Source of the DNA: a virus | Taxonomy: Duplodnaviria > Heunggongvirae > Uroviricota > Caudoviricetes | Strand: one strand, 5' to 3' | Length of the DNA: 64,000 nt | Virus record (IMG/VR): IMGVR_UViG_3300021060_000024 | Location: 11,577-75,576 of that record | Shown here: positions 1 through 64,000 of the stretch, one piece after another | How the letters are laid out: each line of letters starts with the position of its first letter | Numbering within the stretch: the first letter of the stretch is position 1 | Position numbers and translations under genes: made by a program | The notes under the pieces: model-generated | Seen by the model: only the letters and a program-made list of their open reading frames with translations | What the model was told of the DNA's origin: nothing | Databases searched by the model: none

Positions 1-1
1 C

Positions 2-481
2 GGCCAGCTTCGCGCGCTCGGCCAGCTCTGGCTGACCAAGGTCGCGGGCGACGGCGTGCGCACGGACTTCGGGCTGGTCTCCTGCCGCGTGGTGACCAAC
101 GCGGGCGTCAACTACATCGTGGACGCCTGGCAGAACCTGGTCGAGCTGGAGGACATGCGCTACCACGGCGTGGGCACCGGCACCACGGCTGAGGCCGCCA
201 CGCAGACCGCGCTGGTCACCGAGCTCACCACGCAGTACTCCACCTCGAACTCGCGCCCCCAGGGCACGCTCGGGGAGCAGTCCGGCGTGGCCAACGCCTT
301 CGAGTCCAGTGCCACGATCACCGTCTCCGCGGGCGTGGCCATCACCGAGCACGGCCTGTTCTCCCGCGCGGCCACCGGCGGCGGGGTGCTCATGGACCGC
401 TCGGTCTTCGCGGCCATCAACCTGGCCTCCGGCGAGAGCCTGCAGGCCACCTGGCGCCTCACCTTCCCCTCGGGCGGCTGA
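2..481 (+). CDS. phage structural protein (5' end beyond window); hypothetical
   Basis: Frame is open from the window edge; track shows 56..481. Lies directly upstream of the head-tail joining genes and shares their codon usage. No recognisable motif. Confidence 0.4.
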   Translation, partial: GQLRALGQLWLTKVAGDGVRTDFGLVSCRVVTNAGVNYIVDAWQNLVELEDMRYHGVGTGTTAEAATQTALVTELTTQYSTSNSRPQGTLGEQSGVANAFESSATITVSAGVAITEHGLFSRAATGGGVLMDRSVFAAINLASGESLQATWRLTFPSGG

Positions 482-525
482 GCCTCCCCGCTCGCCCGCC
501 TGTCGTCGTCGTGAGGAGGTAGCCC

Positions 526-1629
526 GTGGTCGCCGTCATCGCCTCGGGCAACGCCCCGAACAGCTACACCCTCACCGTCGACCGGCCCACCGGCGTGGAG
601 GCTGGCGACCTGCTGGTCGCCATGGTCTCCTCCGACGGGGACAACATCACCCTGGGCGCGCCCGGGGGCTTCGTCGACCTCGGCAACGTGACGGGCTACA
701 ACCGCACGGCGCGTGTCTGGTACAAGGTCGCCACGAATGCCGAGCCGGCCACCTACACCTTCACGTCCAGCTCGGGCAACGCCTACCGCGTGGCCATGGC
801 GCGCGTCACCGGCGCGCCCTCGTCCAACCCCATCGCGGCCCCGCTGGCCTGGAACGGTGCGAACGGCTCCACGACGTCGCTGTCGGTGCCCCAGCGCACC
901 GCGCCGACCGGCGGGGCCCTGCAGCTCGCCCTCGTCTCCTACGCGGCCGCTGGCGACATCACGCTGAACCTGCCCTCGGGGTGGAGCACGCCGCACCCGC
1001 GCACGGCCAACAACATGGCCCTGATCGCGGGGCGCGCCGTGGCCGCGGGCACTACGGCTGCCTCGACCTTCACGCTCACGAGCTCGCCGTACAACCACGT
1101 CATCGGCTCGCTGCTGATCGCCTCGGGCCAGGTCGTCTCGATCGCGCGCTCGATCACGCCCAACCGGGACCTGGTGCGCGGGCCCTTCACCAAGATCCTC
1201 GGGGGCTCGATCACCGCCGCGGGCGACAGCCTGCGCCAGCGCGTGGTGGTGCGCCTGTTCTCGCGCAGCATCGGCGGCACGGGCTCGACCGACGACAACT
1301 TCACCGACGCCTTCACCGACTCCTTCGCCACCGCGGGCGGCACGGCCAGCACGCTGTCGGCGACCCTGGCCAAGGTGCCGGTCAAGACCTTCGACCGCTC
1401 GATCGTCACCTACGGCGGCTACGCCAAGGTCACGGTCAAGGTGCTGGAGGCCTCGATCGCGATCACGGGCACCTCGCGCCGCGTGATCATCAGGGTCTTC
1501 CGCGCGACGATCGCGCCGGTGGCCACCTTCGTCAACTCCAACATCGGGCGCCTGTTCGGCACCCCCGGCATCGTCGACATCACCGTCCGCCTCGCGGGTG
1601 AGATCCGCGCGCGCGTCAGGAGGAGGTAG
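526..1629 (+). CDS. hypothetical virion structural protein (367 aa)
   Basis: GTG start preceded by GGAGG. Thr/Ser/Gly-rich beta-type composition. Sits in the head-to-tail part of the late operon. Confidence 0.45.
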   Translation: MVAVIASGNAPNSYTLTVDRPTGVEAGDLLVAMVSSDGDNITLGAPGGFVDLGNVTGYNRTARVWYKVATNAEPATYTFTSSSGNAYRVAMARVTGAPSSNPIAAPLAWNGANGSTTSLSVPQRTAPTGGALQLALVSYAAAGDITLNLPSGWSTPHPRTANNMALIAGRAVAAGTTAASTFTLTSSPYNHVIGSLLIASGQVVSIARSITPNRDLVRGPFTKILGGSITAAGDSLRQRVVVRLFSRSIGGTGSTDDNFTDAFTDSFATAGGTASTLSATLAKVPVKTFDRSIVTYGGYAKVTVKVLEASIAITGTSRRVIIRVFRATIAPVATFVNSNIGRLFGTPGIVDITVRLAGEIRARVRRR

Positions 1630-1631
1630 CC

Positions 1632-1949
1632 ATGGCCCAGGAGCTCACCGGCAGCATCGGCGGCGCCGTCGCCTACGTCGGCGCGCGCGTGCTGATCGAG
1701 GGCGACATCCGCGCCCGCGGTGTGCCGACGGACCCCACGCTGCTCATCTTCAAGATCCGCACGCCCTCGGGGCGCCACGTCCAGATCACCGTCCCCGACG
1801 ACGCGATCAACAAGCGCGACATCGGGCTGTACGAGGCCAACGTCGTGGTGGACGAGGCTGGCCTGTGGGGCTTCCGCTGGGAGGGTGCGGGCGTGGTCGA
1901 CGCGGTCGGCGAGGTCACCCTGCAGGTGATCGAGTCGTCCGTATCCTGA
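1632..1949 (+). CDS. small head-tail connector-like protein (105 aa)
   Basis: AGGAGG 7 nt upstream of ATG. Size and position fit a gp6-like connector. No motif support. Confidence 0.4.
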   Translation: MAQELTGSIGGAVAYVGARVLIEGDIRARGVPTDPTLLIFKIRTPSGRHVQITVPDDAINKRDIGLYEANVVVDEAGLWGFRWEGAGVVDAVGEVTLQVIESSVS

Positions 1950-1981
1950 GCCTGCCCGATCCGCACCACGAGAGGACCATC

Positions 1982-2200
1982 ATGGCTGCCAGCAAGTACA
2001 AGGACTCCGACCCGCTGACCGACAAGGAGGTCTACGGCAAGGTCGTGGAGCGCTCCTACCGCGAGGCCGTCACCCCCGAGCAGTACAAGCTGCTCAAGGC
2101 CCTGGGCCAGGAGCCCAGCGACGAGCAGACCGCTCAGGAGGCCGCCGACGCCCCCGTCGCTGACGCCACCGGCGGGGACACCTCGGGCCCGAAGGCCTGA
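1982..2200 (+). CDS. hypothetical small acidic protein (72 aa)
   Basis: RBS gagagga precedes ATG at 1982. Part of track ORF 1598..2200. Confidence 0.35.
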   Translation: MAASKYKDSDPLTDKEVYGKVVERSYREAVTPEQYKLLKALGQEPSDEQTAQEAADAPVADATGGDTSGPKA

Positions 2201-2203
2201 CCC

Positions 2204-2584
2204 GTGGGCGTGACGAGCATCGTCGCGGCGGGGCGCCGACTGGTCGCCACGACGCTGCTCGATCGCGCCGTGCGCCAGGAGCAGGTCACCACCCGCGACG
2301 GCATCGGTGGCTCCTGGTCGGGCTGGCAGGATGTCGGCCCCAAGGTCCCCGTGCGCTTCGGCGCCCTGTCGGAGGCCGACTCGGCCGGACGCTCTGTGCG
2401 CCCGGCCGCGGGTCAGCTCGACGGGGCGCCGGGCGGGATCATGCTGGCCCCCCTGGACAGCAAGTTCGCCGAGAACGACCGGGTGCGCGACGTGCGCACC
2501 GGGCGGATCTGGGTGATCCTCGGCGAACTCACCGCGCCGTCGACCCTGGCCGTGGTGCGCCGGCTCTACATCCGGGAGGCCTGA
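2204..2584 (+). CDS. head-tail adaptor / head closure protein
   Basis: 126 aa. Lies immediately before an HK97 gp10-like gene and a tail terminator-like gene, the typical siphovirus neck module order. Confidence 0.45.
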   Translation: MGVTSIVAAGRRLVATTLLDRAVRQEQVTTRDGIGGSWSGWQDVGPKVPVRFGALSEADSAGRSVRPAAGQLDGAPGGIMLAPLDSKFAENDRVRDVRTGRIWVILGELTAPSTLAVVRRLYIREA

Positions 2585-2958
2585 TGGGCAAGGTGCGCGT
2601 GCGCAACAACCGCCTGCCCGGCATCGCCCGGCGCCTGGAGCCGGAGATGGACCGCGAGGTCGACCGCGCCGGGGACGACCTGGCCAACGACGTCGAGGCT
2701 GCGGTGCGCTTCAACACCGGCGAGACGGCCGCCTCGACCAAGAACTACGAGCCGGGTGAGCTGCACGCCACGGTCGGCGTCGGCATCCGCGGCGGGCCCG
2801 CCTTCTACATCCGTTTCTGGGAGTTCGGCTGGCACAACCCCAACCGCTACGGCATCGGCCCCCAGGCCGGTGACCACACCGTGCAGCGCACCGGGCTGGC
2901 CTTCATGCCCGCCTTCCAGTCCCACATCGCCGACGCAGTCAGGAGGGCAGTCCGATGA
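2584..2958 (+). CDS. HK97 gp10-family neck/tail component
   Basis: 124 aa starting MGKVRVRNNRLPGIARRLE. Start overlaps the upstream stop (ATGA). Size and sequence style match HK97 gp10-like proteins. Confidence 0.5.
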   Translation: MGKVRVRNNRLPGIARRLEPEMDREVDRAGDDLANDVEAAVRFNTGETAASTKNYEPGELHATVGVGIRGGPAFYIRFWEFGWHNPNRYGIGPQAGDHTVQRTGLAFMPAFQSHIADAVRRAVR

Positions 2959-3386
2959 GCCACGGTCACGAGCCGCTGGAGGTCATCGAGCCGTACCTGT
3001 ACTCCACGCTCGCGGGCGACCCCTACCTGGCCTCCAGGGTCAACGACCGGATCATCAACACCCTGGCCGCGGCCGGAGTGGACGACCCCTACATCGTCTT
3101 CGCCCAGGCCCAGATCCGTGACCGCCGCATGGTCAGCGGCGTGCGCCTGTGGGTGGACGCGGTCTACGACGTCAAGGCTGTGATGCAGACGGCGAGCTGG
3201 AAGCCCATGCAGCCGCTCGCGGCTCGCTTCGACGAGCTGTTCGACCGCCAGGGCGAGGTCGTGCAGACCGCTGGCGGCAACCTGGAGATCTGGCGCGAGC
3301 GGCTGATCAGCTACCCCGAGATGGTGCAGGGCGTGCAGTTCCGCCACCTCGGCGCGCAGTACCACGTCCGGGCCTACATCCCCTGA
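2955..3386 (+). CDS. tail terminator / tail completion protein
   Basis: 143 aa. Last gene of the neck module and coupled to the upstream gene. Confidence 0.45.
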   Translation: MSHGHEPLEVIEPYLYSTLAGDPYLASRVNDRIINTLAAAGVDDPYIVFAQAQIRDRRMVSGVRLWVDAVYDVKAVMQTASWKPMQPLAARFDELFDRQGEVVQTAGGNLEIWRERLISYPEMVQGVQFRHLGAQYHVRAYIP

Positions 3387-3398
3387 CGGTCGCTCGGG

Positions 3399-3563
3399 TC
3401 AGATGCGGAACGCCCGGCGGCGTCGGATGCCGCCGAACCACCAGACGTTGCAGTCCCGGCAGCTGTAGGTCCGCCACCAGCGCGTCTCTGAGGTGACGAC
3501 CGCGTGGCAGGACGGACAGCGGTGCGGCTTGTTGCCGTTCCGGCGGACGAGGCGATCCGTCAT
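3399..3563 (-). CDS. zinc-ribbon peptide (54 aa, CxxC...CxxC)
   Basis: Hand-translated: MTDRLVRRNGNKPHRCPSCHAVVTSETRWWRTYSCRDCNVWWFGGIRRRRAFRI. Lies downstream of, and co-oriented with, the HTH gene. Confidence 0.3.
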   Translation of the reverse strand: MTDRLVRRNGNKPHRCPSCHAVVTSETRWWRTYSCRDCNVWWFGGIRRRRAFRI

Positions 3564-3682
3564 GGCCTGCTGCTACTCCGTCTTCTCGTCGAGCTCGTTC
3601 AGTACGAAGTCCTCCGCGGCGCGGCGCGTGCTGCGGTCGCTGGAGTGCGCGTAGGCGTCGACCATGGCCCAGTTGACCTCGC

Positions 3683-4069
3683 TCACGGCTGCACTCGCGG
3701 CCGCACGAGGATGGCCTCGCACAGCACGCAGATGTCCCGGCGGCACTGCGGCTTCGCGCAGGAGCAGCGCTCCCAGACGTGGTCGCACCCCGGGCTCGGG
3801 GCCAGGTCGTAGATGTCGATGTCGAGGTGGTGGGCCAGCAGGATGGCCTCCTCGAAACGCAGGCGCCGCGTGCCGAGCTCGATGGCGCCGTACTGGTCGG
3901 CGGCGAGGTCGCACAGCGCGGCCATCTCCACCCGCGTCATGCCCAGGCCGGTGCGCAGCGTGCGCAGACGCTCGGCCACGCCGCCGTCGAACTGGCTCCA
4001 GCTCTGGAGCTTCTGGCGGTTCGGGTTCGGCGCTCCTCCGGGCATGTAGAGATGATGACGAGTGGACAA
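3683..4069 (-). CDS. XRE-family HTH regulator with Cys-rich C-terminus (repressor-like); likely leaderless start at ATG 4045
   Basis: HTH_XRE signature VAERLRTLRTGLGMTRVEMAALCDLAADQYGAIELGTRRL. C-terminus CDHVWERCSCAKPQCRRDICVLC. TTGACT -35 (4080-4075), 17-bp spacer, CATCAT -10, then the ATG immediately at 4045. Confidence 0.65.
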   Translation of the reverse strand: MSTRHHLYMPGGAPNPNRQKLQSWSQFDGGVAERLRTLRTGLGMTRVEMAALCDLAADQYGAIELGTRRLRFEEAILLAHHLDIDIYDLAPSPGCDHVWERCSCAKPQCRRDICVLCEAILVRPRVQP

Positions 4070-4092
4070 GTCTTAGTCAACCCGGACATGAC

Positions 4093-4127
4093 GAGAGCCC
4101 CGGACCCTGAGGGTCTCCGGGGCTCTC
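4093..4127. terminator. GC-rich hairpin between the NlpC/P60 and HTH genes
   Basis: Perfect 12-bp inverted repeat GAGAGCCCCGGA ... TCCGGGGCTCTC with an 11-nt loop. Confidence 0.4.
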
Positions 4128-4163
4128 GCCAATCAGCCACCCACCACGGAGGCTGTCTGGATG

Positions 4164-4931
4164 CTACAGGACGCGACGGAACACGACCTCATCAGTCCAG
4201 AGCTTGCGCTCGCTGACCTCGCTGCCCGTGCGCGGCGCGTCGATGATCTTGCCGTTGCCGACGTAGATCGCGGCGTGGGCGTAGTCGTCGAAGAGCACCA
4301 GGTCGCCGGGGCGCGCCTCGGCGGCCGGGACCCGCGTGCCGAACGTGCGGAGCTGACCGGTGGTGCGCGGGGTGGCCACGCCCGCCGCCTTGCCGTAGAC
4401 GTACTGGATCAGGCCCGAGCAGTCGAAGCCGCGGCTCGGCGTCTCCTCGCCGTAGGCGTAGTCGATGCCGATCTGCTGGCGCGCCAGGGCGAGCACACCC
4501 TCAGCGCGCGAGGCCGCCGGGGCCGCCTGCTCGCGCTGGACGATGTCGCTGGCCTCCTCGGCCGGGGTTGCCACGGGCTGCGCGCGGCCGGGGATCACCA
4601 GGGTCTGGCCCGGGAAGATCAGCGTGCGTGCGCCCAGGCCGTTGGCCGCCAGCATGGCCGAGGTCGAGACCCCGGCGCGCCGCGCGAGCACGCTCACGGT
4701 GTCGCCCGAGCGCACGGTGACGGTGTCGCCGGTCAGGGCCGGCGAACTGGCCGGGCGCGGCGCGGCGCCCGCGGGCGCCTGGGCCATGGCCGGGGTGGCG
4801 AGCATGACCGGCACCACGGCGAGGGCGCCGGTGACGGCCGCGGCGCGGGCGATGTCGGTCTTGTGCAGGGCCAGGGTGTCGAGGACGGGCGTGGCGTCGG
4901 CCACGCGGTGACGGGCTGCGTTCCTGGTCAT
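4164..4931 (-). CDS. secreted LysM + NlpC/P60 peptidoglycan endopeptidase
   Basis: Signal peptide (AAAVTGALAVVPVMLATPAMAQA). LysM (TVTVRSGDTVSVLARRAGVSTSAMLAANGL). NlpC/P60 catalytic Cys (FDCSGLIQYVYG) plus downstream His. Start at the 29th codon of the track ORF, with AGGA upstream. Confidence 0.7.
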   Translation of the reverse strand: MTRNAARHRVADATPVLDTLALHKTDIARAAAVTGALAVVPVMLATPAMAQAPAGAAPRPASSPALTGDTVTVRSGDTVSVLARRAGVSTSAMLAANGLGARTLIFPGQTLVIPGRAQPVATPAEEASDIVQREQAAPAASRAEGVLALARQQIGIDYAYGEETPSRGFDCSGLIQYVYGKAAGVATPRTTGQLRTFGTRVPAAEARPGDLVLFDDYAHAAIYVGNGKIIDAPRTGSEVSERKLWTDEVVFRRVL

Positions 4932-5048
4932 GGTGGCGTCCTGGGTCGCGGGTGGCGTCCGGGGTGCCGGACCAGTCCATGGTGCGGTGTGGTGCGCGCA
5001 TCGGTGGTAGATCACCGGTCGTGCCCACCAGGATCACCCGCGTGGAGC

Positions 5049-5615
5049 ATGCTGTCCACCATGGCCTTCTCTGCGTCGACCGCGGCGCCCGACGACGTCC
5101 AGACGGCGCAGGGCTCCGGACACCTGCTGCACCACCAGCGGCTGCGTGCCGCAGTGCTGGAGCTGCGCAACGCGGGGCTCGCCCTGGAGGGCGACGTGCC
5201 CGAGCTCGCGCGCGATGCCGTCGCCGCGGCCATCCGGGCCACCGGTGGTGCCACGACCTCCAGCGACGACGCCGGTGACACGATCACGATCGACACCTCC
5301 GCGCTGGCCCGTCGCGGCCTGACGCAGAAGCCGATCACGGCCAACTACACCGTCATCGCAGCCGACCTGATCGACACCGTGCTGCACGTCACCGCCAACT
5401 CGGCCATCACGATCACCCTGCCGACGGGGCTGACCACGGAGATCGCGATCCCGTGGCGCCAGTTCGGCCAGGGTCAGGTGACCTTCGTGGCCGCCAGCGG
5501 TGGCTCGCTGCTGGCGCGCGGCGGGGCGAACAAGGCAGCCGGGCAGTACAGCGGGGGTGTGGTCACGGCGATCAACTCCACCGCCTGGCTGCTGGAGGGG
5601 GACATCACCTCGTGA
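5049..5615 (+). CDS. hypothetical protein (188 aa), translationally coupled to the GH6 gene
   Basis: Only the 3' end of track ORF 4161..5615 looks real (MLSTMAFSAS...GDITS). Its stop overlaps the next GTG (GTGA). Confidence 0.4.
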   Translation: MLSTMAFSASTAAPDDVQTAQGSGHLLHHQRLRAAVLELRNAGLALEGDVPELARDAVAAAIRATGGATTSSDDAGDTITIDTSALARRGLTQKPITANYTVIAADLIDTVLHVTANSAITITLPTGLTTEIAIPWRQFGQGQVTFVAASGGSLLARGGANKAAGQYSGGVVTAINSTAWLLEGDITS

Positions 5616-7822
5616 CTGCTCGCGTCTCGCGCCGCGGCGCCATCGGCGCGCTGCGCCGCCTGCTCACCGGCGTGGCCCCCGGCGCTCCGGGCTACCGCAC
5701 GAACTACGTGCCCAACCCCTCCTTCGAGGTCAGCGACGTGCCGGGCTCCCCGGACGGCCAGCGCTACGGCGGGGGCACGTTCTCGCGCGACACCACGGTC
5801 AAGCAGGTCGGCGCCGCCTCCCTCAAGCTCACCGCGACCAGCACCGTGGACTCCGGCCAGTGGGAGTCGATGGCGCTGGGCGCAGGCACCTACACGGCCT
5901 CGGTCTGGATCAAGACCGACAACGTCACGAACGCCTGCATGGTCCTGCGCGACCCGGGCTTCAACGACATCGGCAGCCAGACGCACCTCAGCGGCACCAA
6001 GGACTGGACGCGCTACTCCAACACCTTCACGCTGAGCGCGCCCACCACGGTGCAGATGCTCGTGGGCCTGGGCTCCTACGGCTCGACCAGCGCGGGCACG
6101 GTCTGGTTCGACGGCATGATGATCGAGGCTGGCTCCAACGTCGGCCCCTACTTCGACGGCGGCTACTCCGCGGCGGGCTCGACCGTGGCGTGGAGCGGCG
6201 GCTCCAACGCCTCCCCCTCCACCGAGAAGCGCCAGCCGGCCACGATCGCCACGCAGGCCGCGCTCAGTGCGAGCTCCACCCTCGGGGTCTCCCTGGCGAG
6301 CAGTGGCTCCGGTGCGAGCAACCCGCCGAGCATGTCCAACCTCTACAAGGCCTCGCAGCAGGTGGACAACTACGTCTCGGCCAACCCGAGCCTGTCGGTG
6401 ATCGCCGACCAGCCCCAGGCGCGGTGGATCAACACCCAGGGCGACGCAGACAACATGGGCGGCCTGGTCAGCGCTGCGGGCACCAAGACGCTGCTGATCT
6501 GCATCTACGCCATCCCCGGGCGCGACAACGGCCAGTACAGCGCTGGCGGCTTCCCTGACCGCGCCTCCTACCTGAACTTCCTGCAGACGGTCAAGACCAA
6601 GATCGGCACCAAGTCGGCCTTCATCTTCTTCGAGCCCGACGCGCTGGGCCTGACCAACGGCCTGAGCGCCTCGCTCAAGGCCGAGCGCATCGAGACGCTG
6701 CGCCAGGGCATCGACATCCTGGCCACGATCCCCAACGCCGAGACCTACATCGACGCCTCCAAGTGGATCTCGCCGTCGGACCAGGCCGGGCTGCAGGCCG
6801 CGGTCGACATCGCCAAGGTCTCGGGCATCGTCATGAACGTCTCGGGCTACGACTCCATGGACTCCTGCTACTCCTACGGCGAGGCGGTCCTGTCCGAGCT
6901 GGCCAACCGCGGCATCACCGGCAAGAAGTACATGATCGACTCCGGGCGCAACGGGGTCGGCCCGCTGACCGACGCCGATCGCCCGCTGGCCAACCCCTGG
7001 CTGGACACCTCCCAGGCCTGGTGCAACCCGCCCAAGCGCCGCCTGGGCCCGGTGCCTCAGGTGCCCTCGGGGCGGCCCAACTGCCGTGGCCTGGTGTGGG
7101 TCAAGAACCCCGGCGAGTCCGACGGCACGTTCCCCTCGACGTCGAACTCGACCTACTACGGCGAGAACGCCCCCAGTGCGGGCGCCTTCTGGCTCGTGCA
7201 GGCCAAGATGCTCGCGGGCACCGAGCCCAGTGGCGGCAGCGGCACCCCGGCCAACACCGGCTTCTCCGCTGTGGTGACGACCTTCGACGGCAACTACGGC
7301 GGCCTGAGCGACCGCTCGGCCGGGGTCAGCCTGGTGGGCGGGCGCGCGCGCCTGACCGCGGACACCTCCTACGCCAACATCTCCACGCCGGGCTCGTACA
7401 CGCTCAAGGAGTCCTCGGTCTACGCCCGGCTGTTCCCGCCGTCGGCCAGCGGGGCGACCCAGGCGGCCACGGTGCAGTTCCTGATCCGCTCCACCGCGGC
7501 CGCGGACGGCACCCGCCTGAACGCCGAGGTCAACACCTTCACCGGCAAGCTCACGATCGCCAGCGACTCGGGCTACTACGACGCCAACGCCGTCCAGCTC
7601 ACCTACGACGCCACGGCGCATGCCTTCCTGCGCTGGCGCGAGGCGGGCGGGACGGTCTACCTGGAGACGAGCTCGGACGGCAACAACTGGACCACGCGTC
7701 GCTCGCTGGCCACGCCCTCGTGGCTGACGGCGACCAACAACCAGCTCATGCAGTTCGTGGCCTACAAGGACGCCGGGGCCGCGGCCTACGCCGAGGTCGA
7801 CAACGTCAACACCACCTCCTGA
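5612..7822 (+). CDS. three-domain glycosidase: CBM4/9-like + GH6-like catalytic + ConA/LamG-like domain
   Basis: GH6 motifs LLICIYAIPGRDNG, IFFEPDALGL and LVWVKNPGESDG. N-terminal jelly-roll region (NPSFEVSD...WFDGMMIEAG). GTG start in a GTGA overlap with the upstream stop. Confidence 0.6.
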   Translation: MTARVSRRGAIGALRRLLTGVAPGAPGYRTNYVPNPSFEVSDVPGSPDGQRYGGGTFSRDTTVKQVGAASLKLTATSTVDSGQWESMALGAGTYTASVWIKTDNVTNACMVLRDPGFNDIGSQTHLSGTKDWTRYSNTFTLSAPTTVQMLVGLGSYGSTSAGTVWFDGMMIEAGSNVGPYFDGGYSAAGSTVAWSGGSNASPSTEKRQPATIATQAALSASSTLGVSLASSGSGASNPPSMSNLYKASQQVDNYVSANPSLSVIADQPQARWINTQGDADNMGGLVSAAGTKTLLICIYAIPGRDNGQYSAGGFPDRASYLNFLQTVKTKIGTKSAFIFFEPDALGLTNGLSASLKAERIETLRQGIDILATIPNAETYIDASKWISPSDQAGLQAAVDIAKVSGIVMNVSGYDSMDSCYSYGEAVLSELANRGITGKKYMIDSGRNGVGPLTDADRPLANPWLDTSQAWCNPPKRRLGPVPQVPSGRPNCRGLVWVKNPGESDGTFPSTSNSTYYGENAPSAGAFWLVQAKMLAGTEPSGGSGTPANTGFSAVVTTFDGNYGGLSDRSAGVSLVGGRARLTADTSYANISTPGSYTLKESSVYARLFPPSASGATQAATVQFLIRSTAAADGTRLNAEVNTFTGKLTIASDSGYYDANAVQLTYDATAHAFLRWREAGGTVYLETSSDGNNWTTRRSLATPSWLTATNNQLMQFVAYKDAGAAAYAEVDNVNTTS

Positions 7823-7900
7823 GTCATCCCACCCTCGCTGGGACTGATCGTTCACCACACTGGCGTCTGACCGAGAACCGCACCCGAGAGGAGCCCGGCC

Positions 7901-8905
7901 GTGCCCGAGCGCAGTACTACCTCGCAGACCGTCGCCATCGGCACCGAGGCGACCCCGGGCACCGCTGTCGCCGCGACGCGCCGCCTGGGTTCCATCGGCT
8001 TCCAGATGGGCGTCCAGACCGAGACGCAGAACCGCCGTCCCACCGGCCAGAAGTACGACTCCCTGGTCACCCTGGGTCAGGAGTGGACCGAGGCCGACAT
8101 CGAGGGTGCGCCGGTCTACCCGGAGCTGCCCTACATCTTCTCCTCGCTGATCAACGCCGCCACGGTCACGCAGATCATGGACGCGACCACGGCCACCGGC
8201 GCTTTCCGCTGGGTGTTCGAGTCCAACTCCTTCGGCGAGGACGCGCCCAAGACGTTCACCATCGAGCAGGGCTCCTCCTTCCGCGCCCACCGCGTGAGCA
8301 ACGGCATCATCACGGACTTCACCCTGGAGTTCGACCGCGAGGAGCTCTCCATCGAGGGCACCATGCTCGCCAAGGCCATCGAGGACGGCATCACGCTGAC
8401 CCCGGGCGCCACCATGCGCGACCAGGTGCCGGTGCTGCCCAAGGACGTGAGCGTCTTCCTGGACGCCACGGCCGCGGAGCTGGGCACCACCAAGCTCAAC
8501 CGCGCGCTGAGCGGCTCGATCGACATCGAGTCCCGCTACGCGCCGCTGTGGGTGGTGGACGCCTCTCAGCCCTCCTTCGTGACCACGCTGGAGAGCAACG
8601 AGGCCGAGCTCTCCTTCTCCATCCTGCAGATGGCCGACGCCCAGGCCATGGCCAACCTGACCGCCATGCGCGGTGGCCAGACGCGCTTCCTGCGCTTCCA
8701 GGCCCAGGGCCCGACGATCTACTCCGGCACCACGCCGATCCGCCACTCGTTCGTCATCGAGATGGCTGGCCAGGTGCAGGAGGTCGAGCAGTTCGACGAC
8801 GAGGACGGCGTCTACGCCATCGGCTGGACCTTCGGCGTGGTCCACGACCCGACGTGGAACAAGGCCTACCGCGTGGAGGTCGTCACCAACCACGGTCAGC
8901 TCTGA
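7901..8905 (+). CDS. major tail protein
   Basis: 334 aa. GAGAGGAG RBS then GTG. Followed by a strong hairpin, then the chaperone and tape measure genes. Confidence 0.5.
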   Translation: MPERSTTSQTVAIGTEATPGTAVAATRRLGSIGFQMGVQTETQNRRPTGQKYDSLVTLGQEWTEADIEGAPVYPELPYIFSSLINAATVTQIMDATTATGAFRWVFESNSFGEDAPKTFTIEQGSSFRAHRVSNGIITDFTLEFDREELSIEGTMLAKAIEDGITLTPGATMRDQVPVLPKDVSVFLDATAAELGTTKLNRALSGSIDIESRYAPLWVVDASQPSFVTTLESNEAELSFSILQMADAQAMANLTAMRGGQTRFLRFQAQGPTIYSGTTPIRHSFVIEMAGQVQEVEQFDDEDGVYAIGWTFGVVHDPTWNKAYRVEVVTNHGQL

Positions 8906-8914
8906 CCTGACCCG

Positions 8915-8951
8915 CAGCGCCCCAGCCGACTACTCCGCGGCTGGGGCGCTG
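8915..8951 (+). terminator. hairpin terminator after the major tail gene
   Basis: Perfect 14-bp stem CAGCGCCCCAGCCG / CGGCTGGGGCGCTG. Confidence 0.4.
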
Positions 8952-9042
8952 CTCTGTCTCGTAGCACAGCGTCACGGGCCGTGGCACACCGTGAGGCTAC
9001 GGTGTGGGCACCACGTCGGATCTCACCAAGGAGCCCCCACCC

Positions 9043-9399
9043 GTGAAGCTCTCCCAGGCCATCGCCAAGGCCCGCGACATCACCGTCCCCTTCGAGGGTG
9101 ACGACCTGCACGTCACCTACCGGCCGGCCTCGTTCACCATCCGCGAGCTCGACGCGCTGACCGAGGCGCAGAAGAAGGGCGACGGCAAGCCGACCCGTCA
9201 GCTCCTGGAGACCGTCAAGCGGGTCATCCTGGAGTGGGACCTCACCGATGAGGACGAGAAGGTCATCGCGCTCGACGCGAAGCTGGACGACGAGAAGGAC
9301 CCGCTGCGCGACGTCCCGTCGGTCGTGTTCACCGAGATCATGAAGAAGATCAACGAGGACCAGCAGCCGGGGGGGGACAAGACCTCCAGCGCGCGCTAG
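9043..9399 (+). CDS. tail assembly chaperone (G-like)
   Basis: AAGGAG then GTG at 9043. Acidic ~118-aa protein directly upstream of the tape measure gene. 3' end carries an 8-G run. Confidence 0.55.
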   Translation: MKLSQAIAKARDITVPFEGDDLHVTYRPASFTIRELDALTEAQKKGDGKPTRQLLETVKRVILEWDLTDEDEKVIALDAKLDDEKDPLRDVPSVVFTEIMKKINEDQQPGGDKTSSAR

Positions 9400-9593
9400 C
9401 CACTGGAGGTCAGGTCGGCGCGGTCCCGGAGTGGTACGAGACGCTCCAGGCCGCACGGTACATGAAGGTGCCCCCGTGGGAGTTGGCCGATCAGCCACTC
9501 TTCTGGCAGCGCGCGGCCCTTGCCGCCATGAAGGCTGAGAACGCCGCTCGCAACCGGAAGGACAAGCCCAGTGCCCACGGTCGCCGAGCTTGA
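9043..9593 (+). CDS. tail assembly chaperone GT product via -1 frameshift at G-run 9369-9376
   Basis: The -1 frame is open from the G-run to TGA at 9591-9593. It encodes ...WYETLQAARYMKVPPWELADQPLFWQRAALAAMKAENAARNRKDK. Confidence 0.45.
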
Positions 9594-12500
9594 GATCGAC
9601 CTCGACGCTCGTGACAACGCCACCGCTCAGCTCCTTGCCGTCAACCGGCTGCTGGAGCAGTTCGACGGTCGCGACGCGGACGCCAACCTCGGAGTCGACG
9701 GGGTGGGCCAGGTGCTCGCCGACATCCAGGCCGCCAACCAGGCCGCGCAGAGCTTCGCTGACCAGGATGTCCGCAAGGAGATCGAGGTCGAGAACGAGCG
9801 GGCCCTGCGCGCCCTGGAGCGCGTGCGCGCCGAGGCGGCGACGCTGGCCGACAACAAGATGCGGCTGGAGGTCGAGGTCGCCAACGCCAAGGCGCTGGCT
9901 GACCTGGCCGCCGTCGAGGCCGCCGCCGCGGCCCTGGCCGACCAGGTCAGCATGGACGTCGACATCGACGACGCCGCGGCCATGGCCAAGCTGGCCGGGC
10001 TGCAGCGCGCGGTCAACGCCATCGACGGCAACATCCGCGTGGACGCCGACACCTCCGCAGCGCGCGCGCAGATCGACGCCGTCATCGACTCGATCACGGA
10101 CCGCAAGGCCACCGTGAAGATGCTGGCCGACATCGCCGACGTCGAGCAGAAGGTGGCGCAGGTCGACGCGCTGACCTCGCGGCTGCGCGACCAGGTGGTG
10201 AGGTTCGACGGCGACGACGCGGGCGTGCGCGCCACGGTGGCTGCGGTCGAGGCCATGGTGCGTGACCTCAAGGCCAACGTGATCTTCGAGGGCGACACCA
10301 CCAACGTCGAGCAGGCCGTGGCGCTGGCCAACGGGCTGCTGCAGCAGTACGCCACCCAGCAGGCCGAGGCCAAGCTGGACGCCGACGCCGACGCCGCACG
10401 CGGGGCCATCGCCATGGCCATCGCTGACCTGCAGGCCTTCGACGGCCGAGTGGCCACTGCGCAGATCCGCGCTGACGTGGACGCTGCGGGCATCGCCCAG
10501 GCGCAGGCCCTGCTGGACTCCATCCCCAAGGAGGTCCGCAGCCGCATCACTGCCGACATCGGGGACCTGGTGGCTGGCGTCGCGGCGAGCAAGGCGGCGC
10601 TGGCCAGCCTGCCCGAAGAGATCAACATCCGCGTCGACACGCGCAACCTGTCCGACCTGGCCGACAAGGCGCGCTACGCCGGTGGCCAGATCGGCGTGCT
10701 CGGCATCGCCGTGTCCGGCCTGGGGGCGGCGCTGATCCCGCTGGGTGCGGTGGCTGTCGGCTCCGTCGGCGCGCTGGGCGCCGCCTTCACCGTCGCGGGC
10801 GGCGCGGCCACGGTCTTCGGCTTCGCGGCCGTCTCGGCCCTGGGTCCGGTGGCCGACGCCGTCGAGCAGATCCGTCAGGGCGAGCAGCAGTACAAGGAGG
10901 CCGTCACCGACCCGGCCAAGGAGGCCGCCCTCCTCAAGATCCAGATGGCCTACAACGCGCTCAGCACCGAGCAGCGCGCCGCGGTCGAGGGCGTGCTGGC
11001 CTACCAGAACGCCTGGCAGGGCCTGGTCACCAGCATCCAGCCGCAGATCTTCCAGGCCACGGCCACGGTGCTGCAGACGCTCACCAGCCTGTTCCAGCAG
11101 ATGAGTCCTGCGATCACCGGCGTGGCGAACGAGGTCGTCTCCCTGGCGAACAGCGCCGCGGCGGCTCTGGGCAACCCGGTCTGGCAGACCTTCATCAACA
11201 ACATGAACAACCTGGCCGGCCCCGTCTTCGGTGCGCTCGTGCGCGGCCTGGGCAACGTGGTCACCGGGATCATCGGCCTGGTCAACGCCTTCACCCCGAT
11301 GTCGGTCGGCTTCGTGCAGGGCTTCGAGCAGATGACGGCCGCCTTCGCGACCTGGTCGGCCGGGCTGGCCAACAACACCGGCTTCCAGAACTTCATCAAC
11401 TACATCCAGCAGAACATGCCGCGGGTGCGCGAGTTCATCGCTGACGCCGTGCAGGCCATCGTCGACTTCGTCCAGGCGACCGCACCGCTGGGCTCGACGG
11501 TGCTGGACGCGGTCAACCGGGTGCTGGAGGCGTTCAGTCGCCTGCAGGAGGTCAACCCTCAGCTCGCCGCCGTCGTGGCCTCGGTCGCGCTGCTGACCCC
11601 GGCAGTGCTGGGCGTCGCGGGCGCCGTGGCGCCGGTCATCTCCCTGTTCATCACCATGGCGGGCGCGGCCGGCGAGCTCGGCGGCGCGCTCGGCATCGCC
11701 GCGGGCGGCTTCACCGGCACGACCACCTCGGCCTCGGGCTTCGCCGGGGTCATGACCACGGTCGGCACCGCGGTGCGTACCGCGGGCGGGCTGCTGCAGT
11801 CGACGCTGGGCATCCTGACCCTGTTCGGTGGCGGCTTCATCACGGCCATCGCCGAGAGCCAGCGCTTCCGCGACACGATCGTGGACGGCTTCCAGTCGAT
11901 CGGCACGGCCTTCTCCGGCCTGGGCACGGCCTTCGCGGGCCTGTTCAGCGCGCTGGGCGAGATGGTCGGCGCCTTCAACGACGTGTCCGAGGCCGTGGTG
12001 ACCCTGGGCGGCTCCTGGGGTCAGTTCTTCGGGCCCATGGTCACCATCGCTGCGGAGTCGGCCTCGGCCGTGATCGAGATCCTCACCTCGATCGTGGAGG
12101 CCTTCTCCAACGTCTTCTCGGGCCTGGCCGCTGCGGCCAACCGGGACTGGCAGGGCGTGTGGGACGCGCTCAACGACGACGCGCCGCGCCAGGCCATCGA
12201 CCGCGCGCTGCAGAACGTCAAGAACGTGCTCAAGGCGCCCAGCCAGGACTACAGCGAGTACGGCAAGCGCTCGATGGACGAGGTCGGCCAGGGCTTCGAC
12301 GCGGGCGCAGGCCTGGTGGGCGGGCAGATGCCCAACCACGCCTCGATGCTCGCGCAGGCCTTCGGCTCCAACCTCACCGGCTTCGACACCGCGGGCCAGC
12401 AGGCCATGACCGCCGTCGGCACCGGCGCGGCCGCGGGCGTGCCCGGAGCCATCGCACCCTTCACCGGCCTGGGCACCCAGGCCAGCGGTGCTCTGACGGG

Positions 12501-15306
12501 CCTGGCGGCCATCGGCCAGCCCGCGGGTGCGCAGGCCATGGCCGGGGTCGGGGCGGGCGCGAGCCAGTCCGTGCCCCAGGCGCTGGCCCCCTTCGAGCAG
12601 CTCCAGCCCGGCATCCAGCAGGCCGTGGCCAACGTGGCCACCTCCACGCTGGCCGCGGGCACGGACGCCATGGGCAACTTCTCGGCCGGGGCGATCCAGA
12701 ACTTCACGGCCGCCATGGCCCCCTTCGAGCAGCTCCAGCCCGGCATCACCGCGGCCACGCTGAACGCGGCGCTGGCGGCGACTCCCGGTGGCCAGCGCGC
12801 CATGGCGGGCTTCGGCGAGGGCGCGCAGGCGAACATCGCCAGCGCCCTGACCCCCTTCCAGCAGCTCAACCCCCAGCTCGCCGCGGTCGTCATGGCCACG
12901 GTGGACTCCATCGCGCCCATGGGCGGGGCGACGATGGTCAGCTTCGGCGCCGAGGCGCAGGCCAACCTGGCCGCCGCGCTGGCGCCCTACGAGGCCATCG
13001 CCCCGGGGATCACCGCGGCGCTGACCAACGCGATCGTGGCCAACACTGAGCAGGGCCGCCTGGGCATGGAGGCCTACGGCCAGGGCGTGGCCTCGGGCGC
13101 GCCCGCGGTCACCGGTGCCGTGCAGCAGGTCACCACGCAGGCTCAGGCCGCGCTCGACGCGGGCAACGCCATGTACAACCCCTCGGGGGCCAAGGGCGCC
13201 GCAGAGTACAACGCGGGGCTGGCCTCGGGCGCGGCGGGTGCGGGGGCTGCAGCGGCGACCGTCACCACCGCGGTGCAGGGCGCCCTGGACTCCGGCTCGG
13301 CCATGTACAACCCCTCGGGCGCCAAGGGCGCCGCGGAGTACAATGCGGGCCTGACCACCGGTGGCGCCGGTGCCCACGCTGCGGCCATCTCGGTGACCGA
13401 CCAGGCGCGCATGGGCTTCATCGCTGGCGGCACCCTGACCGCTGAGGGCCTGGCCTCGGGCACGAGCTACGGCACCGGCATGACCGGCGCCAGTGGCGCA
13501 GTGAGTGCGGCGGCGGCGACGCTGCCCGCGGCGGCGCGCACCTCCTTCGGTGGCGGCGGCGACTTCACCCCTGAGGGTGCGCAGATCCCGACCAGCATGG
13601 CTGCGGGCATCAGCGCGGGCGTGGCCTCGGTGCAGGGCGCCATGATGCTGATCTCCAACGCCATCAGCGCGCAGATCGTGAACGCCCAGCTCCAGGGCAC
13701 CGACATGGGCACGCGCTTCTCGAACTCGCTGACCACGTCGCTGACGGGCGCGAGCACCGCAGTGCAGGGCTCGATGATGCTCATCACCAACGCCATGAGC
13801 GCCGGGGCGATCCAGGCCAGCACCGCTGGCACTGCGGTGGGGCAGAACTTCACCCAGGGCCTGACCACGAGCCTGACTGGCGCTGCCACCGCGGTGCAGG
13901 GCTCGATGATGATGATCACCAACGCGATGTCGGCTGGGGCGGTCCAGGCCTCGGTCGCGGGCACCGCGGTGGGTACCAACTTCACCCAGGGCCTGACCAC
14001 GAGCCTGACCGGCGCGGCCACCGCGGTGCAGGGCTCGATGATGATGGTGACCAACGCCATGAGTGCCGCGGCGGTTCCCGCCTCGGTCGCGGGCACGGCC
14101 ATCGGCACCAACTTCACCACCGGGCTCACCACGGGCCTGACGGCGGCCACGACCGCCACGACCACCGCCATGGCCTCGATCACCGCGGCCATGCAGACCG
14201 GCCTGGCTGGGGCGCAGGCGGCCGTGACGGCCGCCATGGCGGCGATGACGGCGGCCTTCACCACCGGCTTCACCGGCATGACCACCGCGGCCACCACGGC
14301 CATGGCGGCCATCGGCACGGCGATCACCGCGGGGCTGGCCACGGCGCAGGCGGCCGTGGCAGCGGCAGTCGCTGCCATGACGGCGGTCTTCACCACCGGC
14401 TTCGCGGCCATGCAGGCGGCGGTCACCGCGGCCATCACGGCCATCGGTGCCGCGATCACCGCAGGCATGGCGGCGGCCACCGCGGCTGTGACGGCGGCCG
14501 TGACGGCCATGCAGACCGCCTTCACCGCGGGCTTCACCGCGATCACCGCCGCGGTGACGCAGTCGATCACGGCGATCGTCCAGGCGATCACCCAGGGCAT
14601 GACCACCGCCCTGCAGGCCGTGACCACCAGCGTGCAGGCGATGGTGCAGGCCTTCACCAGCGGCTTCGCCCAGGCGCAGGCCGCGGTGCAGTCGGCCGTG
14701 GCGGGCATGGTGGCCGCGATCCAGTCGGGCATGAACCAGGCGCTCGCGGCGGTCAACAGCTTCGTGAACGCGGCCGTGGCGGCTCTGAACGGCATGGGCG
14801 CGCGCTTCCGGGCCGCGGGCGCGGCCGCAGGTGCAGACCTGGCCGCGGGCCTGCAGTCCCAGGTCGGTGCAGTCCAGGCCGCCTCGGCGGCGCTGGCGGC
14901 CGCGGCGGCCGCGCCGATGCCGGGCTCCCCGGCCAAGGTCGGGCCGCTGTCGGGCAACGGCTGGACGCGCATCCGTGGTGAGCACTTCGGTGAGGATCTG
15001 ACCGCGGGCCTGCTCTCCCAGGTGCGCGACGTGCGCGGGGCCTCGGGCGCGCTGGCCAGTGCGGCCAGCCGCGCGCTGGGCTCGGACATCGCTGGCGGCC
15101 TGTCGCTGTCGGGCTCGGGCTCGCTGGGCACGGCCAAGACGCTCTCGGGCTCGCTGTCGGGCAGCCGTGGTGGGATCACGATCAACGTGAGCGCCGACGC
15201 GGTCAAGGTGACCACGACCGGCGACGCCGCCAAGGCTGACTTCCGTGACGCGGGCAACGAGCTGGCGCACATCCTGAACGCCGCGCTCCGGCGCCGGACC
15301 TCGTGA
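9571..15306 (+). CDS. tape measure protein (1911 aa)
   Basis: Coiled-coil N-terminal region, transmembrane segments (GIAVSGLGAALIPLGAVAVGSVGALGAAF) and long Ala/Thr/Gly tandem repeats. Position after G/GT. Confidence 0.8.
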   Translation: MPTVAELEIDLDARDNATAQLLAVNRLLEQFDGRDADANLGVDGVGQVLADIQAANQAAQSFADQDVRKEIEVENERALRALERVRAEAATLADNKMRLEVEVANAKALADLAAVEAAAAALADQVSMDVDIDDAAAMAKLAGLQRAVNAIDGNIRVDADTSAARAQIDAVIDSITDRKATVKMLADIADVEQKVAQVDALTSRLRDQVVRFDGDDAGVRATVAAVEAMVRDLKANVIFEGDTTNVEQAVALANGLLQQYATQQAEAKLDADADAARGAIAMAIADLQAFDGRVATAQIRADVDAAGIAQAQALLDSIPKEVRSRITADIGDLVAGVAASKAALASLPEEINIRVDTRNLSDLADKARYAGGQIGVLGIAVSGLGAALIPLGAVAVGSVGALGAAFTVAGGAATVFGFAAVSALGPVADAVEQIRQGEQQYKEAVTDPAKEAALLKIQMAYNALSTEQRAAVEGVLAYQNAWQGLVTSIQPQIFQATATVLQTLTSLFQQMSPAITGVANEVVSLANSAAAALGNPVWQTFINNMNNLAGPVFGALVRGLGNVVTGIIGLVNAFTPMSVGFVQGFEQMTAAFATWSAGLANNTGFQNFINYIQQNMPRVREFIADAVQAIVDFVQATAPLGSTVLDAVNRVLEAFSRLQEVNPQLAAVVASVALLTPAVLGVAGAVAPVISLFITMAGAAGELGGALGIAAGGFTGTTTSASGFAGVMTTVGTAVRTAGGLLQSTLGILTLFGGGFITAIAESQRFRDTIVDGFQSIGTAFSGLGTAFAGLFSALGEMVGAFNDVSEAVVTLGGSWGQFFGPMVTIAAESASAVIEILTSIVEAFSNVFSGLAAAANRDWQGVWDALNDDAPRQAIDRALQNVKNVLKAPSQDYSEYGKRSMDEVGQGFDAGAGLVGGQMPNHASMLAQAFGSNLTGFDTAGQQAMTAVGTGAAAGVPGAIAPFTGLGTQASGALTGLAAIGQPAGAQAMAGVGAGASQSVPQALAPFEQLQPGIQQAVANVATSTLAAGTDAMGNFSAGAIQNFTAAMAPFEQLQPGITAATLNAALAATPGGQRAMAGFGEGAQANIASALTPFQQLNPQLAAVVMATVDSIAPMGGATMVSFGAEAQANLAAALAPYEAIAPGITAALTNAIVANTEQGRLGMEAYGQGVASGAPAVTGAVQQVTTQAQAALDAGNAMYNPSGAKGAAEYNAGLASGAAGAGAAAATVTTAVQGALDSGSAMYNPSGAKGAAEYNAGLTTGGAGAHAAAISVTDQARMGFIAGGTLTAEGLASGTSYGTGMTGASGAVSAAAATLPAAARTSFGGGGDFTPEGAQIPTSMAAGISAGVASVQGAMMLISNAISAQIVNAQLQGTDMGTRFSNSLTTSLTGASTAVQGSMMLITNAMSAGAIQASTAGTAVGQNFTQGLTTSLTGAATAVQGSMMMITNAMSAGAVQASVAGTAVGTNFTQGLTTSLTGAATAVQGSMMMVTNAMSAAAVPASVAGTAIGTNFTTGLTTGLTAATTATTTAMASITAAMQTGLAGAQAAVTAAMAAMTAAFTTGFTGMTTAATTAMAAIGTAITAGLATAQAAVAAAVAAMTAVFTTGFAAMQAAVTAAITAIGAAITAGMAAATAAVTAAVTAMQTAFTAGFTAITAAVTQSITAIVQAITQGMTTALQAVTTSVQAMVQAFTSGFAQAQAAVQSAVAGMVAAIQSGMNQALAAVNSFVNAAVAALNGMGARFRAAGAAAGADLAAGLQSQVGAVQAASAALAAAAAAPMPGSPAKVGPLSGNGWTRIRGEHFGEDLTAGLLSQVRDVRGASGALASAASRALGSDIAGGLSLSGSGSLGTAKTLSGSLSGSRGGITINVSADAVKVTTTGDAAKADFRDAGNELAHILNAALRRRTS
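13720..14115 (+). repeat. three tandem ~132-nt coding repeats inside the tape measure gene
   Basis: Repeated peptide LTTSLTGA(A/S)TAVQGSMM(L/M)(I/V)TNAMSAGA(V/I)QAS(V/T)AGTAVG(T/Q)NFTQG. A looser AAMTAAFTTGF... array follows to about 14700. Confidence 0.5.
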
Positions 15307-15313
15307 GGTAGCA

Positions 15314-18300
15314 GTGCCCAAGGTCGCATCCGCCCCGCATCACGACTCCCTCTCGGGCAGCCCCGAGAAGCGCTACGACATCGCCCCCGACGGTGGTGAG
15401 CACCTGCTGGTGGTGGCGCCCTACCGCGCCACCTTCCTGCGCTCGGTCGACGGCGGCAGCGTCTTCAACCCCTTCTCCTCCTTCGACCTGGGCCAGGACA
15501 CCGCGGTGCCCTCCTTCGTCATCGGCGACGACGGCACGGCCTTCGTCTCCTACTGCCAGTGGAACCGCGACCCCCAGGTCATCAAGCTGCGCCGCGGCCG
15601 CCAGACCTCCACGGGCTGGCAGTGGAGCGAGATCACCCTGGCCCCGGGCGGGCGCGTGGGCGTGGACACCGACCTGATCGTCTTCCGCCAGGGCGCGGGC
15701 TACGTGGTCTTCGTCTACTGGACGGCCATGGAGGGCGGCTACGTCGCGCGCGTGGACGTCTCCAGCGACGGCACCATGCGCGTGACCAGCCTGCGCCACG
15801 GCACCAAGGGCGGGCGCGTGGCCGGGCTGATCCAGATGGGCAGCCTGGAGTTCGCCCACAGCGGCGACGGCAAGACGCCGAGCTCGGCCCCGCACCTGTT
15901 CTGCACCACGGCGGCCTCGAACAACCCGCTGTACGTCCACCGCGCGCGCTTCGAGAGCGCGGGGGTGTGGACCTGGGAGGACCCGGTCGTGGTCGAGACC
16001 AACGTCTCGGTCAACCAGACCGCCATGACCACGGTGTGGGACGGCGAGCGGCTGTGCATCGCCTACGTGCTGAACAACTCCTCGACCATCCGGTTCGCGG
16101 AGTGGTCCGGCTCGGGTGCGGTCACCTTCCGCAACCCGCCGGCCTTCCCCTCCGGGCGCGGGGTGGTGCCGGGCATCACGATCAGCCACGACCCGGCGAC
16201 CGACGACATCTACCTGCTGGCCTACGGCTCCACGCAGGGCGACATCATGGCCTGCCGCCTGAACCGCGCCTCGGCCACCTGGGACTCGGCCTGGACCACG
16301 GCGGTGACCCGGCCCGCCTCCACCGCCGACGGCAAGGTCAACGCCGTGCGTCACCCCAGCCGCGACAGCGTGCAGTTCGCCTGGGCCACCCCCGGCGGGG
16401 CGGGCTGGGACGTGTACGCCAGCCAGCTCACCGCACTGGTGCGCACCCCCCAGGCGCCGGTGCTGCTGGACCCGCCCAGTGGTGCCACGCGCGACCTGGC
16501 GGCCGGGTACACCTTCCGCCACCGCTACCAGCCCGTGGGCCCCGGCGACAAGCAGCAGGGCTACTACTGGCGGCGCCAGTACACCTCGGGCGGCTCGGCC
16601 ATCACCGAGTGGTGGAACGCGGCCAGCCAGTCCTGGTCGAGCACCGCGGTGCTGAACACCGGGGAGACCTCGGCGGTGAGCTTCGCGCCGGGCAAGTGGT
16701 CCAACGGCTCGACCTACACCTGGTCGGTGGCCGCGCGCTCGCTGACGGGCTCGGTCTCGCCCTACTCCGCCCCGCGCACCGTGGTGGCCACCACCGCCCC
16801 GGCGCTGACGATCACCGAGCCGCTCGGCATCGTCTTCGGCACCACGACCCCGGCCGTGGCCTGGACCGTGGGTGGGCCCGACCCCCAGCGTGACTACCGC
16901 GTACGCATCGTGCCGGACGCGGCCAACGTGGACGCCAACGACCCCGGGCCTGCGATCTGGGACTCCGGGGTCATCGCCAGCGCGCTCGCGCGGCGCGTGG
17001 TCGTCGGCACCGACCTCACCCCCAACGTGGCCTACCGCGCCTGGGTGCGCGTGACTTCCACCGCGGGCATCGCCTCGGCCTGGGTCTCCTCGCCCTTCCT
17101 GCTCAACCTCAACCCGCCCAACGGGCCGCTGGTGGAGGTCGTCGACGAAGTCGCCTACGGCACCGAGGTGCCGCGCGTGCGCCTGGACCTGCTGGCGCGC
17201 TCCAACCTCATGGGCGAGGACCAGGCGCTGGGCCAGGCGGGCTGGCTGACCGACAACGCCAGCGTGGCGCCGGTGGGGGCCAACACCACCAGCCAGACCG
17301 AGAACGGCGTGGCGCTGACGAGCGCGGCCGGGGGTGCGATGAGCATGCTGAGCGCGCTCGGCACCCCGCCTGCCGCGCCGCCGGGGCGTCCCCAGCCGCT
17401 GGGGCCGCTGTTCTTCCCTGCGGTGCCGGGCCAGACTTACACGGCCATGGCGCACGGACGCAGCCCGGACAACAACCGCGCGCTGCGCGTGAGCATCCAC
17501 TGGTTCTCCGACGACACCGCCGCCGACGGCGCGCTGCCGGGCTCGGCCAGCTACATCACCACCGCAGCCGGGGAGCAGTTCAACATCGGCGCCGCGGCCT
17601 ACAACCAGGCCCGCCTCAGCGCGCGCGCCCCGGCCACGGCCCGCATGGGGCGCGTGGTCGTGGAGGTGCTGGGCGTGGCTGCAGCGGGGGAGGTCGTGTA
17701 CCTGTCGCGCTTCGCGGTCCAGCCCGGCGCGAGCACGGCCTGGCAGCCCGGCGGCTACACCGGCGGTCAGGTGCTGGTGCTGGAGCGCTCGGACGACGAC
17801 GGGGAGGCCTGGCGTCAGGTCGGAGAGCGGATCAAGCCCGACGTCTACCAGCGCGCCGTCACGCGCGACCGCTCGATGCCCATGGGGCGGCGCGTGCTCT
17901 ACCGCGCCTCCACCGTGGTCGATGTCTACGGCGCCTCGGGGGTCTCCACGCTGCGCTCGGTGATCTCCCCGGTGGCGGCCATCAACCTGGCCGGGCCCAC
18001 CTGGATCATGCGCGACCTCACCAACGAGTCCGACGACGGGGAGGTGCTGGCGTTCGTGACCGACTGGCAGGAGGAGGACGAGGAGGAGGTCGCGATCCAC
18101 AAGCCCACGGGTCGCTTCTACCCCGTGGTCGACTCCGAGGGCGAGCACGCCGGCTCGGGCTCGATGACCTTCTACGTGCCCGCGGCGCTGGTGGCCAAGA
18201 CCACGCGCCTGCTCACCTCCGGCAACGCGCTGCTGATGCAGTCCCCGCTGGGCCGGGTGCTCATGGCGCGCTTCTCCCGGCGCGAGTACGAGCCCGAGGT

Positions 18301-18349
18301 CGTGGGCGCGCGCACCATCACGGCCGACTACGTGGAGGTGGAGCGGTGA
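15314..18349 (+). CDS. minor tail protein (Dit-like, 1011 aa) with Asp-box-like motifs and two FN3-like domains
   Basis: First gene after the tape measure. SxDxG motifs (SVDGGSVF, SSDGTMRV). FN3-like segments (PQAPVLLDPPSG...YTWSVAARS and LTITEP...AYRAWVRVTS). Confidence 0.5.
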   Translation: MPKVASAPHHDSLSGSPEKRYDIAPDGGEHLLVVAPYRATFLRSVDGGSVFNPFSSFDLGQDTAVPSFVIGDDGTAFVSYCQWNRDPQVIKLRRGRQTSTGWQWSEITLAPGGRVGVDTDLIVFRQGAGYVVFVYWTAMEGGYVARVDVSSDGTMRVTSLRHGTKGGRVAGLIQMGSLEFAHSGDGKTPSSAPHLFCTTAASNNPLYVHRARFESAGVWTWEDPVVVETNVSVNQTAMTTVWDGERLCIAYVLNNSSTIRFAEWSGSGAVTFRNPPAFPSGRGVVPGITISHDPATDDIYLLAYGSTQGDIMACRLNRASATWDSAWTTAVTRPASTADGKVNAVRHPSRDSVQFAWATPGGAGWDVYASQLTALVRTPQAPVLLDPPSGATRDLAAGYTFRHRYQPVGPGDKQQGYYWRRQYTSGGSAITEWWNAASQSWSSTAVLNTGETSAVSFAPGKWSNGSTYTWSVAARSLTGSVSPYSAPRTVVATTAPALTITEPLGIVFGTTTPAVAWTVGGPDPQRDYRVRIVPDAANVDANDPGPAIWDSGVIASALARRVVVGTDLTPNVAYRAWVRVTSTAGIASAWVSSPFLLNLNPPNGPLVEVVDEVAYGTEVPRVRLDLLARSNLMGEDQALGQAGWLTDNASVAPVGANTTSQTENGVALTSAAGGAMSMLSALGTPPAAPPGRPQPLGPLFFPAVPGQTYTAMAHGRSPDNNRALRVSIHWFSDDTAADGALPGSASYITTAAGEQFNIGAAAYNQARLSARAPATARMGRVVVEVLGVAAAGEVVYLSRFAVQPGASTAWQPGGYTGGQVLVLERSDDDGEAWRQVGERIKPDVYQRAVTRDRSMPMGRRVLYRASTVVDVYGASGVSTLRSVISPVAAINLAGPTWIMRDLTNESDDGEVLAFVTDWQEEDEEEVAIHKPTGRFYPVVDSEGEHAGSGSMTFYVPAALVAKTTRLLTSGNALLMQSPLGRVLMARFSRREYEPEVVGARTITADYVEVER

Positions 18350-19437
18350 GCCTGTGGCCCACCTCGGCGGCCTTCAACACCGCGCTGGCCTCCGACCGGC
18401 GCCGCTGGTTCACCCAGGTCGAGATCATGCAGCAGAACCAGGTGCTGGCCACGCTGAACACCGTCGCGGACGGCTCGGTCACCCTGGCCGAGACCTCCAC
18501 GCGGCGCACCTGCGACCTGACGCTGGTGGACCCCAGCGGCACGCTGACCCCTACCTCGGCGCGGGACCTGCTGGCCCCGCTGCAGTCGGAGGTGCGCATC
18601 AGCCGCGGCCTGCGCCTGGCCGGGGGCGCGGTGGAGTACGTGCCGCTGGGCACCTTCGGGGTCATCGACCCCACGGTGGACTCCCTGGACGGCGCGGTGC
18701 TGATCCAGCTCAGCGGCGCCGACCGCTCCGACGCCGTGGCCTCGCGCCGCTTCGCCGAGCCCTGGACGGTCAAGGCGGGCACGCCCACCCACCAGGCGAT
18801 CATCGACATCGTCCGCTCGCGCCTGAACGTGCCGGTGCGCGTGACCGTCACCGGCTCCACGGTGCCCGAGACCGTCTTCGAGGACCTGACCAGCCCGTGG
18901 GACGCGGTGCAGAAGATCGCCGAGGCGGACGGGCTGACGGCCTACTTCGACCAGCTCGGCACGCTGGTGGTGGCGCGGGATGAGGAGGTGCCGACGGGGA
19001 TCTCCTACAACCCCGGCCCGGACAGCTTCATGCTGGAGGCCGGGCGCTCGATGTCGGCCGACACCACCTACTCGGGGGTGGTCGTCTCGGGCCAGCACCC
19101 CGACAACACCCCGGTGCGCGTGGTCGCCTGGGACAACGACCCCAAGAGCCCGACCTACTACCAGGGCCCCTTCGGGGCTCGCCCGTTCGGGTTCAACTCC
19201 CCCCTCATCACCAGTGCCGCCATGGCGAACGCTGCGGCGGCTACCCTGTTGCGCAGAGTGACCAAGATGCGACAGAAGGTGACTGTGCGCACTGTGGGGC
19301 ACCCCGGGCACGACATCGGGGACGTCATCCACGTCGAGCACCCCCTGAGCCGCATCAACGGGAACTACGTCATCACCGGTGCGCGCATCCCGCTGCGCAT
19401 CGGCTCGATCTCACTGACGGCGCTGGAGGCGGCATGA
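18346..19437 (+). CDS. minor tail protein (Tal/hub-like, 363 aa)
   Basis: GTGA overlap with the upstream gene. Size and position fit a gp27-like N-terminal tail tip protein. Confidence 0.45.
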   Translation: MSLWPTSAAFNTALASDRRRWFTQVEIMQQNQVLATLNTVADGSVTLAETSTRRTCDLTLVDPSGTLTPTSARDLLAPLQSEVRISRGLRLAGGAVEYVPLGTFGVIDPTVDSLDGAVLIQLSGADRSDAVASRRFAEPWTVKAGTPTHQAIIDIVRSRLNVPVRVTVTGSTVPETVFEDLTSPWDAVQKIAEADGLTAYFDQLGTLVVARDEEVPTGISYNPGPDSFMLEAGRSMSADTTYSGVVVSGQHPDNTPVRVVAWDNDPKSPTYYQGPFGARPFGFNSPLITSAAMANAAAATLLRRVTKMRQKVTVRTVGHPGHDIGDVIHVEHPLSRINGNYVITGARIPLRIGSISLTALEAA

Positions 19438-20195
19438 CGACGGAGGCAGCAGGCCCTACGCCCGCCGCCTCCTTCGACTCCACTACCTCGGCCGCGGACG
19501 ACTTCGTCGAGCGCATCCTGGCCAACACCGTCACCGGGGCTGAGCTGCGCGTGGCGCTGGTGACCGAGACCGAGAACTCCGGCGACTACCGCGTGAAGAC
19601 CTCGGCCACGGGCTCCTCCTTCTGGTGCGCCAGCCTGGACGCCAGCCTGCGGGTGGGCGACCGCGTGCTGATGCTCAAGCAGGAGAGCGCCTTCGTGGTC
19701 GTGGGCCGGCTGTCGGGGGGCGGCTCCACCGTGCCGATCGGGGTCGTGAACCCCTACGCGGGCGGGGTGGTCCCCAACGGCTGGCTGGTCTGCGACGGCT
19801 CGGCCGTCTCGCGCAGCGACTACGCCGCGCTGTTCGCCGTCATCGGCACGAGCTACGGCGGCGGCAACGGCTCGACCACCTTCAACATCCCCAACCTCGT
19901 GAACCGCTTCGCCCTCGGCGCGGGCTCGCGCCAGCGCGGCGCCACCGGCGGCGCCGAGAGCGTGACGCTGTCCCAGGCCCAGATGCCCAGCCACAACCAC
20001 TACCTGGACTCGGGCACCACCGGCACCGAGCCTGGCGGCACCGCCACGGTGCAGGCCGGCTCGGGAGCCACGGTCGCGGGCCTGGCCCGCCACAGCCACC
20101 AGGTCACGGCCAACACCGACTCCCGAGGCTCGGGCCAGGCCCACGAGAACATGCCCCCCTTCCAGGTGCTCCCCTACATCATCAAGGCGCGGTGA
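19434..20195 (+). CDS. tail fibre protein with phage tail-collar domain
   Basis: Collar signature NGWLVCDGSAVSRSDYAALFAVIGTSYGGGNGSTTFNIPNL...MPSHNHY. ATGA overlap with the upstream gene. Confidence 0.65.
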   Translation: MTTEAAGPTPAASFDSTTSAADDFVERILANTVTGAELRVALVTETENSGDYRVKTSATGSSFWCASLDASLRVGDRVLMLKQESAFVVVGRLSGGGSTVPIGVVNPYAGGVVPNGWLVCDGSAVSRSDYAALFAVIGTSYGGGNGSTTFNIPNLVNRFALGAGSRQRGATGGAESVTLSQAQMPSHNHYLDSGTTGTEPGGTATVQAGSGATVAGLARHSHQVTANTDSRGSGQAHENMPPFQVLPYIIKAR

Positions 20196-20683
20196 TCGCG
20201 GTGGCCCGACGTGCTCCCCGACGACTGGTGGTCGTCACCCGCAAGGACCCGATGCACTCCCTGCTGCTCAAGCGGATGCCCACCGAGGTGATCGAGTACC
20301 CGCTGGAGCTCGTGCTGAGCGTGTGGGCCTCGGTCTCGGGGCTGGCGCTGCTGGCGGGCGTCTCCGACCCGGTCTCGATCACCGAGACCCTGCCCGAGGG
20401 GCTGCAGGTCGCCTGGGGCGCCGCGCTGACGCTGTCCGGGGCCACCATCGGCATCGGCCTGGCGCTGCGCAAGTACGGCACCCTGGTGGCCCGGGGGCTG
20501 TCGCTGCTGGCGCCCGCGGCGCTGGTCTACGGGATCTCGATCTTCATCTGGGGCGGCATCGACCGCGCGGTGCCTGCGGGCCCGCTGCTGTTCTCCATCG
20601 CCATCCTGTGCTGGCTGCGCGCCTGGTGGCTCAACAAGCGCGAGGAGATCCTGCGCTACCTCGCGAAGGGCGGTGGGTCCTGA
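20192..20683 (+). CDS. membrane protein with 4 TM helices (holin-like)
   Basis: GTG in a GTGA overlap with the fibre gene stop. Four hydrophobic helices. Confidence 0.4.
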   Translation: MIAVARRAPRRLVVVTRKDPMHSLLLKRMPTEVIEYPLELVLSVWASVSGLALLAGVSDPVSITETLPEGLQVAWGAALTLSGATIGIGLALRKYGTLVARGLSLLAPAALVYGISIFIWGGIDRAVPAGPLLFSIAILCWLRAWWLNKREEILRYLAKGGGS

Positions 20684-21213
20684 TGCCGCCGAACGTGCTG
20701 AGCAACCCCTGGCTGTGGCTGCTGGGTCTGCTGATCACTTCGGGCTTCCTGCAGTACCTGGTGGGCGCTGCGCGCGACTTCCTCAAGAAGCGCGCCGAGG
20801 CGCCCAAGCCGGCCAGCCAGGAGGAGAAGTTCGTGGACCAGTCCCTGCTGGTGATGAGCAAGTCCAACGCCCAGCTTGAGGACGACAACGAGCGCCTGCG
20901 CCAGGCCAACCGCGAGCTCAGCGACATGCTCTCCACCGAGCGCACCGAGCGCCAGGCCGAGCGCCAGCAGCACCTGCGCGAGATCCAGGCGCTGGAGACC
21001 AAGCTGCGCGAGATGTCCAGCGAGATCGCCAACCTGCTGCGTCAGGTGGGCGACCTGCGCCAGCGCCACAACACCGACCCCCAGGGGCTGCGCGCCGTGG
21101 GTGGCGGGTTCAGCCGCACGCCCCCGGTCACCAACGACCCCTACCACCCCATGGACCACAGTCAGGGCCCCGGCGACCGGGCCGAGAAGACCACCGAGAT
21201 CCGAGAGGACTGA
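20683..21213 (+). CDS. N-terminal TM + coiled-coil protein
   Basis: ATGA overlap. TM segment NPWLWLLGLLITSGFLQYLVGAA then a heptad-rich region (LRQANRELSDML...LETKLREMSSEIANLL). Confidence 0.45.
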   Translation: MPPNVLSNPWLWLLGLLITSGFLQYLVGAARDFLKKRAEAPKPASQEEKFVDQSLLVMSKSNAQLEDDNERLRQANRELSDMLSTERTERQAERQQHLREIQALETKLREMSSEIANLLRQVGDLRQRHNTDPQGLRAVGGGFSRTPPVTNDPYHPMDHSQGPGDRAEKTTEIRED

Positions 21214-21215
21214 CC

Positions 21216-21392
21216 GTGAGCGAGCTCGACGCCACCTACACCCACCCCACCGGCGAGCACATCGACTGGAGCGCCTGGCCCGAGCCTGACGCCGCCGACG
21301 GTGACGGCTCGGAGTTCGGCGAGCGCCTGGGCGATGGCCCCGGCGCGGTGACCGACACCACCGTGGCCGCCACCCAGCGTCTGGAGTCCTGA
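21216..21392 (+). CDS. small acidic protein (58 aa)
   Basis: GTG start. Its stop overlaps the LysA ATG. Confidence 0.3.
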   Translation: MSELDATYTHPTGEHIDWSAWPEPDAADGDGSEFGERLGDGPGAVTDTTVAATQRLES

Positions 21393-22414
21393 TGGCCCTG
21401 AACCTCGATCAGGTCGTGCAGCGCGCGATCCCCTCCCCGAACTACTCCAGCCGCGGCGGCAAGGACGTGCGCCTGCTGCTGCTGCACACCGCCGAGGGCA
21501 GCCGGACCAACGCCTCCCTGGGCTCCTGGTTCGGGCGCAAGTCCACCAAGGCCTCCAGCCACGTCGGGATCGACGCCGACAGCGTGGTGCGCTTCGTGCC
21601 CGAGGCCTACTCGGCCTGGACCGCGCGCTCGGCCAACCCCGTGGCCTCCCAGGCCGAGCTCTGCGCCTGGGCCAAGTGGAAGGGCGCCGAGTGGGGCGCC
21701 CAGGACTCGATGCTGGAGAACGCCGCCCGCTGGCTGGCGGCCGCGGCGCGCTACCACGACATCCCCCTGGTGCGCCTGCGCGACGCCCAAACCAAGTCCG
21801 GGCGCGGCGTGGCCATGCACGTCGACATCACGCGCGGCTGGCGCGAGGGCTCCCACGCCGACTGCGGCCAGTGGTTCGCCGACCACCTCATGGACTCCGT
21901 GATCGAGCGCGCTCGGGTACTGGCTGGCGGCGCGGGCAGCCCCGTGGTCGTGCCCGCGGTGCCGGTCCCGATGCCCGCAGGCCGCGGCCCCTACGGGCTG
22001 CCGGTGCTGCGCTGCGACGGGGCCGAGTCCGGCTGGGCCTGGCTGATGCAGGAGGCGCTCATCCGCGCCGGGCACGCGCTCAGCCGCGACGGCAGGCCCG
22101 GAGCCCAGACCGACCGCGAGCTGCGCAAGTACCAGGCTGCGCGCGGGCTGGCCGTGGACGCGGTCTGCGGCGGCTGGACGTGGGCCTCCTTCATCAAGGA
22201 CGCGGGCGACCCGCTGCGCCAGGGCATGGCCAAGGGCCACCCCGGCGTCGAGGTGCTGCAGAACTTCCTCGGCATGCGCGGCGCCGACCTGGACCGCGAC
22301 TTCGGCGGCGGCACCGCGGCGCGCCTGCGGGCGGTGCAGTCCTGGGGCGACCTGAGCCCCGACGCGGTGGTCGGCTCCGACACCCGCACCCTGCTCGCGA
22401 CGCGGGCCTACTGA
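21392..22414 (+). CDS. endolysin: N-acetylmuramoyl-L-alanine amidase + two PG_binding_1 domains
   Basis: Amidase_2 motifs VRLLLLHTAEGS and SHADCGQW. Two peptidoglycan-binding repeats (DRELRKYQAARGLAVDAVCGGWTW and GVEVLQNFLGMRGADLDRDFGGGTAARLRAVQ). Confidence 0.8.
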   Translation: MALNLDQVVQRAIPSPNYSSRGGKDVRLLLLHTAEGSRTNASLGSWFGRKSTKASSHVGIDADSVVRFVPEAYSAWTARSANPVASQAELCAWAKWKGAEWGAQDSMLENAARWLAAAARYHDIPLVRLRDAQTKSGRGVAMHVDITRGWREGSHADCGQWFADHLMDSVIERARVLAGGAGSPVVVPAVPVPMPAGRGPYGLPVLRCDGAESGWAWLMQEALIRAGHALSRDGRPGAQTDRELRKYQAARGLAVDAVCGGWTWASFIKDAGDPLRQGMAKGHPGVEVLQNFLGMRGADLDRDFGGGTAARLRAVQSWGDLSPDAVVGSDTRTLLATRAY

Positions 22415-22424
22415 AAGGACGACC

Positions 22425-22670
22425 ATGAGCACCGACGACCCCAAGACCATCCCGACCCCGGTCAGCCCCAAGGTCTACTCCAGCACCGGCGCGGGTGCGG
22501 CGCTGCTGGCCCTGGGCTTCATCCTGCGCTACTACGGCCTGGACGTGCCCGACGCCGTCATCGGGGCCGTGGCCGTGATCGGCACGTTCGCCGCGGGCTA
22601 CATCACCCCCGACCGCCTGCGCGAGATCGGGGCCGTCTTCCAGCGCGGCCGCGGCGAGCACCGCGCGTGA
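22425..22670 (+). CDS. holin (2 TM, 81 aa)
   Basis: Helices GAGAALLALGFILRYYG and AVIGAVAVIGTFAAGYI. Lies immediately after the endolysin. Confidence 0.6.
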   Translation: MSTDDPKTIPTPVSPKVYSSTGAGAALLALGFILRYYGLDVPDAVIGAVAVIGTFAAGYITPDRLREIGAVFQRGRGEHRA

Positions 22671-22975
22671 TCACCCTGCTGGGTCAGCCTGCCGAGTGGA
22701 TGGATCGCGCAGCCTGCGCGGACCTGCGCACGAACATGTTCCCCTCGGTGCGCGACCCGGCAGGGCAGGCCGCGGCCAAGGCCGTCTGCAGGGGCTGCCC
22801 GGTGGAGGCCGAGTGTCGTGAGCTCGGCCTGGGCCAGGACAAGCAGGGCCGCGCCGAGGAGCGCTGGGGGGTCTGGGGCGGCCAGAACGGACCCCAGCGC
22901 GGGCGCACCGCGGCACGCCGCGCGAAGCACCCCACGAGGCGTTCCAAGATCATGCCCCCCACCCCCGAGGCATAA
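22667..22975 (+). CDS. WhiB-family [4Fe-4S] transcription factor
   Basis: Four Cys in AACADL...AVCRGCPVEAECRELGL, plus GVWGG and a basic tail. GTGA overlap with the holin. Confidence 0.7.
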   Translation: MITLLGQPAEWMDRAACADLRTNMFPSVRDPAGQAAAKAVCRGCPVEAECRELGLGQDKQGRAEERWGVWGGQNGPQRGRTAARRAKHPTRRSKIMPPTPEA

Positions 22976-22976
22976 C

Positions 22977-23070
22977 CGCAGGTCAGAGCGTTCTGGGGGG
23001 CACGGGGGCAGGGGCGTACACCCTCTGTCGCGCGCGTATGCAGGGGAAAGGGTGTAAACCCGTGCCCCCT
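22977..23070. repeat. structured ~94-bp element R1 (second copy at 46658..46752)
   Basis: 82-bp core is identical to 46658-46739 except for one C/T. Nested hairpins GGGGGCACGGG / CCCGTGCCCCC and GTACACCCT / AGGGTGTAA. Confidence 0.55.
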
Positions 23071-23140
23071 CGCCCCCTCAACCACTGCTTGAGGGTTGCG
23101 AGTCCACCACCCCGACGGCCTCCAGATCTACGCTCTGGCC

Positions 23141-24505
23141 ATGGGCCGACACGCCACCACCCCTCGTCCGCGAGGTCGTCTGCGCTCGCGTCACTGGGGC
23201 GTCCTGATCGGCACCCTGGCCGTGGTCGGCCTGGGTGCCACCGCAGGCCTGGCTGCCACCGGCGGCCTGCCCGGGGTGCGCTCGACGTCGGAGACTCCGG
23301 CCGCGGGCGGCAAGTACGTCACCACCGTCGAGGACGGCAAGCTCACCCGGCTGGAGTTCGTCCCGGACGGGTCCACCGCGGCCCCCAGCGCCACGCTGAG
23401 CCCCTCGGCCACGGCCACCGGCACTCCGAGTGCTTCGGCCTCCGCAAGCGCCTCAGCGTCCAGCGCAGCCCCCTCGGCGACCACCGCCGCCTCGGCGGCC
23501 CCGACCGGCAAGCCCCCGGCGGCCACGTCTGCGGCCCCCAGCGCCACGCAGAGCCCCTCGCGCAGCGCCAGCAGCACTCCGGCACCCCCGGCCACCTCCA
23601 GCCCCGCAGCGACGACCACAGCCCCTCCCGCCGTGGGCGCGGGCGACTGGCTCTCGGGCGTGGCCGGGACCGGCGACACCGACGGGCGCTTCGGCACCTG
23701 GCGCGGCACGCCGGTGGAGATCGTGGGCACCTGGGCCGACGCCGACGAGGCCAACCAGCGCCGCATCTACACCGTCACCGGCGGCTCGGGGCGCTTCGCC
23801 GGCCCGATCGACGTCGGGGTCGGCGCCCTGGTGCGCGGGGAGACCTGGGCCGCCGCGGCGCGCGGGGCCAACGACGCCCGCTGGCGGGAGTCCCTGACGG
23901 TGATGCGCGACGCGCGCGCGGGCAAGGGCACCACCTACATCCGCTTCGCCCACGAGATGAACGGCAACTGGTACCCCTGGGCCGTCAACGCCTCCAACCG
24001 GGCCGACTTCATCACCGCCTGGAAGCGCTACCGCGCGCTGCAGCGGGAGATCTTCCCCCAGGCCAAGCTCGTGTTCAGCGTCAACCGCGAGTCCGTGGGC
24101 TCGGGCATCGACTGGCGCACCACGTTCCCCGGGCCCGGCCAGGTCGACGTCATGAGCGTGGACTACTACAACTTCGCCGGGGTTTCCACGGCCGCGGAGT
24201 GGCGCAGCGAGATCGAGCGCACCGACCGCTTCGGGGCCCCGATCGGCCTGGAGCAGCACCGGCGCTTCGCGGCCTCGGTGGGCCTGCCGCTGGCGATCTC
24301 GGAGTGGTCCGGGCGCGCCTCCGAGGGCGATGACCCGGAGTTCATGACCCAGATGAACGCCTTCTTGCGCACCAACGGCGGCTCGGGGCCGGGCCAGATG
24401 CTCTACGAGATCGTCTTCAACATCGGCGGCTACGAGGGCAACTACCAGCTCTTCCCCACCACCAGCCAGCCCGCGGCCGCGGCACGCTACCGCGATGTCT
24501 TCTGA
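23141..24505 (+). CDS. membrane-anchored/secreted GH26-like glycoside hydrolase with Ser/Thr/Ala/Pro linker
   Basis: Signal anchor (VLIGTLAVVGLGATAGLAATG), low-complexity linker, YIRFAHEMNGNWYPW (GH26 acid motif) and LPLAISEWSG (nucleophile-like motif). Confidence 0.55.
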   Translation: MGRHATTPRPRGRLRSRHWGVLIGTLAVVGLGATAGLAATGGLPGVRSTSETPAAGGKYVTTVEDGKLTRLEFVPDGSTAAPSATLSPSATATGTPSASASASASASSAAPSATTAASAAPTGKPPAATSAAPSATQSPSRSASSTPAPPATSSPAATTTAPPAVGAGDWLSGVAGTGDTDGRFGTWRGTPVEIVGTWADADEANQRRIYTVTGGSGRFAGPIDVGVGALVRGETWAAAARGANDARWRESLTVMRDARAGKGTTYIRFAHEMNGNWYPWAVNASNRADFITAWKRYRALQREIFPQAKLVFSVNRESVGSGIDWRTTFPGPGQVDVMSVDYYNFAGVSTAAEWRSEIERTDRFGAPIGLEQHRRFAASVGLPLAISEWSGRASEGDDPEFMTQMNAFLRTNGGSGPGQMLYEIVFNIGGYEGNYQLFPTTSQPAAAARYRDVF

Positions 24506-24680
24506 GTCCTGCCCCACGCCGTTCAAGGCGGTCTACCCGACCAAGTTCGCCGCGCGGCGCGCGATCCAGAGCGCGCGCCACCGCGGCCCGGCCGCGGGCC
24601 AGGCGGGCAAGGTCGCGCCGTATGAGTGCGAGTGCGGGCACTGGCACGTCGGGCACCGCAAGGAGCGCCCGCGGCGGTAG
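24495..24680 (+). CDS. small zinc-ribbon-like protein (61 aa)
   Basis: YECECGHWHVGH motif. Overlaps the 3' end of the GH26 gene. Confidence 0.3.
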   Translation: MSSESCPTPFKAVYPTKFAARRAIQSARHRGPAAGQAGKVAPYECECGHWHVGHRKERPRR

Positions 24681-24830
24681 CCTGGCCGGATGGCTATCAC
24701 CACCTCCGTCCCCCTGCAGGTCCAGGCTGGCGAGGACGCGGACTGGCTCGACGTCGCCGCGGCCTGCAAGCTCGACGCCGACGGCAACGTCGACCCCGAG
24801 TGCGAGTCCTGCCAGTAGCGGTCGCTCTGG

Positions 24831-25016
24831 TCAGACCTCGTCGTGGGTCAGCACCTCGCCCCAGGGCTTCGTGATGACCTCGTTCTCCGCTGTGCGGAGA
24901 CGCGCCTTCTTCCGGTCGCCGCCGATGACCAGGGCCGTTCGCCTCTCGGTGCGGCTGCGGTAGTCGGGCCACCAGTAGTCGACGCGCTCGCCTCGCTGTC
25001 GCTCCACGTCTGCCAC
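24831..25016 (-). CDS. hypothetical protein (61 aa)
   Basis: Track ORF. First gene at the distal end of the leftward operon. Confidence 0.3.
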   Translation of the reverse strand: MADVERQRGERVDYWWPDYRSRTERRTALVIGGDRKKARLRTAENEVITKPWGEVLTHDEV

Positions 25017-25026
25017 TACTCCTCGC

Positions 25027-25224
25027 TCATGTCAGGCCGTCCATCAGCACGGCCGCGGTCACACACAGCACTGCGCCGATGAAGACGCCCACTGCGCCCC
25101 AGTGACGCTGGTCGGCACCGCCCGCGATCGTGGCGATGCCGACCAGCTCGATGAACGCGCCGAGGATGAACAGGCACACCAGGGCTGCGTTCACGGGGGT
25201 CTCCAGTCGATGTCTACCTGCCAT
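25027..25224 (-). CDS. small membrane protein (2 TM)
   Basis: Internal ATG of track ORF 25027..25356. Helices LVCLFILGAFIELVGIATIAG and GAVGVFIGAVLCVTAAVL. Confidence 0.35.
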   Translation of the reverse strand: MAGRHRLETPVNAALVCLFILGAFIELVGIATIAGGADQRHWGAVGVFIGAVLCVTAAVLMDGLT

Positions 25225-25399
25225 GGCGGCGCAGGCGGCGTCCCAGATCCTCCACCCAGTCCAGGTCGCGGGGGAAGCCCAGCTCGTCGGTGACGTCCTC
25301 GGCGCGCTCGACCTGGGTGACCATGTCCACCTCGCGGTAGTCGGGCCACTCCCCACGGTCCTCGCGCCCCGCGCGCAGCGTGAGCTGCAGCACGAACAT
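25214..25399 (-). CDS. hypothetical protein (61 aa)
   Basis: MFVLQ... start overlaps the upstream stop (TGATG coupling). Confidence 0.3.
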   Translation of the reverse strand: MFVLQLTLRAGREDRGEWPDYREVDMVTQVERAEDVTDELGFPRDLDWVEDLGRRLRRHGR

Positions 25400-25674
25400 C
25401 AGCGCGGCTCGACCGAGCACGAGGCGATCAGGACCGCCTCGACCTCGGGCATGAGCTCGGGCATCTTCCCGGCGGGGAACATGCCCTCGTACTGGGCACG
25501 GGTGGCGAAGACCTTGGTCAGCTTCGTCACGCGCCGGTAGGAGCCGATCCGCAGCCCCTCGGTGATCCGCTTCATAGCCGTGGGCAGCGCGGCCTGCTCG
25601 AAGGGGGTGCGGTCCTCGGCCTCGATGGCCGCGATCGGCACCGGCACGGCGACGGCCATGATCAGACTGCTCAC
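25399..25674 (-). CDS. hypothetical protein (91 aa)
   Basis: Track ORF with a coupled neighbour. Confidence 0.4.
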   Translation of the reverse strand: MSSLIMAVAVPVPIAAIEAEDRTPFEQAALPTAMKRITEGLRIGSYRRVTKLTKVFATRAQYEGMFPAGKMPELMPEVEAVLIASCSVEPR

Positions 25675-26030
25675 AGGATCTCCTCGTCAGTGACGCTGAT
25701 GACCTCACCGAGCACGGCGGGGCCCTGGTCGCGCGCCTGAGCAGGCTCGCGGTGGATCGGATAGATGATGAACCCCTCATCCTCGCCGTCGTCCATGACG
25801 TGGCGGTAACCGAAGGCGCCACCCTCGCGCGCCATCTGGCGCTCACGCTCGGTCTGCTCGATCTTGTCGCTCAGCCAGGAGCGCTTGGCCGCCGCCGCCA
25901 GCATGTCCATCAAGATCTCCCGGCTCTCGAAGAGCTCGTAGTCCCTCACCGTGGACCCTGGCGGTCGTTGAGCCGCTTCTCGATCAGGTCGGCCCAGACG
26001 TAGACGGCCAGGGCCGTGATCGAGATCCAC
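25671..26030 (-). CDS. hypothetical protein (up to 119 aa; true start may be internal)
   Basis: The C-terminal part (MDMLAAAAKRSWLSDKIEQTERERQ...) looks genuine. The N-terminal part is Arg-rich shadow frame. Confidence 0.35.
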   Translation of the reverse strand: MDLDHGPGRLRLGRPDREAAQRPPGSTVRDYELFESREILMDMLAAAAKRSWLSDKIEQTERERQMAREGGAFGYRHVMDDGEDEGFIIYPIHREPAQARDQGPAVLGEVISVTDEEIL

Positions 26031-26051
26031 TGCGCCACCTCGTTCATGACC

Positions 26052-26537
26052 TCAGCCCCCCAGGTGCAGCACGTTGAGCATCGGCGCGACCTGGCCGCCG
26101 TGGGTGGCCTCGACGCTGGAGTTGAACCAGAAGGCTGCCGCCAGCCCCGAGCCCTTGAGCAGGCGCTGGCACCCCGGACAGGGCGCGTCGGTGATGGCCA
26201 TCCACCCGCCGCGGCGCCGGACGGGGTCGGAGTACATGATCGCGTTCTCCTCGGCATGGATGGCCACGCAGGGGTGGGCCACGCCGGGGCCGGTGTAGGC
26301 GCTGTCGGGCGCGAGGTCGGCGTGGGTCATCGACCCCCGCGGGCAGCCGGCCGCGGTCAGGCAGCCCGGCGCCTCGGGGGGTGCGCCGTTGTAGCCCACC
26401 GAGAGCACCCGGCGGTCCGCGTCCAGCACGACGGCGCCGACCCTGCGGCGGGTGCAGTCCGCGCGCATCGCCACGGCCGTGGCGATGCCGATGGCCCACT
26501 GCTCCCAGGAGGGCCGACTCGGCGTCTGGACGATCAT
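26052..26537 (-). CDS. dCMP/cytidine deaminase-family zinc enzyme
   Basis: HAEENAI plus PCPGCQRL zinc-binding motifs. Start MIVQTPS at codon 48 of the track ORF. Confidence 0.7.
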   Translation of the reverse strand: MIVQTPSRPSWEQWAIGIATAVAMRADCTRRRVGAVVLDADRRVLSVGYNGAPPEAPGCLTAAGCPRGSMTHADLAPDSAYTGPGVAHPCVAIHAEENAIMYSDPVRRRGGWMAITDAPCPGCQRLLKGSGLAAAFWFNSSVEATHGGQVAPMLNVLHLGG

Positions 26538-26719
26538 GCGCCCGTCACCGTCAGGTAGCCGACGAAGCTGGCGACGGCCACGCCGACGACGGCGAGCGCG
26601 AGCAGCTCCCAGCCACCCAGGCGACGCCAGGCCAGGACGGCCTGCGCCGCAACCAGCAGGAAGCAGACCACCAGGCACCAGCCCCAGACGATGGCCAGTG
26701 CGCCACCTGTCGCGATCAC
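26534..26719 (-). CDS. small membrane protein (2 TM, 61 aa)
   Basis: GTG start in a GTGA overlap with the JAB stop. Its stop is in an ATGA overlap with the deaminase start. Confidence 0.35.
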   Translation of the reverse strand: MIATGGALAIVWGWCLVVCFLLVAAQAVLAWRRLGGWELLALAVVGVAVASFVGYLTVTGA

Positions 26720-27156
26720 GAGGGGCTCCCGAAGCCCATGGGCACCTCGGCCGCGCGCTCGCCGGGCTCGACCCACCAGGCGCGGTGGCGCTGGGACTCG
26801 TACTTGAGCGTGGCGCCCGAGGAGATCAGCATCAGCGGCACCTCGTCGTTGGCGTGGTCGGTCTCGCTCGGGATGGCCGCGCCGCTGGGGTGGGAGTGCC
26901 ACCAGGCCTGGATGTCGCGCCCGGCCGCGCGCTGGCGCTCCAGCACCGGCTGGAGCTGCTCGATGGTCACCTCGCAGCGCTTGTGAGCCTCGTGCGCCGC
27001 GGCCTCGTTGAACAGCGGCTCGATGATCCAGTGCTGGGGGTCCTCGTCGGGGGCGCCGAACAGGATGGCCACCCCCTCCTCCTCGTCAGCCTCCACCAGC
27101 AGCGCGTTCAGCAGCCTCAGGTGGGTCTTGGTCAGCGTCAGGCCCTCGATCACCAC
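26716..27156 (-). CDS. JAB/MPN (JAMM) metalloprotease domain protein
   Basis: JAMM motif HSHPSGAAIPSETD with an upstream Glu (ADEEEG). Confidence 0.6.
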   Translation of the reverse strand: MVIEGLTLTKTHLRLLNALLVEADEEEGVAILFGAPDEDPQHWIIEPLFNEAAAHEAHKRCEVTIEQLQPVLERQRAAGRDIQAWWHSHPSGAAIPSETDHANDEVPLMLISSGATLKYESQRHRAWWVEPGERAAEVPMGFGSPS

Positions 27157-29537
27157 GAACCTCCCGGGATCATCGGGTCACCGCTGCGCAGCAGCATGAC
27201 CCGCAGGTTGACGACCTGGCGGTCGCCCTTGACCTTCTTGGTGGGGTAGCCGATGCGCGCCAGGCGCTCGGTGAGCTCGGGGGCGGACATGCGCCCCATG
27301 CCGTTCTCCTCGCACCAGCGCTTGAAGGACTGGTACACGACCGAGGACTTCTCGGTGTGGCCCTCCTGGGTGGTGCAGCACTCCTTGGCCCAGGCGCGCA
27401 CGCGGTCGATGTCCTCCACGAAGGCGTCGAAGGCCTCGGCCACCGCGCCCTTGCGCTCGAAGCTGCGCCGCTCCAGCAGGCGCCGCAGCGCGACCACGGC
27501 CTTGGCCGCGATGCCGGGGATCTCACTCTCCAGCCGGTCGGAGAGGTTGGCGATCATGTCGGTCTCGGCGATCTTGCGGTTGAAGGGCACCACGATCCAG
27601 CGACGCGTGTAGCCGTCGGAGGTGTCCGAGGAGCCGGGGATCTTGTTGGCCGAGAAGATCGGGGTGGCCCAGGAGACGAAGTCGAAGGGCTGGCCGTACT
27701 TGTGCTGGGCGCGGTACTGGTCCTCGCCGGTGAGCATCTTGAAGCTCGCCGTGGACTCCTGGTAGGTGGCGTCGATGTCGCCCGCGATGTTGGCGATCTT
27801 GCCGAACAGGCCCGAGGGCGCGAAGCGGTCCCCGTTGAGGTCGTCCAGGGAGATCGAGGCGATGTTGGACCGGCCCAGCATCGTGGACAGCACCCGCAGC
27901 ACGGTCCCCTTGCCGTTGCCGCCGCCGCCGACGAACAGGATCGCCTTCTGCAGGGGGTTGCCCGAATAGAGCATGTACCCCAGCACCTCCCAGATCAGCT
28001 CCACGGTCTCCGGCTCAGCGATGCTGGCCAGGAAGGCGTCGAACTGGGGGCAGTCGTCCTCGGGGCGCCAGTCGTGGGGGAACTGGATGGTGGTGCGCGC
28101 CTCGGGGCTGTGCGCGCTGAGCACGCCGGTCTTCCAGTCCAGCAGCCCGTTGCGCCAGTTCATGATCGCGGGGGTGGGGTCGAAGTCCAGCCGCGGCACG
28201 CGGTGGCGGGTGTAGGCCTCCACGTTGGTCACGATGGAGCCCCGGAAGCGGCCCTGCAGCAGGCGCGTGGCGCGCCCCTCGACCACGTCCGGCTCGCAGC
28301 GCCACACCCCCGCGCGGTAGGCCCAGAAGTTGTGGTCGCGCCCGAAGGCCAGCGGGCCCAGGCGCAGCACGTCGTCGGAGAGCATGCGCACGTCCACCCC
28401 GGCGGCCTTGTCGAGGAAGTAGTCCCCCGGGTCGCGCACCGGCCCCAGCGTGACGCTGTCGACGGCCACCTCCGGCTCGGGGGCGCTGGCGCTGGTGACC
28501 TCCATCTCCGCGTTCGGGGCCCGCGGGGCTTCGGCGCGCACCAGGGCCTCGATGGCGGCCACGGGGTCGGCGGGGTCCAGCACGCCCGAGCCCGGCGGGG
28601 CCACCAGGGAGTCGTCGTTGATCGCCTGCCCGATGGCCCAGGCGACCACGCCGGAGAACTCACTCGCGGGGTGGCGCCCGGGGGTGGGCCGCTCGGCCAT
28701 GGCCTCCATGAACATGCCCTGCAGGGTGTCGATCGCCAGCGCCGCGGGGTAGAAGCCCTTGCGGGCCTCGCGCATGGCCCAGCAGGCCGCCTCCACCAGC
28801 GCCTCGTGGCGGCTGGCGCCGTCCTTGACCGCGCGGGCGAAGCGCTCCAGCACCGGGTCCAGCGCGCCGAGCTTGTAGTTGTCGACGTGCTCGGCCTTGA
28901 AGGCGGCGATCATGTCGTCGCTGGCGGGGGCGTCGCGCTCGGCGCCCTGGGGCAACAGCGCGTCCACGTAGGACGGCAGCAGCGGCACCTGGCCGTCGCT
29001 GTACCAGTGGTACTCGCCCGCGTCGTCGGGGTGGGGGCTGGGCTCGGCCATGACGAAGCCGTTCAGCCCACGCACCTCCCCCCAGGTGATGCGCCGCTCC
29101 CCGGGCTCCTGGCCGGAGTCGTAGAGCTGGCCGCGGCCGTTGCCCAGCACGCGCCCCGGCGGCACCCGGAAGATCAGGTGGCCGCGGTTGAGCTGGCCAC
29201 GGCGGGTCTGCTGGAAGGGCGGGGCCTCCTCGACCGCGGCGCGCTGCAGCGCCTCGGGCAGCACCTCGGGGTGGTCGATGTCGAAGATGACCAGGCCGCT
29301 GCGGCCAGCGTGGATGCCGACGCCGTGGTCGGTCCCGGCCCAGAGGGCCACGATCTCCTGCACGTCGCGGGTGGACTTCATCTGCCAGCCGTCGCCCAGC
29401 ACCGAGCCGGGGTGCTTGGTGTGCGACTTCACCGGCACGACGTAGAGCCCCGCCTTGGCGTACTTGATCGCCGCCGACATGGCGTCGTCCTCGGCGGTGA
29501 TCTCGGGGATGTAGATCGGGGTGGTGTCAGTGGTCAC
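27150..29537 (-). CDS. bifunctional primase-polymerase (AEP) fused to D5/P4-type SF3 helicase
   Basis: Prim-pol N-terminus (GLYVVPVKSHTKHP...LVIFDIDHPE). Walker A ILFVGGGGNGKGT. 795 aa. Confidence 0.75.
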   Translation of the reverse strand: MTTDTTPIYIPEITAEDDAMSAAIKYAKAGLYVVPVKSHTKHPGSVLGDGWQMKSTRDVQEIVALWAGTDHGVGIHAGRSGLVIFDIDHPEVLPEALQRAAVEEAPPFQQTRRGQLNRGHLIFRVPPGRVLGNGRGQLYDSGQEPGERRITWGEVRGLNGFVMAEPSPHPDDAGEYHWYSDGQVPLLPSYVDALLPQGAERDAPASDDMIAAFKAEHVDNYKLGALDPVLERFARAVKDGASRHEALVEAACWAMREARKGFYPAALAIDTLQGMFMEAMAERPTPGRHPASEFSGVVAWAIGQAINDDSLVAPPGSGVLDPADPVAAIEALVRAEAPRAPNAEMEVTSASAPEPEVAVDSVTLGPVRDPGDYFLDKAAGVDVRMLSDDVLRLGPLAFGRDHNFWAYRAGVWRCEPDVVEGRATRLLQGRFRGSIVTNVEAYTRHRVPRLDFDPTPAIMNWRNGLLDWKTGVLSAHSPEARTTIQFPHDWRPEDDCPQFDAFLASIAEPETVELIWEVLGYMLYSGNPLQKAILFVGGGGNGKGTVLRVLSTMLGRSNIASISLDDLNGDRFAPSGLFGKIANIAGDIDATYQESTASFKMLTGEDQYRAQHKYGQPFDFVSWATPIFSANKIPGSSDTSDGYTRRWIVVPFNRKIAETDMIANLSDRLESEIPGIAAKAVVALRRLLERRSFERKGAVAEAFDAFVEDIDRVRAWAKECCTTQEGHTEKSSVVYQSFKRWCEENGMGRMSAPELTERLARIGYPTKKVKGDRQVVNLRVMLLRSGDPMIPGGSW

Positions 29538-30118
29538 GCGAGGGCCTCCGGGCGGTACAGGGCGAGGATCTCCAACGCGAACGCCACCTTGTCCTCGACG
29601 CGCTGGCCCGCGGGCTGCGCGGTGTTCCAGAGCTCCAGGTTCTCCAGGCGGTTGTCGGCGCGGTCGCCGTTGATGTGGTGGACGTTCTCGTTCGCGGTCA
29701 GCATCCTGCCGAGCGCCTCGGACATCACGAGCCGGTGCTCAGCGACGTAGCCGTTCCGCTTGGCCATGGGGCTGTCGGGTCGCAGGACCAGCACGTAGCC
29801 GTCAGCCGTCACATGGCGCCTCGTGCCACGGTTCGGGACCTGCGAGATCGCCGGGTCAGTGTGCCGGCGCTTCCAGATCTGATAGTGGTTGTAGCACCAC
29901 TCGCGCGCGTACATGCCTGCTGAACACGTTTCGATCTTGCAGATCTTGTCAGTGCGGTTTCGCCGTGCGTAGGAGGCGTGGGTGTTGCAGAGGCGCACCG
30001 TTCCTCCGCGACGCTTCGACCTCTTGGTGCAGCCTTCAACCTTGCACGTCGGCCAGTCGACCTTGACTGCGCTAGCCTCTTCCATAGCGACCTCATCTCG
30101 CTCATCGCCCCCGGCCAC
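29534..30118 (-). CDS. HNH endonuclease
   Basis: NGYVAEHRLVMSEALGRMLTANENVHHINGDRADNRLENL, with upstream CxxC...C Cys cluster. Confidence 0.65.
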   Translation of the reverse strand: MAGGDERDEVAMEEASAVKVDWPTCKVEGCTKRSKRRGGTVRLCNTHASYARRNRTDKICKIETCSAGMYAREWCYNHYQIWKRRHTDPAISQVPNRGTRRHVTADGYVLVLRPDSPMAKRNGYVAEHRLVMSEALGRMLTANENVHHINGDRADNRLENLELWNTAQPAGQRVEDKVAFALEILALYRPEALA

Positions 30119-30163
30119 GTTCGCAGCGTGGCGCGGGGGCTCCTTCGTTGCGGGACCCTGACC

Positions 30164-30454
30164 CTAGCGCGAGCGGAGCGCGTCCAGGCCGGTCTCGACC
30201 ACGTCCTCCAGGGTCTGCCCGGGGGGCAGCTCGCCGTTGCTCAGGCCGAAGATCTTGTCCAGGGCCTGACGCACGACCTCGGCCCGCGAGATCTTGGCGG
30301 CGGCGCTGGCGGACTCCACCGCGGCGCGCTGGGTGGGAGTGCCCACCCACGGCATCTGCTTGGTCAGTCTCGCTTCGACGGCCACGGCGGCCTCCTCTCG
30401 GGTCGATGTCCAGGTCACAGTACGTGACTCGATGACCAGTTGACAACGCGTCAT
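30164..30454 (-). CDS. ribbon-helix-helix-like DNA-binding protein
   Basis: C-terminal QRAAVESASAAAKISRAEVVRQALDKIFGL. First gene of the leftward operon. TTGACA-like -35 in the 52-bp divergent intergenic region. Confidence 0.4.
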   Translation of the reverse strand: MTRCQLVIESRTVTWTSTREEAAVAVEARLTKQMPWVGTPTQRAAVESASAAAKISRAEVVRQALDKIFGLSNGELPPGQTLEDVVETGLDALRSR

Positions 30455-30506
30455 CCACTCGGGCAGTCTCCTCGGTGTCAGAACCACCACAGAACGGAGG
30501 AAGTCG

Positions 30507-30761
30507 ATGAGCCTGGTCGTGAAGGTCTCGATCAACGACGCGCCGACGGTGGCCGTGCTGGCCGCCACGCGCATGGCCGGCACCACCGACCCCGACAGCA
30601 TCGGCCAGTACAGCGTCAACGCCTGGCACGTCCCCCTGGGCGAGCCCGGCTTCACCCCGGTGCTGGAGAGCGCGTCGGTCGAGCACCGCTACGGCGACGG
30701 CGCCCTGGAGCTCGTCAAGAAGATGATCGCGGCGCTGCCGCAGAAGGAGGAGCAGTCGTGA
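30507..30761 (+). CDS. hypothetical protein (84 aa)
   Basis: GGAGGAAG RBS. First gene of the rightward operon. Confidence 0.4.
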   Translation: MSLVVKVSINDAPTVAVLAATRMAGTTDPDSIGQYSVNAWHVPLGEPGFTPVLESASVEHRYGDGALELVKKMIAALPQKEEQS

Positions 30762-31183
30762 AACTGATCAGTGGACGCCGCTACCGCGTCGTCGAGACCT
30801 ACGAGTCGGGCACCGTGCTGACCTACGAGGGCACGATCGTGAACAGCGCCGACACCCAGGACCACGGCGCCACCGTCGAGTTCCGCGACGCGGGCACCGC
30901 CTGGGTCGACGACCGCGAGGACTGCAAGGTCACCGTCGAGCCGCTGCGCGACCTGCTGCCGACCGCGCTCGGCTCGCTGATCCGCTACTACCCCTCGACC
31001 CGCGAGCACCCCGACGTCAACGTGATCCAGATGCGCGTGCCGACCACGCGCCAGGCGGTCACCGACGAGGGTCAGCCCGTGCGCCGGGTCGACCTGAACT
31101 GGGTTACGGCCATGTCCGGCCTGCGGGTCACCGACCCGCTGGACGACTTCGACGTCATCTTCGACGCGGGGGCCGAGCAGTGA
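30758..31183 (+). CDS. hypothetical protein (141 aa)
   Basis: GTG in a GTGA overlap. Confidence 0.4.
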   Translation: MKLISGRRYRVVETYESGTVLTYEGTIVNSADTQDHGATVEFRDAGTAWVDDREDCKVTVEPLRDLLPTALGSLIRYYPSTREHPDVNVIQMRVPTTRQAVTDEGQPVRRVDLNWVTAMSGLRVTDPLDDFDVIFDAGAEQ

Positions 31184-31482
31184 GCGACTCGATCGCCCAG
31201 GCCGTCGAGGCCCTGTACGGCCCCATCATCGTCGGCACTGCGCCGGTGGAGATGCTGACCGAGCCCATCGACGAGCGCGTGAAGCAGTTCGACGTCGTGG
31301 TCATCCTCTCCGCTCAGCTCGGTCCGGTGCCGGAGTTGGGCTTCGTGCTGGACTTCGAGGAGGGCCAGGCCCTGGTGGGCATCATGAACGACCCCGAGGC
31401 CAGGCTGCTCCCGATCGACGACCTCGTCGTCATCGCCTCCACCAACATCGCTCAGCAGGTGCGCGATGCTCGCGGAGACTGA
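31180..31482 (+). CDS. hypothetical protein (100 aa)
   Basis: GTGA overlap. Confidence 0.4.
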   Translation: MSDSIAQAVEALYGPIIVGTAPVEMLTEPIDERVKQFDVVVILSAQLGPVPELGFVLDFEEGQALVGIMNDPEARLLPIDDLVVIASTNIAQQVRDARGD

Positions 31483-32008
31483 GCCCGTCGGCACCGTCTC
31501 GATGGGCTGGTCGATGATCAAGGACGGCGACGTCGTCCTGGGTGCGCGTGACGGCGCCCAGTGGCAGGTCGACGGCACCCCCACCGACCAGCCCGACGGC
31601 TCGCGGCTGGTCAACCTGGTGAAGCTGGACGAGCAGGCCGTGCGCCACAAGAACATCCGGGTGCGCGGGGTGGTGCGTCGCGTGGCCACCGGCGCCCAGA
31701 TGCGCGAGCGCGCCCTGGCCATCGTGCAGGTCAAGCTCGGCGGGGAGGTGGTGGCCGTGGCCGATGACGGCGACGAGCGCGGCCACGCCTGCCCGGCCGT
31801 GTTCACCGACGCGGGCCACCTGGCCGCGCACCTGCTGCTCTTCCACGCCACCACCGCTACCAAGAACGTGGACGGCAGCGAGTCGACCTACAGCCAGGTC
31901 GACGGCGAGCACCGCGCGCTGCACCACGACATCGCCGCGGGCAACCCCAAGCCCGGAACCGTCACCCACTGGCACGACCCGAACTTCGACAAGAGGAGCT
32001 TCAGCTGA
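31466..32008 (+). CDS. hypothetical protein (180 aa)
   Basis: Track ORF with a 17-nt overlap. Confidence 0.4.
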   Translation: MLAETEPVGTVSMGWSMIKDGDVVLGARDGAQWQVDGTPTDQPDGSRLVNLVKLDEQAVRHKNIRVRGVVRRVATGAQMRERALAIVQVKLGGEVVAVADDGDERGHACPAVFTDAGHLAAHLLLFHATTATKNVDGSESTYSQVDGEHRALHHDIAAGNPKPGTVTHWHDPNFDKRSFS

Positions 32009-32469
32009 TGGCCACCACGACCACGATCAACGTGCTGGACGAGATCGCCCAGGAGCGCGAGAACCAGGACAGGAAGTGGGGCGAGCAGAACCACCCCAAC
32101 GGCACCGGCGAGGACTACGACGACAAGGCCGCTCAGGCCAAGACCGAGTGCGATCGGGCCACCTGGAACGAGCACCTGACCTGGGACCTGATCCTGCTGG
32201 AGGAGGTCTACGAGGCCCTGGCCGAGTCCGACCCGGCGCTGCTGCGCGCTGAGCTCGTGCAGGTGGCCGCTGTGGCCATCGCCTGGATCGAGAAGATCGA
32301 CCGTGACGAGCGCAGGGTGGCCCCCCTGGACATGCTGGCTGCCGCGCTGGCCGAGGCCGACGACGACGAGTTCGCCCAGTTCAACGACACCACCCAGAAC
32401 CTGCACCGCGAGAAGGCCCAGGCACTGCTGACGCGCATGGGCGCCGCCATCCCCACCGGAGGAAACTGA
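32008..32469 (+). CDS. hypothetical protein, possible MazG-like nucleotide pyrophosphohydrolase fold
   Basis: ATGA overlap. Motif ERENQDRKWGEQNHP (weak resemblance only). Confidence 0.35.
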   Translation: MATTTTINVLDEIAQERENQDRKWGEQNHPNGTGEDYDDKAAQAKTECDRATWNEHLTWDLILLEEVYEALAESDPALLRAELVQVAAVAIAWIEKIDRDERRVAPLDMLAAALAEADDDEFAQFNDTTQNLHREKAQALLTRMGAAIPTGGN

Positions 32470-32471
32470 TC

Positions 32472-32807
32472 ATGGACCACTACGACCGCAACCCCTACTA
32501 CCACCCCGAGCACCAGGGTGTGACGACCGTGGCGACGATCGACTGGCGTGAGCCCTGCTACGACTTCGACATGACCGTCGTGTGGCGCCGCGAGGACGGC
32601 ACCTACGCCATGGCGAGCGACTCGGGCTGCTCGCGCCCCTCCCCGTTCGAGAACACGGTCTTCGCCGACCTGCCGGTGATGACGCGCCAGGAGGTCATGG
32701 CGGCGCTGACCGCGGACTTCACCGAGCGCGCGGGCACCTACGGGCTGGACGAGTCGGGCAAGCGCTCGTACATGAGCGCGCTGGAGACGCTGGCGGTGGC
32801 CGCGTGA
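32472..32807 (+). CDS. hypothetical protein (111 aa)
   Basis: Track ORF. Confidence 0.4.
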   Translation: MDHYDRNPYYHPEHQGVTTVATIDWREPCYDFDMTVVWRREDGTYAMASDSGCSRPSPFENTVFADLPVMTRQEVMAALTADFTERAGTYGLDESGKRSYMSALETLAVAA

Positions 32808-33280
32808 GCAACGTCGAGATCCTGGCCGCCGAGCTGGCCGCGGCCGAGGGGCACTCCTGGGACGACCTGTCGGGAGAGGACCAGGAGTACTACGAGCAGC
32901 GCGGCCAGGCCGTGCTCGACCGGATGAAGGCGGGGCGCGCCCGCGGGGGCGACGACGAGCTGCAGGCGCGCCGGGTCGCGGTGCTCGCCAAGGCCTTCTC
33001 GGCGGGCAAGCCCATGGCCGCGGCCCTGCGCGAGTCCGAGCCGGACCTGGCGGCGAGCTACGTCCCCAACGCCGTCGCGCGCGCCTTCGAGTGGGACTAC
33101 GCCCACGACCGGGCGCTGGTGGGCGCGGGCTCGTGGGGACGCAAGGGCAACGAGGGGCTGCGCGTGGAGTGCAGGCTCACCACCCCCGATGGCCAGGTGG
33201 CCCGCTGGCGCTTCGCCACCCTGGCCGAGGCCTCGGAGTGGGTGCGCAGCCTGGATGGCCCCGAGGGCGGCTGGCTGTGA
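32804..33280 (+). CDS. hypothetical protein (158 aa)
   Basis: GTGA overlap. Confidence 0.4.
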   Translation: MSNVEILAAELAAAEGHSWDDLSGEDQEYYEQRGQAVLDRMKAGRARGGDDELQARRVAVLAKAFSAGKPMAAALRESEPDLAASYVPNAVARAFEWDYAHDRALVGAGSWGRKGNEGLRVECRLTTPDGQVARWRFATLAEASEWVRSLDGPEGGWL

Positions 33281-33546
33281 GCGACAACCTGCGCGAGCAC
33301 CTGCTGCGCGGCAAGGTCGATCGCTCCATTGAGCGGGCCATCGACGTCTTCTTGGAGGACGTCGACAAGCTCGTGACCTCCAAGGAGGCCACCGAGCAGG
33401 AGGTCACCGAGTTGCTCGCGGGCTGCTCCGACTTTCAGGACGCCTGGATCAACTACCTCGACATCACCGCCGAGGAGGCCGCCGCCGACGCCGAACGTGC
33501 AGGTCAGGCCGGGCTGTCCGACCCTCCTGGCACGGTGGGCGCATGA
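33277..33546 (+). CDS. hypothetical protein (89 aa)
   Basis: GTGA overlap. Its stop overlaps the exonuclease ATG. Confidence 0.35.
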   Translation: MSDNLREHLLRGKVDRSIERAIDVFLEDVDKLVTSKEATEQEVTELLAGCSDFQDAWINYLDITAEEAAADAERAGQAGLSDPPGTVGA

Positions 33547-34832
33547 GCGAGTTCGACGCCTTCTTCGACGCCGCCATCGCGGCGCCGGAGGCCCCGGCCA
33601 AGCCCGAGATCCGCACGCGCATCCGGCCCGACGACTGGGAGCCCGAGCCCGAGGCGCTCGCCGCGGGTCGCGGCACCGTCGGCACCGTGCTGCTGGGCAA
33701 GCACGAGCCCAACAGCCCGGCCTGGGACTACCTGCGCGCCACGCGCCTGGGCGGCTCGGAGGTGGCCGCGGTGGTGGGGCTGAGCAAGTGGGCCACGCCC
33801 TACTCGCTGTGGCACCGCAAGGCCGGCATGAGGCACGGGCACCCGCTGCTGCCCGAGGAGGACATCGGCGACTCCCCGATGATCGAGTGGGGCAACCGCC
33901 TGGAGGAGGTCGTCGGGGAGAAGCTGATCGAGAACCACCCCGACCTGTCCCTGGTGGCCAGCCCCGGCACCTTCGCCCACGTCGAGCGGGACTGGCAGCT
34001 CGCCAACCCCGACCTGCTGGGCGATGACCCGGATCTGCCCGACACCGACGGCCAGCCGCGGCCGGTCATCGGCGAGGTGAAGACGGCGGCCTACGGCCAC
34101 GCCTGGGGCGCCGACGGCACCGACGAGATCCCGCTCTACTATCGCTGCCAGTGCCAGTGGTACATGGACGTCATGGGCGCGGAGTACGCCATCCTGTGCG
34201 TGCTCATCGGCGGGAACGACTACCGCGAGTACAAGATCCCCTTCGACCTGGCTGACGCGCTGTATCTGCGCAGCCACGGCGAGGCCTTCATGAAGTCGGT
34301 GCGCGACGGCGTCGAGCCGCCGGTCACCGGGGGCTTCGTGGACAAGGACGCAGTCCAGGCCATGTGGGAGCCCGCACTGGAGGGCGGGGACGTGCAGATC
34401 CCGCGCGAGGTGGCGCTGGCCTACGCCCGCGCCGTGGCCGCGGAGAAGGCGGCCAAGATCGAGAAGGCCACCTGGGTGGCCAAGATCGAGTCCCTGCTCA
34501 AGGGTGACCGCCGAGCCATGCTCAACGCCACCCCGGTGGCCGCGCGCACCAACGGCCCGCACGGCATCTACCTGCGCCCGGACGCCAAGCTCAGCGCCAT
34601 CGCCACCGCGGCCTCCCTGGAGGCCGCACCGGGGCTGCCCTCGGCTATCACCCCCGACATCCCGCCGTGGGTGCGCCAGGCCCACATGGACTTCGAGGTC
34701 CAGCTCACCTGGCTGGTCGAGAACGTCCAGACCGCCGAGGACTGCGTGGCCATCGTGCGCATGCTCGGCCGCTTCATGACCAAGACCCAGAAGAACAACC
34801 TGCGCAAGCTCTGGAAGGAGAAGGCAGCGTGA
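33543..34832 (+). CDS. YqaJ / lambda-Exo / RecE-like viral recombinase exonuclease
   Basis: RLGGSEVAAVVGLSKWATPYSLWHRKAG and a PD-(D/E)xK-like core (IGEVKTAAY...YYRCQCQWYMDVMG). Confidence 0.7.
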   Translation: MSEFDAFFDAAIAAPEAPAKPEIRTRIRPDDWEPEPEALAAGRGTVGTVLLGKHEPNSPAWDYLRATRLGGSEVAAVVGLSKWATPYSLWHRKAGMRHGHPLLPEEDIGDSPMIEWGNRLEEVVGEKLIENHPDLSLVASPGTFAHVERDWQLANPDLLGDDPDLPDTDGQPRPVIGEVKTAAYGHAWGADGTDEIPLYYRCQCQWYMDVMGAEYAILCVLIGGNDYREYKIPFDLADALYLRSHGEAFMKSVRDGVEPPVTGGFVDKDAVQAMWEPALEGGDVQIPREVALAYARAVAAEKAAKIEKATWVAKIESLLKGDRRAMLNATPVAARTNGPHGIYLRPDAKLSAIATAASLEAAPGLPSAITPDIPPWVRQAHMDFEVQLTWLVENVQTAEDCVAIVRMLGRFMTKTQKNNLRKLWKEKAA

Positions 34833-35374
34833 AGATCAGCTACGGCCAGCTCGTGAGGGTGATCGCCGAGTCCGATGACAGGCCCAATCTCGTCGGCAAG
34901 GAGCTCTACGTGGACGAGATCGACCCCCCCGAGAGCAGGCTGCGCTTCTTCGTGGACAGCGACCCCAACCCGAACGACGTCAACGTCTCCAACGACAACG
35001 AGGACTACGGCTACGTCAGCGACGTCGAGCCGGTGATGCCCGAGCGGTTCGTCGACCGCGACCGCTACTTCGTGGACGGCATCAGGAAGTTCGCCCTGAT
35101 CGACGAGCCGGCCACCGTCGAGGCTGGCGAGCCCGACCTGCAGGCCAAGCTCGGCGCCGAGGCCGAGGCGGCCGTGCACGACCCCGTGGATCACCCCAGC
35201 CACTACACCAGCACCGCGGGGGTGGAGTGCATCGACGTGACCGAGCAGTTCAACTTCAACCGCGGCAACGCGATCAAGTACATCTGGCGCGCGGGCGGCA
35301 AGGGCGACGAGATCGAAGACCTGCGCAAGGCCGCCTGGTACATCAACCGCGAGATCGAGAGGATCTCGCGGTGA
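34829..35374 (+). CDS. DUF3310-domain protein
   Basis: C-terminal HPSHYTSTAGVECIDV...RGNAIKYIWRAGGKGDEIEDLRKAAWYINREIERI. Confidence 0.5.
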   Translation: MKISYGQLVRVIAESDDRPNLVGKELYVDEIDPPESRLRFFVDSDPNPNDVNVSNDNEDYGYVSDVEPVMPERFVDRDRYFVDGIRKFALIDEPATVEAGEPDLQAKLGAEAEAAVHDPVDHPSHYTSTAGVECIDVTEQFNFNRGNAIKYIWRAGGKGDEIEDLRKAAWYINREIERISR

Positions 35375-35565
35375 GCACGAAGTACCGCATGGAGGCGCGC
35401 CGCCCCGAGGTGCCGGACTTCCTGCTCACGCTGCGCATGGACTCCTGGGATGCGAGCCTGGACGCCGAGCACGAGCGGGCAATCGGCGCCATGGCCACCG
35501 GGCTGCAGCACGCCGGCTACACCACCGAGGTGACCGTCGAGACGACCACCGCGAGGCCGCTGTGA
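35371..35565 (+). CDS. hypothetical protein (64 aa)
   Basis: GTGA overlap. Confidence 0.3.
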   Translation: MSTKYRMEARRPEVPDFLLTLRMDSWDASLDAEHERAIGAMATGLQHAGYTTEVTVETTTARPL

Positions 35566-35756
35566 GCACCGCGCTGCTGACCCCGGCCGAGGTCGCCGAG
35601 CGCTTCGGCGTCAACGTCAAGACCATCACGCGCTGGGCCGACGCCGGCCTGCTGACCTGTCAGCGCACCCTCGGCGGTCACCGCCGCTTCTCGGCCGAGC
35701 AGGTCGAGCGCATGATCGCTGCCCAGAACACCACCCCGGAGGACCACGATGACTGA
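35562..35756 (+). CDS. excisionase/MerR-like HTH_17 DNA-binding protein
   Basis: LLTPAEVAERFGVNVKTITRWADAGLLTCQRTLGGHRRF. Confidence 0.5.
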   Translation: MSTALLTPAEVAERFGVNVKTITRWADAGLLTCQRTLGGHRRFSAEQVERMIAAQNTTPEDHDD

Positions 35757-36348
35757 GCCCACCCGCGCCCAGCGCCTGCTGATCAACAGGAAGGTGCGCA
35801 TCACCGACAGCGCTTGGCCCGACCACATCGGCTTCATCGGCCTGTCCGAGTGGGATTCCGAGGGCAACGGCACCGCGCCGGACCAGCACTGGGTCGTCCG
35901 CGAGCTCAACGGCACCGGCGGCCGCTACGGCAGCGCCGTCGAGCTCGTCGAGGATCTGGTCGTCGTCGAGCCCATCACCCCGGCCAACGTGCGCGCGCTG
36001 GCGCTGAGCCAGGCCAAGCAGCTCTACCCCGACGGCGACCTCCACGACCACATCACCGCGGCCGCATGGCTGCTGCAGGCTCCCGAGCCCGAGATCAAGC
36101 CCATCGCCCCGCCGATCAGTTCCGGGCCCACCGCTGAGACCGTCGAGACCCCCTGGCGCTTCCGCTGGACGGACTCCCAGGGGAACCGCAACCTGGCGTG
36201 CAGGCTGGACAGCCCCGACAGTGATGGCGACATCGCCTGGATGTCCACCCACGACGAGGACAAGGGGACCCGCACCGTCTACTTCAACCCCGCCCAGGCC
36301 GCGAGCGTGGTGGAGATCCTGCGGGAGACGCTGCGCGGAGGGAGTTGA
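35749..36348 (+). CDS. hypothetical protein (199 aa)
   Basis: Track ORF in the recombination operon. Confidence 0.4.
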   Translation: MTEPTRAQRLLINRKVRITDSAWPDHIGFIGLSEWDSEGNGTAPDQHWVVRELNGTGGRYGSAVELVEDLVVVEPITPANVRALALSQAKQLYPDGDLHDHITAAAWLLQAPEPEIKPIAPPISSGPTAETVETPWRFRWTDSQGNRNLACRLDSPDSDGDIAWMSTHDEDKGTRTVYFNPAQAASVVEILRETLRGGS

Positions 36349-36406
36349 CAAGGCTTCATCCACGACTGATAGAGTTTCACCACCCCACACGGAAGGACGC
36401 ATCATC

Positions 36407-37057
36407 GTGACCGTCACCAACGAGTTCGACACCGCTGCCGACAACGCCGCCACCGGAGGCATCGGCGGGCCCAGCTACAAGTTCGACGGGGTGGGCGACA
36501 CCATCACCGGCGAGATTGTCTCGGTCACCGGGATGGACGTCACCGTCTACGGCACCAACCCGGCCCAGACCGAGTTCCTCGCCGACGGCTCCCCGGCGCG
36601 CCAGATGGCGATCACCCTCAAGACCGACCTGCGCAACTGGGACCGCGTGGCCAAGCTGCCCACCAACCAGGACGGCACGGCCCAGCCCCCCTCCGAGGAC
36701 GAGGGCCTGCGCAACCTCTACGCCAACGTCACCGGCAAGGGGTCCAAGGCGCTCTTCACCGCCATCAGCCGCGCGATCAAGGACGCCGGCCTGGGCGGTG
36801 CGCCGAAGGTCGGCGCCCGCCTGCAGGTGAAGCTGTCCGAGCTGCGCCCGACGAACAAGGGCAACCCCGCCAAGCTCTTCGAGGCGCGCTACGCCCCGCC
36901 GGCCGCGGCCAGCGAGTTCGACGCGCCGGCCAGCTCGGCCGCCGCGGCCCAGCCCCCGGCGCCTGCGCCGCAGAACACCGGCGGAGCCAACCCGTGGGCG
37001 CCCTCGACCCCGCCGAGCCAGCCCTCGGGCGGCTTCTCGGGCGAGCCCCCGTTCTGA
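36407..37057 (+). CDS. putative ssDNA-binding protein with SSB-like acidic C-terminal tail
   Basis: GGAAGGA then GTG. Ends ...SGGFSGEPPF, like actinobacterial SSB tips. Gly/Pro-rich linker before the tip. Confidence 0.4.
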   Translation: MTVTNEFDTAADNAATGGIGGPSYKFDGVGDTITGEIVSVTGMDVTVYGTNPAQTEFLADGSPARQMAITLKTDLRNWDRVAKLPTNQDGTAQPPSEDEGLRNLYANVTGKGSKALFTAISRAIKDAGLGGAPKVGARLQVKLSELRPTNKGNPAKLFEARYAPPAAASEFDAPASSAAAAQPPAPAPQNTGGANPWAPSTPPSQPSGGFSGEPPF

Positions 37058-37203
37058 TCGGCTGACTCCCGCGGGCGCCGGGCGGTTCACAACCCCCGGC
37101 GCCCGCCGGGCCACACACGTCCTGTCGGGCGGTTCCGGGGAGGGGAAGCCCCACTCCGCCCGGCAGGGCTCCACCCGCCACCACGGCCACCACGGAGACA
37201 ATC

Positions 37204-38073
37204 GTGACCATGACCGACCAGACCCCCGCCATCGCGCCGCTGACCCACGAGTACGTGCTGGTCACCCCTGAGCTCGCCAGCCAGATGCTGGAGAACAACC
37301 CCTCCAACCGGCGCCTGCGTCCGCGTCAGGTGGCCGCGCTGGCCCGGGACATGGCCGCGGGCAACTGGACCGTGAGCAACGACGACGTCTGCATCGCCGC
37401 GGACGGCACGCTGCTCAACGGTCAGCACCGCCTCTCGGCGGTCACGCTGTCCAAGACGGCGGTGATGATGGGCGTGAAGCGCAACGTGCCCACCGAGGCC
37501 TTCCGCAACATGGACACCCCCATCATCCGCACCGCGGGGGACTACCTCACCGCACAGGGCTACGCGAACGCACGCAACGCCGCGGGCTGCGCGCGACTGC
37601 TGTTCCAGACCCGGCGCTTCATGACCAACCTCACGCGTGACCTGAACAACATCAACGTCACCGTGACCGAAGTCGAGCAGATGTTCATCGACGAGCCCGA
37701 CTTCATGCACAGCGTGGACGTGGCCATGGAGACCAACCGCGTTCCTGGCGGCCTGAAGCTCCGCATCCCGCCCCTGGCCGTGGCTCACCGCCTCATCGCT
37801 GACGCGGGCAACGACATCGAGGTGGTGGACCGGTACTTCTCCCACCTGGCCACGCCGGTGGACGAGCCCGCGGGCTCGCCGATCCACGCCCTGCGTGCTC
37901 GGGTGCAGTCGATGCGCGAGACCAAGCAGACCCTGCCCGCAGCCAACCATCTCTACATGCTGCTCAAGAACTGGAACTTCTGGGCCAAGGGGGAGTCGGT
38001 GGCGCGCGTGTTCGCGGCGCCCAACGGCGACTTCTACCTGCCCCGGCCGGTCGTGGCGCCCGAGGGTCGCTGA
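37204..38073 (+). CDS. ParB/Srx-like nuclease-domain protein
   Basis: LRPRQVAALARDMAAGNWTV...DVCIAADGTLLNGQHRLSA. Confidence 0.55.
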   Translation: MTMTDQTPAIAPLTHEYVLVTPELASQMLENNPSNRRLRPRQVAALARDMAAGNWTVSNDDVCIAADGTLLNGQHRLSAVTLSKTAVMMGVKRNVPTEAFRNMDTPIIRTAGDYLTAQGYANARNAAGCARLLFQTRRFMTNLTRDLNNINVTVTEVEQMFIDEPDFMHSVDVAMETNRVPGGLKLRIPPLAVAHRLIADAGNDIEVVDRYFSHLATPVDEPAGSPIHALRARVQSMRETKQTLPAANHLYMLLKNWNFWAKGESVARVFAAPNGDFYLPRPVVAPEGR

Positions 38074-38127
38074 GACCAGCGGTGCCCCGCTTTCCTCGCC
38101 AGGGGGAGGCGGGGCACACTGCTGTGC

Positions 38128-38733
38128 GTGCCCGCCGCGAAGCCCTGCGTCGACTGCCAGGTCCACCCCAAGCGGGCCGGACACCCCAAGTGGTGCGACG
38201 AGGACTGGCTGCGCCGCCAGCCCATCGCGGTGCGCAGCCAGGTCCGCGCACGCAGGCTCGCCGCGGCCCCCGAGGAGCTGCGGCGCTCTCGCGTGCCCGA
38301 GCGGGACTGGCCGGTGGGCCGGCGCTGGTGCTCGGGCTGCCAGAGCTTCGCGCGCCTGGTCGACTGCACCGGCTCGCGCTGCTCCACCTGCGCCTCCACC
38401 GCGGCCCACGCCAGCCGGATCAAGTCGACCTACGTCCTCGACGGGCGTCCCTTCACGGCCGAGGACTACGACGCCCTGGCTGCGCGCCAGGGCCACCGGT
38501 GCGCGATCTGTGGGCGACGCACCAAGAACCGCCTGACGATCGACCACGACCACGCCTCAGGCGAGGTGCGCGGCCTGGTGTGCGGCGGGGACTCCTCCTC
38601 GGGCGGCTGGACGTGCAACTGGTCGATCCTGGCCAGCTTCGACTCCCTGCCCGCCCCCCTGGCCGCGGCGCGCGCGCTGGTGGCCTACTACGAGCGCCCG
38701 CCCGCCCAGCGTCTGCTGCGCACGGCACGATGA
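38128..38733 (+). CDS. endonuclease VII-like Holliday junction resolvase
   Basis: CAICGRRTKNRLTIDHDHASGEVRGLVCGG...CN, with N-terminal Cys pairs. Confidence 0.6.
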   Translation: MPAAKPCVDCQVHPKRAGHPKWCDEDWLRRQPIAVRSQVRARRLAAAPEELRRSRVPERDWPVGRRWCSGCQSFARLVDCTGSRCSTCASTAAHASRIKSTYVLDGRPFTAEDYDALAARQGHRCAICGRRTKNRLTIDHDHASGEVRGLVCGGDSSSGGWTCNWSILASFDSLPAPLAAARALVAYYERPPAQRLLRTAR

Positions 38734-38770
38734 CTTGACAAGACTTTGATGAGTCGTTGACCATGGCCCG

Positions 38771-39178
38771 ATGAGCGCGACCTCCACGGCGGTGCCGGGC
38801 ATCACGTCCGAGCACCTCGCCGACATCCTGGCCGGCCCCAAGCCCGACGAGGCCACACGCCTGCCCATGCTGATGCACACGATGGTCTACGGCGCCCACG
38901 GCGAGCGCGACGCGGCCACCAAGACCCTCAGCGACTACGTCGAGCGCTCGGCCCGCCAGATCGCCGCTGCGCGCGCGGTGGCGACGAACCTGGGTGCGAT
39001 GAGCGATGCCGAGAAGGCCGCCGTCATCGCCGACGAGATGACCCAGGTGGCCGAGGTGGTCTCGGGCTACCGGGCCACCCTGGTCAAGGGCGGCTTCACC
39101 CCCGCCGTGGCCGAGCAGATGAGCATGCACATGCACGCCATGATGATGCAGAAGGCCGCGGGGGCCACGCAGGCATGA
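38771..39178 (+). CDS. hypothetical protein (135 aa)
   Basis: Track ORF. Confidence 0.4.
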   Translation: MSATSTAVPGITSEHLADILAGPKPDEATRLPMLMHTMVYGAHGERDAATKTLSDYVERSARQIAAARAVATNLGAMSDAEKAAVIADEMTQVAEVVSGYRATLVKGGFTPAVAEQMSMHMHAMMMQKAAGATQA

Positions 39179-39546
39179 CCGCCCTCGCACTGCCGATCGC
39201 GGCGGTCGAGCACCTCATCACCGGCAACGACGTCACGGTGGAGTGGGTGAGCTCGGCGGACCCGATGCGCACGACGACCACCATGGGCAAGGTGGTGGCG
39301 ATCTCCACCGAGACCGTCCACATCCAGCCCACCCTGAGTGCCCACCCCAAGATCATCAACCTCACCCGCGTCACCGGTGTGTGGGTCCACGGCCTGGGCG
39401 CCGCGGCCCTGCACCGCCAGGCCGCGGCCGCCGAGAAGCTCCACCACGCCGCGGACGCCATGGCGCGCGGGGACATCGCGGGGGCCGCGGCGATGCTGGC
39501 CACCGCCCTGCACTTCGCCCCCCACCTGCGCGAGGAGGCGCTGTGA
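39175..39546 (+). CDS. hypothetical protein (123 aa)
   Basis: ATGA overlap. Confidence 0.4.
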   Translation: MTALALPIAAVEHLITGNDVTVEWVSSADPMRTTTTMGKVVAISTETVHIQPTLSAHPKIINLTRVTGVWVHGLGAAALHRQAAAAEKLHHAADAMARGDIAGAAAMLATALHFAPHLREEAL

Positions 39547-39863
39547 GCACCGACCAGCACTGGCTGCTGGTGCCCGAGGACCCCGCCGCAGCGATGTCCC
39601 TGGAGCACCCCCACACCTGCCCGCGCGTGCCGCTGCGCATCCAGCACGGCACCTCCTGGGTCATGGGCTCCACCCCCGCCTGCACCGAGGCCCGCGTGGC
39701 CCGTGAGTACGGCCTGGAGACCTTCTTCCACCCGGCCGGGGCGCCGCCGAACGGCTACGAGTCTCCCGTGCGCGCCGAGCTGGCGCCGGGGGTGTACGCA
39801 GTGGGCCTGGAGGCCGACCCCGGGGACGCCTCGCTGTACCTGAACCGGCTCGTGGTCTGGTGA
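39543..39863 (+). CDS. hypothetical protein (106 aa)
   Basis: GTGA overlap. Confidence 0.35.
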   Translation: MSTDQHWLLVPEDPAAAMSLEHPHTCPRVPLRIQHGTSWVMGSTPACTEARVAREYGLETFFHPAGAPPNGYESPVRAELAPGVYAVGLEADPGDASLYLNRLVVW

Positions 39864-40435
39864 GCCCGTCCACGCGCATCGACCCGGCCGACTGGAACTT
39901 CTCCGGGCCCACCGACGCGGTGCCCTCGATGGTGGGCGGCCCGCCGGGCTCGGCTCCGCGCTACCCCCGCCACCTGGGCTACCGCCAGCCCTCGGTGGGC
40001 GGCTCGGGCTGCCTGGCGGCCGCGGTGGCCACCCTGGTGGGCCTGCGCGCGCCGCTGGTGGCCGCAGTCATGGGCGAGCGCCCTGACGTCGCGGCCGCCA
40101 CGCGCGCGGTGGAGCTCTGGAGCGGGGAGCACACCCTGGCCTACTGGGAGCGCCCGCTGGAGTGGACCCCCCGCGCCGGCAAGCTGATCCTGGTCTACCG
40201 CGCCGGGTCGGGCGCCGGGCGCCACCGCGACGAGGGCCCGGCGCGCGACCCGGAGTCGGGCCGCTTCATGAGCCAGCCCGTCCACGCCGCGGTCGTCCAC
40301 GGCGACGACGCCAGCCTCTACTGCGACCCCCACGCCGAGACCTGGACCGAGCCCGAGCCCGAGAACGTCATCGGCTACCTGCAGGTCGTCTCGGCCATCA
40401 CCCTCCCCTCCTACCTGGAGCGCACCACAGCATGA
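39860..40435 (+). CDS. hypothetical protein (191 aa)
   Basis: GTGA overlap. Confidence 0.4.
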   Translation: MSPSTRIDPADWNFSGPTDAVPSMVGGPPGSAPRYPRHLGYRQPSVGGSGCLAAAVATLVGLRAPLVAAVMGERPDVAAATRAVELWSGEHTLAYWERPLEWTPRAGKLILVYRAGSGAGRHRDEGPARDPESGRFMSQPVHAAVVHGDDASLYCDPHAETWTEPEPENVIGYLQVVSAITLPSYLERTTA

Positions 40436-40962
40436 GCACGCACACCGCCGTCGGCACCACTCGTCGCCTGCAGGGCCTGGCCGTGATGGGCTGGGACCTG
40501 GGGGCCGTGGCCGCGCGCACGGGGCTGACCGAGGCCGACCTGGGCGCCGCGCGCGCTGGCGAGCTGGCGATGGGCCCCTCGGCCGACGCCGTCATCGCTC
40601 GGGCCTACCGCACCCTGGTGGCGCTGCCGGGCCCGGACGGCGCCCTGCGCGCCTGGGCGCGCGAGCAGGCCTGGCACTCCCCGCTGGCCTGGGAGGCCCC
40701 CGATGACGAGGCGGCACTGCCCGAGCGCCCCACGGCGCCGCGCGGGGACCAGGAGGTGGACCAGTTCGCCATCGACCGGGCCCTGGCGCTGCGTGACGGG
40801 CGTGACCTGAACCGCGCCGAGCGCCTGGCCGCGGCCATCCTGCTGGGGATGCCGAACAGCCCCAACTCGGTGATCTCCACCAAGCTGGGGCTGTCGACGA
40901 CGGTCGCGAAGTCGCTGCGAGCGACGCTGGAGGCTATGCCGCAGGCCGCTCCGGCAGCGTGA
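40432..40962 (+). CDS. DNA-binding protein with C-terminal sigma-region-4/LuxR-type HTH (possible late activator)
   Basis: NRAERLAAAILLGMPNSPNSVISTKLGLSTTVAKSLRATL. Last gene of the rightward early operon. Confidence 0.4.
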   Translation: MSTHTAVGTTRRLQGLAVMGWDLGAVAARTGLTEADLGAARAGELAMGPSADAVIARAYRTLVALPGPDGALRAWAREQAWHSPLAWEAPDDEAALPERPTAPRGDQEVDQFAIDRALALRDGRDLNRAERLAAAILLGMPNSPNSVISTKLGLSTTVAKSLRATLEAMPQAAPAA

Positions 40963-41422
40963 AGCCCAGCTCCTGCAGCTTGGCCGCGAGGCTGTCCGCG
41001 CTCCTGAACGAGGCGTCGGTGAGGTTGAGCGCCTGAGCCATCCGCGTGCGCTCGGCCGCCTTGGGGTCGGTCGGCCACGGCTCGTGGCCCATCAGCACCC
41101 GGTAGAGCATCAGCGCGTTCGCGGCGTGCTGGAGCACCCAGTTCGGGTTCTCCCCCCGGCGCGCGCGGCAGGCCGAGACCCCCTCGCCCACCTCGACCGC
41201 GTCCACCCCGGCCCAGCGCACCTCCTCAGCGTCCTCGACCAGGAAGTCGCGCACGTCGGGGTGCAGGTCGAGGTAGTTGCCCTTCTCGTAGGCCTCGGTG
41301 AGCGCCGCCAGCACTGCGGCGCGCCAGCGCTGGGCCGGAGTGGAGATGTCGTCCGCCCACCAGGCCTTCCTGGCGGCCGCCGTGGCGGCGTCCACGAACT
41401 CATCGGACCAGACCTGACCCAT
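40934..41422 (-). CDS. hypothetical protein (162 aa)
   Basis: Track ORF. Most distal gene of the leftward block. Confidence 0.4.
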   Translation of the reverse strand: MGQVWSDEFVDAATAAARKAWWADDISTPAQRWRAAVLAALTEAYEKGNYLDLHPDVRDFLVEDAEEVRWAGVDAVEVGEGVSACRARRGENPNWVLQHAANALMLYRVLMGHEPWPTDPKAAERTRMAQALNLTDASFRSADSLAAKLQELGFTLPERPAA

Positions 41423-41829
41423 CAGGCGAACACCCCCGAGCGGGTCTGGATGGCGTCCGCCGTCGAGCGCATCAGCATGAGTACCGCCGCCTGGCTGGTC
41501 TTGGGCTCGTCGTTCCAGTTGGGGAAGTGACCCAGGTGGGGCGTGGTCGGGGTGTCCCGGGCCCCCACGGCCAGCGACAGCGCCTCCTCAGCCAGGTAGG
41601 CCGCACCGTGAGCGCGCTCGCCGGTGCCCTTCACGACCTCGATGGCGCCCCAGCCGCAGCAGGGCTGCGCGGAGCGCGGCGTCCCCTGCGAGATCGGGAA
41701 CAGGCCGCCCTTGTGCAGCCCCACGCGCTCCAGGTGGTCGGCGGCCTCGGTGAGCACCCGCGCGACCTCCTCGCGGCTGGCGCCCTCCTGGGCCAGGGTG
41801 TGCTTCCACAGCGACGGCGACATGCTCAC
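41422..41829 (-). CDS. AADH-PCC paralog family member P1
   Basis: LTEAADHLERVGLHKGGLF...PCCGWGAIEVV...FPNWNDEP...MRSTADAI. Confidence 0.45.
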   Translation of the reverse strand: MSMSPSLWKHTLAQEGASREEVARVLTEAADHLERVGLHKGGLFPISQGTPRSAQPCCGWGAIEVVKGTGERAHGAAYLAEEALSLAVGARDTPTTPHLGHFPNWNDEPKTSQAAVLMLMRSTADAIQTRSGVFA

Positions 41830-42167
41830 GACTGCTCCTTCATCCAGGCCTCGCGACGCACGCGCATGCGCCGCTGGATGGCCGCACTGATCCGGTCATG
41901 GGTACTCATCCACGGCCGCCCCAGCGCTGCGCTGGCGACGGTGGCGTAGATGCGGCTGGCCTGGGCCCTGTAGGCCGTGGACATGCCGTTGATGTCGACC
42001 TCGCCACTGCCCAGGCGCGCGCGGGTGCGCAGCTCCCACATGGCGTCGGCCGCGGCGTCAGCCGCGCGGTCCCCGGGCGGGGTGCCGCGGCGGTTGACGT
42101 AGACCCCGAGCTGCTCGATCGCGCGAGCCTCCAGGTCGGTCTCGGTGTAGTTGCTCAGCTCGGCCAT
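41826..42167 (-). CDS. hypothetical protein (113 aa)
   Basis: Internal ATG (MAELSNY...) of the track ORF. ATGA-coupled to the downstream gene. Confidence 0.35.
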   Translation of the reverse strand: MAELSNYTETDLEARAIEQLGVYVNRRGTPPGDRAADAAADAMWELRTRARLGSGEVDINGMSTAYRAQASRIYATVASAALGRPWMSTHDRISAAIQRRMRVRREAWMKEQS

Positions 42168-42406
42168 CAGCCGCGCCTCCTTCTCGTCGGCTTGAGGATG
42201 TGCCAGCCGTTCTCGGCCACGGCCACGGCCAGCATGACGAGGACGGCCAGGGCCATGATGATCAGAAAGAGCCCGGCGCTGACCCACAGCGGCGCGGTCA
42301 CCCACCACCAGGACCAGTCGATGAACCCGGTCAGCTTGAGGACCAGGAAGACCAGGAACAGCACCGCCCCCAGGCCCAGGCCGCTGGTGCGGCTCGCCTC
42401 GCCCAT
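42167..42406 (-). CDS. small membrane protein (2 TM, 79 aa)
   Basis: GAVLFLVFLVLKLTGFIDWSWWWVTAPLWVSAGLFLIIMALAVLVMLAVAV. Confidence 0.4.
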   Translation of the reverse strand: MGEASRTSGLGLGAVLFLVFLVLKLTGFIDWSWWWVTAPLWVSAGLFLIIMALAVLVMLAVAVAENGWHILKPTRRRRG

Positions 42407-42609
42407 CAGATGTTCTCCCAGACCTGCTTGGCGACCCCGATCAGGATCGCCAGGACGATGACGCCGACGACGAAGGCCAGCACCTGCAGCCAGGTGTCGG
42501 TGACGAAGCGCGCGGGGTGGTCCTCCGACCGGCGGCTCTGGATGGTCCAGAGCCGCCAGCCAGCGATCCCCACCAGCGCGAGCACCAGTGCGGGACCGAG
42601 GACCCTCAC
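42406..42609 (-). CDS. small membrane protein (67 aa)
   Basis: GTG in a GTGA overlap with the upstream gene. Hydrophobic LGPALVLALVGIAGW and VLAFVVGVIVLAILIGV. Confidence 0.3.
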   Translation of the reverse strand: MRVLGPALVLALVGIAGWRLWTIQSRRSEDHPARFVTDTWLQVLAFVVGVIVLAILIGVAKQVWENI

Positions 42610-42800
42610 CGCACGCACCCACCCGTGGTGCCGGACAGCCACGTGCCGCCGGCGGCGATGCACTCGCTCGCGAGCTTCTGAGTGATCTCACCGTTGGCCT
42701 CGCTGGTGGTGAAGAACACTCCGATGATCACCAGCACCACGATCAGGATCGCCGCGATGCCGACGAGGTTCTGGATGAAGTCGTTGTCGTAGCGGCTCAT
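42606..42800 (-). CDS. small membrane protein (64 aa)
   Basis: MSRYDNDFIQNLVGIAAILIVVLVIIGVFF. ATGA-coupled to the gene upstream. Confidence 0.35.
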   Translation of the reverse strand: MSRYDNDFIQNLVGIAAILIVVLVIIGVFFTTSEANGEITQKLASECIAAGGTWLSGTTGGCVR

Positions 42801-43309
42801 CAGCCCTCCTCGCCCTCGTGCAGCCACTTGGCCAGGGCCAGCACGTCGCGGGTCTCCGCAATGCCGCCGAGCAGGTCAGTGGCCCGCTCCCAGGAGCGCT
42901 CGCGCCCCGTGACTTCCGGGGTCGGCGGCTCGACGTCGGCCGGCTTCGGGTGGACGATCCCGATCGTGTCACCCGGGCGCAGCGTGTGCTTGCGCAGGGC
43001 GCCGTCGGGGCTGAGGATCTCGACCTCGACATAGGTGAGGCTGGCGCCGATCAGGCGCACCTTGGTCTCATTCGTGCTCACGGGCTTCTCCTCGATGTAG
43101 GGCTCCAGCTGGCTGGGGCGGATGTAGAACCGGCGCCCCAGGTTGTCCTTGCACAGCCACCAGTGCGCGGTGATGTCAGCCCCCTCGGGAGCCGTGGAGC
43201 CGTTGACGATGGTCAGCACGTCGCCCACCATCAGCGACAACTGAACGCCGCGGTCGTCGGTCAGCCGCACCCGGTCGTCGGTGCGGAAGATGTGCCAGGG
43301 GCTGACCAT
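42800..43309 (-). CDS. hypothetical protein (169 aa)
   Basis: Track ORF, ATGA-coupled on both sides. Confidence 0.4.
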   Translation of the reverse strand: MVSPWHIFRTDDRVRLTDDRGVQLSLMVGDVLTIVNGSTAPEGADITAHWWLCKDNLGRRFYIRPSQLEPYIEEKPVSTNETKVRLIGASLTYVEVEILSPDGALRKHTLRPGDTIGIVHPKPADVEPPTPEVTGRERSWERATDLLGGIAETRDVLALAKWLHEGEEG

Positions 43310-44172
43310 CAGGACGGGGCGCCCGGGTTGACGTTCAGCGCGGTGCCCTGCGGGACGGGGATCACGGTGACCTTGCCGTCCTTGATCGCCTGGTAGGTGT
43401 TGTAGCCGTCAGGGCCCAGCACCTCCACGAGCTGGCGGATGGAGTCCAGCTCGGACTGCACCTGCACGTTGCGCTGCTGCTGGGCCGTGTTCTGCTCGAT
43501 GGCCACCTGGGTCTGCTGCAGCGCGTTCGCGAGCTCGTCGGGCAGCGTGGGCGTCGACAGCGACACGGCGAAGCCCGTGAAGTAGTCCCCGCCGGCGAGC
43601 TGGTTCACGTAGCCGGGCAGGAGCTCGTTGACCCGGCCCTCGATGTCCTTGCGGACCTTGGCGTCGGCGTAGATGGTCTTCCAGTCCACGCCCTGGGCGG
43701 CCTCGGTCAGGCTGCGCTGCAGCGGGCCGCGCAGGTAGGTCTCCATGAAGCCGGACCAGTTCTGCAGACCGTCCTTGCCGGCGCCGTACTTGCGCCCGAT
43801 GTTCTCGTGGAAGGCGCGCAGCACGTCGCAGTCGGTGTTCAGCTCGAAGGTCAGCGTGCCGACCTGGGCGAGCTGGACCTGGGTGTTGGCGCCCTGCTCC
43901 CCCGAGCCCGCGGCGATGAGCGCGAGCGCCCCGCCGTCCTGCTTCTCGCCGGTGCCGAAGTCGTAGGTGCGCTGGCCGGCGGGGTACTTGTAGTGGTCGT
44001 CCCCAGGCCCGTCCCAGGAGCGCTGGCCGGGGTCGATGCAGTGGTCGAAGCTGACGTTGGAGATCACGCCGTTCTCGTACTGCAGGCCCACCTCATCCAC
44101 GTCGGTGCTCATCTGGCTGCAGCCCGCCAGGGCCAGCACGGCCAGGGGCGCCAGGAGGGTCATCTTCTTCAC
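43309..44172 (-). CDS. lipoprotein with SPFH/band-7-like domain
   Basis: Lipobox LAVLALAGC after VKKM. GAGAGGA RBS. C-terminal ...IEQNTAQQQRNVQVQSELDSIRQLVEVLGPDGYNTYQAIKDGKVTVIPVP resembles SPFH C-termini. Confidence 0.4.
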   Translation of the reverse strand: MKKMTLLAPLAVLALAGCSQMSTDVDEVGLQYENGVISNVSFDHCIDPGQRSWDGPGDDHYKYPAGQRTYDFGTGEKQDGGALALIAAGSGEQGANTQVQLAQVGTLTFELNTDCDVLRAFHENIGRKYGAGKDGLQNWSGFMETYLRGPLQRSLTEAAQGVDWKTIYADAKVRKDIEGRVNELLPGYVNQLAGGDYFTGFAVSLSTPTLPDELANALQQTQVAIEQNTAQQQRNVQVQSELDSIRQLVEVLGPDGYNTYQAIKDGKVTVIPVPQGTALNVNPGAPS

Positions 44173-44378
44173 GGGGCACTCGTCCTCTCGATGGTGATCT
44201 TGAACTTGGTCTGGTGCTGGTCGCCCAGCCCGGTCAGCGTCATGTCGACGTTGGCGACGTTGGCCCCACGGGTGCGCATCACGGCGCTGGCGAAGACGCA
44301 CAGCTCGTCGTCGTACTCCCCGTCCGCCGAGGCCACGAAGTGCTCCGCAGCCTCGGCAGCCGTGATGGGGATGGTCAC
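44169..44378 (-). CDS. hypothetical protein (69 aa)
   Basis: GTGA-coupled to the lipoprotein gene. Confidence 0.3.
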   Translation of the reverse strand: MTIPITAAEAAEHFVASADGEYDDELCVFASAVMRTRGANVANVDMTLTGLGDQHQTKFKITIERTSAP

Positions 44379-44755
44379 GCCTCAGTCGGAGAGAGCTCGT
44401 CGGCGGCCGCCCGCAGGGTGGCGACCACCTGCTCCTTGGTGCGCCGGTGGGCGTCGTTGTACCGAGCGAAGCCCAGCTGGTTGAGGTTGTGGCTGACCAC
44501 GAACCTCTCCAGCACCCGCTGAGCCTCGGCATAGGCCTCGGCGGCGGCGTTCTGCTCGGCCTCGGAGCGCTTGTCCGGAGCCGAGGGGCCGACGTAGAGC
44601 TTGGTGACCACGGCCACCGCGCCCAGACCGCAGCAGGGCAGCTTCTCCACCGGAACGTCCAGGTCGTCGTACTCGATCGGGAACATCTGGCCCTGGATCC
44701 AGCCCACCTGCTCGATGTGGTCAGCCGCCTCGCGCAGCACCTGCTCGGTGTTCAC
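44375..44755 (-). CDS. AADH-PCC paralog family member P2
   Basis: VLREAADHIEQVGWIQGQMF...LPCCGLGAVAVV...ARYNDAH...LRAAADEL. Confidence 0.45.
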   Translation of the reverse strand: MNTEQVLREAADHIEQVGWIQGQMFPIEYDDLDVPVEKLPCCGLGAVAVVTKLYVGPSAPDKRSEAEQNAAAEAYAEAQRVLERFVVSHNLNQLGFARYNDAHRRTKEQVVATLRAAADELSPTEA

Positions 44756-45159
44756 GATCCGAGCCTGTTCGCGGCCGCGCGCATCGCGGCGGCGACGTCG
44801 GCCGCCGTGGTGTCTGCGCTGTCGGACCACCGCGGCACGGTGAAGTTGCCCCCCGACTTCTCGTCCACCACCGCGGCCAGGGCATCAACGGCCGCGGTGT
44901 CGAGAGCGGCCGTCGCGTCAGCCTCCTGGCCACCCTCGAACGTGACGGTGGCGTAGATGCTCATCCAGCCGCTCGGGTTGTGCGGGTCCTCGATGAAGTA
45001 GCCGGAGCTGACCGCGATGGCCCCCAGTGCGCAGCAGGAACGTGCGGCCAGGGGCTTGCTGCCGCCCCTCTCGAAGAAGCTCCCCTTGTACAGACCCACG
45101 GTCTCGATGTGGTCGGCGGCCTCGGTGAGAACCTGTGCCGGCGTCTTGGTCTCGCTCAT
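44752..45159 (-). CDS. AADH-PCC paralog family member P3
   Basis: VLTEAADHIETVGLYKGSFF...SCCALGAIAVS...VPRWSDSAD...MRAAANRL. Confidence 0.45.
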   Translation of the reverse strand: MSETKTPAQVLTEAADHIETVGLYKGSFFERGGSKPLAARSCCALGAIAVSSGYFIEDPHNPSGWMSIYATVTFEGGQEADATAALDTAAVDALAAVVDEKSGGNFTVPRWSDSADTTAADVAAAMRAAANRLGS

Positions 45160-45503
45160 GCTGCAGCCTCCTCGGCCTTGAGGCGGTCGGCGGTGGCGCG
45201 CATCCGCCGCAGCACCACCTCCTGGGTGATCTGGGGGTCGTCGTTCCAGGCCACGATGCGGTCGTGGGCGTAGCGCTCGCCGTAGCCCAGGTCGCGCGCA
45301 ACCGCGGCGAGGGCGTCACGCGAGGCGGACTCGCCCACGAAGAGGCTGACCCGGGGCGTCACGACGCGGATGGCGCCGACGACGCAGCAGGGGCGCTGGC
45401 TGTCGGGAGCCTCCACCCCCGAGCGGTAGTAGTGCCCGTCCTGGTTCAGCCCCACGGTCTCGATGTGGTCGGCCGCGGCGCGCAGCACCTGCTCGGCGTT
45501 CAC
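45156..45503 (-). CDS. AADH-PCC paralog family member P4
   Basis: VLRAAADHIETVGLNQDGHYY...PCCVVGAIRVV...VAWNDDPQ...MRATADRL. Confidence 0.45.
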   Translation of the reverse strand: MNAEQVLRAAADHIETVGLNQDGHYYRSGVEAPDSQRPCCVVGAIRVVTPRVSLFVGESASRDALAAVARDLGYGERYAHDRIVAWNDDPQITQEVVLRRMRATADRLKAEEAAA

Positions 45504-46306
45504 GCGTTCACCGGCTCGGTCAGGGCGGCCACGGCGGCCTCGATGGCCATGACGGCGTCGACCTCGGTGGTGTCCTCGCTGGGGACGTCGGCCGGGTCGG
45601 GGCCCTCCAGGCCCAGCAGCGCCTCGGGGACCTGCGTCAGGGCCGCGAGGGCCTTGATCTCCTTGCCCACCATCGCCAGGGCCTCGCCCATCGACTTCAT
45701 GGCCTCGGTGGCCGCCTCGCTCGTCGGCGTCCAGGTCGCCTGGCTCTTGAGGATGCTCACCTCGGCCTCGGTCAGGATCGAGTGGCGCTTGGGGCGCTGG
45801 CCCATGCGCTTGTGGGTGGCCCGCTGGCGCAGCCCGGCCATGCCCCAGCGCTCCACGGCCTCAGCCGCGCCCTGGAAGGCCCCGACGACGGTCTCGACCG
45901 TGACGGCCCCGTGGTCGTTCCATACCGGCACCGCCTGGTCGGTGTTGAGCTCGACCTCCAGGTAGTAGCGCAGCGCGAGCGCGGCCTCGCTGTAGATGTG
46001 GCGGGGGTCGTCCTCGGGCAGGTGTCCCCAGCCGTGCACGCCCGCGCCCTCGGCACCGAGGAGCAGGTCCTGCACGCCCGCGGCGATGCCGATGGCGCCC
46101 AGCGCACATGCCGGGGCGTGCTCGTAGTCCAGGTACTGCTCGACCTTGACGGTCTGCTCAGCGGCGCCGGGGCCATAGAGGTCGATGGGGCCGGGCACCA
46201 CGCGCTGCTTGACGGCGGGGCGGTAGAAGGCCCCGCGGGTCCAGCCGTGGGTCTGGATGTGCTCGGCCGCGCCGCGCAGCACGCCCGGGATGGTCAGAGT
46301 CGACAT
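45500..46306 (-). CDS. AADH-PCC paralog family member P5 (longer, C-terminal extension)
   Basis: VLRGAAEHIQTHGWTRGAFY...PACALGAIGIA...VPVWNDHG. Start at codon 117 of the track ORF. Confidence 0.45.
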   Translation of the reverse strand: MSTLTIPGVLRGAAEHIQTHGWTRGAFYRPAVKQRVVPGPIDLYGPGAAEQTVKVEQYLDYEHAPACALGAIGIAAGVQDLLLGAEGAGVHGWGHLPEDDPRHIYSEAALALRYYLEVELNTDQAVPVWNDHGAVTVETVVGAFQGAAEAVERWGMAGLRQRATHKRMGQRPKRHSILTEAEVSILKSQATWTPTSEAATEAMKSMGEALAMVGKEIKALAALTQVPEALLGLEGPDPADVPSEDTTEVDAVMAIEAAVAALTEPVNA

Positions 46307-46383
46307 GCGCACTCCTTGGTGGTGGTCGCCTCCGGCGAACCCGGCGGCGTGAGTGGAACTCTCGCGCACTGGACAAGGGCTTG

Positions 46384-46578
46384 TCAACCCCGAAAGCCAG
46401 CCCGTCGCAGTCGGCTGAGCTCGTTCTTGCGGCTGCGCCAGTCGCTCGGCGTGGCCGACAGGATCGCCACGATCTCGCCCGCGGCGTTGCGCACCTTGTA
46501 GTGCCCGTTCCCCGCGCGCTGCACGGTGAAGCCCTGTGCCTCGATGGCCTTGAGTAGGTGTCGCGTCTCTTTGTGCAT
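46384..46578 (-). CDS. HicA/YcfA-like small protein (possible mRNA interferase toxin), no partner evident
   Basis: MHKETRHLLKAIEAQGFTVQRAGNGHYKVRNAAGEIVAILSATPSDWRSRKNELSRLRRAGF. Confidence 0.4.
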   Translation of the reverse strand: MHKETRHLLKAIEAQGFTVQRAGNGHYKVRNAAGEIVAILSATPSDWRSRKNELSRLRRAGFRG

Positions 46579-46657
46579 GTTCGCAGCATACATGGGGGGG
46601 CACAGGGGGCACAGCCCGGCCCAGAACTTTCTGTGCCCCCCAGCGAAATGGCATCGT

Positions 46658-46752
46658 CGCAGGTCAGAGCGTTTTGGGGGGCACGGGGGCAGGGGCGTAC
46701 ACCCTCTGTCGCGCGCGTATGCAGGGGAAAGGGTGTAAAGCCATGCCCCCTT
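46658..46752. repeat. structured element R2 (copy of R1)
   Basis: See R1. Lies in the divergent intergenic region between the HicA-like gene and the HNH gene. Confidence 0.55.
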
Positions 46753-47209
46753 GACCCTCTGCTGCATGATGACTTATCATCAAGCCATGGATGAGACGAC
46801 GAGGGCGTGGGTCCGCGCAGCCCTGGAGCGCAACGTGGCGCCGCCCAACCAGATGGGCTGCGCGCGCTGGCTGCGCGGAGTGGACGACCTGGGCTTCGGC
46901 CTGATGTGGGTGCCCGACCCTGAGCGGGTCTGGGTCTCTCGTCGGGCTCACCGCATGGTCTACGAGCTGGAGCACGGGCCCACGCGTCGCCTGGTGCGCC
47001 AGACCTGCGGGGACCGGCGCTGCACCACGCTGGAGCACCTGACGCCCGCCACCGTGGCGGGCCGGCCCACCGGGCGCCACATCGACCAGGAGGTGGTCGT
47101 CGCCATCCGGGAGGGCCACCACCGGGGAGAGACCCAGCGCGCCCTGGGGATCAAGTGGGGCGTGTCTCCCTCTCATGTCAGCCGCATCGTGAACGGGCTG
47201 GTCCGGTGA
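46751..47209 (+). CDS. HNH endonuclease with C-terminal HTH (start may be ATG 46766 or 46787)
   Basis: RRAHRMVYELEHGP...VRQTCGDRRCTTLEHL, then HTH ETQRALGIKWGVSPSHVSRIVNG. Confidence 0.5.
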   Translation: MTLCCMMTYHQAMDETTRAWVRAALERNVAPPNQMGCARWLRGVDDLGFGLMWVPDPERVWVSRRAHRMVYELEHGPTRRLVRQTCGDRRCTTLEHLTPATVAGRPTGRHIDQEVVVAIREGHHRGETQRALGIKWGVSPSHVSRIVNGLVR

Positions 47210-47343
47210 GTTCGGGCCCCGAAGCCGAGGGTGTTCGTGTGTTGCGCGGCATCCTCATCGGCATGGCGCTGGGCGTGGGCTGCTGGTGCGTGGCTGGCGC
47301 GTGGCTGGTGCTGGGACTCCTGGCCGTGGCCGCGTGGCGCTGA
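47206..47343 (+). CDS. tiny membrane peptide (45 aa)
   Basis: GTGA overlap with the HNH stop. ILIGMALGVGCWCVAGAWLVLGLLAVAAW. Its stop overlaps the next ATG. Confidence 0.3.
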   Translation: MSSGPEAEGVRVLRGILIGMALGVGCWCVAGAWLVLGLLAVAAWR

Positions 47344-47900
47344 TGGACTGGCGCGAGGAGTGCGCCGGGCCCTTCGAGATCTCTGGCGCCGAGATCGAGG
47401 CGGGGGAGCTGGCGGGGCGGGCCCTGCCGGCCTCGCTGCGCACCACCTACCGCCGCGGCGCCAAGCACGGCTGGGAGTGCCGGGTGGTGTCCTGGCGACG
47501 CCCGGCCCTGCGCCCCGACGGCAGCATCAAGCCCCGCACGCGTGATGAGCCTCGGTTCGACCCCGACTCCGGCAAGCCCCTGCTGACCGAGCGGGGCGTC
47601 CAGCGGGTGAGCAAGGTCGAGATCGAGGGCAGCGCGCTGATGCAGGACACGCTGCTGCTGCAGGCCACCACCGCCTGGGAGGGCCACGTCCAGCGCCTGG
47701 CCGTGGTGTGGACCGACGGCAAGTTCGACGCGGCCTGGCACCGCTGGCCCCACCTGGGGCCGCTGTCCAGTCCCGAGGTGAAGACGTTCATGGAGTCGGG
47801 CGGCATCCCGCCGCACCGTCAGCAGGGTGTGCCCACCACCGTGTGGGCCGAGCGCGCGGCCAAGGCCGCGGCGAAGGAGGAGGACGAGGATGGCGAGTGA
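47343..47900 (+). CDS. hypothetical protein (185 aa)
   Basis: Internal ATG of track ORF 47286..47900, coupled to the upstream peptide. Confidence 0.4.
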   Translation: MDWREECAGPFEISGAEIEAGELAGRALPASLRTTYRRGAKHGWECRVVSWRRPALRPDGSIKPRTRDEPRFDPDSGKPLLTERGVQRVSKVEIEGSALMQDTLLLQATTAWEGHVQRLAVVWTDGKFDAAWHRWPHLGPLSSPEVKTFMESGGIPPHRQQGVPTTVWAERAAKAAAKEEDEDGE

Positions 47901-48231
47901 GACCCCGACGATCAAGCTGGTGGCACCGACCCTGCCGCCTGGCCACTACTACGAGGTCGAGGAGGCCAAGAGCGGCTGGGTCAAGGTCGCCGTCATGGAG
48001 GCCAACACCGAGCGGGGCACCGCGGGACTGCGCCCTCCCAGGCGGGTCATGGGCCGGGAGGCCAGCGCCCAGAGCACCCTGGCCTGGGGCACCCTGACGC
48101 CGCGCGAGCGTGTCGAGCTGGTGATGCAGCAGGTGGGTCACGAGTTCCTCGACCGCTGGAGGGCCGACCAGGAGAGCGCGGAGATGAAGACCTACATCGG
48201 TCGCTACGACGGCTCGGGGACCAAGCTGTGA
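47890..48231 (+). CDS. hypothetical protein (113 aa)
   Basis: Track ORF tail (MASETPTIKLV...). Confidence 0.4.
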   Translation: MASETPTIKLVAPTLPPGHYYEVEEAKSGWVKVAVMEANTERGTAGLRPPRRVMGREASAQSTLAWGTLTPRERVELVMQQVGHEFLDRWRADQESAEMKTYIGRYDGSGTKL

Positions 48232-48569
48232 GCCGGGCCGAGCCCACCACGCAGTACGAGGCCCTGCGGGCGCTGGGGGCGCCCAAGCTGCCCGAGGGCT
48301 ACGCCTACGCCACGGACCGGACCGACTACTACGGCAGCCGCGTCGTGGCCCTGGTGCGCCTGCCCGACGCCAGCGCTCGTCGCCCGCGCGAGCACGTCGA
48401 GAACTCCTTCGTGGTCGACGGCATCTGGCGCATCCTGTGCCTGGGCGAGCAGCGCGCCATCATCCTGGGCTGCCACGTCATGCGGGCCCTGCTGGCTCAC
48501 GACCTGCGGGCTCAGGCTCGCCATGAGCGTCGCCAGGCGCGGCTCAAGGTCGACGGGCCGCTGCGGTGA
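48228..48569 (+). CDS. hypothetical protein (113 aa)
   Basis: GTGA overlap. Confidence 0.4.
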   Translation: MSRAEPTTQYEALRALGAPKLPEGYAYATDRTDYYGSRVVALVRLPDASARRPREHVENSFVVDGIWRILCLGEQRAIILGCHVMRALLAHDLRAQARHERRQARLKVDGPLR

Positions 48570-48919
48570 GCGGGGTGGTCTACGACGGGCTGCTGAGCAA
48601 CGGCGCCCCCGCGCTGCCGGATGAGCACTACTACGAGGTGCGCTGGCGCCACACCCTGGGGATGACCTACGTCAAGGCGCGGGTCAAGCGGCGGGTGTGG
48701 CTGCCCTGGCTGCCGGGGTATGCCTGGAGCCGTCAGGTCACGCCCTGGTACGAGGCCTACGTGCGTGACGAGGACGCGCGCAGCGCGATCAGCGCCTACG
48801 CCTACGTGTGCGCCCGCACCGTGCAGGAGGGTGAGCTCCTGAGCGCCAAGAGCAAGCGCGAGCGCCACCTGGCCGAGTTCGCGGGCAAGCATGGCCCCCT
48901 GCGGGGCCAGGGTGCCTAG
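48566..48919 (+). CDS. hypothetical protein (117 aa)
   Basis: GTGA overlap. Confidence 0.4.
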   Translation: MSGVVYDGLLSNGAPALPDEHYYEVRWRHTLGMTYVKARVKRRVWLPWLPGYAWSRQVTPWYEAYVRDEDARSAISAYAYVCARTVQEGELLSAKSKRERHLAEFAGKHGPLRGQGA

Positions 48920-49265
48920 GGCGCGGCGGTTGTGTCGCTACTCCAACCGCGACGGCATCGGGGCCCACGCCGCGGACCCGGGCCGGACCGACTGTGCCGA
49001 GCACCGCCAGGCCGAGGCCGCGGCGCGAGGCGGCACCACGGCGCGCGGCTACGGCGCGGCCCACCAGAACTCCCGGGCTGCCTGGGCCCCCCAGGTGGCC
49101 ACCGGCACGGTGACCTGCTGGCGGTGCCAGACGCTGATCAAGGCAGGCCGGCCCTGGGTGCTGGGCCATCGGGACGACCGCAGCCTGCCGAGCCATCCTG
49201 AGCATTTACATTGTAATCAGCGCGCCGCGGGGCTGTCCCGGCACGGGATCGGAGAGGGAGCCTGA
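48891..49265 (+). CDS. small HNH endonuclease (start possibly GTG 48907)
   Basis: CWRCQTLIKAGRPWVLGHRDDRSLPSHPEHLHCNQ (CxxC...GH...H...C..N pattern). Confidence 0.4.
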   Translation: MAPCGARVPRARRLCRYSNRDGIGAHAADPGRTDCAEHRQAEAAARGGTTARGYGAAHQNSRAAWAPQVATGTVTCWRCQTLIKAGRPWVLGHRDDRSLPSHPEHLHCNQRAAGLSRHGIGEGA

Positions 49266-49582
49266 TGGGCTGGCAGCAGAAGATCACTGAGCCGGAGCCG
49301 CCGCACCCCTGCAAGGTGCCCAGCGACACGGTGCTGGAGCGCGAGCGGGTGCTGGCGGGCTCGACGTGGAAGTGCGAGGAGTGCCAGGCGCTGTGGCGCT
49401 TCCAGGGCTGGGGCCACGGTTTCGGCGCCGAGCAGGGTGAGTCCTGGTCGAAGTGGGAGCGGCTGGCCCAGCCGCGGCCCCAGCCGGTCTTCGGCGGCTT
49501 CCAGGGTCGACCGGCCGCGGTGCGCGACGACCCGAGCACCCAGCCGGGCGGAGGTGCCGTCCAGCAGCAGTGGGAGCGCTGA
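49265..49582 (+). CDS. hypothetical zinc-ribbon protein (105 aa)
   Basis: ATGA overlap. PCKVP...WKCEECQALW. Confidence 0.4.
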   Translation: MGWQQKITEPEPPHPCKVPSDTVLERERVLAGSTWKCEECQALWRFQGWGHGFGAEQGESWSKWERLAQPRPQPVFGGFQGRPAAVRDDPSTQPGGGAVQQQWER

Positions 49583-49630
49583 GACACAGAAGGGCCCCGC
49601 CAGGATCGCCTGGCGGGGCCTCTCGCTGTC

Positions 49631-49972
49631 TCAGGCGGCCTGGGTGGTCCCCGAGGCCCGGGAGCGCTTGTCGGCCGCCACAGCGGCCGTACAGGGCCTG
49701 CAGCGGCATCCGTAGTCCCGATAGCCCGTGGCCGAGCCGTGGACGTGGTCGGGCGTGGGGGCCGCGCGCAGCCGAGCGCGGCGCTGGGCGGGGTAGCAGC
49801 CGGTGCAGCGACAGACCGGGGTCCGGTAGTGGCGCCGACCCAGCACCGGCGGCAGGCCGGGGCCCGCTCCGTCGCGACGCGCGGCGTGGGTGTCGGTGGC
49901 CTGGCCGCGCAGGGTGCGGCAGCGGTCCAGCGGCAGGGCCAGGCAGACCGGGCAGGGGTTGGCCAGGCTCAC
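49631..49972 (-). CDS. Cys-rich protein with two GCRCxxC-type motifs (113 aa)
   Basis: GTG in a GTGA overlap with the upstream stop. RHYRTPVCRCTGCY and GSATGYRDYGCRCRPCTAA. N-terminal CPVCLALPLDRC. Confidence 0.4.
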   Translation of the reverse strand: MSLANPCPVCLALPLDRCRTLRGQATDTHAARRDGAGPGLPPVLGRRHYRTPVCRCTGCYPAQRRARLRAAPTPDHVHGSATGYRDYGCRCRPCTAAVAADKRSRASGTTQAA

Positions 49973-50250
49973 GCGCTCAGCGCCTCCGGCGGCAGGGTCT
50001 GGTTGGCCGGGCGGACTGCGCCGGGCAGCAGCGGGGCCATCGGGCGCACCCCGCCGGGGCGGGTGTCGGCCTTGAGGTCGCGGCGCCGGTTCCAGGCCCG
50101 CACGCGGGCCCGCTCGTTGTCGCACACCATGCACTTCCAGGCACTCAGGGTGGTGCCGTCCGCGCGCAGGCCGTGCTGAGCTCGGGCGTGGGTCACGTCC
50201 CCGTGCAGCGGGCAGGGACGGGTCTCCTTGATGCGGGTGGAGCGGGGCAT
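49969..50250 (-). CDS. Cys-rich zinc-ribbon protein (93 aa)
   Basis: GGAGGA RBS. CPLHGDV...WKCMVCDNERARVRAW. Confidence 0.45.
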   Translation of the reverse strand: MPRSTRIKETRPCPLHGDVTHARAQHGLRADGTTLSAWKCMVCDNERARVRAWNRRRDLKADTRPGGVRPMAPLLPGAVRPANQTLPPEALSA

Positions 50251-50313
50251 GTCGTCCTCCGGGATGGGATGGCCCCGGCCCGCCGCAGCGAGCCGGGGCC
50301 GGTGGATGGGTGG

Positions 50314-50760
50314 TCAGTCCAGACTGACGGTCTCCCAGGGCTGGGCGCCCTGCTCGGCAGCGTCACGCTCCTTGGCCAGGCGGACAGCCTCGGCCCACGG
50401 CTTGCCGCAATCCTGGTACTCCTGAGCGCGGCGCAGCAGGTCGTGGGCTCGATCGTCCAGGCTGAGCAGGTCCCCGCCGGCCAGGCCGCCGACGGTGCAG
50501 CCCTCGTTGTAGGTGCCGACGTCGTCGATCGTCAGGCCGTTGTCGGCCAGCACCTGCCCGACGATGCAGCAGGGCTCGCCGGGGGCGTAGCGGGCGGCGA
50601 TGCCCTTGCGGGCGTTGGTGTCGTTGGTGGCGCCAGCGGTGTAGGTGTCGAAGAAGTACAGGCAGGTGCCGCCCATGTCTTCCAGGTTGCGCTCGGGCTG
50701 CTTGGCGGCGGCGGACTCCAGCGCGGTCAGGGCCTGCTCGAAGGTCAGGGACAGGGTCAC
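50314..50760 (-). CDS. divergent AADH-PCC paralog family member P6
   Basis: ...YAPGEPCCIVGQVLADNG... has the PCC-x-GA core. The N-terminal motif is divergent. Confidence 0.35.
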   Translation of the reverse strand: MTLSLTFEQALTALESAAAKQPERNLEDMGGTCLYFFDTYTAGATNDTNARKGIAARYAPGEPCCIVGQVLADNGLTIDDVGTYNEGCTVGGLAGGDLLSLDDRAHDLLRRAQEYQDCGKPWAEAVRLAKERDAAEQGAQPWETVSLD

Positions 50761-50792
50761 GGTGATCAGCTCTCTCTCGTGGTGGTGGTGGG

Positions 50793-51374
50793 TCAGGAGT
50801 TGGACAGGTCGACGTACTTCTCGGCGGACTCCAGCAGGGCCGCCAGCGTGGTGGTCGACAGAACGACCTCCCGGTCGCCGTGAGTGCCTTCGACCAGCGT
50901 GCGGCTGCTCTCCAGCACGGCCTGGGTGCGCTCGTTCAGAGCGGCGATGACGCCGGCGCGAGCGCGAGCGGCCTCGATCTCGATTCGCTGGACACGCTGG
51001 GCCCGCTCACGCTGAGCGATGCGAGCGGCCACCCCCTCGGCCCAGGGGCCGCGCAGGGTGGCCAGGCGCACCACCTCGACGGTGGTGCTCTCCTCGCCCT
51101 GGTCGAGGGTGTCGAAGCTGTACTTGGGCCCGGTCAGCCGGCACAGCACGCCACGGTCTGCGGAGGAGTCGTGGGACTCGGGCAGGCGTGCGGGGGCCTG
51201 CACGGTGGTGCCGTCCTCCAGTGTGATGACCACAGGCTCGGCGTCGCGGGTGATCCACGAGGAGCGCAGGCGCACGAACGGGCGCGAGTCCAGCACGGTG
51301 GCACGGGCGGGGTAGTCGTTGGTGCTGCGCTGGTAGGCGTAGACCTCGCCGACCTTGATCTCGGAACGCTTCAC
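50793..51374 (-). CDS. hypothetical protein (193 aa)
   Basis: Track ORF. A degenerate copy of the promoter cassette lies upstream (51385-51440). Confidence 0.4.
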   Translation of the reverse strand: MKRSEIKVGEVYAYQRSTNDYPARATVLDSRPFVRLRSSWITRDAEPVVITLEDGTTVQAPARLPESHDSSADRGVLCRLTGPKYSFDTLDQGEESTTVEVVRLATLRGPWAEGVAARIAQRERAQRVQRIEIEAARARAGVIAALNERTQAVLESSRTLVEGTHGDREVVLSTTTLAALLESAEKYVDLSNS

Positions 51375-51433
51375 AGTGATCTCCTCAGTGGTGGTGGTGG
51401 TGGGTAGAGCGTAGGCGGCGCGGGGTGGAGCGT

Positions 51434-51571
51434 CTAGTCGCGCAGGTGGTCGGGGTCGGGCTCGGTGGGCTCAGGGGCGTCGGGGCACCAGCCGTCGTTG
51501 TGGACGTAGTCGGGGCAGCCGCAGAGCAGGCAGTTGCCGTGACCGTCGTCGGTGAAGACGTAGTCGCTCAC
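51434..51571 (-). CDS. tiny Cys-rich peptide (45 aa)
   Basis: GTG in a GTGA overlap with the upstream tiny gene. GHGNCLLCGCPDYVHNDGWC. Confidence 0.25.
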   Translation of the reverse strand: MSDYVFTDDGHGNCLLCGCPDYVHNDGWCPDAPEPTEPDPDHLRD

Positions 51572-51702
51572 CAGCGGTACTCCTTCGGCAGGCTTCGGCG
51601 CAGCACGTGGCGCCGACGTCGGTAGGTGATCTCGCACGCGGCAGCCACCAGGACGGTTCCGCCGATCGTGACCATGGCCAGGGCGGCCAGGAACAGGCTC
51701 AC
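51568..51702 (-). CDS. tiny membrane peptide (44 aa)
   Basis: Hand-translated: VSLFLAALAMVTIGGTVLVAAACEITYRRRRHVLRRSLPKEYRW. Confidence 0.25.
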   Translation of the reverse strand: MSLFLAALAMVTIGGTVLVAAACEITYRRRRHVLRRSLPKEYRW

Positions 51703-51718
51703 AGTGATCAGCTCCAGG

Positions 51719-52258
51719 TCAGTAGCGGTCGGTGGCGGTGGAGATGGGCAGGGCCAGCCCCTGGGCCGTGGCCCACTGGCGGGCGGTGTACGAGCGCTCG
51801 GGGGTGCCGTCGGCGGCGTAGGTCACGACGTAGTGGAAGGCGACGCCGGGGAAGCGAGCGTCGTAGCGCACCTCGGGGCACGAGCGGTTGCCGTCCACGC
51901 GGCAGTCGAAGCGCGGATCGTCCTCCTCGACGACGGGCGCCGGCGCCGCGGGCAGCACCTCGGGGGCCACGACCTGCAGGCGCACGGCCGGCTGCACGAC
52001 GTCGGTGCGCAGGGCGGCGGTGGCCGCCTGCTGGGGGGTGGCCAGGGCCAGCACGGTCAGCAGGCCGGCGAGCAGGATCGGCAGCGTGGACAGCAGCGCG
52101 CGAGCGTGGCGCGGGGTGGGGCGACGGGTGGCGCGGTGACGAGCCGAGACGAGCCGCCCTGCGGATCGGCTCGTCGCGCGGTGACGAGCCGGGCGGGTGC
52201 GGCGGGTCAGGACGCGCAACGTGGCGGTGAGGGTGGGGGTGGCGGCGTGAGCAGACAT
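51719..52258 (-). CDS. secreted hypothetical protein (179 aa)
   Basis: Signal peptide LLSTLPILLAGLLTVLALATPQQAATAA. Driven by promoter cassette E1. Confidence 0.45.
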   Translation of the reverse strand: MSAHAATPTLTATLRVLTRRTRPARHRATSRSAGRLVSARHRATRRPTPRHARALLSTLPILLAGLLTVLALATPQQAATAALRTDVVQPAVRLQVVAPEVLPAAPAPVVEEDDPRFDCRVDGNRSCPEVRYDARFPGVAFHYVVTYAADGTPERSYTARQWATAQGLALPISTATDRY

Positions 52259-52288
52259 CAGGGGCCTCCGAGCGGTGGTGGTGGGCTT

Positions 52289-52355
52289 GTGGGTAGAACG
52301 TTACGGGGTAGAACGTGGCGGTGCAAGCATCGGCCCTGTGACCTACGTCACAGGG
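52289..52355 (-). promoter_or_regulatory. promoter/operator cassette E1 (variant)
   Basis: GTGGGTAGAACGTTACGGGGTAGAACGT plus perfect palindrome CCCTGTGACCTACGTCACAGGG. On the minus strand: TTGCAC, 17 bp, TAACGT. Confidence 0.5.
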
Positions 52356-52374
52356 CCGATAGCTGCGCGTCTGA

Positions 52375-52806
52375 TCAGATCGGCTGGCCCGCCAGAACGC
52401 GCGCCAACTCCTCCTCACTGACGACCCGGTCCTGGTCGAGCACCGGCTGGAAGTTGCCGCGGCGCGTGCGGACGACGTGATCCCAGCGGTTGCCGCGCAT
52501 GTTCGACAGGAGGATCTCGTGGTCTCCGGGGAGCGCCTTCACGTCGGCGGCGTCGAGCATCTCGCCGATGTAGATGTAGCGCCGACCAGCAGGGGCGCCG
52601 TCCGGCAGCCACTTCTCGTTGCCCTCGTCGTCCGTCCAGCGGACCCAGGTGCGCGCCTGGAGGCGCACCCCGAACCAGCGGCCGTCGTCGGGCATCTTCG
52701 GCAGGACGGCCTGTGGCGTGCCGCGTTCGACCTGCACCGAGGCGCCCTCCTCGCTCATGAACGACCCCGGGTAGAGGGGCGTGGCGTGGATGCGGTTCTC
52801 CTTCAT
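52375..52806 (-). CDS. hypothetical protein (143 aa)
   Basis: AAGGAGAG RBS. Track ORF. Confidence 0.45.
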   Translation of the reverse strand: MKENRIHATPLYPGSFMSEEGASVQVERGTPQAVLPKMPDDGRWFGVRLQARTWVRWTDDEGNEKWLPDGAPAGRRYIYIGEMLDAADVKALPGDHEILLSNMRGNRWDHVVRTRRGNFQPVLDQDRVVSEEELARVLAGQPI

Positions 52807-52843
52807 GGCCTTGCTCTCCTTCTGTCAGTAGTCCTGGGGATGG

Positions 52844-53059
52844 TCAGGTCAGGTACTGCAGGTCGATGCCGAGCATGTCGGCGAACGTGTCCACAGCGGC
52901 GGTGTTGCCGACGTCGATGCCCTCCTGCAGGCGGTCGACGGTGGCGCGGGTGGTGGCGTCCTCCAGGGCGAACCAGGGCGCGACGGCGTCGCGGACCTCG
53001 GTGGAGTCGACGGTGGCCGAGCCGGAGCCGTCGCGGGCGGTGACGCTGATCAGTGCCAT
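52844..53059 (-). CDS. hypothetical protein (71 aa)
   Basis: Internal ATG (MALISVTARDG...) of the track ORF. Its start abuts the Lsr2-like gene stop. Confidence 0.35.
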   Translation of the reverse strand: MALISVTARDGSGSATVDSTEVRDAVAPWFALEDATTRATVDRLQEGIDVGNTAAVDTFADMLGIDLQYLT

Positions 53060-53063
53060 GGGG

Positions 53064-53519
53064 TTAGTCCTCCAGGGTTGCGTTGGGGTTGCGCCGGCGC
53101 AGCCCGCCGAGGCGGTACTGACCGGCGCGGTGGGCGTCGAAGGTGTCCAGGGTGTCCCACTGGGTGCGGAACGGGCGCTCGGGGTGGGCCTGGTTGTAGG
53201 CCTTGACCAGCGCCAGGGGCAGCGTGCCACGGTCGGGCACATCCACCGGGGAGACCCGCCGCGCCCAGGCGCGCACCTCGGCGGCGCTGGCCCGGTCGGG
53301 CTTGACCTCGACGGGCTGGCGCGAGGTCTGGGTGTGGCCGGCCCAGCGGCCGGGGCCACCCTTGAGTCGTGGGACGGGTGTGGCGTAGGGCCGGCCGGGG
53401 TGGGCCCGGTTGTAGGCCTCGACGTAGACGTCGGCCAGGCGGCCGCGCGAGGTGACGGCGTCGGGCTCGATGTCGCGCAGCCAGGCGCGGACCTCAGCCA
53501 TGGTGGCGTACTCGCTCAT
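53064..53519 (-). CDS. protein with two tandem Lsr2-like C-terminal DNA-binding domains
   Basis: AEVRAWLRDIEPDAVTSRGRLADVYVEAYNRAHPGRP and AEVRAWARRVSPVDVPDRGTLPLALVKAYNQAHPERP, compared with Lsr2 [30 protein letters not shown]. Confidence 0.55.
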   Translation of the reverse strand: MSEYATMAEVRAWLRDIEPDAVTSRGRLADVYVEAYNRAHPGRPYATPVPRLKGGPGRWAGHTQTSRQPVEVKPDRASAAEVRAWARRVSPVDVPDRGTLPLALVKAYNQAHPERPFRTQWDTLDTFDAHRAGQYRLGGLRRRNPNATLED

Positions 53520-53521
53520 GG

Positions 53522-53944
53522 TCAGTAGCCGAACTGCAGCACGCGAATGGTCTCGGACTCCTCGGTGGTGGACATGACCGAGGCGATGAGCGCGATGGCC
53601 CAGGCGAACCGGCGGTAGGGGTCGGTGCGCTGGTCGGCCTTGAGCGCGTCCAGCAGTGCGCGGGCGGGGACGGCGGTGAGCCGGGCGCCGTACTTGTCCT
53701 CGGTCAGTACCTGCTGCGAGGCGCCCTCGGGGTCGAACATGGTCATGTCGCTGGGCACCTCGGTGCTGGTCTGGTAGAAGCGCTCGCCGGCGGCGCGGGC
53801 CTGGGCCAGCAGTGCACCGGTGGCGGTCTCGCGGCCGGCGTTGGCCAGGTCGATGGTGGCCAGTGTGCGGCAGTCGACCAGCGGGCCGTCCTGCATGTAC
53901 TCGGGGTACTCGCGGACGATGAACAGACGGGTGTCGTAGGACAT
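53522..53944 (-). CDS. hypothetical protein (140 aa)
   Basis: Track ORF. First gene downstream of cassette E2. Confidence 0.4.
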   Translation of the reverse strand: MSYDTRLFIVREYPEYMQDGPLVDCRTLATIDLANAGRETATGALLAQARAAGERFYQTSTEVPSDMTMFDPEGASQQVLTEDKYGARLTAVPARALLDALKADQRTDPYRRFAWAIALIASVMSTTEESETIRVLQFGY

Positions 53945-53987
53945 CGTGATCAGCTCCAGGTGGTGGGTGGTGGTGCTTGATGGGTAG

Positions 53988-54044
53988 AACGTTACGGGGT
54001 GGTGCGGGGCGGGTCAAGCCCCAGCTCTGTGACCTGCGTCACAC
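53988..54044 (-). promoter_or_regulatory. promoter/operator cassette E2
   Basis: Minus strand: GTGTGACGCAGGTCACAG ... TTGACC - 17 bp - TAACGT - TCTACCCATCA ... ACCACCACC ... GGAG - ATG. Confidence 0.55.
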
Positions 54045-54080
54045 CCGCCGGGGGCCGTGCTGGCCCCCGGCGGGCGGCGC

Positions 54081-55310
54081 TCACATGATGGCGTGGAGGA
54101 TGGCGGCCGCCATGAGCGGCGGTACGGCGTTGCCCACCTGCTGCTGCTGGGACGTCTTGCTGCCCTGCCAGGGGTAGTCGCGGTCGAAGGACTGCAGCAC
54201 GCCAGCCTCGGCCTGGGTCACGCGGACCGAGCCGGGGGTCTTCTGGCGCGGGGGGTCGCCAGCCTTGCGGTAGCCGGGCGCCGCGATGACGTCGCCCGCG
54301 AACGTGCCGACCACGGTCGGGGAGGTGTCGCCCTCGACGGCAGCCACGGGCTGCCAGCGCGTGCCGGTGGCGAGCGTGTCGCGCGGGTCGATGTCGCCCG
54401 ACTCCTGCCAGGTCACCGCGTTGCCGCGACCACCGAAATGGATCGTAGGGGCAGGAGTGGACTCGTGACGCACGGCCGTGTTGGCCTGGTTGCCGTTGTA
54501 GAACCACTGCCCGCGCGTGACCTTGCTGGTGACGGCAGCAGCGGGCTGCTCGGCGGTGCGCACGCCACGGGCGGCGGGGTCGCCGCCGGTGCCGTAGTTG
54601 GACCGGATGGCCTCGCCGTGGTGGGCGTCGAGCGCGTCGGCCATGGAGACCCACGAGGGCACGCCCTCGTCGCGGCGCTGGGGGTCGCGGGGGTAGTAGG
54701 CGCTGTGGGTGGGCTCAGGCAGGGACACCTCGCGCACCCGGGAGGCCACCAGCACGGCGCGGCGGCGAGTCTGCGGCACGCCGTACTGCTCGGACTTGAG
54801 CACGCCCGTGGCCACGCTGTAGCCCCACTCGCGCAGGTGCTCGGCGTAGGCCTCCCACACGGGCAGGACGGCGGGCACCTGCTCCAGCGCGACCCACTGG
54901 GGGCGCTGGTCGCGGATGACGGTCAGCGGGTGCAGGACCAGGACCGACCGGTCGTCGAGCGTGGCATCGGCCACGATCTCCACGGCCTGCTCGGGGCTGT
55001 AGCCGCAGCCGACCAGGTCGACAGCGTCGAGCAGGTGGCCCAGCGCAGCGCGACCGGCGCCCTTGCCAGCGGCCGTGAACGTCTGGCACGGCGGACTAGA
55101 GATGTAACCGACGTGGGCAATCAGATTGACCAGGCGCACGTCCCCGCGGATGCGCTGGTGACCAGCGGCCACGGCCGTGGCGCACGCGTTGGCGTCCCAC
55201 TCCACGCCCATGACACGGGCGGGGTCGACGCCGAGCAGGCGCAGCCCCTCGTCCCAGCCGCCGGGGCCGGCGAAGTCGTCGCGGATGTCGATGATCGTGG
55301 GGGTGGACAT
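54081..55310 (-). CDS. DNA (cytosine-5)-methyltransferase (orphan)
   Basis: Motif I FAGPGGW, motif IV SPPCQTFTAAGK, motif VI-like LEQVPAV, motif VIII QTRRRAVLVAS. Start MSTPTIIDI (the longer N-terminus in the track is promoter read-through). Confidence 0.8.
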   Translation of the reverse strand: MSTPTIIDIRDDFAGPGGWDEGLRLLGVDPARVMGVEWDANACATAVAAGHQRIRGDVRLVNLIAHVGYISSPPCQTFTAAGKGAGRAALGHLLDAVDLVGCGYSPEQAVEIVADATLDDRSVLVLHPLTVIRDQRPQWVALEQVPAVLPVWEAYAEHLREWGYSVATGVLKSEQYGVPQTRRRAVLVASRVREVSLPEPTHSAYYPRDPQRRDEGVPSWVSMADALDAHHGEAIRSNYGTGGDPAARGVRTAEQPAAAVTSKVTRGQWFYNGNQANTAVRHESTPAPTIHFGGRGNAVTWQESGDIDPRDTLATGTRWQPVAAVEGDTSPTVVGTFAGDVIAAPGYRKAGDPPRQKTPGSVRVTQAEAGVLQSFDRDYPWQGSKTSQQQQVGNAVPPLMAAAILHAIM

Positions 55311-55341
55311 GGTCGGTGCCTCCGTGGTGGGTGGTGCCGGG

Positions 55342-55409
55342 CTGATGGGTAGAACGTTACGGGGTGGCGGGGGGCCGGTCAACCCCTGGCAGCGTGACGT
55401 GCGTCACAC
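55342..55409 (-). promoter_or_regulatory. promoter/operator cassette E3
   Basis: GTGTGACGCACGTCAC palindrome, TTGACC, 17 bp, TAACGT. Confidence 0.55.
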
Positions 55410-55438
55410 CGGATGAGCCGGCCCCCCCAGCTGATGAT

Positions 55439-55942
55439 CTAGAAGCACGCCGAGCAGGTGCAGTGGCGGCGCTTGCCGGACTGGCAGCGGGGGGAGGGGT
55501 CGTGCGGGGGCAGCACCCCGTCGCGGCAGGACTGGCAGGGCTCGGACTCGCGCAGCAGCGCAGCCAGGCGCTCGACGTGGTTGCGCTGGTCGTCGGCGCG
55601 GGAGCGCAGCGTGGTGGCCAGGGCCACGGAGGATGCGTCGCGCATCTTGCGCAGGATGGTGCCGAGGTAGGCGCGCTCGCCCGCCAGGAGATCGGTGAGC
55701 CCGTCGCGGTCCAGCACCAGCAGCGTGGTGTCGTCGCTACCCACGTGCAGCACGACCGGCACACCGTCCAGCGTGGTGCCGTGGTGGGTGCCGACGGGGA
55801 GCATGCGGCCGGGGGTGGCGCGGGCAGTGCTGGCCAGCCCGTCGTGCAGCGGCATGCCGAACGTGTCGGCCGGGTCGGTGATCGTGACGTGCTGGTCGGA
55901 CAGGACGTGACCCAGGCGGGTGATGGTCTCGGACATGATCAT
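55439..55942 (-). CDS. hypothetical protein with Cys-rich C-terminus (167 aa)
   Basis: Starts MIMSE (ATGATCATG). C-terminal CQSCRDG...RCQSGKRRHCTCSAC. Confidence 0.4.
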   Translation of the reverse strand: MIMSETITRLGHVLSDQHVTITDPADTFGMPLHDGLASTARATPGRMLPVGTHHGTTLDGVPVVLHVGSDDTTLLVLDRDGLTDLLAGERAYLGTILRKMRDASSVALATTLRSRADDQRNHVERLAALLRESEPCQSCRDGVLPPHDPSPRCQSGKRRHCTCSACF

Positions 55943-56025
55943 GGCCTCCGTGGTGGTGGGTGGGTGGTGGGCGTGCCTGGCCCCGGTGCCGGTCCGGGTG
56001 CGCCCCACGGCGCCAGGCCAGTAGG

Positions 56026-56232
56026 TCAGTGCTGCTCGCGCCAACGGTGCAGGGAGAGGGCGGACTGAGCCGACCCGATGTCACCACCCACCTCGCCGAC
56101 GACGTGAGCCAGGCAGACCGGGCACAGCGTGTGCCAGGTGTTGTCACCAGCGTGGCTGATGCTGCCGACGCGAGCGACGATGATGGGGGTAGCGGGGGTG
56201 GCGGTGGGGGTGAGGGTCTTGGACATGATCAT
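56026..56232 (-). CDS. small zinc-ribbon protein (68 aa)
   Basis: Also starts MIMS. CPVCLAHV. Driven by cassette E4. Confidence 0.4.
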   Translation of the reverse strand: MIMSKTLTPTATPATPIIVARVGSISHAGDNTWHTLCPVCLAHVVGEVGGDIGSAQSALSLHRWREQH

Positions 56233-56258
56233 GGCCTCCGTGGTGGTGGGTGGTGGTG

Positions 56259-56327
56259 CCTGATGGGTAGAACGTTACGGGGTGGTGCGGGGCGGGTCAA
56301 CTCCTGGCGGCGTGACGTGCATCACAC
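56259..56327 (-). promoter_or_regulatory. promoter/operator cassette E4
   Basis: GTGTGATGCACGTCAC palindrome, TTGACC, 17 bp, TAACGT. Confidence 0.55.
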
Positions 56328-56397
56328 CCGGATGGGCCGGCCCCAGAGCTCTGGACCTTGGTCCCCGGGCCCGCGCGCGCGGGCCCGGGGTGGTGCC

Positions 56398-57078
56398 TCA
56401 CGCGGACAGCGCGTGCCCGTCGAACGCACCGGGGGCCCAGTAGTTGCGGCGCCACGCGATCCACGTCACGGCCTGCACCTCGCTGGCGGCCACGGGGCGA
56501 CCCATCTCACGCGAGAGGATGCGCGCGGCCCGTCGGTAGCCATCGGCCGCCCACGCGTAGCGGGTGCCGGTGATGCCCGGTCGCACAGGCAGGCTCTCGT
56601 CGCCGGAGATGGCGTCGTCGCGGTGGCGCGTGTTGGTCACGATGTCCCACGCGTGGCGGTCGATGCACACGGCGTCGAGGTCGGTGCCGCCCGAGACGAT
56701 GCACGCCCAGAAGTTGGTGATCTTGGGGGAGTTGAGCGTAGTCGGGATGTCGGCACCCGAGAGGATGGCGGCCGCCTTGCGCAGCCCGGTCCCGAGGTAG
56801 CCCGCCGTGGTGGTGATGCCCTCGGCGTGGTCGGCCAGGATGCGCCCGGCGAGGTTGACGTTCGCGCCCCAGGAGTTGAGCGGGCTGGTGGCCGCGATGA
56901 CACCGGCGGCCTGGGCCAGCGTGACGCCGTAGCGGGTGGCGAGCGCGTCCGCGATGCGCTGCGCGTCGGCATACCAGCCGATGCCGGTCACGATGCCGTC
57001 GGCGATGGCCAGCCGGTACAGGGTGGTGATGTTGCGGGTGGCGAGCGCGTCGGTGATGGGGGCGGTGAAGCGAGCCAT
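56398..57078 (-). CDS. hypothetical protein (226 aa)
   Basis: Track ORF. Driven by cassette E5. Confidence 0.45.
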   Translation of the reverse strand: MARFTAPITDALATRNITTLYRLAIADGIVTGIGWYADAQRIADALATRYGVTLAQAAGVIAATSPLNSWGANVNLAGRILADHAEGITTTAGYLGTGLRKAAAILSGADIPTTLNSPKITNFWACIVSGGTDLDAVCIDRHAWDIVTNTRHRDDAISGDESLPVRPGITGTRYAWAADGYRRAARILSREMGRPVAASEVQAVTWIAWRRNYWAPGAFDGHALSA

Positions 57079-57112
57079 GATCGTGAACCTCCGTGGTGGT
57101 GGGTGGGTCCTG

Positions 57113-57180
57113 CTGATGGGTAGAACGTTACGGGGTGGGGGCTGGGCTGTCCAGCCCCCACGGTGTGACCTGCGTCACAC
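57113..57180 (-). promoter_or_regulatory. promoter/operator cassette E5
   Basis: GTGTGACCTGCGTCACAC (on the plus strand) plus second palindrome GGGGGCTGGGCTGTCCAGCCCCC. TGGACA, 17 bp, TAACGT. Confidence 0.55.
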
Positions 57181-57549
57181 GATGCGGCCCGAGAGCGTGG
57201 CCCGGTAGGCCTGGCGCGCACGCTCCACGCGCACCTCGCGCTCACGGCTGCTCGGGCTGGTGTGGTCGCGCCACTCGATCGGGCGCCACGTGGTAGCCAC
57301 CCCGTCGATGGACGTGTCGGACAGGTGGCGCCCGGTCAGCGCGTAGTACTCCGTGGAGCGCACGGCCTCGCGTCGGTAGCCTGCCGCCTGCTGCGCGTAG
57401 TGGTCGGCCTGGCTGGCCATACCCATGATCCGGAACATGCGGGACTGCGTGATCGCGAACCGTGCAGCGTTGAGCGCGTAGTCGCGGCCGTGGGTGTTCA
57501 CGTCGTACGTGCGTGCGTCGCTGATCTTGGTGGCGAGGGTGGTGGACAT
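57175..57549 (-). CDS. hypothetical protein (124 aa)
   Basis: Track ORF. Driven by cassette E6. Confidence 0.4.
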   Translation of the reverse strand: MSTTLATKISDARTYDVNTHGRDYALNAARFAITQSRMFRIMGMASQADHYAQQAAGYRREAVRSTEYYALTGRHLSDTSIDGVATTWRPIEWRDHTSPSSREREVRVERARQAYRATLSGRIV

Positions 57550-57582
57550 GATCTTGACCTCCGTGGTGGTGGGCGGGTCGTG

Positions 57583-57650
57583 CTGATGGGTAGAACGTTA
57601 CGGGGTGGGGGCTGGGCTGTCCAGCCCCCACGGTGTGACCTGCGTCACAC
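57583..57650 (-). promoter_or_regulatory. promoter/operator cassette E6 (near-identical to E5)
   Basis: Same composite as E5. Confidence 0.55.
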
Positions 57651-57992
57651 CAGCCCGAGGACGAGGTAGGCCTCGGTGCCGTCGGTGCCGGGGTCACCCA
57701 CGGTAACGAAGTAGCGCGGGCCCTGCTCACCCTCGCAGAACGCCAGGGCCACCATGGTGCCCTCACTGTTGGGGGCGTAGTCGCGGAAGACGATCTCGCC
57801 CGTGGCGGGGTCGGTGGTCACGTAGGCGGTGCAGTCATCGGCGACCCGGATGCTCATCTCGTCGGCCGTGGTGGAGAACGTCACTCGGGCCTGTGCGGGG
57901 ACCGTGGTGGAGGCACTGGCGGCCGAGGCGCCGAAGATGGCCAGGGTGAGGAACGCGAGGGTGAGGGCGAGGGTGCGAGCGATGCGGGCCAT
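57645..57992 (-). CDS. secreted hypothetical protein (115 aa)
   Basis: Signal peptide MARIARTLALTLAFLTLAIFGASAASA. Driven by cassette E7. Confidence 0.45.
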   Translation of the reverse strand: MARIARTLALTLAFLTLAIFGASAASASTTVPAQARVTFSTTADEMSIRVADDCTAYVTTDPATGEIVFRDYAPNSEGTMVALAFCEGEQGPRYFVTVGDPGTDGTEAYLVLGLV

Positions 57993-58027
57993 GATCGTGA
58001 TCTCCTGTTCTCGGCCGCCCTGTGCGG

Positions 58028-58095
58028 CTGATGGGTAGAACGTTACGGGGGCCGAGGGTCGCTGTCCACCCCACACCGTGTGACCTGCATCACAG
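58028..58095 (-). promoter_or_regulatory. promoter/operator cassette E7
   Basis: CTGTGATGCAGGTCACAC palindrome, TGGACA, 17 bp, TAACGT. Confidence 0.5.
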
Positions 58096-58329
58096 AGCTC
58101 TGGGTGACCAAGCATCACTGTGGGTAGTGGCCGGCTCAGCCCCATACCTACCGTGCGCACACGCGCGTACCCGCGACCTACCACACCCATAGGTGTGTGT
58201 GCAATGCGTGGGTAGTGCATGGCCATGCATACCCACAACGGCCCTGTACGCCACGCTGCGCCCCTTTACCCCCGTAGTGGCACTACCACCCACGCATGCC
58301 CTGTTCGTGGCGCAGCGTGCATCGGTGCT

Positions 58330-58540
58330 GGTCACAGGCATGATCATTGTGTATGTAAGAACATTGTTTACATGTATGTCATGACATGTGATGCATACAT
58401 TGTGTTGCATGTGTATGCAATCACTACATGTAGTGATCACACTACATGTTGTTACATACGCATGTGATGTATGTATGTTGTGTGCGATGTAACACATAGT
58501 CATTGATCACTACACATAGTCATGCTCACTGTGTGTGTGC
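58330..58540. other. AT-rich palindrome/iteron island (candidate cos/pac or ori) between divergent blocks
   Basis: GC falls to about 35-40% over ~200 bp. Perfect 14-bp palindrome CACTACATGTAGTG. Repeated CATGTGATG(C/T)AT, ACATGT and TGATCAC(T)ACA. Flanked by direct repeats GTGGCCGGCT...ACCTAC(C/G)GTG at about 58127 and 58555. Confidence 0.45.
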
Positions 58541-58805
58541 CTATGCCTACCCACAGTGGCCGGCTACCTACGGTGATGGGTCATGCACGGAGAGCTCCGA
58601 CTACGGTGCGTAACGATCAAGAGCTCAGGGTGATGGGGGTGTGCATGGCCCTCCGCGTTTGTCAGGACATACCCCCACCCCTGGGGGGGTGACCCCTTGA
58701 TCAGCTTCGACGGCTGACCTGTGGAGAGGGGAAAAAACGGGCGGTCAAGTTCAAGAGCATCTGGCGTCACACCAGTAACACGGGCCACGCGGCTACGCTG
58801 CGGGC

Positions 58806-59162
58806 ATGCAGCTGGACGTGGAGGCCGCGGCCCGCATCGCCTACGGAGGGGTGCGCGCCCTGGCCATCGAGGCTGGTCAGGCGCATGTTCCGCTGTCCTG
58901 GGACAAGGCGCCGGAGTGGGCCCGCAACGAGATGCGCACCGAGATCGTCGAGGCTCTGGACGAGCCCGACGCCGAGGCGCGCTGGCGTCGCCTGCGTCGC
59001 GAGCGTCAGACCTCCGGCTGGCGCTACGGGCCCAAGCTCGACGGCCGCGAGAAGACCGACCCCCGCCTGGCTGAGGAGTACGACCGGCTCGACGACTTCT
59101 GGCGCCAGCGCGACGCCGTGGTCGGGGCCGCGGTCGCTGCGCTGCTGCCCTGGCTGCGCTGA
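58806..59162 (+). CDS. hypothetical protein (118 aa)
   Basis: First rightward gene after the AT-rich island. Confidence 0.4.
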   Translation: MQLDVEAAARIAYGGVRALAIEAGQAHVPLSWDKAPEWARNEMRTEIVEALDEPDAEARWRRLRRERQTSGWRYGPKLDGREKTDPRLAEEYDRLDDFWRQRDAVVGAAVAALLPWLR

Positions 59163-59332
59163 TGGCCGCGACCGGCTACAAGGTGGAGGTCACCTGCCCG
59201 CTCGGCTGCAAGATCAAGCTCACCGAGGTGCTGTCGTTCGCCGTGGTCACCAACGGTGCAGTACGGGTCGAGCTCGACGTCGATCGCTACGAGCTCGCCA
59301 TGCACGCCCACATGGTCGGGATGCACTCGTAG
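59162..59332 (+). CDS. hypothetical small protein (56 aa)
   Basis: Stop/ATG overlap. CPLGC motif. Confidence 0.3.
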   Translation: MAATGYKVEVTCPLGCKIKLTEVLSFAVVTNGAVRVELDVDRYELAMHAHMVGMHS

Positions 59333-59356
59333 CATCCTCATCAGGAGGTGGACAAG

Positions 59357-60049
59357 ATGCCGTCAGGTGGAGCACGCATGCGGTCGGGGCCGGCCAAGGA
59401 CCCGAACGCGCTGCGTCGTGTACGCGACGCCAAGGAGTGGGTGAAGCTCACGCGCGACGCGCGCGTCGGCATCCCCGCGCCCGAGTGGCCGCTGGACCCC
59501 CCGATCGCCGTGCAGGCGCACATCGACTTCCTGACCGAGCAGGTCGAGGAGCTGCGCGACAAGTGGGCCGCGGCCGAGGATGGCCGCACAGCCAACGCGC
59601 TCGCGAAGAAGCTCGACCGGGCCTCGGAGAACCTCAAGGTCATGGAGGCTGTGGAGGCCGCGCGTGAAGAGCGCGAGGGTGCGCTGTGGGTGAAGCTCTG
59701 GCAGTACCCGCAGGCCGCGGTCTGGGAGGCCGACTTCCAGCACCTCAACGTCGCGCTGTACGTGCGCATGTTCCTGGAGTCCAGCCAGCCCGGAGCGAAG
59801 GGCGCTGACCGCACGGTGCTGCGCCAGCTCGGCGACAGCCTGCTGCTGACCGAGCCCAGCCTGCACGCGCACAAGTACGTGATCGACGCCGACATCGTCG
59901 GCGGGGCTGACCCCGACCTCGTCGCGGACAAGGCCGGGCTGAACCCGGCCGACGAGGGCGAGGCCCCCAAGAAGAAGCGTGGCCGCACGTCGCGCTTCCT
60001 GACCGTGGCCCCCGAGCCGCCCACCGAGGACGAGGACGACGCATCGTGA
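59357..60049 (+). CDS. putative terminase small subunit (position-based)
   Basis: AGGAGG 8 nt upstream of ATG. Basic and acidic termini. Lies upstream of the large terminase, but two small genes intervene. Confidence 0.3.
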   Translation: MPSGGARMRSGPAKDPNALRRVRDAKEWVKLTRDARVGIPAPEWPLDPPIAVQAHIDFLTEQVEELRDKWAAAEDGRTANALAKKLDRASENLKVMEAVEAAREEREGALWVKLWQYPQAAVWEADFQHLNVALYVRMFLESSQPGAKGADRTVLRQLGDSLLLTEPSLHAHKYVIDADIVGGADPDLVADKAGLNPADEGEAPKKKRGRTSRFLTVAPEPPTEDEDDAS

Positions 60050-60318
60050 CCATGTTCCGCAAGAAGCCCGTCGTGATCGAGGCCCGCCACTACGACGGCG
60101 GCCGGGAAGCGGCATACTCGCTGATCGACTGGATCGACCAGGACGCGGAGGGCAACGACGCCGTCTACGACCCCGAGGACAACGGCGTCGCCATCAAGAC
60201 GCTGGAGGGTGTCATGACGGCAGTGCCGGGCGACTGGATCATTCGGGGCGTGCAGGGCGAGTTCTACCCGTGCAAGCCCGACATCTTCGCGGCGACCTAC
60301 GACGAGGTGACCCAGTGA
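60046..60318 (+). CDS. hypothetical protein (90 aa)
   Basis: Track ORF. Confidence 0.4.
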   Translation: MTMFRKKPVVIEARHYDGGREAAYSLIDWIDQDAEGNDAVYDPEDNGVAIKTLEGVMTAVPGDWIIRGVQGEFYPCKPDIFAATYDEVTQ

Positions 60319-60632
60319 AGGTCCAGAAGATCGACATTACGCTGGAGGTGCCCAAGGCTGACGTCGTCGCCATGGGCCGTGACGCCGCGGCGCGCTACTG
60401 CATCGAGAAGCTGCGCCACGGGGCCGAGGAGAAGGCCCACGAGGTCGGCGGGCACGTCATCACCGACCGCGCGCCGGAGTTCCTCATCGAGGAGGGCTCG
60501 CGCCTGGACATCGGCGGGGACTGGCTGCTCATGGCCGCGCGCTTCGAGATCGAGGTGCCCGACTCCTTCGACGCCCACGCCCAGCCGGGCTCGGTCGTCA
60601 CCTCGCGCAACCGCATCCTGCTGCCGGGCTGA
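60315..60632 (+). CDS. hypothetical protein (105 aa), alternative terminase small subunit candidate
   Basis: GTGA overlap. Its stop overlaps the terminase large subunit ATG. Confidence 0.35.
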   Translation: MKVQKIDITLEVPKADVVAMGRDAAARYCIEKLRHGAEEKAHEVGGHVITDRAPEFLIEEGSRLDIGGDWLLMAARFEIEVPDSFDAHAQPGSVVTSRNRILLPG

Positions 60633-62380
60633 TGGCCGCGCCGTCCAAGACGGTCGCGCTGCCGTTCGCCGCCGAGGTCGGCAGCCCCAAGGACGTCACC
60701 TGGCCCGTGCTGGAGGTGGCGATCGACTGGGTCGAGCGCCACTGCGTCGTCCCTGACCGCTTCGAGGCGGGCCAGCCCTACCGCCTGGCCTCCTACCAGC
60801 TCTGGTTCTACGCCAACCACTACCGGGTGCGCGAGGACGCCGAGCTGACCGAAGTGCCGGACAACCGCACCGACTCGTTCGGCAACGTCGTCAGCCACGG
60901 CATGAAGCTCGTGCCGACCGGCGCGCCCGCCTTCTACTACCGCCGCAGCCAGATCATCATGCCCCAGAAGGCGGGCAAGGGGCCGCTGACCGCGAGCCAG
61001 ATCTGCCTGGAGGCTGTGGGCCCGGCCATGTTCGCTGGCTGGAGCGACGGCACCGAGGTCTACCGCTGCAGCGACCACTTCTGCGACTGCGGGTGGGAGT
61101 ACGAGTACGCCGAGGGCGAGGCCATGGGCGCGCCCTGGCCGACCGCGCTGATCCAGGTCACCGCCTTCTCCGAGGAGCAGGCGGGCAACGTCTGGGACGC
61201 GCTCAAGCCGATGATCGAGCTCGGCCCGCTGGCGTCGGTGATCAACATCGGCGAGGAGTTCGCGCGCCTGCCCGGCGGCGGCCGCATCGACAAGGTGACG
61301 TCGAGCGCGAAGTCCCGCCTGGGTCAGCGCGTGACCTTCGTGCCCCAGGACGAGCTCGGGCTGTGGGTGAAGGAGAACAAGATGATCTCCGTCGCCGACA
61401 CCCAGCGCCGCGGCGCCGCGGGCATGCAGGGCAGGGTCGTGGAGACCACCAACTCCTTCGACCCGGCCGAGGAGTCCGTGGCCCAGGGCACGGCCATGGC
61501 CGCCATGAAGTCCAAGGACCTGTTCCGCATCCATCCCCAGGGCGACCCGAGCCTGCGCTTCGCCGACAAGCGCCAGCGCCGGCTGATCCTCAAGCACGTC
61601 TACGCGGGCTGCCACTGGATCAACCTGGACTCCATCGAGGCCGAGATGGCCGAGATCTTGGAGCGCGACCCCGCCCAGGCCGAGCGCTTCTTCGGCAACC
61701 GCGTGGTGGCTGGCCTGGGTGCCTGGGTCGAGTCCGAGGAGTGGGCCAAGTGGTCCCGGCCCGACATCGTCGTGCCCCAGGGCGCGGAGGTCTGCGGCGG
61801 CTTCGACGGCTCCGAGTCCGACGATTGGACCGCGATTCGCCTGCAGACCAAGGAGGGGCACCGCTTCACCCCGCTGTACGGGCCCGACCGGCGCCCCACG
61901 TACTGGGACCCGCGCGACTGGGGCGGCTCGATCCCGCGCGGAGAGGTCTCGGCCGCGGTGGACGAGATCAGCCGCGAGTACCGCCTGCGCCGCCTCTACG
62001 CCGACCCCCGCGACTGGGAGACCGAGATCGGCGACTGGGCGCTCAAGCTCGGCGAGGAGGTGGTCTTCGAGTGGGCCACCTACCGCATCATCGACATGCA
62101 CAAGGCGCTGGTGCAGGCCCGCACCGACCTCATCCAGGGCCGCTCGACCCATGACGGCGACGAGACCGTGGCCATCCACGTCGGCAACGCGCGCAAGATC
62201 GCCAAGCCGATGGAGCGCTACATCATCGGCAAGCCGGACCAGCACCGCAAGATCGACATCTGCATGGCCGACGTGCTCGCGCACCGCGCCGCCAGCGACC
62301 TGCGCGCCGAGGGCTGGATCGTGCAGGCGGCCAAGCAGAAGGCGCTCACGCGCGTGCGTGGGCTGGCGCGCTCTCGCTGA
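60632..62380 (+). CDS. terminase large subunit
   Basis: 582 aa. N-terminal ATPase-like region and C-terminal acidic nuclease-like region. Followed by the portal gene. Confidence 0.75.
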   Translation: MAAPSKTVALPFAAEVGSPKDVTWPVLEVAIDWVERHCVVPDRFEAGQPYRLASYQLWFYANHYRVREDAELTEVPDNRTDSFGNVVSHGMKLVPTGAPAFYYRRSQIIMPQKAGKGPLTASQICLEAVGPAMFAGWSDGTEVYRCSDHFCDCGWEYEYAEGEAMGAPWPTALIQVTAFSEEQAGNVWDALKPMIELGPLASVINIGEEFARLPGGGRIDKVTSSAKSRLGQRVTFVPQDELGLWVKENKMISVADTQRRGAAGMQGRVVETTNSFDPAEESVAQGTAMAAMKSKDLFRIHPQGDPSLRFADKRQRRLILKHVYAGCHWINLDSIEAEMAEILERDPAQAERFFGNRVVAGLGAWVESEEWAKWSRPDIVVPQGAEVCGGFDGSESDDWTAIRLQTKEGHRFTPLYGPDRRPTYWDPRDWGGSIPRGEVSAAVDEISREYRLRRLYADPRDWETEIGDWALKLGEEVVFEWATYRIIDMHKALVQARTDLIQGRSTHDGDETVAIHVGNARKIAKPMERYIIGKPDQHRKIDICMADVLAHRAASDLRAEGWIVQAAKQKALTRVRGLARSR

Positions 62381-62517
62381 ACCTGCCCCCACGCCGCGGC
62401 CGCGGCGGGGCAGCCTGGCGGTGATCTCCTGCAGCGCGAGGCGGGGAGGTCGCTGGCGAGACGGCGCGAGGCCCCTCGTCCCACGCGGCGCGAGGCCGCA
62501 GACCCGAGGAGCACCCC

Positions 62518-64000
62518 ATGGTCGTCAAGCTGAACCAGCCCGATGCCGTCGAGTCCCCGCAGTGGTGGACCAAGCGGCTGTACAAGCGGCTGACCGAGCG
62601 CCAGGACGAGATCGAGGTGCTGGACAACTACTACTCCGGCAACCACCCGATCCCGTGGATGCCCGAGGCGATGCAGGACGAGTTCAAGCACGTCCTCAAG
62701 ATCACCCGCTCCAACTACATGGGCCTGGTCGCTGACGCCCAGGTCGAGCGCATGGTCGTCGAGGGCTTCCGCATCGGTGACTCCCAGGTGGCCGACGCCG
62801 AGACCTGGGACCTGTGGCAGCGCAACAACATGGACGCGGACTTCGACCAGTGCCTGCTGGAGGCGACCATCGCCGGGCGCGGCTACACCCTCATCGCGCC
62901 CCCCGGGGACGAGGACGACTTCGCGCGCATGTACGTCGAGCACCCCAGCCAGTGCATCGTGGCCTACCAGCCGGGCAACCGCCGCAAGCGCGCCGCGGGC
63001 CTCAAGGCCTGGGTGGACGACTGGACCGGCGACGTCTTCGTCACGCTGTGGCTGCCCGACAAGATCTACCGGTTCAGCGCCACCCAGAAGCAGCTCAACG
63101 CGCTGCAGTCCGTCGGCACCGAGGGTCTGGTCAGCGGCGCCTACGAGTGGAAGCCGCGCTCGGGCAACGGCTACGAGGCCGTGGAGGACAACACCCTGGA
63201 GGAGGTGCCGCTGTTCGAGCAGCCGAACAACCCGCGCATGCTCACCGGCGGCGTCTCCGAGCTCATCGACCTGATCCCGATTCAGGACCGCATCAACAAG
63301 ACCCTCGCCGACCGCCTGATCACCCAGGACTTCGGCGCCTTCCCCCAGAAGTGGGCCACCGGCTACCCCAGCGAGGACGAGGCGGGCAACCCCACCCCTG
63401 GTGCGCGTGTGGGCCGCGATCGCCTGCTGGCCACGGACGTGGCCGAGACCAAGTTCGGCCAGTTCCAGGGCACGAGCCTGGACCCGTACTCCAACGCCAA
63501 GCGCGAGGACGTCAAGGACATCGCCAGCCGCTCGCGCACCCCCGCGCAGTACCTGCTGGGCGAGCTCTCGAACGTGAACGGCGAGACGCTGCGGGCCTCC
63601 GAGTCCGGTCTGGTGAGCAAGGTCCGCCAGCGCATGCGCGGCCACTCCGACCCGCTGGAGAGTGCCGTGCGCCTGCTGCGCAAGGCCGCGGGCCTCAAGG
63701 ACGTGAAGGGCCAGGAGGCCATGGAGGTGCTCTGGCGCAACCCGGAGTTCCGCTCCGAGGGCGAGCTGGTGGACGCGCTGGTCAAGCTGGCCCAGATCCA
63801 CGTCCCGGACAAGGCGCTGTGGGAGCAGTACGGCGCCACCCCGCAGATGATCGCGCGCTGGGAGGAGATGCAGACCCAGCAGGCTGCGCGCCAGGACGTG
63901 CTCGCGATGATGGCCGACCGCTTCCGCGCCGAGCAGGGCGGCGTCGCCGCCGGGGCTGACCAGCCCGCCTCGGGCTCGGGCACGCGCCAGGACCGCGGCT
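62518..64000 (+). CDS. portal protein (3' end beyond window)
   Basis: GAGGAG RBS. Frame open from ATG 62518 to the window end (hand-translated MVVKLNQPDAVESPQWW...). Position after the terminase large subunit. Confidence 0.6.
   Translation, partial: MVVKLNQPDAVESPQWWTKRLYKRLTERQDEIEVLDNYYSGNHPIPWMPEAMQDEFKHVLKITRSNYMGLVADAQVERMVVEGFRIGDSQVADAETWDLWQRNNMDADFDQCLLEATIAGRGYTLIAPPGDEDDFARMYVEHPSQCIVAYQPGNRRKRAAGLKAWVDDWTGDVFVTLWLPDKIYRFSATQKQLNALQSVGTEGLVSGAYEWKPRSGNGYEAVEDNTLEEVPLFEQPNNPRMLTGGVSELIDLIPIQDRINKTLADRLITQDFGAFPQKWATGYPSEDEAGNPTPGARVGRDRLLATDVAETKFGQFQGTSLDPYSNAKREDVKDIASRSRTPAQYLLGELSNVNGETLRASESGLVSKVRQRMRGHSDPLESAVRLLRKAAGLKDVKGQEAMEVLWRNPEFRSEGELVDALVKLAQIHVPDKALWEQYGATPQMIARWEEMQTQQAARQDVLAMMADRFRAEQGGVAAGADQPASGSGTRQDRG

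What the first reader, a model, noticed from the sequence alone, without database searches (positions are those of the whole stretch)
53064..53519. Protein with two tandem Lsr2-type DNA-binding domains and no oligomerisation domain
Both halves match the Lsr2 C-terminal AT-hook-like domain (RGR-containing ...VTSRGRLADVYVEAY...). Canonical Lsr2 has one such domain plus an N-terminal dimeriser. A covalent duplex could mimic an Lsr2 dimer bound to AT-rich DNA, for example the island at 58.3 kb, or could counter host Lsr2 silencing.
Basis: partly seen in the sequence, partly recalled or inferred. Interest (0 to 1): 0.5.

Follow-up and report, generated by a model that had tools for sequence, protein, structure and literature searches.

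The report
Phage protein with two Lsr2 DNA-binding domains
A gene in a high-GC actinobacterial phage encodes a 151-residue protein made of two copies of the DNA-binding half of the bacterial gene silencer Lsr2, without the half that lets Lsr2 polymerise; similar unstudied proteins occur in other phages, and what it does is untested.

Summary
Window 53064-53519 (minus strand) is a real 151-aa gene in a leftward, non-structural operon of a ~75-kb actinophage contig.

**Domains**
- The protein carries two Lsr2-type DNA-binding modules, residues 5-41 and 77-113.
- They are joined by a disordered Pro/Gly-rich basic linker and followed by a 34-residue tail.
- The second module passes Pfam PF23359 on its own. 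The first does not (11.3 vs 26.9 bits), but it is 51% identical to the second and matches independent Lsr2-domain profiles.
- Only module 1 has the RGR minor-groove motif. Module 2 has RGT.
- No Lsr2 dimerisation domain was found in the protein or anywhere in the window.

**Is the architecture unique?** No. About 30 metagenomic phage proteins of 105-156 aa have two such modules and nothing else. Some have three, and the module is also fused to other proteins. The closest relatives are 76-83-aa single-module proteins with the same conserved tail.

**Function** is inferred only. My best reading is a bivalent DNA binder that cannot polymerise and modulates or competes with host Lsr2.

**Proposed target.** The island at 58.3 kb is the only sub-50% GC stretch in the window, but it has just one A/T run of 4 or more bases.

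This is a new variant of a known kind, of moderate interest.

The parts
53064..53519 (-). Whole gene, 151 aa plus stop. It is the eighth gene of a tightly packed leftward operon: a 2-nt gap to the upstream gene (stop at 53522-53524) and a 4-nt gap to the downstream ATG at 53059.
53397..53507 (-). Module 1 (residues 5-41), an Lsr2-type DNA-binding domain. Predicted helices are 7-17 and 30-39. R11 aligns with Lsr2 R84. The loop is one residue shorter than in Lsr2 (RGRLADV against RGRIPADV).
53439..53447 (-). RGR motif of module 1 (R25-G26-R27; codons CGC GGC CGC).
   Evidence: Role of RGR from PMC8476142.
53298..53384 (-). Linker (residues 46-74). It is Pro/Gly-rich and basic (pI 11.7) and is predicted disordered (pLDDT <50 for residues 57-73). 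Its first part (PVPRLKGGPGRWAGH) aligns with the post-domain segment of the single-module relatives, including an invariant Trp.
53181..53291 (-). Module 2 (residues 77-113), an Lsr2-type DNA-binding domain that passes the Pfam cut-off on its own. Predicted helices are 79-89 and 102-111.
53223..53231 (-). RGT in place of RGR in module 2 (R97-G98-T99; codons CGT GGC ACG).
   Evidence: The closest single-module relatives have RG followed by M, L, S or Q.
53067..53168 (-). C-terminal tail (residues 118-151). A low-confidence helix is predicted at about 120-138. The basic motif YRLGGLRRR (residues 135-143, nt 53091-53117) is conserved as EQRRLGGRNR in the single-module relatives.
58311..58550 (.). 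Candidate target only; no link to the protein is shown. This is the sole stretch below 50% GC in the window. It lies in the ~810-bp gap between the leftward operon that contains this gene and the rightward terminase operon.

Best explanation
**Shown**
- A non-structural gene of an actinobacteriophage encodes a basic (pI 10) 151-aa protein.
- The protein consists of two diverged Lsr2-type helix-loop-helix DNA-binding modules, a ~30-residue linker predicted to be disordered, and a conserved basic tail.
- No Lsr2 N-terminal dimerisation or oligomerisation domain was detected.
- It looks like an old tandem duplication, or a fusion, of a ~77-aa unit of 'module plus tail' that circulates as a single-module gene in other phage-like contigs.

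**Inferred**
- The protein binds the DNA minor groove with two tethered modules. This gives avidity, as the three AT hooks do in HMGA1.
- It cannot join or form Lsr2 filaments.
- When made during infection, it most likely alters host Lsr2 occupancy. It would occupy the lower-GC DNA that Lsr2 targets without building a silencing or bridging polymer, so it acts as a competitor or modulator rather than a silencer.
- Module 1 (RGR) would be the AT-selective anchor. Module 2 (RGT) plus the basic tail would add weaker or differently specific contacts.
For: - **Domain assignment and internal repeat:**
- **Structure:** AlphaFold2 gives two independent modules at pLDDT 86-95, a linker below 50, and pTM 0.39, so no fixed mutual arrangement. 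The best PDB fold match is the Lsr2 C-domain 2KNG, at rmsd 1.2 Å over 32 columns.
- **No N-terminal domain** in the protein or the window.
- **Conserved DNA-contact positions:** R11 and R83 (equivalent to Lsr2 R84), W13 and W85, G26 and G98 are invariant or nearly so across the tandem family.
- **Phage context:**
  - TerL is ~50% identical to those of Streptomyces, Gordonia and Arthrobacter phages.
  - The contig encodes a portal protein, plus Prim-Pol/D5 and a lysin.
  - No integrase was seen among the larger ORFs scanned.
- **Position:** the gene lies in the operon that starts at the only low-GC island.
- **Literature:**
  - RGR inserts into the minor groove (PMC8476142).
  - Oligomerisation is needed for silencer function (PMC7074111).
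  - Lytic Streptomyces and Microbacterium phages carry the mirror-image truncation, the N-terminal domain only, proposed to act as a dominant negative. Host Lsr2 affects productive infection (PMC10066036).
Against: - No binding, competition or expression data exist.
- Module 2 lacks the second arginine of RGR, and the closest single-module relatives consistently lack it too. AT-selective minor-groove binding by that module is therefore doubtful.
- The phage has almost no canonical A/T tracts: 14 runs of 4 or more and 2 runs of 5 or more in 64 kb. The low-GC island contributes just one.
- The conserved tail might mediate self-association or partner binding, which would change the model. Its structure is not predicted with confidence (pLDDT ~50).
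- Host Lsr2 can be needed for infection, so antagonising it is not obviously beneficial.
Confidence: 0.4

Rival explanations
1. Covalent Lsr2-dimer mimic. The two modules bind two different duplexes, or distant sites, through the long linker. The protein would then act as a minimal DNA bridger or compactor, for example to organise phage DNA or to condense and shut off the host nucleoid.
For: It has two DNA-binding modules per chain, like an Lsr2 dimer. The flexible ~30-residue linker leaves the modules without a fixed mutual arrangement. Related phage proteins that also lack the N-terminal domain are annotated 'Lsr2-like DNA bridging protein'.
Against: Silencing and compaction by Lsr2 rely on higher-order oligomers, not only on dimers (PMC7074111; PMC3374832). 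The modules are not equivalent (RGR against RGT). Those annotations are homology labels, not experiments.
Confidence: 0.25
2. DNA-tethered adaptor. The modules only anchor the protein on DNA. The conserved tail (a helix plus RLGG-basic motif) recruits or blocks a host or phage partner such as RNA polymerase, Lsr2 or a replication factor.
For: The tail motif is conserved between this protein and the 76-81-aa single-module relatives: AGQYRLGGLRRRN against AEQRRLGGRNRHR, QEKRRIGGRNR, REQRVLGGLNK and AEQRRRGGLNR. The Lsr2 DNA-binding module is often used as an add-on. It is fused to HNH, to Ku, to BRCT and to a 1452-aa protein.
Against: The tail has no family match and no confident structure. No partner is identifiable from the sequence.
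Confidence: 0.15
3. Permuted silencer. The C-terminal tail mediates self-association, so the protein oligomerises after all and works as a complete Lsr2/CgpS-like xenogeneic silencer with a rearranged domain order.
For: A helix is predicted at residues 120-138. The tail is conserved in relatives that have only one DNA-binding module, and such proteins would need to dimerise to bridge.
Against: Helix confidence is low (pLDDT ~50-60). There is no similarity to the Lsr2 N-terminal domain. No integrase or lysogeny module was seen, so a CgpS-like role in keeping a prophage silent is not indicated.
Confidence: 0.1
4. Sequence-specific regulator of the phage's own control region. The two modules read the repeated motifs of the 58.3-kb island rather than AT-rich DNA in general.
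For: The island lies at the head of the operon that holds the gene. It is packed with palindromes and repeats, including ATCACTACATGTAGTGAT in three copies, ACACATAGTCAT in two, and GTGGGTAG/CTACCCAC. The RGT variant could change specificity.
Against: Lsr2-type modules contact the minor groove through a short loop and are not known to read long specific sequences (PMC8476142). The phage has conventional HTH/MerR and WhiB regulators that could serve the island. No spacing argument links the repeats to a two-module protein.
Confidence: 0.1

Closest known systems
Lsr2 of Mycobacterium and Streptomyces, and prophage CgpS of Corynebacterium glutamicum (xenogeneic silencers; PF11774 + PF23359; PDB 2KNG, 6QKP)
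   Same: The DNA-binding fold and sequence family are the same in both modules. Module 1 has the RGR loop, and both modules have the arginine equivalent to R84. The host range is actinobacterial.
   Different: There is no N-terminal dimerisation/oligomerisation domain. There are two DNA-binding modules in one chain instead of one. Module 2 has RGT. An extra conserved C-terminal tail is present.
Uncharacterised metagenomic phage proteins with two (rarely three) PF23359 modules and nothing else, 105-156 aa (e.g. P0005, P0020, P0023, P0031, P0038; P0011 has three)
   Same: The architecture is the same: module, ~30-40-residue linker, module, with no N-terminal domain. The genes sit among small ORFs of 65-129-kb phage-like contigs.
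   Different: Identity is only 24-36%. Their linkers share a conserved Gly-Arg that is not seen here. Most have RGR in both modules and no RLGG tail. This protein is nearer to the single-module family.
Single-module 76-83-aa phage proteins (P0015, P0068, P0069, P0070, P0017)
   Same: These are the best matches, at 33-43% identity to the module 2 unit in the alignments and up to 52% in local alignments. They share the AHPxxP...W extension, and most share the RLGG basic tail. RG is followed by a non-arginine, as in module 2. The context is phage-like, with WhiB, HNH and RNA ligase genes.
   Different: They have one module per chain. Here the unit occurs twice, the first copy has lost the tail, and that copy carries RGR.
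'Lsr2-like DNA bridging protein' of isolated Streptomyces phages (Wakanda gp233 and gp234, Bmoc gp7)
   Same: They have no N-terminal Lsr2 domain. They have one strong DNA-binding module plus a weak second RGR-containing module (10-14 bits).
   Different: The second module is degenerate. gp234 and gp7 carry a Cys-rich C-terminal domain instead of the RLGG tail. tblastn of this protein against the phage collection did not find them.
Truncated phage Lsr2 (N-terminal oligomerisation domain only, <80 aa) of lytic Streptomyces and Microbacterium phages, and H-NST of E. coli
   Same: Both are mobile-element-encoded half-silencers proposed to interfere with the host silencer (PMC10066036; PMC8612146).
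   Different: They are the mirror image. Those proteins keep the oligomerisation half and would poison filaments. This one keeps, and doubles, the DNA-binding half and would compete for DNA.
HMGA1 (eukaryotic AT-hook protein)
   Same: Several RGR-type minor-groove modules are strung on a flexible chain and bind as a monomer by avidity (PMC8476142).
   Different: It is not homologous. AT hooks are short peptides, not helix-loop-helix domains.

Membership tests
Lsr2 family (xenogeneic silencer) | DNA-binding domain matching Pfam PF23359 above the gathering score | tested here: met
   The whole protein scores 32.1 bits against 26.9. Module 2 alone scores 28.8.
Lsr2 family (xenogeneic silencer) | The second copy (module 1) is also an Lsr2-type domain | tested here: met
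   It fails Pfam alone, at 11.3 bits. It is nevertheless 51% identical to module 2 over 45 residues, E 2e-13. It scores 17-19 bits (iE ~1e-7) against an HMM built only from canonical Lsr2 domains, and 27-29 bits against a leave-one-out tandem-family HMM. It has the same predicted fold.
Lsr2 family (xenogeneic silencer) | RGR AT-hook-like loop plus the arginine equivalent to R84 | tested here: inconclusive
   Module 1 has R25-G26-R27 and R11. Module 2 has R97-G98-T99 and R83. One module meets the feature and the other does not.
Lsr2 family (xenogeneic silencer) | N-terminal dimerisation/oligomerisation domain (PF11774) | tested here: not met
   There is no PF11774 hit at E<=10. An HMM of ten Lsr2 N-terminal domains gives negative bits on the protein, and a best E of 1.1 over the six-frame translation of the window. 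The start codon is fixed by the codon-position GC pattern.
Lsr2 family (xenogeneic silencer) | Two-helix fold of the Lsr2 C-domain | tested here: inconclusive
   AlphaFold2 helices are at pLDDT ~90. The top Foldseek PDB hit is 2KNG at rmsd 1.2 Å over 32 columns, but E is 2.9 because the domain is so small.
Lsr2 family (xenogeneic silencer) | Binds AT-rich DNA, bridges DNA and silences genes | not testable with these tools
   This needs EMSA, bridging assays and ChIP.
Tandem Lsr2-DBD-only phage proteins (uncharacterised) | Two PF23359 modules, a ~30-40-residue linker and no other Pfam domain | tested here: met
Tandem Lsr2-DBD-only phage proteins (uncharacterised) | Conserved Gly-Arg in the linker that most members share | tested here: not met
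   In alignment A3 the consensus has a conserved GR in the linker. This protein has a Pro/Gly-rich segment without it.
Single-module 'DBD plus RLGG tail' phage proteins | Module with RG followed by a non-arginine, the AHPxxP...W extension, and a basic RLGG tail | tested here: met
   The module 2 unit (residues 75-151) aligns over its full length with P0015, P0068, P0069 and P0070. V, W, A, N, A, H, P, P and G are invariant. Module 1 keeps the extension but not the tail.

The most novel reading that the evidence does not exclude
Phages of high-GC actinobacteria carry a so-far undescribed class of counter-silencers made only of Lsr2 DNA-binding modules, in one to three copies. These proteins would outcompete or remodel host Lsr2 on DNA without polymerising. 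They would be the DNA-binding counterpart of the N-terminal-only 'dominant-negative' phage Lsr2 and of H-NST. In this protein, the duplication and the conserved RLGG tail would tune affinity or recruit a partner.
Probability: 0.2. Interest if true: 0.65.

Novelty: new variant of a known kind. Interest (0 to 1): 0.42.

Why it matters
**Why Lsr2 matters.** Lsr2 silences foreign DNA, virulence genes and antibiotic gene clusters in actinobacteria. It also influences whether mycobacteriophages infect productively.

**What is already described.** Phage-encoded Lsr2 relatives have been catalogued as full-length proteins or as N-terminal-only truncations.

**What is new here.** A family made only of DNA-binding modules, often doubled, has not been discussed in the papers I could search. 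If such proteins displace or reshape host Lsr2, they would be natural tools for de-silencing cryptic Streptomyces gene clusters. They would also be a further route by which phages manage host chromatin.

**If they are simple DNA binders,** the finding is mainly an annotation refinement. In that case 'Lsr2-like DNA bridging protein' labels on proteins that lack the oligomerisation domain should be read with care.

Tried and rejected
- **Nucleotide search.** Megablast of window 50000-56000 against 50,697 phage records gave no match.
- **Protein search against phages.** tblastn of the protein found only one weak hit, in Thermobifida phage P1312. tblastn with tandem relatives P0031, P0005 and P0038 found nothing.
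- **Word-indexed protein search** with the single sequence found only the protein itself. The exhaustive HMMER search gave just 18 hits at E<=1e-3 in 1.84 billion representatives.
- **IMG/VR scan.** The single-protein scan gave two single-module matches.
- **GTDB genome scan** gave only two single-module fusions, in Tessaracoccus and in an Actinomycetes MAG. One is a 244-aa protein with a C-terminal Lsr2 module. There is therefore no prophage copy and no clue to the host.
- **NCBIfam** gave no meaningful match.
- **Neighbouring genes** have no informative Pfam, PHROG or NCBIfam hits.
- **Tail structure.** A second AlphaFold2 run on residues 75-151 with the single-module relatives did not give a confident tail (pLDDT ~49).
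- **Promoters and terminators.** The sigma-70 and terminator scan of the island found nothing.
- **Longer protein with a hidden N-terminal domain.** The upstream TTG at 54017 would give 317 aa. I rejected this on the codon-position GC pattern.
- **Two genes fused by an assembly error.** I rejected this because GC3 is continuous across the gene and the ORF is identical on an ENA contig and a Logan contig. The two may derive from the same sample.
- **Literature.** Four searches found no description of tandem Lsr2 DNA-binding domains.

Full report
**1. The gene**

The finding's coordinates are exact. An ORF runs from ATG 53519 to the stop at 53064-53066 on the minus strand and encodes 151 aa.

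It is coding. GC at codon positions 1/2/3 is 0.75/0.55/0.93, and GC3 is 0.86-0.98 in each of its four segments. The ORF list offers a longer in-frame version from a TTG at 54017. That extension has GC3 of 0.50 and overlaps a 140-aa gene whose own frame has GC3 of 0.94. ATG 53519 is therefore the start.

The gene is packed between neighbours, with a 2-nt gap upstream and a 4-nt gap downstream. It lies in a run of about 16 minus-strand genes from 57992 down to about 49631. The same 151-aa product was called on a 75.6-kb ENA metagenome contig and on a Logan contig.

**2. The host element**

The element is a phage of actinobacteria.
- The contig encodes an SPP1-type portal.
- Its large terminase is ~50% identical to those of Streptomyces, Gordonia and Arthrobacter phages.
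- It has tail genes, an amidase lysin, Prim-Pol/D5 helicase, a YqaJ exonuclease, endonuclease VII, a C5 methyltransferase and a WhiB.
- GC content is ~71%.
- There is no nucleotide-level relative among 50,697 phage records.
- No integrase appeared among the larger ORFs I scanned. Not every ORF was scanned, and ~11 kb of the contig lies outside the window.

**3. Two Lsr2-type modules**

Pfam PF23359 (Lsr2 DNA-binding domain) hits the protein at 32.1 bits against a gathering score of 26.9, with two stretches. Scanned separately, the C-terminal half passes at 28.8 bits. The N-terminal half does not, at 11.3 bits and E 0.23.

Four independent lines show that module 1 is nevertheless a true copy:
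- It is 51% identical to module 2 over 45 residues without gaps (E 2e-13).
- In the exhaustive search it matches other PF23359 proteins through module 1 (P0008 and P0017).
- An HMM I built only from the DNA-binding domains of ten full-length Lsr2 proteins scores it at 17-19 bits (iE ~1e-7), against 29-31 bits for module 2. A tandem-family HMM built without the query scores the two modules at 27-29 and 35 bits.
- AlphaFold2 predicts the same helix-loop-helix for both modules (helices 7-17/30-39 and 79-89/102-111) at block-mean pLDDT of 86-95.

The best Foldseek match in the PDB is the Lsr2 C-domain 2KNG, at 1.2 Å over 32 columns and 41% identity. The E-value of 2.9 is not significant for so small a domain. 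phmmer against PDB sequences also puts Lsr2 first, at E 0.05.

The lower Pfam score of module 1 fits a one-residue-shorter loop (RGRLADV against RGRIPADV).

**4. No oligomerisation domain**

PF11774 is not detected at E<=10. An HMM of ten Lsr2 N-terminal domains gives negative scores on the protein. It finds nothing in any of 943 six-frame segments of the window, where the best E is 1.1. Within the window, the phage does not supply that half separately either.

**5.

- *Only module 1 has RGR* (R25-G26-R27). Module 2 has R97-G98-T99. In Lsr2 the two arginines lie along the minor-groove floor, and replacing both with alanine nearly abolishes binding. R84 contacts phosphate (PMC8476142). Both modules keep the R84 equivalent (R11 and R83).
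- *The linker* (residues 46-74) is Pro/Gly-rich and basic (pI 11.7). It is predicted disordered, and pTM is 0.39, so the modules have no fixed mutual arrangement.
- *A 34-residue tail follows module 2.* It carries a motif, AGQYRLGGLRRRN, that is conserved in the closest relatives.

**6. Relatives**

The protein itself is rare. It has one cluster member and a few contigs, and only 18 hits at E<=1e-3 among 1.84 billion representatives.

The architecture is not rare. A profile search returned about 30 proteins of 105-156 aa with two PF23359 modules and nothing else. Other arrangements also occur:
- Some proteins have three modules (P0011, and P0004, which also has an N-terminal domain).
- The module is fused to an HNH nuclease (P0003), to a 563-aa protein (P0002), to a 1452-aa protein (P0009) and to BRCT (P0066).
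- A Ku-Lsr2 fusion is on record in Cluster J mycobacteriophages (PMC8612146).

Two tandem members that I looked up lie among arrays of tiny ORFs in 65-129-kb phage-like contigs.

Isolated Streptomyces phages carry related proteins annotated 'Lsr2-like DNA bridging protein': Wakanda gp233 and gp234, and Bmoc gp7. These also lack the N-terminal domain and have one strong module plus one weak one.

The closest relatives of this protein are single-module proteins of 76-83 aa (P0015, P0068, P0069, P0070, P0017). They share three features:
- RG followed by M, L, S or Q.
- The AHPxxP...W extension.
- The tail EQRRLGGRNR.

One of them sits in a phage-like contig with WhiB, HNH and RNA ligase genes.

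Aligning the two halves of this protein with those units shows that it is two such units in tandem. The first unit has lost the tail and carries RGR. The duplication is old: 61% DNA identity in the core and 51% at third positions.

**7. The proposed target**

The island is real. In 60-nt windows, 58311-58550 is the only stretch of the 64 kb below 50% GC, with a minimum of 0.32. It lies in the ~810-bp gap between the leftward operon that holds this gene and the rightward terminase operon.

However, it contains a single A/T run of 4 or more bases (TTTA). The whole window has 14 such runs and two runs of 5 or more. The island consists of specific palindromes and repeats.

Low-GC divergent intergenic regions have been proposed as Lsr2 sites in mycobacteriophages (PMC10066036). 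The link is therefore plausible but unproven, and the sequence is not a classic RGR site.

**8. Mechanism**

*Shown:* the anatomy, the homology, the absence of the polymerising half, and the phage non-structural context.

*Inferred:* a monomeric, bivalent minor-groove binder, analogous to multi-AT-hook HMGA1. It cannot enter Lsr2 filaments, so it most likely competes with or modulates host Lsr2 on DNA. It would be the mirror image of the N-terminal-only phage Lsr2 and of H-NST, both thought to act as dominant negatives. I put this at about 0.4.

*Rivals:*
- A covalent dimer mimic that bridges DNA (0.25).
- A DNA-tethered adaptor whose tail recruits a partner (0.15).
- A permuted silencer that oligomerises through the tail (0.1).
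- A sequence-specific regulator of the island (0.1).

None of these can be separated from the others without experiments.

**9. Novelty and score**

Phage-encoded Lsr2 relatives are well catalogued as full-length proteins or N-terminal truncations. I found no description of proteins made only of tandem DNA-binding modules in four literature searches. Absence from the open-access library is not proof.

I rate this a new variant of a known kind. Function is open, and there is a realistic but unproven chance of a new counter-silencing strategy. Interest is 0.42.

Noticed in passing
window 58000-58800 (core 58311-58550): This is the only stretch of the window below 50% GC, in an ~810-bp gene-free gap between divergent operons. 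It holds a perfect 18-bp palindrome, ATCACTACATGTAGTGAT (58420-58437), with two imperfect copies. ACACATAGTCAT occurs twice (58492, 58512). GTGGGTAG/CTACCCAC motifs occur in both flanks. No sigma-70 consensus promoter was found. It could be an origin, an operator array or the joined genome ends.
   Followed up: partly
window 22667-22975 (+): A WhiB-family transcription factor gene (PF02467, E 1.6e-12) lies just after the lysis genes. The phage therefore carries both of the regulator types, WhiB and Lsr2-type, that have been surveyed in actinophages.
   Followed up: partly
window 5612-7822 (+) and 4164-4931 (-): A 736-aa protein carries a glycosyl hydrolase family 6 (cellulase-type) domain (PF01341, E 4.6e-38). 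It sits beside an NlpC/P60 + LysM protein, within the virion-gene region. This is unusual for a phage.
   Followed up: no
whole window, coding regions: A/T runs are strongly avoided at codon junctions. There are 7 runs of 4 or more nt, against 30.3±5.3 after shuffling codon order within genes. There are 59 runs of 3 or more, against 191±11. This may be a general dinucleotide bias of high-GC actinobacteria or avoidance of Lsr2 sites. No host genome was available as a control.
   Followed up: partly
window ~44375-46369 (-) (= L001 17214-19145): Four adjacent paralogous DUF6197 genes are followed by a Band_7/SPFH-domain gene (43309-44172).
   Followed up: no
window 54081-55310 (-): A cytosine-5 DNA methyltransferase (PF00145; TIGR00675, 83.7 bits) lies two genes upstream of the Lsr2-type gene in the same operon. 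It is probably an anti-restriction function.
   Followed up: no
L009 (Streptomyces phage Wakanda 113314-114279) and L013 (Streptomyces phage Bmoc 4180-4698): Genes annotated 'Lsr2-like DNA bridging protein' in isolated Streptomyces phages lack the Lsr2 N-terminal domain. They have one strong DNA-binding module and one weak one. gp234 and gp7 add a Cys-rich C-terminal region. The 'bridging' label is not backed by the domain content.
   Followed up: partly

Follow-up and report, generated by a model that had tools for sequence, protein, structure and literature searches.

The gene at positions 54081..55310 (minus strand) of the window, which is the whole 64,000-nucleotide stretch of DNA analysed here, encodes, by its sequence, a homologue of C5-cytosine DNA methyltransferases whose catalytic motifs are intact. 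The absence of any detectable or conserved restriction partner supports describing it as apparently solitary. The most favored reading is that it is an AdoMet-dependent enzyme, produced from a transcription unit of its own, which probably shields phage DNA from host restriction. The family to which it belongs is common to many phages, and the finding is therefore real and ordinary. The source is an uncultured high-GC actinobacterial siphophage, represented by a 75.6-kb metagenome contig that carries genes for a large terminase, an SPP1-type portal, tail proteins, a lysin, and a primase-helicase. The 11.6 kb of this contig outside the window can be assigned to structural functions because they are located between the portal and tail genes.

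Gene Assignment, Catalytic Motifs, and Fold

The open reading frame begins with an ATG at 55310 and ends with a stop codon at 54081-54083 on the minus strand, which gives a protein of 409 aa, the length also called for this gene in the ENA annotation of the contig. A 433-aa version starting from the TTG at 55382 was dismissed because this TTG is that of the putative -35 hexamer TTGACC. The third-position GC content of 0.91 resembles that of other genes in the window. Family assignment is based on strong matches to Pfam PF00145 (DNA_methylase; E=2.8e-27, 96.4 bits vs a cutoff of 22), to the PHROG 116 profile "DNA methyltransferase" (1.1e-48), and to the PADLOC model MTase_II (7.5e-44). The preliminary description referred to the protein as "Dcm-type". 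At the level of the superfamily this term is appropriate, but it does not extend to dcm proper: the match to NCBIfam TIGR00675 ("dcm") reaches 83.7 bits, under the cutoff of 100.65, and Vsr was not found in Pfam scans of the window proteins.

The four motifs reported in that description (FAGPGGW, PCQ, EQV, and QTRRR) are all present, together with GNAVPP, and alignments of 24 and 101 sequences show their key residues to be either invariant or conserved at 90% or more. Motif I, FAGPGGW (aa 13-19), is the AdoMet-binding element, with F13, G17, G18, and W19 conserved in at least 90% of 101 homologues. Motif IV, PPCQ (aa 73-76), contains the catalytic cysteine C75, which is invariant in 101 sequences. 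Motif VI, whose glutamate contacts the target cytosine, reads EQV in place of E-N-V (aa 143-145). Because the whole subfamily has E143 and Q144 without exception, the Q-for-N replacement characterizes the family and does not indicate damage. Motif VIII, QTRRR (Q-x-R-x-R; aa 180-184), retains the invariant R182 and R184. The linear order is kept beyond the variable recognition region, where motif IX, RVTQAEAGVLQSF (about aa 363-375), is followed by motif X, GNAVPP (aa 393-398, within QVGNAVPP at 391-398), with invariant G393, A395, and P397.

The AF2 model has an overall pLDDT of 80.8, exceeding 90 in the catalytic domain, and corresponds to the class-I methyltransferase fold, with low confidence in the small, or recognition, domain. 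The PDB matches listed by Foldseek are C5 DNA methyltransferases, the top ones being DNMT1, M.HaeIII, and M.HhaI (E of about 1e-12 to 1e-13, probability 1.00).

Recognition Region and Seven-Residue Deletion

The variable recognition region spans about 150 aa (about aa 200-360) and is poorly modelled, with AF2 pLDDT values of 35-65. It contains two to three "P-x-x-T-(I/V)" units, compared with one to four ("PAPT(I/V)T") in homologues. Compared with about 95 full-length homologues, this copy alone is missing seven residues, W-x-x-x-R-P-S. The deletion falls in the near-invariant segment GDTSWxxxRPSPTIVGS, in which the W and RP are themselves near-invariant among homologues. Judged by motif order and by analogy with M.HhaI, this segment directly precedes the "TL" element, at the position of a DNA-recognition loop. 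Since the gap lies in a near-invariant recognition segment, the activity or specificity of the enzyme may be altered. As a natural variant, it could also inform how this subfamily reads DNA. The deletion is absent from the preliminary description.

Two routes to the target site were abandoned. Structure-based prediction was dropped because of the low confidence of the recognition region and the low identity to solved relatives (at most 18%), while k-mer statistics yielded only lists of avoided and non-avoided palindromes, with no tie to the enzyme.

Putative Promoter Cassette and Transcription Unit

The region upstream of the gene contains one copy of a repeated cassette, GATGGGTAGAACGTTACGGGGTGG (24 nt), which occurs seven times within three mismatches, five of them exact, vs zero expected. 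All seven copies share one orientation. The conserved core upstream of the methyltransferase, CCACCCCGTAACGTTCTACCCATC on the coding strand (55344..55367, minus strand), includes 19 contiguous invariant columns and lies 33 nt from the ATG. Within it, TAACGT (55359-55354, minus strand) fits TAnnnT and is the putative -10 hexamer, and TTGACC (55377..55382, minus strand), 17 nt upstream, is the putative -35 hexamer. The latter reads TTGACC or TTGCAC in four of the seven copies and TGGACA in the remaining three. Directly upstream of the -35 hexamer lies an operator-like palindrome, GTGTGACGCACGTCACGC, with the core GTGACG-CA-CGTCAC (55392..55409, minus strand), which may be bound by a protein. In other copies it reads GTGTGAC-GCAG-GTCACAC, and the columns TGTGA..G.A.GTCAC are invariant in all seven. 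A ribosome-binding site, GGAGG (55319..55323, minus strand), can be read from the sequence 8 nt 5' of the ATG and, in the cassette alignment, is kept as CACGGAGG in most copies.

When the cassette region was scanned with a strict sigma-70 consensus, no matches were obtained. Consequently, the promoter assignment rests on a relaxed reading, TTGACC-17-TAnnnT, and the cassette is best regarded as a putative promoter, tentative in class and timing. The hexamer AACGTT occurs seven times in the 64 kb, each time inside the -10 region of a cassette. A search of IMG/VR with an 18-mer of the cassette returned one isolated match, on a 14-kb contig carrying no additional copies; it was set aside as compatible with chance.

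The unit is closed by a terminator-like GC hairpin (54044..54074, minus strand), located 7 nt past the stop codon and followed directly by the next cassette. It has a 13-bp perfect stem, a 5-nt loop, and no U tract, and its predicted folding energy is -44.1 kcal/mol (z = -4.7 vs shuffles). The gene thus represents a clean example of a methyltransferase packaged as a single promoter-to-terminator unit. The placement of the gene under a repeated promoter, together with an Lsr2-like gene, was recognized in the preliminary description and agrees with this anatomy: one of the seven cassette copies stands upstream of the methyltransferase, and the Lsr2-like gene occupies the adjacent unit. Co-regulation of the seven units and an early timing of their expression would be expected from this arrangement, but both are extrapolated from the DNA sequence.

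Search for a Restriction Partner

Models of Type II restriction enzymes had no match among the roughly 80 proteins of the window. Pfam matches of nuclease type were limited to two HNH_3 proteins and one endonuclease VII, encoded at other places in the window. Both neighbours are headed by promoter cassettes of their own. The upstream one (165 aa; 55439-55936, minus strand) matched only itself among 5.8 billion proteins. The downstream one (140 aa; 53522-53944, minus strand) is a member of a small family of proteins about 125 aa in length; in four other contexts, these proteins have no methyltransferase nearby. Neither flanking protein received an annotation from Pfam, PHROG, PADLOC, or NCBIfam. 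For the 140-aa protein, a family profile gave no match in the PDB, Pfam gave one marginal Imm33-like match (1 of 35 members, E=0.0041), and the single-sequence AF2 model was unusable (pLDDT 47.8). A PD-(D/E)xK-like pattern in this protein, FDP...EDK, was rejected as a nuclease signature: of the three residues in "EDK", the family keeps only the D invariant and does not conserve the K.

The surroundings of related genes give the same picture. The genes most often found beside 80 viral relatives belong to replication modules, namely HNH (10 loci), SSB (9), and DnaB (6), and no neighbour family recurs in more than 10 of the 80 loci. Three metagenomic contexts of relatives are all different from one another. 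The sole C-protein-like HTH in the window (3683-4069, E=1.5e-4) lies 50 kb from the methyltransferase. A PADLOC match to "mad1" (1.8e-15), at first sight a defence gene associated with methylation, was judged irrelevant: the protein has 64 aa, resembles MerR/HTH_17 excisionases, and is encoded 18 kb from the methyltransferase, at 35562-35756. The term "orphan", used earlier for lack of an adjacent restriction enzyme, therefore appears justified within the reach of sequence-based methods, given that no model matches and that one neighbour is a singleton while the other comes from a family unlinked to methyltransferases.

Relatives and Comparison with Known Systems

Homologues of the methyltransferase number over 5,800, with at least 541 loci in viruses, and this very large family occurs in phages as well as conjugative elements. 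Adding one solitary member to it is of little import beyond annotation. About 53 Streptomyces chromosomal relatives adjoin a TraG/VirD4 conjugative coupling protein, and the anti-restriction gene ArdA lies 3.5 kb from one close relative. Near-identical DNA was not found in known phages, and IMG/VR contained no exact-protein relatives.

Actinophage homologues annotated as "DNA methylase" are 37-49% identical, several over 98-100% of their length. Members of the same protein family include gp75 of ChewyVIII and gp74 of ReqiPine5 in Rhodococcus phages, the "DNA methylase" of the Arthrobacter phages Hum25 and Vibaki, and the proteins of the Streptomyces Woodruffvirus phages BayC (gp40) and TP1604, whose recognition region falls about 100 aa short of the length seen here (74-76% coverage). 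These genes of isolated actinophages, too, are part of replication modules in which no restriction enzyme is annotated. Their sequence similarity to the present gene is only distant, and the phages have a different backbone: the large terminase is at most 51% identical to the one on this contig, and there is no DNA match. To our knowledge, no specificity has been determined for these actinophage "DNA methylase" genes.

Among C5-methyltransferases in general, M.HhaI, M.HaeIII, and the catalytic domain of DNMT1 have the same fold as the present protein and the same succession of motifs I-X. Identity to them is only about 14-18%, motif VI reads EQV vs their ENV, and the recognition region of about 150 aa is unrelated. 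In addition, M.HhaI and M.HaeIII have cognate nucleases and DNMT1 has regulatory domains. E. coli Dcm belongs to the same superfamily and is likewise solitary in E. coli K-12. It recognizes CCWGG and is accompanied by Vsr, whereas the dcm match here is below the cutoff and Pfam scans show no Vsr. The Bacillus phages SPR, phi3T, and rho11s encode multispecific C5-methyltransferases, in which several independent recognition modules are carried in one long variable region.

A close parallel is provided by solitary phage methyltransferases, a topic for which PMC6893835 cites Murphy et al. (2013, AEM 79:7547). Like the present gene, these have no cognate nuclease, are located among early or replication genes, and are presumed to serve the self-protection of exported DNA (see PMC12707154). 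This copy differs from them in its dedicated cassette and terminator and in the 7 aa that it alone has lost from the recognition region.

Proposed Role and Alternative Explanations

Self-protection against host restriction is the reading we infer to be best. The methyltransferase would be transcribed as a separate unit from its cassette copy, one of seven adjacent units so headed. With its operator-like palindrome followed by TTGACC and, after a 17-nt spacer, TAACGT, the cassette looks like one that host RNA polymerase carrying the primary sigma factor could read, and transcription would end at the strong hairpin. The enzyme would then recognize a short sequence and flip one of its cytosines out, the PC-motif residue Cys75 would attack C6, and the methyl group would be moved to C5 with the participation of the motifs containing Glu143 and Arg182/Arg184. 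Replicating phage DNA marked in this way would give progeny resistant to those Type II (and similar) enzymes that have sites overlapping the modified motif. According to the literature, phages and plasmids use orphan methyltransferases as anti-restriction devices (PMC12707154; PMC8256090). As this is the standard reading on mobile elements and fits the site avoidance described below, the gene's earlier designation as an anti-restriction candidate is supported as an inference. The 5mC mark can also be a liability: Streptomyces possesses methylation-dependent nucleases, e.g., ScoMcrA, which cut Dcm-methylated DNA (PMC3009677).

Two other readings are unlikely but deserve consideration. One is that the copy is crippled or decaying, the seven-residue deletion having abolished or strongly weakened methylation, so that the protein is non-functional or kept for another purpose such as DNA binding. 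The loss of W-x-x-x-R-P-S, unique among about 95 full-length homologues and affecting the near-invariant W and RP, points in this direction, as does the low modelling confidence around it. Against it, the seven codons are lost without a frameshift, the reading frame stays open for 409 aa with third-position GC like that of its neighbours, all catalytic and cofactor motifs are intact, and the promoter, ribosome-binding site, and terminator are all retained. Moreover, recognition regions within the family tolerate large variation in length, from one to four modules. A mainly regulatory role for an active enzyme, which would time expression, replication, or packaging or reprogram the host instead of evading restriction, seems similarly doubtful. 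It draws on the Lsr2-like nucleoid-associated protein in the same cassette set, which suggests manipulation of host or phage chromatin, on the CG-bearing palindromes of the cassette (AACGTT confined to the -10 regions and the operator with GACG/CGTC), and on the frequent role of bacterial orphan methyltransferases as regulators (PMC8256090). However, nothing ties the specificity of the enzyme to the cassette sites, and a family that shifts between phages and conjugative elements amid ever-changing neighbours fits a portable self-protection gene better. In a highly speculative version of this idea, the target would lie inside the cassette (the AACGTT palindrome or the GACG/CGTC arms of the operator), methylation building up on replicated phage DNA would turn the seven-unit regulon off or on, and the deletion would have retargeted the enzyme; the result would be a phage-encoded epigenetic timer, besides or in place of restriction evasion.

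It is very improbable that the gene forms one part of a restriction-modification or addiction module on the phage genome, the flanking 165-aa or 140-aa protein being the nuclease. Fast-evolving restriction enzymes often have no family matches, both neighbours are unannotated, and FDP...EDK superficially resembles PD-(D/E)xK. Nevertheless, the family of the 140-aa protein conserves only the D of "EDK" and has no adjacent methyltransferase in four contexts, the 165-aa protein is without relatives, each gene has a separate promoter cassette, and the 80 viral relatives show no recurrent Type II-like neighbour. Hardly credible is the proposal that, as happens in phages with a TET gene, 5mC is the first step of cytosine hypermodification, to be converted to 5hmC and then to glycosylated bases. 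There is precedent for phage C5-methyltransferases supplying TET dioxygenases with substrate (PMC8256090), but Pfam scans of the approximately 80 window proteins found no TET/JBP, 2OG-dioxygenase, or glycosyltransferase, and the contig beyond the window is a portal-to-tail structural block.

Restriction-Site Avoidance

Several palindromic sites are strongly underrepresented in this genome, which is consistent with an anti-restriction role of the methyltransferase. The sites CTCGAG and ATCGAT do not occur at all, vs 35 and 16 expected, respectively. GGATCC was observed once (8.7 expected), CACGTG four times (20 expected), and GCCGGC 53 times (95 expected), whereas the abundant sites GGCC, GCGC, and CCGCGG show no depletion. 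The target site of the enzyme, if determined, would reveal the host restriction systems faced by this uncultured actinophage lineage, and its comparison with the five avoided sites would show how the work is divided between methylation and avoidance.

The methyltransferase and its recognition region

The gene under study occupies window positions 54081-55310 on the minus strand and encodes a C5-cytosine DNA methyltransferase of 409 aa, with an ATG start 8 nt after a GGAGG. A longer reading frame from a TTG at 55382, present in a mechanical ORF list, was rejected. This TTG is part of the -35-like hexamer TTGACC of the promoter cassette and, consequently, the 409-aa form is taken as the gene. 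The same start form matches the ENA gene call on source contig k141_661892 (assembly ERZ27250785), and the third-position GC of 0.91 is like that of the other genes of the window (70-71% GC).

The protein matches Pfam DNA_methylase PF00145 (E=2.8e-27, 96.4 bits, cutoff 22), PHROG 116 and 363, both described as 'DNA methyltransferase', and PADLOC Type II methyltransferase models (best 7.5e-44). The preliminary description had named it Dcm-type. Because the NCBIfam 'dcm' model TIGR00675 scores 83.7 bits, under its cutoff of 100.65, the term is valid as a superfamily label only. The core motifs listed there are all found, namely FAGPGGW (aa 13-19), PCQ (74-76), EQV (143-145), and QTRRR (180-184), and are joined by GNAVPP (393-398). 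Across alignments of 24 and of 101 homologues, residues C75, E143, Q144, R182, R184, G393, A395, and P397 do not vary. EQV, usually found in the form ENV, is kept across homologues and is thus a subfamily trait, not damage. An AlphaFold model built from a 101-sequence alignment has a mean pLDDT of 80.8, exceeding 90 in the catalytic domain and ranging from 35 to 65 in the variable recognition region (about aa 230-350). In a Foldseek search of the PDB, the predicted fold resembles those of DNMT1, plant MET1, M.HaeIII, and M.HhaI, all of them C5 DNA methyltransferases (probability 1.00, E about 1e-12 to 1e-13). Sequence comparison without structure reaches only remote relatives among solved proteins, the best E being about 1e-7.

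Although the motifs are intact, as initially read, a deletion was overlooked. In about 95 full-length homologues, the sequence reads GDTSW-x-x-x-RPSPTIVGS, the W and RP directly before the SPT(I/V)VG element being near-invariant. The window protein, the sole full-length sequence of this kind, has GDTSPTVVG, without the seven residues W-x-x-x-R-P-S. The site lies at window 54320-54345 on the minus strand (protein aa ~325-335). Judged by the motif order and by comparison with M.HhaI, a DNA-recognition loop presumably occupies this position, ahead of the 'TL' element. The reading frame is kept across the deletion, and the rest of the methyltransferase is intact; the loss is taken as a caution on activity or specificity, not as pseudogene evidence.

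Promoter cassette and transcription unit

Upstream of the ATG, all on the minus strand, lie an operator-like palindrome GTGTGACGCACGTCACGC (55409-55392), the -35-like TTGACC (55382-55377), and, after a 17-nt spacer, TAACGT (55359-55354), which falls within an invariant 24-nt core CCACCCCGTAACGTTCTACCCATC (55367-55344); the GGAGG follows 20 nt further on. Seven copies of the core, five of them exact and all with no more than 3 mismatches, occur in one orientation at 52288-58053, where none is expected. The aligned cassette copies have in common the palindrome, the -35-like hexamer, the core, and the start codon, and most carry the ribosome-binding site CACGGAGG. The palindrome AACGTT is found exactly 7 times in the window (52297, 53988, 55353, 56271, 57124, 57594, and 58039) against 1.9 expected, each time within a cassette -10 region. 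Actinobacterial housekeeping promoters typically show the pattern TTGACN-17-TAnnnT. The cassette region gave no match in a strict sigma-70 consensus scan, and consequently the promoter reading rests on this relaxed pattern. Pfam scans of the window proteins identified no RNA polymerase or sigma factor gene.

Past the methyltransferase stop, at a distance of 7 nt, lies a GC hairpin with a perfect 13-bp stem (54044-54074; -44.1 kcal/mol, z = -4.7), directly followed by the next cassette, which heads the 140-aa gene and the Lsr2-like gene. Since no comparable hairpin was found between the methyltransferase and the upstream unit, read-through from the latter is possible. With its own cassette copy and 3' hairpin, the gene is structurally one unit of the cassette regulon, as had been proposed. 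Co-regulation with the other cassette units, and early timing, would be expected from this arrangement.

Such packaging is not unique to the window phage. In L006, an unrelated 77.7-kb phage contig (jgi 3300064751 Ga0591239_000001) with a 54% identical methyltransferase at 6001-7227, nearly every small gene, the methyltransferase gene among them, is preceded by a copy of another repeated promoter, CTTGACAGAC...GTGCATACTGGTCACACACACC, present 11 times within 13 kb (1-13227). This repeat, CTTGACAGACACGAGACCAGCGTGCATACTGGTCACACACACC...GACAGGAG, differs in sequence from the window cassette. Among actinophages, arrays of many promoters, each serving a single-gene unit, may be a recurring arrangement.

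Solitary status and family distribution

The window belongs to a phage: its large terminase is about 50% identical to those of Streptomyces, Gordonia, and Arthrobacter phages, and it encodes an SPP1-type portal, tail and baseplate domains, an amidase lysin, a primase-polymerase/D5 helicase, a YqaJ exonuclease, and WhiB. None of its about 80 predicted proteins matches a PADLOC model for a Type II restriction enzyme, and the Pfam nucleases comprise only two HNH_3 proteins and one endonuclease VII, none beside the methyltransferase. The upstream neighbour (165 aa, 55439-55936, minus strand) has a cysteine-rich C-terminus (CQSC...CQSGKRRHCTCSAC), and a search of 5.8 billion proteins yielded no relative, its own entry aside. 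The downstream neighbour (140 aa, 53522-53944, minus strand) also appeared as a singleton in a word-indexed search, a result overturned by full HMMER, which found 78 distant relatives. These make up an uncharacterised phage protein family, with members of about 125 aa and invariant N-terminal M-(G/S)-Y, D-L, D-x-Y-G, Y-R-R-F, and C-terminal G-(H/Y). Neither Pfam nor the PDB gives this family a meaningful match (a single member of 35 has a marginal Imm33-like one, E=0.0041), and in four other genomic contexts it is surrounded by small phage genes, with no methyltransferase close by. Either neighbour may still have a restriction-enzyme fold, since the single-sequence structure model of the 140-aa protein reached a pLDDT of only 47.8. 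Three lines, the phage genome, the empty restriction-enzyme scan, and neighbours unlike partners, point to a solitary methyltransferase and, as far as sequence searches reach, support the earlier statement that no restriction enzyme is adjacent.

The protein collection holds more than 5,800 homologues; the best non-self one is 60-65% identical, and the closest matches are all metagenomic. At least 541 relatives occur in IMG/VR viral contigs and at least 583 in genomes, almost all of Actinomycetota, including Streptomyces, Kribbella, Solirubrobacterales, Microbacterium, Leucobacter, and Arthrobacter. Copies with 37-49% identity, labelled 'DNA methylase', are also present in isolated actinophages, and the replication modules that contain them include no annotated restriction enzyme. 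When the ORFs lying up to 2.5 kb from the gene were all clustered for 166 loci, no neighbour family occurred in more than 10 of the 80 viral loci, the recurrent ones being HNH endonuclease, SSB, and DnaB helicase. On Streptomyces chromosomes, about 53 copies (loci L020-L086, about 35% identical) have a conserved gene neighbourhood with a coupling protein of the TraG/VirD4 type, a sign of a putative widespread integrative conjugative element with a solitary C5-methyltransferase. An ArdA anti-restriction gene lies 3.5 kb from one close relative. For this family, occurrence on mobile elements that have to enter new hosts, together with the lack of a fixed partner, is the signature of a self-protection methyltransferase, as such enzymes have been read (PMC12707154; PMC8256090).

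In the Lsr2-like protein (53064-53525, minus strand), the DNA-binding domain at the C-terminus matches the C-terminal tail of a PADLOC Type II methyltransferase model (535-571 of 587, E=5.3e-07); some methyltransferases therefore bear an Lsr2-type DNA-binding tail. Here, the domain and the methyltransferase are separate genes in adjacent units.

Restriction-site avoidance and probable function

Against maximal-order Markov expectation for the whole 64-kb window, CTCGAG (0 observed, 35 expected) and ATCGAT (0, 16) are absent, and GGATCC (1, 8.7), CACGTG (4, 20), GTGCAC (3, 16), CAGCTG (6, 20), and GCCGGC (53, 95) are depleted. GGWCC stands at 0.61 of expectation, while GGCC, GCGC, CGCG, and CCGCGG are abundant, without depletion. 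The strong avoidance of several 6-bp palindromes therefore indicates restriction pressure on the phage lineage. A division of labour is plausible, in which rare 6-mers are avoided and methylation would mask the short GC-rich sites that the genome cannot do without.

An active solitary C5-methyltransferase would mark replicating phage DNA, and methylated progeny genomes would be shielded from host restriction. This is probably the role of the window protein, and the label of anti-restriction candidate remains the favoured reading for a family on mobile elements with no fixed partner. The benefit would be host-dependent, since 5mC can draw methylation-dependent nucleases common in Streptomyces, e.g., ScoMcrA (PMC3009677).

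The unique loss of W-x-x-x-R-P-S could instead signify a crippled copy, which is unlikely given an in-frame deletion in an otherwise intact protein; a mainly regulatory role is likewise rather improbable. That a neighbour is an unrecognised nuclease, making the pair a hidden restriction-modification or addiction module, is very improbable. Least to be expected is a first step of TET-type hypermodification, as Pfam scans found no TET, dioxygenase, or glycosyltransferase among the window proteins. The enzyme is a moderately divergent addition to a very large, well-known class, from which its architecture, context, and sequence depart in the small deletion only.

Other features of the window

The window fits k141_661892 (75,580 bp) only when reverse-complemented and circularly wrapped (record = 101812 - window); no terminal duplication is visible at 26231/26232, where the contig ends would join. 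Four consecutive paralogues at 44375-46306 (minus strand) all match DUF6197 and are followed by a Band_7/SPFH protein (43309-44532, minus strand). A 64-aa MerR/HTH_17 (excisionase-like) protein at 35562-35756 (plus strand) matches PADLOC 'mad1' of the MADS defence system (1.8e-15), probably through shared HTH ancestry. A 789-aa protein at 5453-7822 (plus strand) with a glycosyl hydrolase family 6 (cellulase-type) domain adjoins structural genes, and an NlpC/P60 and LysM protein lies on the opposite strand at 4164-5015 (minus strand); in a phage, lysis or tail-associated enzymes of these two kinds are unusual.

Follow-up and report, generated by a model that had tools for sequence, protein, structure and literature searches.

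A predicted cohesive-end site and a separate AT-rich, purine/pyrimidine-alternating island in the non-coding gap upstream of the terminase genes of an uncultured actinophage

Where do the ends of this phage genome lie, and what is the AT-rich island that stands beside its terminase genes? The island belongs to an actinophage whose genome is about 75 kb long and has 71% GC; a 64-kb stretch of it (the window) was analysed. An 813-bp non-coding gap, assembled independently with 100% identity in Logan contig L190, lies here between two oppositely oriented genes. Its left boundary is the first leftward gene (57645–57992, minus strand), which encodes a 115-aa protein with a signal peptide and is recognised both by translation and by a gene call on an identical contig; in a strain variant, the region of this gene carries a hypervariable patch at 57775–57975. 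On the other side, the first rightward gene (58806–59162, plus strand) encodes 118 aa with weak similarity to the RyR domain, its homologue in the relative L191 matching Pfam RyR, and no Shine–Dalgarno sequence is visible in front of its start at 58806. As the preliminary description of this DNA had it, the AT-rich island (58330–58545, no strand assigned) separates the leftward genes, the first start codon of which is at 57992, from the rightward operon of TerS, TerL and portal genes.

The drop in GC content at the island is real. From about 70%, GC falls to 35–41% over 58330–58545, the deepest dip in the window. In segments of 100 nt, values of 0.35–0.41 are found between 58350 and 58549 and values of 0.62–0.77 on either side, while in segments of 300 nt the minimum of the window (0.49) is at the island, with 0.59 in the adjoining segment and nothing below 0.63 elsewhere. 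The island is equally set apart by its sequence texture. Over its 216 bp, at 39% GC, purines and pyrimidines alternate at a frequency of 0.79, as compared with a window mean of 0.53 (sd 0.039; z = 8.6 against shuffles), and the window-wide maximum of alternation lies inside it. TG, CA, GT, AC and AT steps predominate, AA and TT steps are depleted to 0.27–0.38 of expectation, and no A/T run of 5 nt or more occurs. The longest in-phase alternating runs within the island are AT-rich and 12–14 nt long; since they do not exceed 14 nt, classical Z-DNA, for which a long in-phase run ideally of CG or TG type is expected, is doubtful. The longest perfectly alternating run of the whole window, the 19-nt CGTGCGCACACGCGCGTAC at 58152–58170 (no strand assigned), is GC-rich and lies outside the island.

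The genome ends were sought by comparing the gap with more than 150 contigs and phage genomes encoding related large terminases. TerL (60632–62380, plus strand; 582 aa; phrog_19179 at 5.8e-132) shares about 50% identity with the TerL of SEA-PHAGES actinophages (47–51% for the named relatives with cos sites). TerS (59378–60049, plus strand; 223 aa), with 31–33% identity (E about 1e-11 to 1e-12) to the TerS annotated in phages Kromp and Isolde, is just upstream of TerL, an arrangement kept across the fetched relatives (130 tblastn matches). In actinophages with about 50% identical TerL, this gene starts 565–1335 bp from base 1 of the record. About 28 loci that read through the junction share the consensus GA(A/C)CGCCGGGGA/GGGC, in which the slash marks the cut, followed by N16-GGTTCA, and the window fits this consensus at 58716–58757. 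Furthermore, of 152 distinct starts of contigs or genomes, 34 lie 19–21 nt before a GGTTCA-type motif, against a background of 8% of any 120-nt stretch. In the closest relative, L006 (TerL 80%), the first base of the contig is homologous to 58728, and contigs L009, L192, L020 and L021 begin at the equivalent base of their own sequences.

These comparisons point, with high confidence, to a cos of the 3'-overhang type at about 58676–58757, its cut predicted between 58727 and 58728 (GACCTGTGGAGA/GGGGAAAAAACGGGCGGTCAAGTTCAAGAG). A cos or pac site had been expected in the gap from the outset. The termini of related phages do place the predicted cos there, at the extreme right edge of the interval first outlined and about 190 bp to the right of the island; the AT-rich island, the palindrome and the short repeats listed in that outline are not part of it. 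The site begins with a GC-rich dyad, CACCCCTGGGGGGGTGACCCC (58676–58696, no strand assigned), the core of which, GGGGGGGTGACCCC (58683–58696), aligns with versions in L191, L105 and L007, about 30–50 nt left of the cut. These three relatives read through the cut, with the conserved dyad to its left, and dyad-like sequences also occur left of the cut in L079 and L096. Next comes the predicted 3' cohesive-overhang zone, GACCTGTGGAGA (58716–58727, plus strand), with the top-strand cut predicted after 58727. The overhang is likely to be the final 9–11 nt of this zone, a length derived from the record ends of Kromp, whose right end reads ...GACCGCGGGGGA, and from phage P318, in which a 3' overhang was mapped experimentally as CGCCGGGGGCC (PMC6893835). 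The predicted left genome end, GGGGAAAAAACGGGCGGTCAAGTTCAAGAG (58728–58757, plus strand), has the pattern GGGGAAAAAAC...AGTTCAAGAG, with a run of A at +5 to +10 and a GGTTCA-type motif at +21; its AAAAAA is the only A/T run of at least 6 nt in the window. From the predicted cut, TerS (59378) lies 650 bp and TerL 1.9 kb downstream, and the site matches the cos of the actinophage TerL clade both in its position upstream of TerS and TerL and in its junction and dyad sequences. For the phage of the window, the source contig and the Logan contig both read straight through the predicted cut. Phage Nyceirae begins at the same motif, yet is annotated as circularly permuted. One further candidate for a physical end, the end of contig L005 (at about 59138 of the window), was rejected, since L190, a contig from the same run that stops only a few bases from there, spans the whole gap at 100% identity.

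The island itself is very probably not the cut site. Cleavage at the island or at its palindrome, the main reading of the preliminary description, would suit the expected intergenic gap and the two-fold symmetry of the palindrome. It is nonetheless extremely improbable and is already contradicted by sequence comparison: the cos junction shared across the family, like the contig ends, is found 190 bp to the right, no relative contig that covers the region ends in an equivalent AT-rich palindrome, and L191, the contig that ends 359 bp left of its own cut, reads through that cut. The palindrome is also marginal statistically. The reported CACTACATGTAGTG is present, but the perfect palindrome is an 18-mer, ATCACTACATGTAGTGAT (58420–58437, no strand assigned), rather than 14 bp long, and two degenerate copies of it are found at 58438 and 58506. 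In 2000 dinucleotide-preserving shuffles, the chance test used here for palindromes and repeats, 2.8% of shuffled islands contain a palindrome of 18 bp or more and 17% contain one of 14 bp or more. An exact IMG/VR search for the 18-bp palindrome returned one unrelated match, and scans of about 50 proteins against Pfam, PHROGs and NCBIfam revealed no integrase, repressor or sigma factor to explain it.

The other repeats of the island are present as first listed: CATGTGATG(C/T)AT at 58385 and 58461, ACATGT with four of the window's five sites inside the island, and ACACATAGTCAT, twice, at 58492 and 58512. Their designation as iterons, on the other hand, finds no support, as the repeats occur at about the frequency expected by chance for an alternating composition, a direct repeat of at least 12 nt arising in 7% of shuffles, and the gap holds no tandem array. 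With the composition allowed for, the palindrome (p about 0.03) and the 'iterons' (p about 0.07) scarcely rise above chance, and the internal repeats hardly exceed compositional expectation. The island is a purine/pyrimidine-alternating, low-complexity tract separate from cos, and neither an iteron array nor a cut site.

The repeats that flank the island are of a different statistical standing, with p = 0.015 for a direct 11-mer, p = 0.005 for an inverted 12-mer and 0 of 2000 shuffles for the two jointly. Their left copy spans 58115–58155 (TCACTGTGGGTAGTGGCCGGCT...TACCTACCGTG) and their right copy 58526–58575 (TCACTGTGTGT...CTACCCACAGTGGCCGGCTACCTACGGTG), both on the plus strand. They share the direct repeats AGTGGCCGGCT (58126 and 58555) and TACCTAC(C/G)GTG (58145 and 58565), and an exact 12-nt inverted pair, CACTGTGGGTAG/CTACCCACAGTG, is found at 58116 and 58547. 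The flanking direct repeats are thus real, but the left copy carries a 9-nt insert where a single nucleotide had been described. Between the left copy and the island lies a 29-bp near-perfect palindrome, GTGGGTAGTGCATGGCCATGCATACCCAC (58208–58236, no strand assigned), which includes two GTGGGTA/TACCCAC motifs.

Could these elements form a replication origin, with the island as the DNA-unwinding element and the flanking GTGGGTAG/CTACCCAC motifs and 40–50-bp repeat blocks as binding sites for an initiator, as in lambda or P4? The island is the least stable duplex of the window, an AT-rich segment (39% GC over 216 bp, the window minimum) next to significant direct and inverted repeats; four of the window's eight GTGGGTA/TACCCAC motifs are in the gap; and two relatives, L007 and L105, have four tandem repeats of 12–16 bp in the same non-coding region. 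Similar to the lambda ori and to P4 ori/crr, an AT-rich segment is accompanied by short motifs in direct and inverted orientation, and the phage encodes a D5-type helicase-primase, a PrimPol-D5 helicase with a Pox_D5 C-terminal domain (27150–29537). This sole recognisable replication gene is, however, about 29 kb from the island. Iteron origins have at least three regularly spaced repeats of about 17–22 bp, whereas the repeat families here number two or three degenerate copies, near chance within the island and without a tandem array in the gap. The CTACCCA motif is also in every early promoter cassette and is therefore not specific to the gap, and AT-richness is not kept in relatives. GC skew was rejected as an indicator because it tracks gene orientation, which leaves it uninformative on replication. 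With AT-richness and the flanking repeats as its positive support, an origin is distinctly unlikely.

Transcription control was considered for both sides of the gap. The leftward gene bordering the gap is served by a promoter cassette of its own (58040–58094, minus strand), with a palindrome, TGTGA-N6-TCACA, at 58079–58094, a −35 element TGGACA at 58063–58068 and, after a spacer of 17 nt, a −10 element TAACGT at 58040–58045; the island is therefore not needed as its promoter. Cassettes of this kind, about 90 nt long, also precede leftward genes elsewhere, at least seven in total. In a relaxed scan of 58000–58830 the cassette served as the positive control and was detected, as the sole consensus-like promoter. 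Copies of GTGGGTAG in the gap were considered as further promoters and rejected because no −10 or −35 element accompanies them. An exact IMG/VR search with the cassette core, CGTAACGTTCTACCCA, gave 11 chance matches on low-GC contigs.

On the rightward side, the island might act as a late promoter that drives the TerS–TerL–structural operon through cos, or might nucleate an AT-binding nucleoid protein, either the host Lsr2 or the phage's own tandem Lsr2-domain protein, by which early and late expression would be timed. From the predicted cut to the first rightward open reading frame (78 nt), neither a promoter nor a ribosome-binding site can be recognised; in relatives, strong TTGACA-N17-TAnnnT promoters are found right of cos. 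Yet a strict scan for sigma-70 (HrdB)-type elements (TTGACA-like and TAnnnT, 16–19 nt apart) found none, and the one candidate in the island, TTGTTA-19-TATGTT, is weak. The accompanying consensus scan for terminators likewise found nothing, as did a tRNA scan; Rfam gave only sub-threshold matches to miRNA hairpins and no RNA family, and RNA and DNA folding of three sub-regions was not significant (z-scores of −0.05 to −1.8; island, −1.4). With regard to silencing, a sharp GC drop is a hallmark of CgpS/Lsr2 targets (PMC7002338), and the island has such a drop, narrow and in a high-GC actinobacterial context. In addition, one phage protein has a tandem pair of Lsr2 DNA-binding domains (53064–53519, minus strand; Pfam PF23359 at 32.1 bits, cut-off 26.9) and would be a candidate binder of the island; among relatives without the AT island, the parts that were fetched yielded no homologue of this protein. 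Lsr2-type proteins, however, favour long A/T stretches with few G/C interruptions and a motif with A/T steps (PMC7002338), and the island has no A/T run of 5 nt or more. The phage protein differs further in having no oligomerisation domain, and relatives conserve alternation rather than AT content. A regulatory role of either kind is unlikely.

With respect to conservation of the island, a point raised at the outset, relatives at 59–71% terminase identity lack AT-richness at this spot. In all four read-through relatives (L105, L191, L007 and L103), on the other hand, the locus-wide maximum of alternation lies 150–600 bp left of cos, at 50–79% GC, in a stretch rich in CATG, TGCA and CATGTG; this conservation of alternation rests on four loci and may simply reflect non-coding as opposed to coding DNA. 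Among more distant relatives, a subset (L079 and L082, and more weakly L094, L156 and L163) has an AT-rich block of A-tracts 50–160 bp left of the cut. A DNA similarity search of 57900–59200 against 50,697 phage records gave no match, and scans with the TerL protein singly gave one truncated locus in IMG/VR and nothing in the genome collection. A search for homologues of the gap-adjacent gene turned up only one strain variant, the contig of which stops at the edge of the island, and the closest DUF7178 homologues are on contigs too short to reach the gap.

Some of these observations suit a neutral spacer, a stretch prone to slippage or recombination and without sequence-specific function between cos and the first early promoter. 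The internal repeats match compositional expectation, the short units resemble local duplications, the island is restricted to this lineage, and the break of the strain-variant contig exactly at its edge is compatible with polymorphism. Against this stand the maximum of alternation at the same relative position in four of four read-through relatives, the non-random flanking repeats, and the composition itself, since 216 bp with 39% GC, set in a genome of 71% GC, require selection or a very recent origin. A spacer of this kind is likewise unlikely.

Taken as a whole, we read the region as cos-adjacent non-coding DNA with an accessory alternating segment, a tentative reading that we put somewhat short of an even chance. 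The role of an AT-rich patch near the right genome end would probably be accessory. As relatives keep alternation and not AT content, the island is most likely an extreme, AT-rich deformable segment, alternation being what related phages seem to conserve at its position. A structural or accessory role for it, argued here by analogy, is possible though doubtful. In such a role, the island would be easily unstacked, deformable DNA of an extended cos or terminus region, 190–400 bp left of the predicted cut and hence inside the future right end of the virion DNA. There it may help terminase or host architectural proteins to bend or distort the DNA as the motor reaches the downstream cos; alternatively, it may act at the DNA end that comes last in packaging and first in ejection. 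It is decidedly less probable that an alternating segment 150–600 bp inside the right end is a conserved structural component of cos across this family of 75-kb actinophages. Its deformability, and not its sequence, would then be what matters, for instance by slowing or re-registering the translocating terminase before the downstream cos is cut, and the phage of the window would carry an extreme, AT-rich version. Further observations count against a structural role: a helical periodicity test found no 10–11-bp periodicity of dinucleotide steps in the island, and no relative has the same AT-rich island.

The pattern GGGGA/GGG...GGTTCA would make the genome ends of this uncultured phage and its relatives predictable to the base, which would aid in orienting and completing metagenomic phage genomes and in designing cos-based packaging vectors. 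Should the alternating tract prove to have a function, packaging or terminus behaviour would be encoded here in DNA shape, by an element of a type poorly documented beyond lambda and SPP1; should it do nothing, it would be an ordinary compositional oddity of a non-coding leader.

The predicted site is most similar to those of Streptomyces phage Kromp, Arthrobacter phage Isolde and Thermobifida phage P318, in which cos is directly upstream of TerS and TerL, with a G-rich junction of the form ...GGGGA/GGG... and, 21 nt in from the left end, a GGTTCA(A/G)A motif. In the window, by comparison, the overhang zone has CTGTGGAGA in place of CGCCGGGGA, a run of six A replaces the GC-rich +5 to +10, two extra small genes stand between cos and TerS, and the ends are predicted only. 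In mycobacteriophage L5, leftward early transcription begins at P_left, in non-coding DNA beside the right cos end; in the present phage, the early promoter forms a distinct cassette that can be recognised 240 bp left of the island, and the protein scans detected neither a repressor nor an integrase. The pac site of SPP1 (pacL–pacC–pacR) similarly has non-identical flanking binding regions and deformable DNA at the cleavage region, with a TerS that recognises DNA structure rather than sequence (as summarised in PMC4856287). SPP1 differs in packaging by the headful, without cohesive ends, and its bent DNA comes from A-tracts, not from alternating sequence. The cos of lambda is likewise composite, spans about 200 bp and depends on DNA shape next to its nick site, with bent DNA used around cosN: bends occur at the I1 and I2 sites, A/T tracts are found in I2 inside the left end, and cosQ, an element on the side of the right end, is needed to terminate packaging (PMC4856287). 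The order of its elements is cosQ–cosN–I2–cosB, and its bends are both IHF-enhanced and intrinsic. Lambda has 5' overhangs and an unrelated terminase, and its cosQ is short and near cosN, whereas the tract described here is 216 bp long and 190–400 bp away from the predicted cut.

The window, at 71% GC, carries tailed-phage genes. These comprise a tape-measure-sized ORF (9571-15306), an endolysin (21392-22414), WhiB (22667-22975), a PrimPol-D5 helicase (27150-29537), a YqaJ exonuclease, a C5 methylase, a DUF7178 protein, three paralogous DUF6197 genes within 4 kb on the minus strand (41422-41829, 44375-44830 and 45156-45503), the large terminase subunit TerL (60632-62380, plus strand; phrog_19179, 5.8e-132) and a portal gene from approximately 62.5 kb. 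No integrase or repressor was found among approximately 50 window proteins scanned. Metagenome contig k141_661892 (ENA ERZ27250785; 75,580 bp) is identical to the window over the stretches compared. Mapped onto this contig, the window would cross its ends at approximately 26372, which implies a circular or rotated assembly of approximately 75.4 kb. The head genes and some of the tail genes are located in the 11.4 kb absent from the window.

Both an AT-rich island (58330-58545) and the predicted packaging site, cos, fall within a non-coding gap of 813 bp (57993-58805). To the left of this gap lies a leftward gene encoding a 115-aa secreted protein (57645-57992, minus strand); to its right, a rightward operon on the plus strand encodes, in order, an RyR-like protein of 118 aa, a 56-aa protein, the small terminase subunit TerS (59378-60049, plus strand; sharing 31-33% identity with the TerS annotated in Kromp and Isolde), a MazG-like protein, a 105-aa protein and TerL. 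In a sister sample, a strain variant (L188) is 98-100% identical to the window over 57225-58340 outside a localised hypervariable patch of 200 nt at 56-78% identity (57775-57975), which lies within the leftward gene (minus strand) and spans the signal peptide and N-terminal mature part of the secreted protein. The left edge of the island coincides with the exact end of the L188 contig.

The drop in GC noted in the preliminary description is the deepest within the 64 kb (0.35-0.41 at 58350-58549), and the short repeated units and flanking repeats lie where they had been placed; the palindrome is real and is 18 bp long (ATCACTACATGTAGTGAT, 58420-58437) rather than 14 bp. As the whole gap is present at 100% identity in an independent Logan contig (run SRR7162643), the island cannot be an artefact of a single assembly pipeline. 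Purines and pyrimidines alternate in 79% of its steps (216 nt), against a window mean of 0.53 (sd 0.039; z=8.6 versus shuffles). TG, CA, GT, AC and AT steps are over-represented, AA, TT, GG and CC fall to 0.17-0.38 of expectation, and A/T runs of five or more are absent from the island, as is any 10-11-bp phasing of dinucleotide steps.

Alternating sequence by itself generates palindromes and short repeats. Among 2,000 dinucleotide-preserving shuffles of the island, 2.8% contain a palindrome of 18 bp or longer and 7% a direct repeat of 12 nt or more; since these internal repeats are near chance and Tandem Repeats Finder detects no tandem array in the island, its description in terms of iterons is unsupported. 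A neutral low-complexity spacer, a reading that we consider unlikely, would fit both the lineage specificity of the island and repeat statistics so close to chance. The flanking repeats reach significance, with p=0.015 for the direct 11-mer, p=0.005 for the inverted 12-mer and none of the 2,000 shuffles yielding both, and their blocks of 40-50 bp each (58115-58155 and 58526-58575) bracket a GC-rich palindromic segment together with the island. These repeats, and the absence from the window of any other plausible unwinding element, speak for a replication origin here; however, a regular iteron array is absent, the motif also belongs to promoter cassettes and the helicase-primase gene lies far away, making an origin decidedly doubtful.

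The packaging site itself can be placed through relatives. TerL alignment was used to collect 160 loci in IMG/VR and JGI metagenomes, and exact-protein look-ups supplied further contigs from Logan, JGI and ENA. TerL proteins at approximately 50% identity belong to SEA-PHAGES actinophages, in which TerL begins 565-1335 bp from record base 1. Contig ends of relatives concentrate at a single, sharply defined position: among 152 distinct locus starts, 34 lie 19-21 nt ahead of a GGTTCA-type motif, and another 20 contain it inside their first 60 nt. Approximately 28 read-through loci share a junction of GA(A/C)CGCCGGGGA with GGGC-N16-GGTTCA(A/G)A, in agreement with the deposited ends of Kromp (right, ...GACCGCGGGGGA; left, GGGCTCTCGG...); the Isolde left end has GGTTCAAAAA at position 21. 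For Thermobifida phage P318, the 3' overhang has been mapped experimentally as CGCCGGGGGCC (PMC6893835). Members of the closer family, with TerL identities of 59-80%, have contigs that start with GGGGATTTTTTGG (L009), GGGGACTTTTTGG (L192), GGGTAATTTTCC (L021) and GGGCGAAAAACC (L104), and L006 (TerL 80%) starts with GGGCTGTGTTTGGGCGGTCAAG, homologous to window 58728. Alignment of the window with read-through relatives yields a conserved core consisting of a dyad core GGGGGGGTGACCCC (58683-58696), GACCTG.GG.GA (58716-58727) and GGG...GGTC...GGTTCA (58728-58753).

Together, the pile-up of contig ends, the shared junction and the aligned core in relatives place the predicted cut after 58727, so that the left genome end would be 58728 and the final 9-11 nt of GACCTGTGGAGA would form the 3' overhang. 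Assemblies of the window phage itself continue through the site, as expected if the DNA sequenced was circular or concatemeric. The Gordonia phage Nyceirae (L016, KX557282) is annotated as circularly permuted, yet its base 1 is the conserved cos left-end position (GGGCGCTGAATGGCGCGGAG before and GGTTCAAGA after the junction; L016 1-49); either the end-type annotation or the chosen start base of this record is questionable. With the predicted cut 190 bp away, the island is rejected as the cut site, and its identity with cos is effectively excluded. The preliminary description had thus recognized a real anomaly in the right neighbourhood for cos, while over-reading its repeats and tying the cos/pac function to the wrong feature.

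A 4-6-nt homopolymer run lies a few bases inside the left end in the window (58732-58737) and in the starts of L009, L011, L020, L021, L024, L104, L105 (7129), L169 and L192. In the window this run, at +5 to +10, is the sole A/T run of six or more in the 64 kb. As it is an A-run in some relatives and a T-run in others, it may be an A-tract whose conservation is one of structure rather than sequence. Features right of cos in relatives (L011 98-128, 288-320 and 692-725; L008 265-300; the L020 and L021 starts; L192 40-125) include several near-consensus TTGACA-N17-TAnnnT promoters directly beside the site; a tRNA-like sequence is apparent in L011 (~445-520), and repeated TGTGGACAA sequences in L192 look like DnaA boxes. 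The window's 78 nt from cos to the first ORF contain no such promoters, tRNA-like sequence or DnaA-box-like repeats.

Searches of the island revealed no tRNA, Rfam family, terminator or consensus promoter, and folding of the island and of each flank is unremarkable (z-scores -0.05 to -1.8). A relaxed scan that recovered the known promoter cassette yielded one weak candidate (TTGTTA-19-TATGTT at 58449). The island is rejected as a required promoter of the adjacent leftward gene, which has its own cassette at 58040-58094 (minus strand; TGTGA-N6-TCACA, -35 TGGACA, 17-nt spacer, -10 TAACGT). This cassette of approximately 90 nt is repeated ahead of at least seven consecutive leftward genes (51375-58095, minus strand; gene starts 52258, 53944, 55310, 56226, 57078, 57549 and 57992), with a partial copy upstream of 51374. 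It consists of GTGTGAC-GCAG-GTCACAC (a CRP/GlxR-type TGTGA-N6-TCACA palindrome), approximately 10-14 nt, TTGACC or TGGACA, 17 nt and TAACGT, followed by TCTACCCATCAG, a CACCACC-rich leader, GGAGG and ATG. The palindrome extends over the preceding gene's stop codon. It is found ahead of the first gene as well, where no upstream gene exists, and may serve as a transcription-factor site or form an inter-genic hairpin.

That the island is instead a regulatory region or nucleoid-protein site seems improbable. In favour of this reading, no promoter of the rightward operon is visible after cos, the drop in GC is similar to those of CgpS/Lsr2 targets (PMC7002338) and one phage protein carries two Lsr2 DNA-binding domains in tandem, but the long A/T stretches favoured by Lsr2-type proteins are missing from the island. 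The protein in question (151 aa; 53064-53519, minus strand; AEVRAW...SRGRL and AEVRAW...DRGTL), from the early leftward operon, lacks the oligomerisation domain of Lsr2; such an architecture is unusual among phage Lsr2-like proteins.

An AT-rich island is absent from the read-through relatives L007 (TerL 63%), L105 (59%), L103 (60%) and L191 (71%), where the corresponding DNA is 50-79% GC. All four have their locus-wide alternation maximum to the left of the cut, at a distance of 150-600 bp (z ~2.6-3.4), with CATG, TGCA and CATGTG enriched 4- to 60-fold at that maximum. In more distant cos-HNH relatives, a GATC-rich AT block of A-tract type is sometimes present at the equivalent place, 50-160 bp to the left of the cut (28-31% GC per 100 nt in L079 and L082; weaker in L094, L156 and L163). 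Unusual DNA of variable form thus recurs on the right-end side of cos; with a small sample of four loci, and as non-coding and coding DNA differ anyway, the shared alternation is suggestive rather than proven. A tandem ATGTGGTGCATGTGC repeat occurs at the L191 contig end. Four tandem 12-16-bp repeats lie in the non-coding DNA that separates the first leftward gene from cos in L007 (6766-6830, CTCGCCCACCCA) and L105 (6675-6735, GGAGGCACCCCT..); these could be terminase-binding or iteron-like sites, and the window gap has no equivalent array.

The most flexible DNA steps are CA/TG and TA. We tentatively propose that the island may be the AT-rich form of a DNA segment that deforms readily and is part of the extended cos or terminus region. 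In lambda, the right end is packaged last and ejected first; if the window phage behaves likewise, the island would have the entering end on one side and the first leftward early promoter on the other. The position and composition of the island are observed, as is the recurrence of unusual DNA at the location; any role in packaging or entry is inferred. In lambda, the I1/I2 bends and cosQ, an element on the right side, are important in initiation and termination; SPP1 TerS recognises DNA structure, not sequence (PMC4856287). The predicted cos site belongs to a well-known kind, and the alternating tract, with its putative functional role, is at most a variant of the theme of shaped DNA beside a packaging site.
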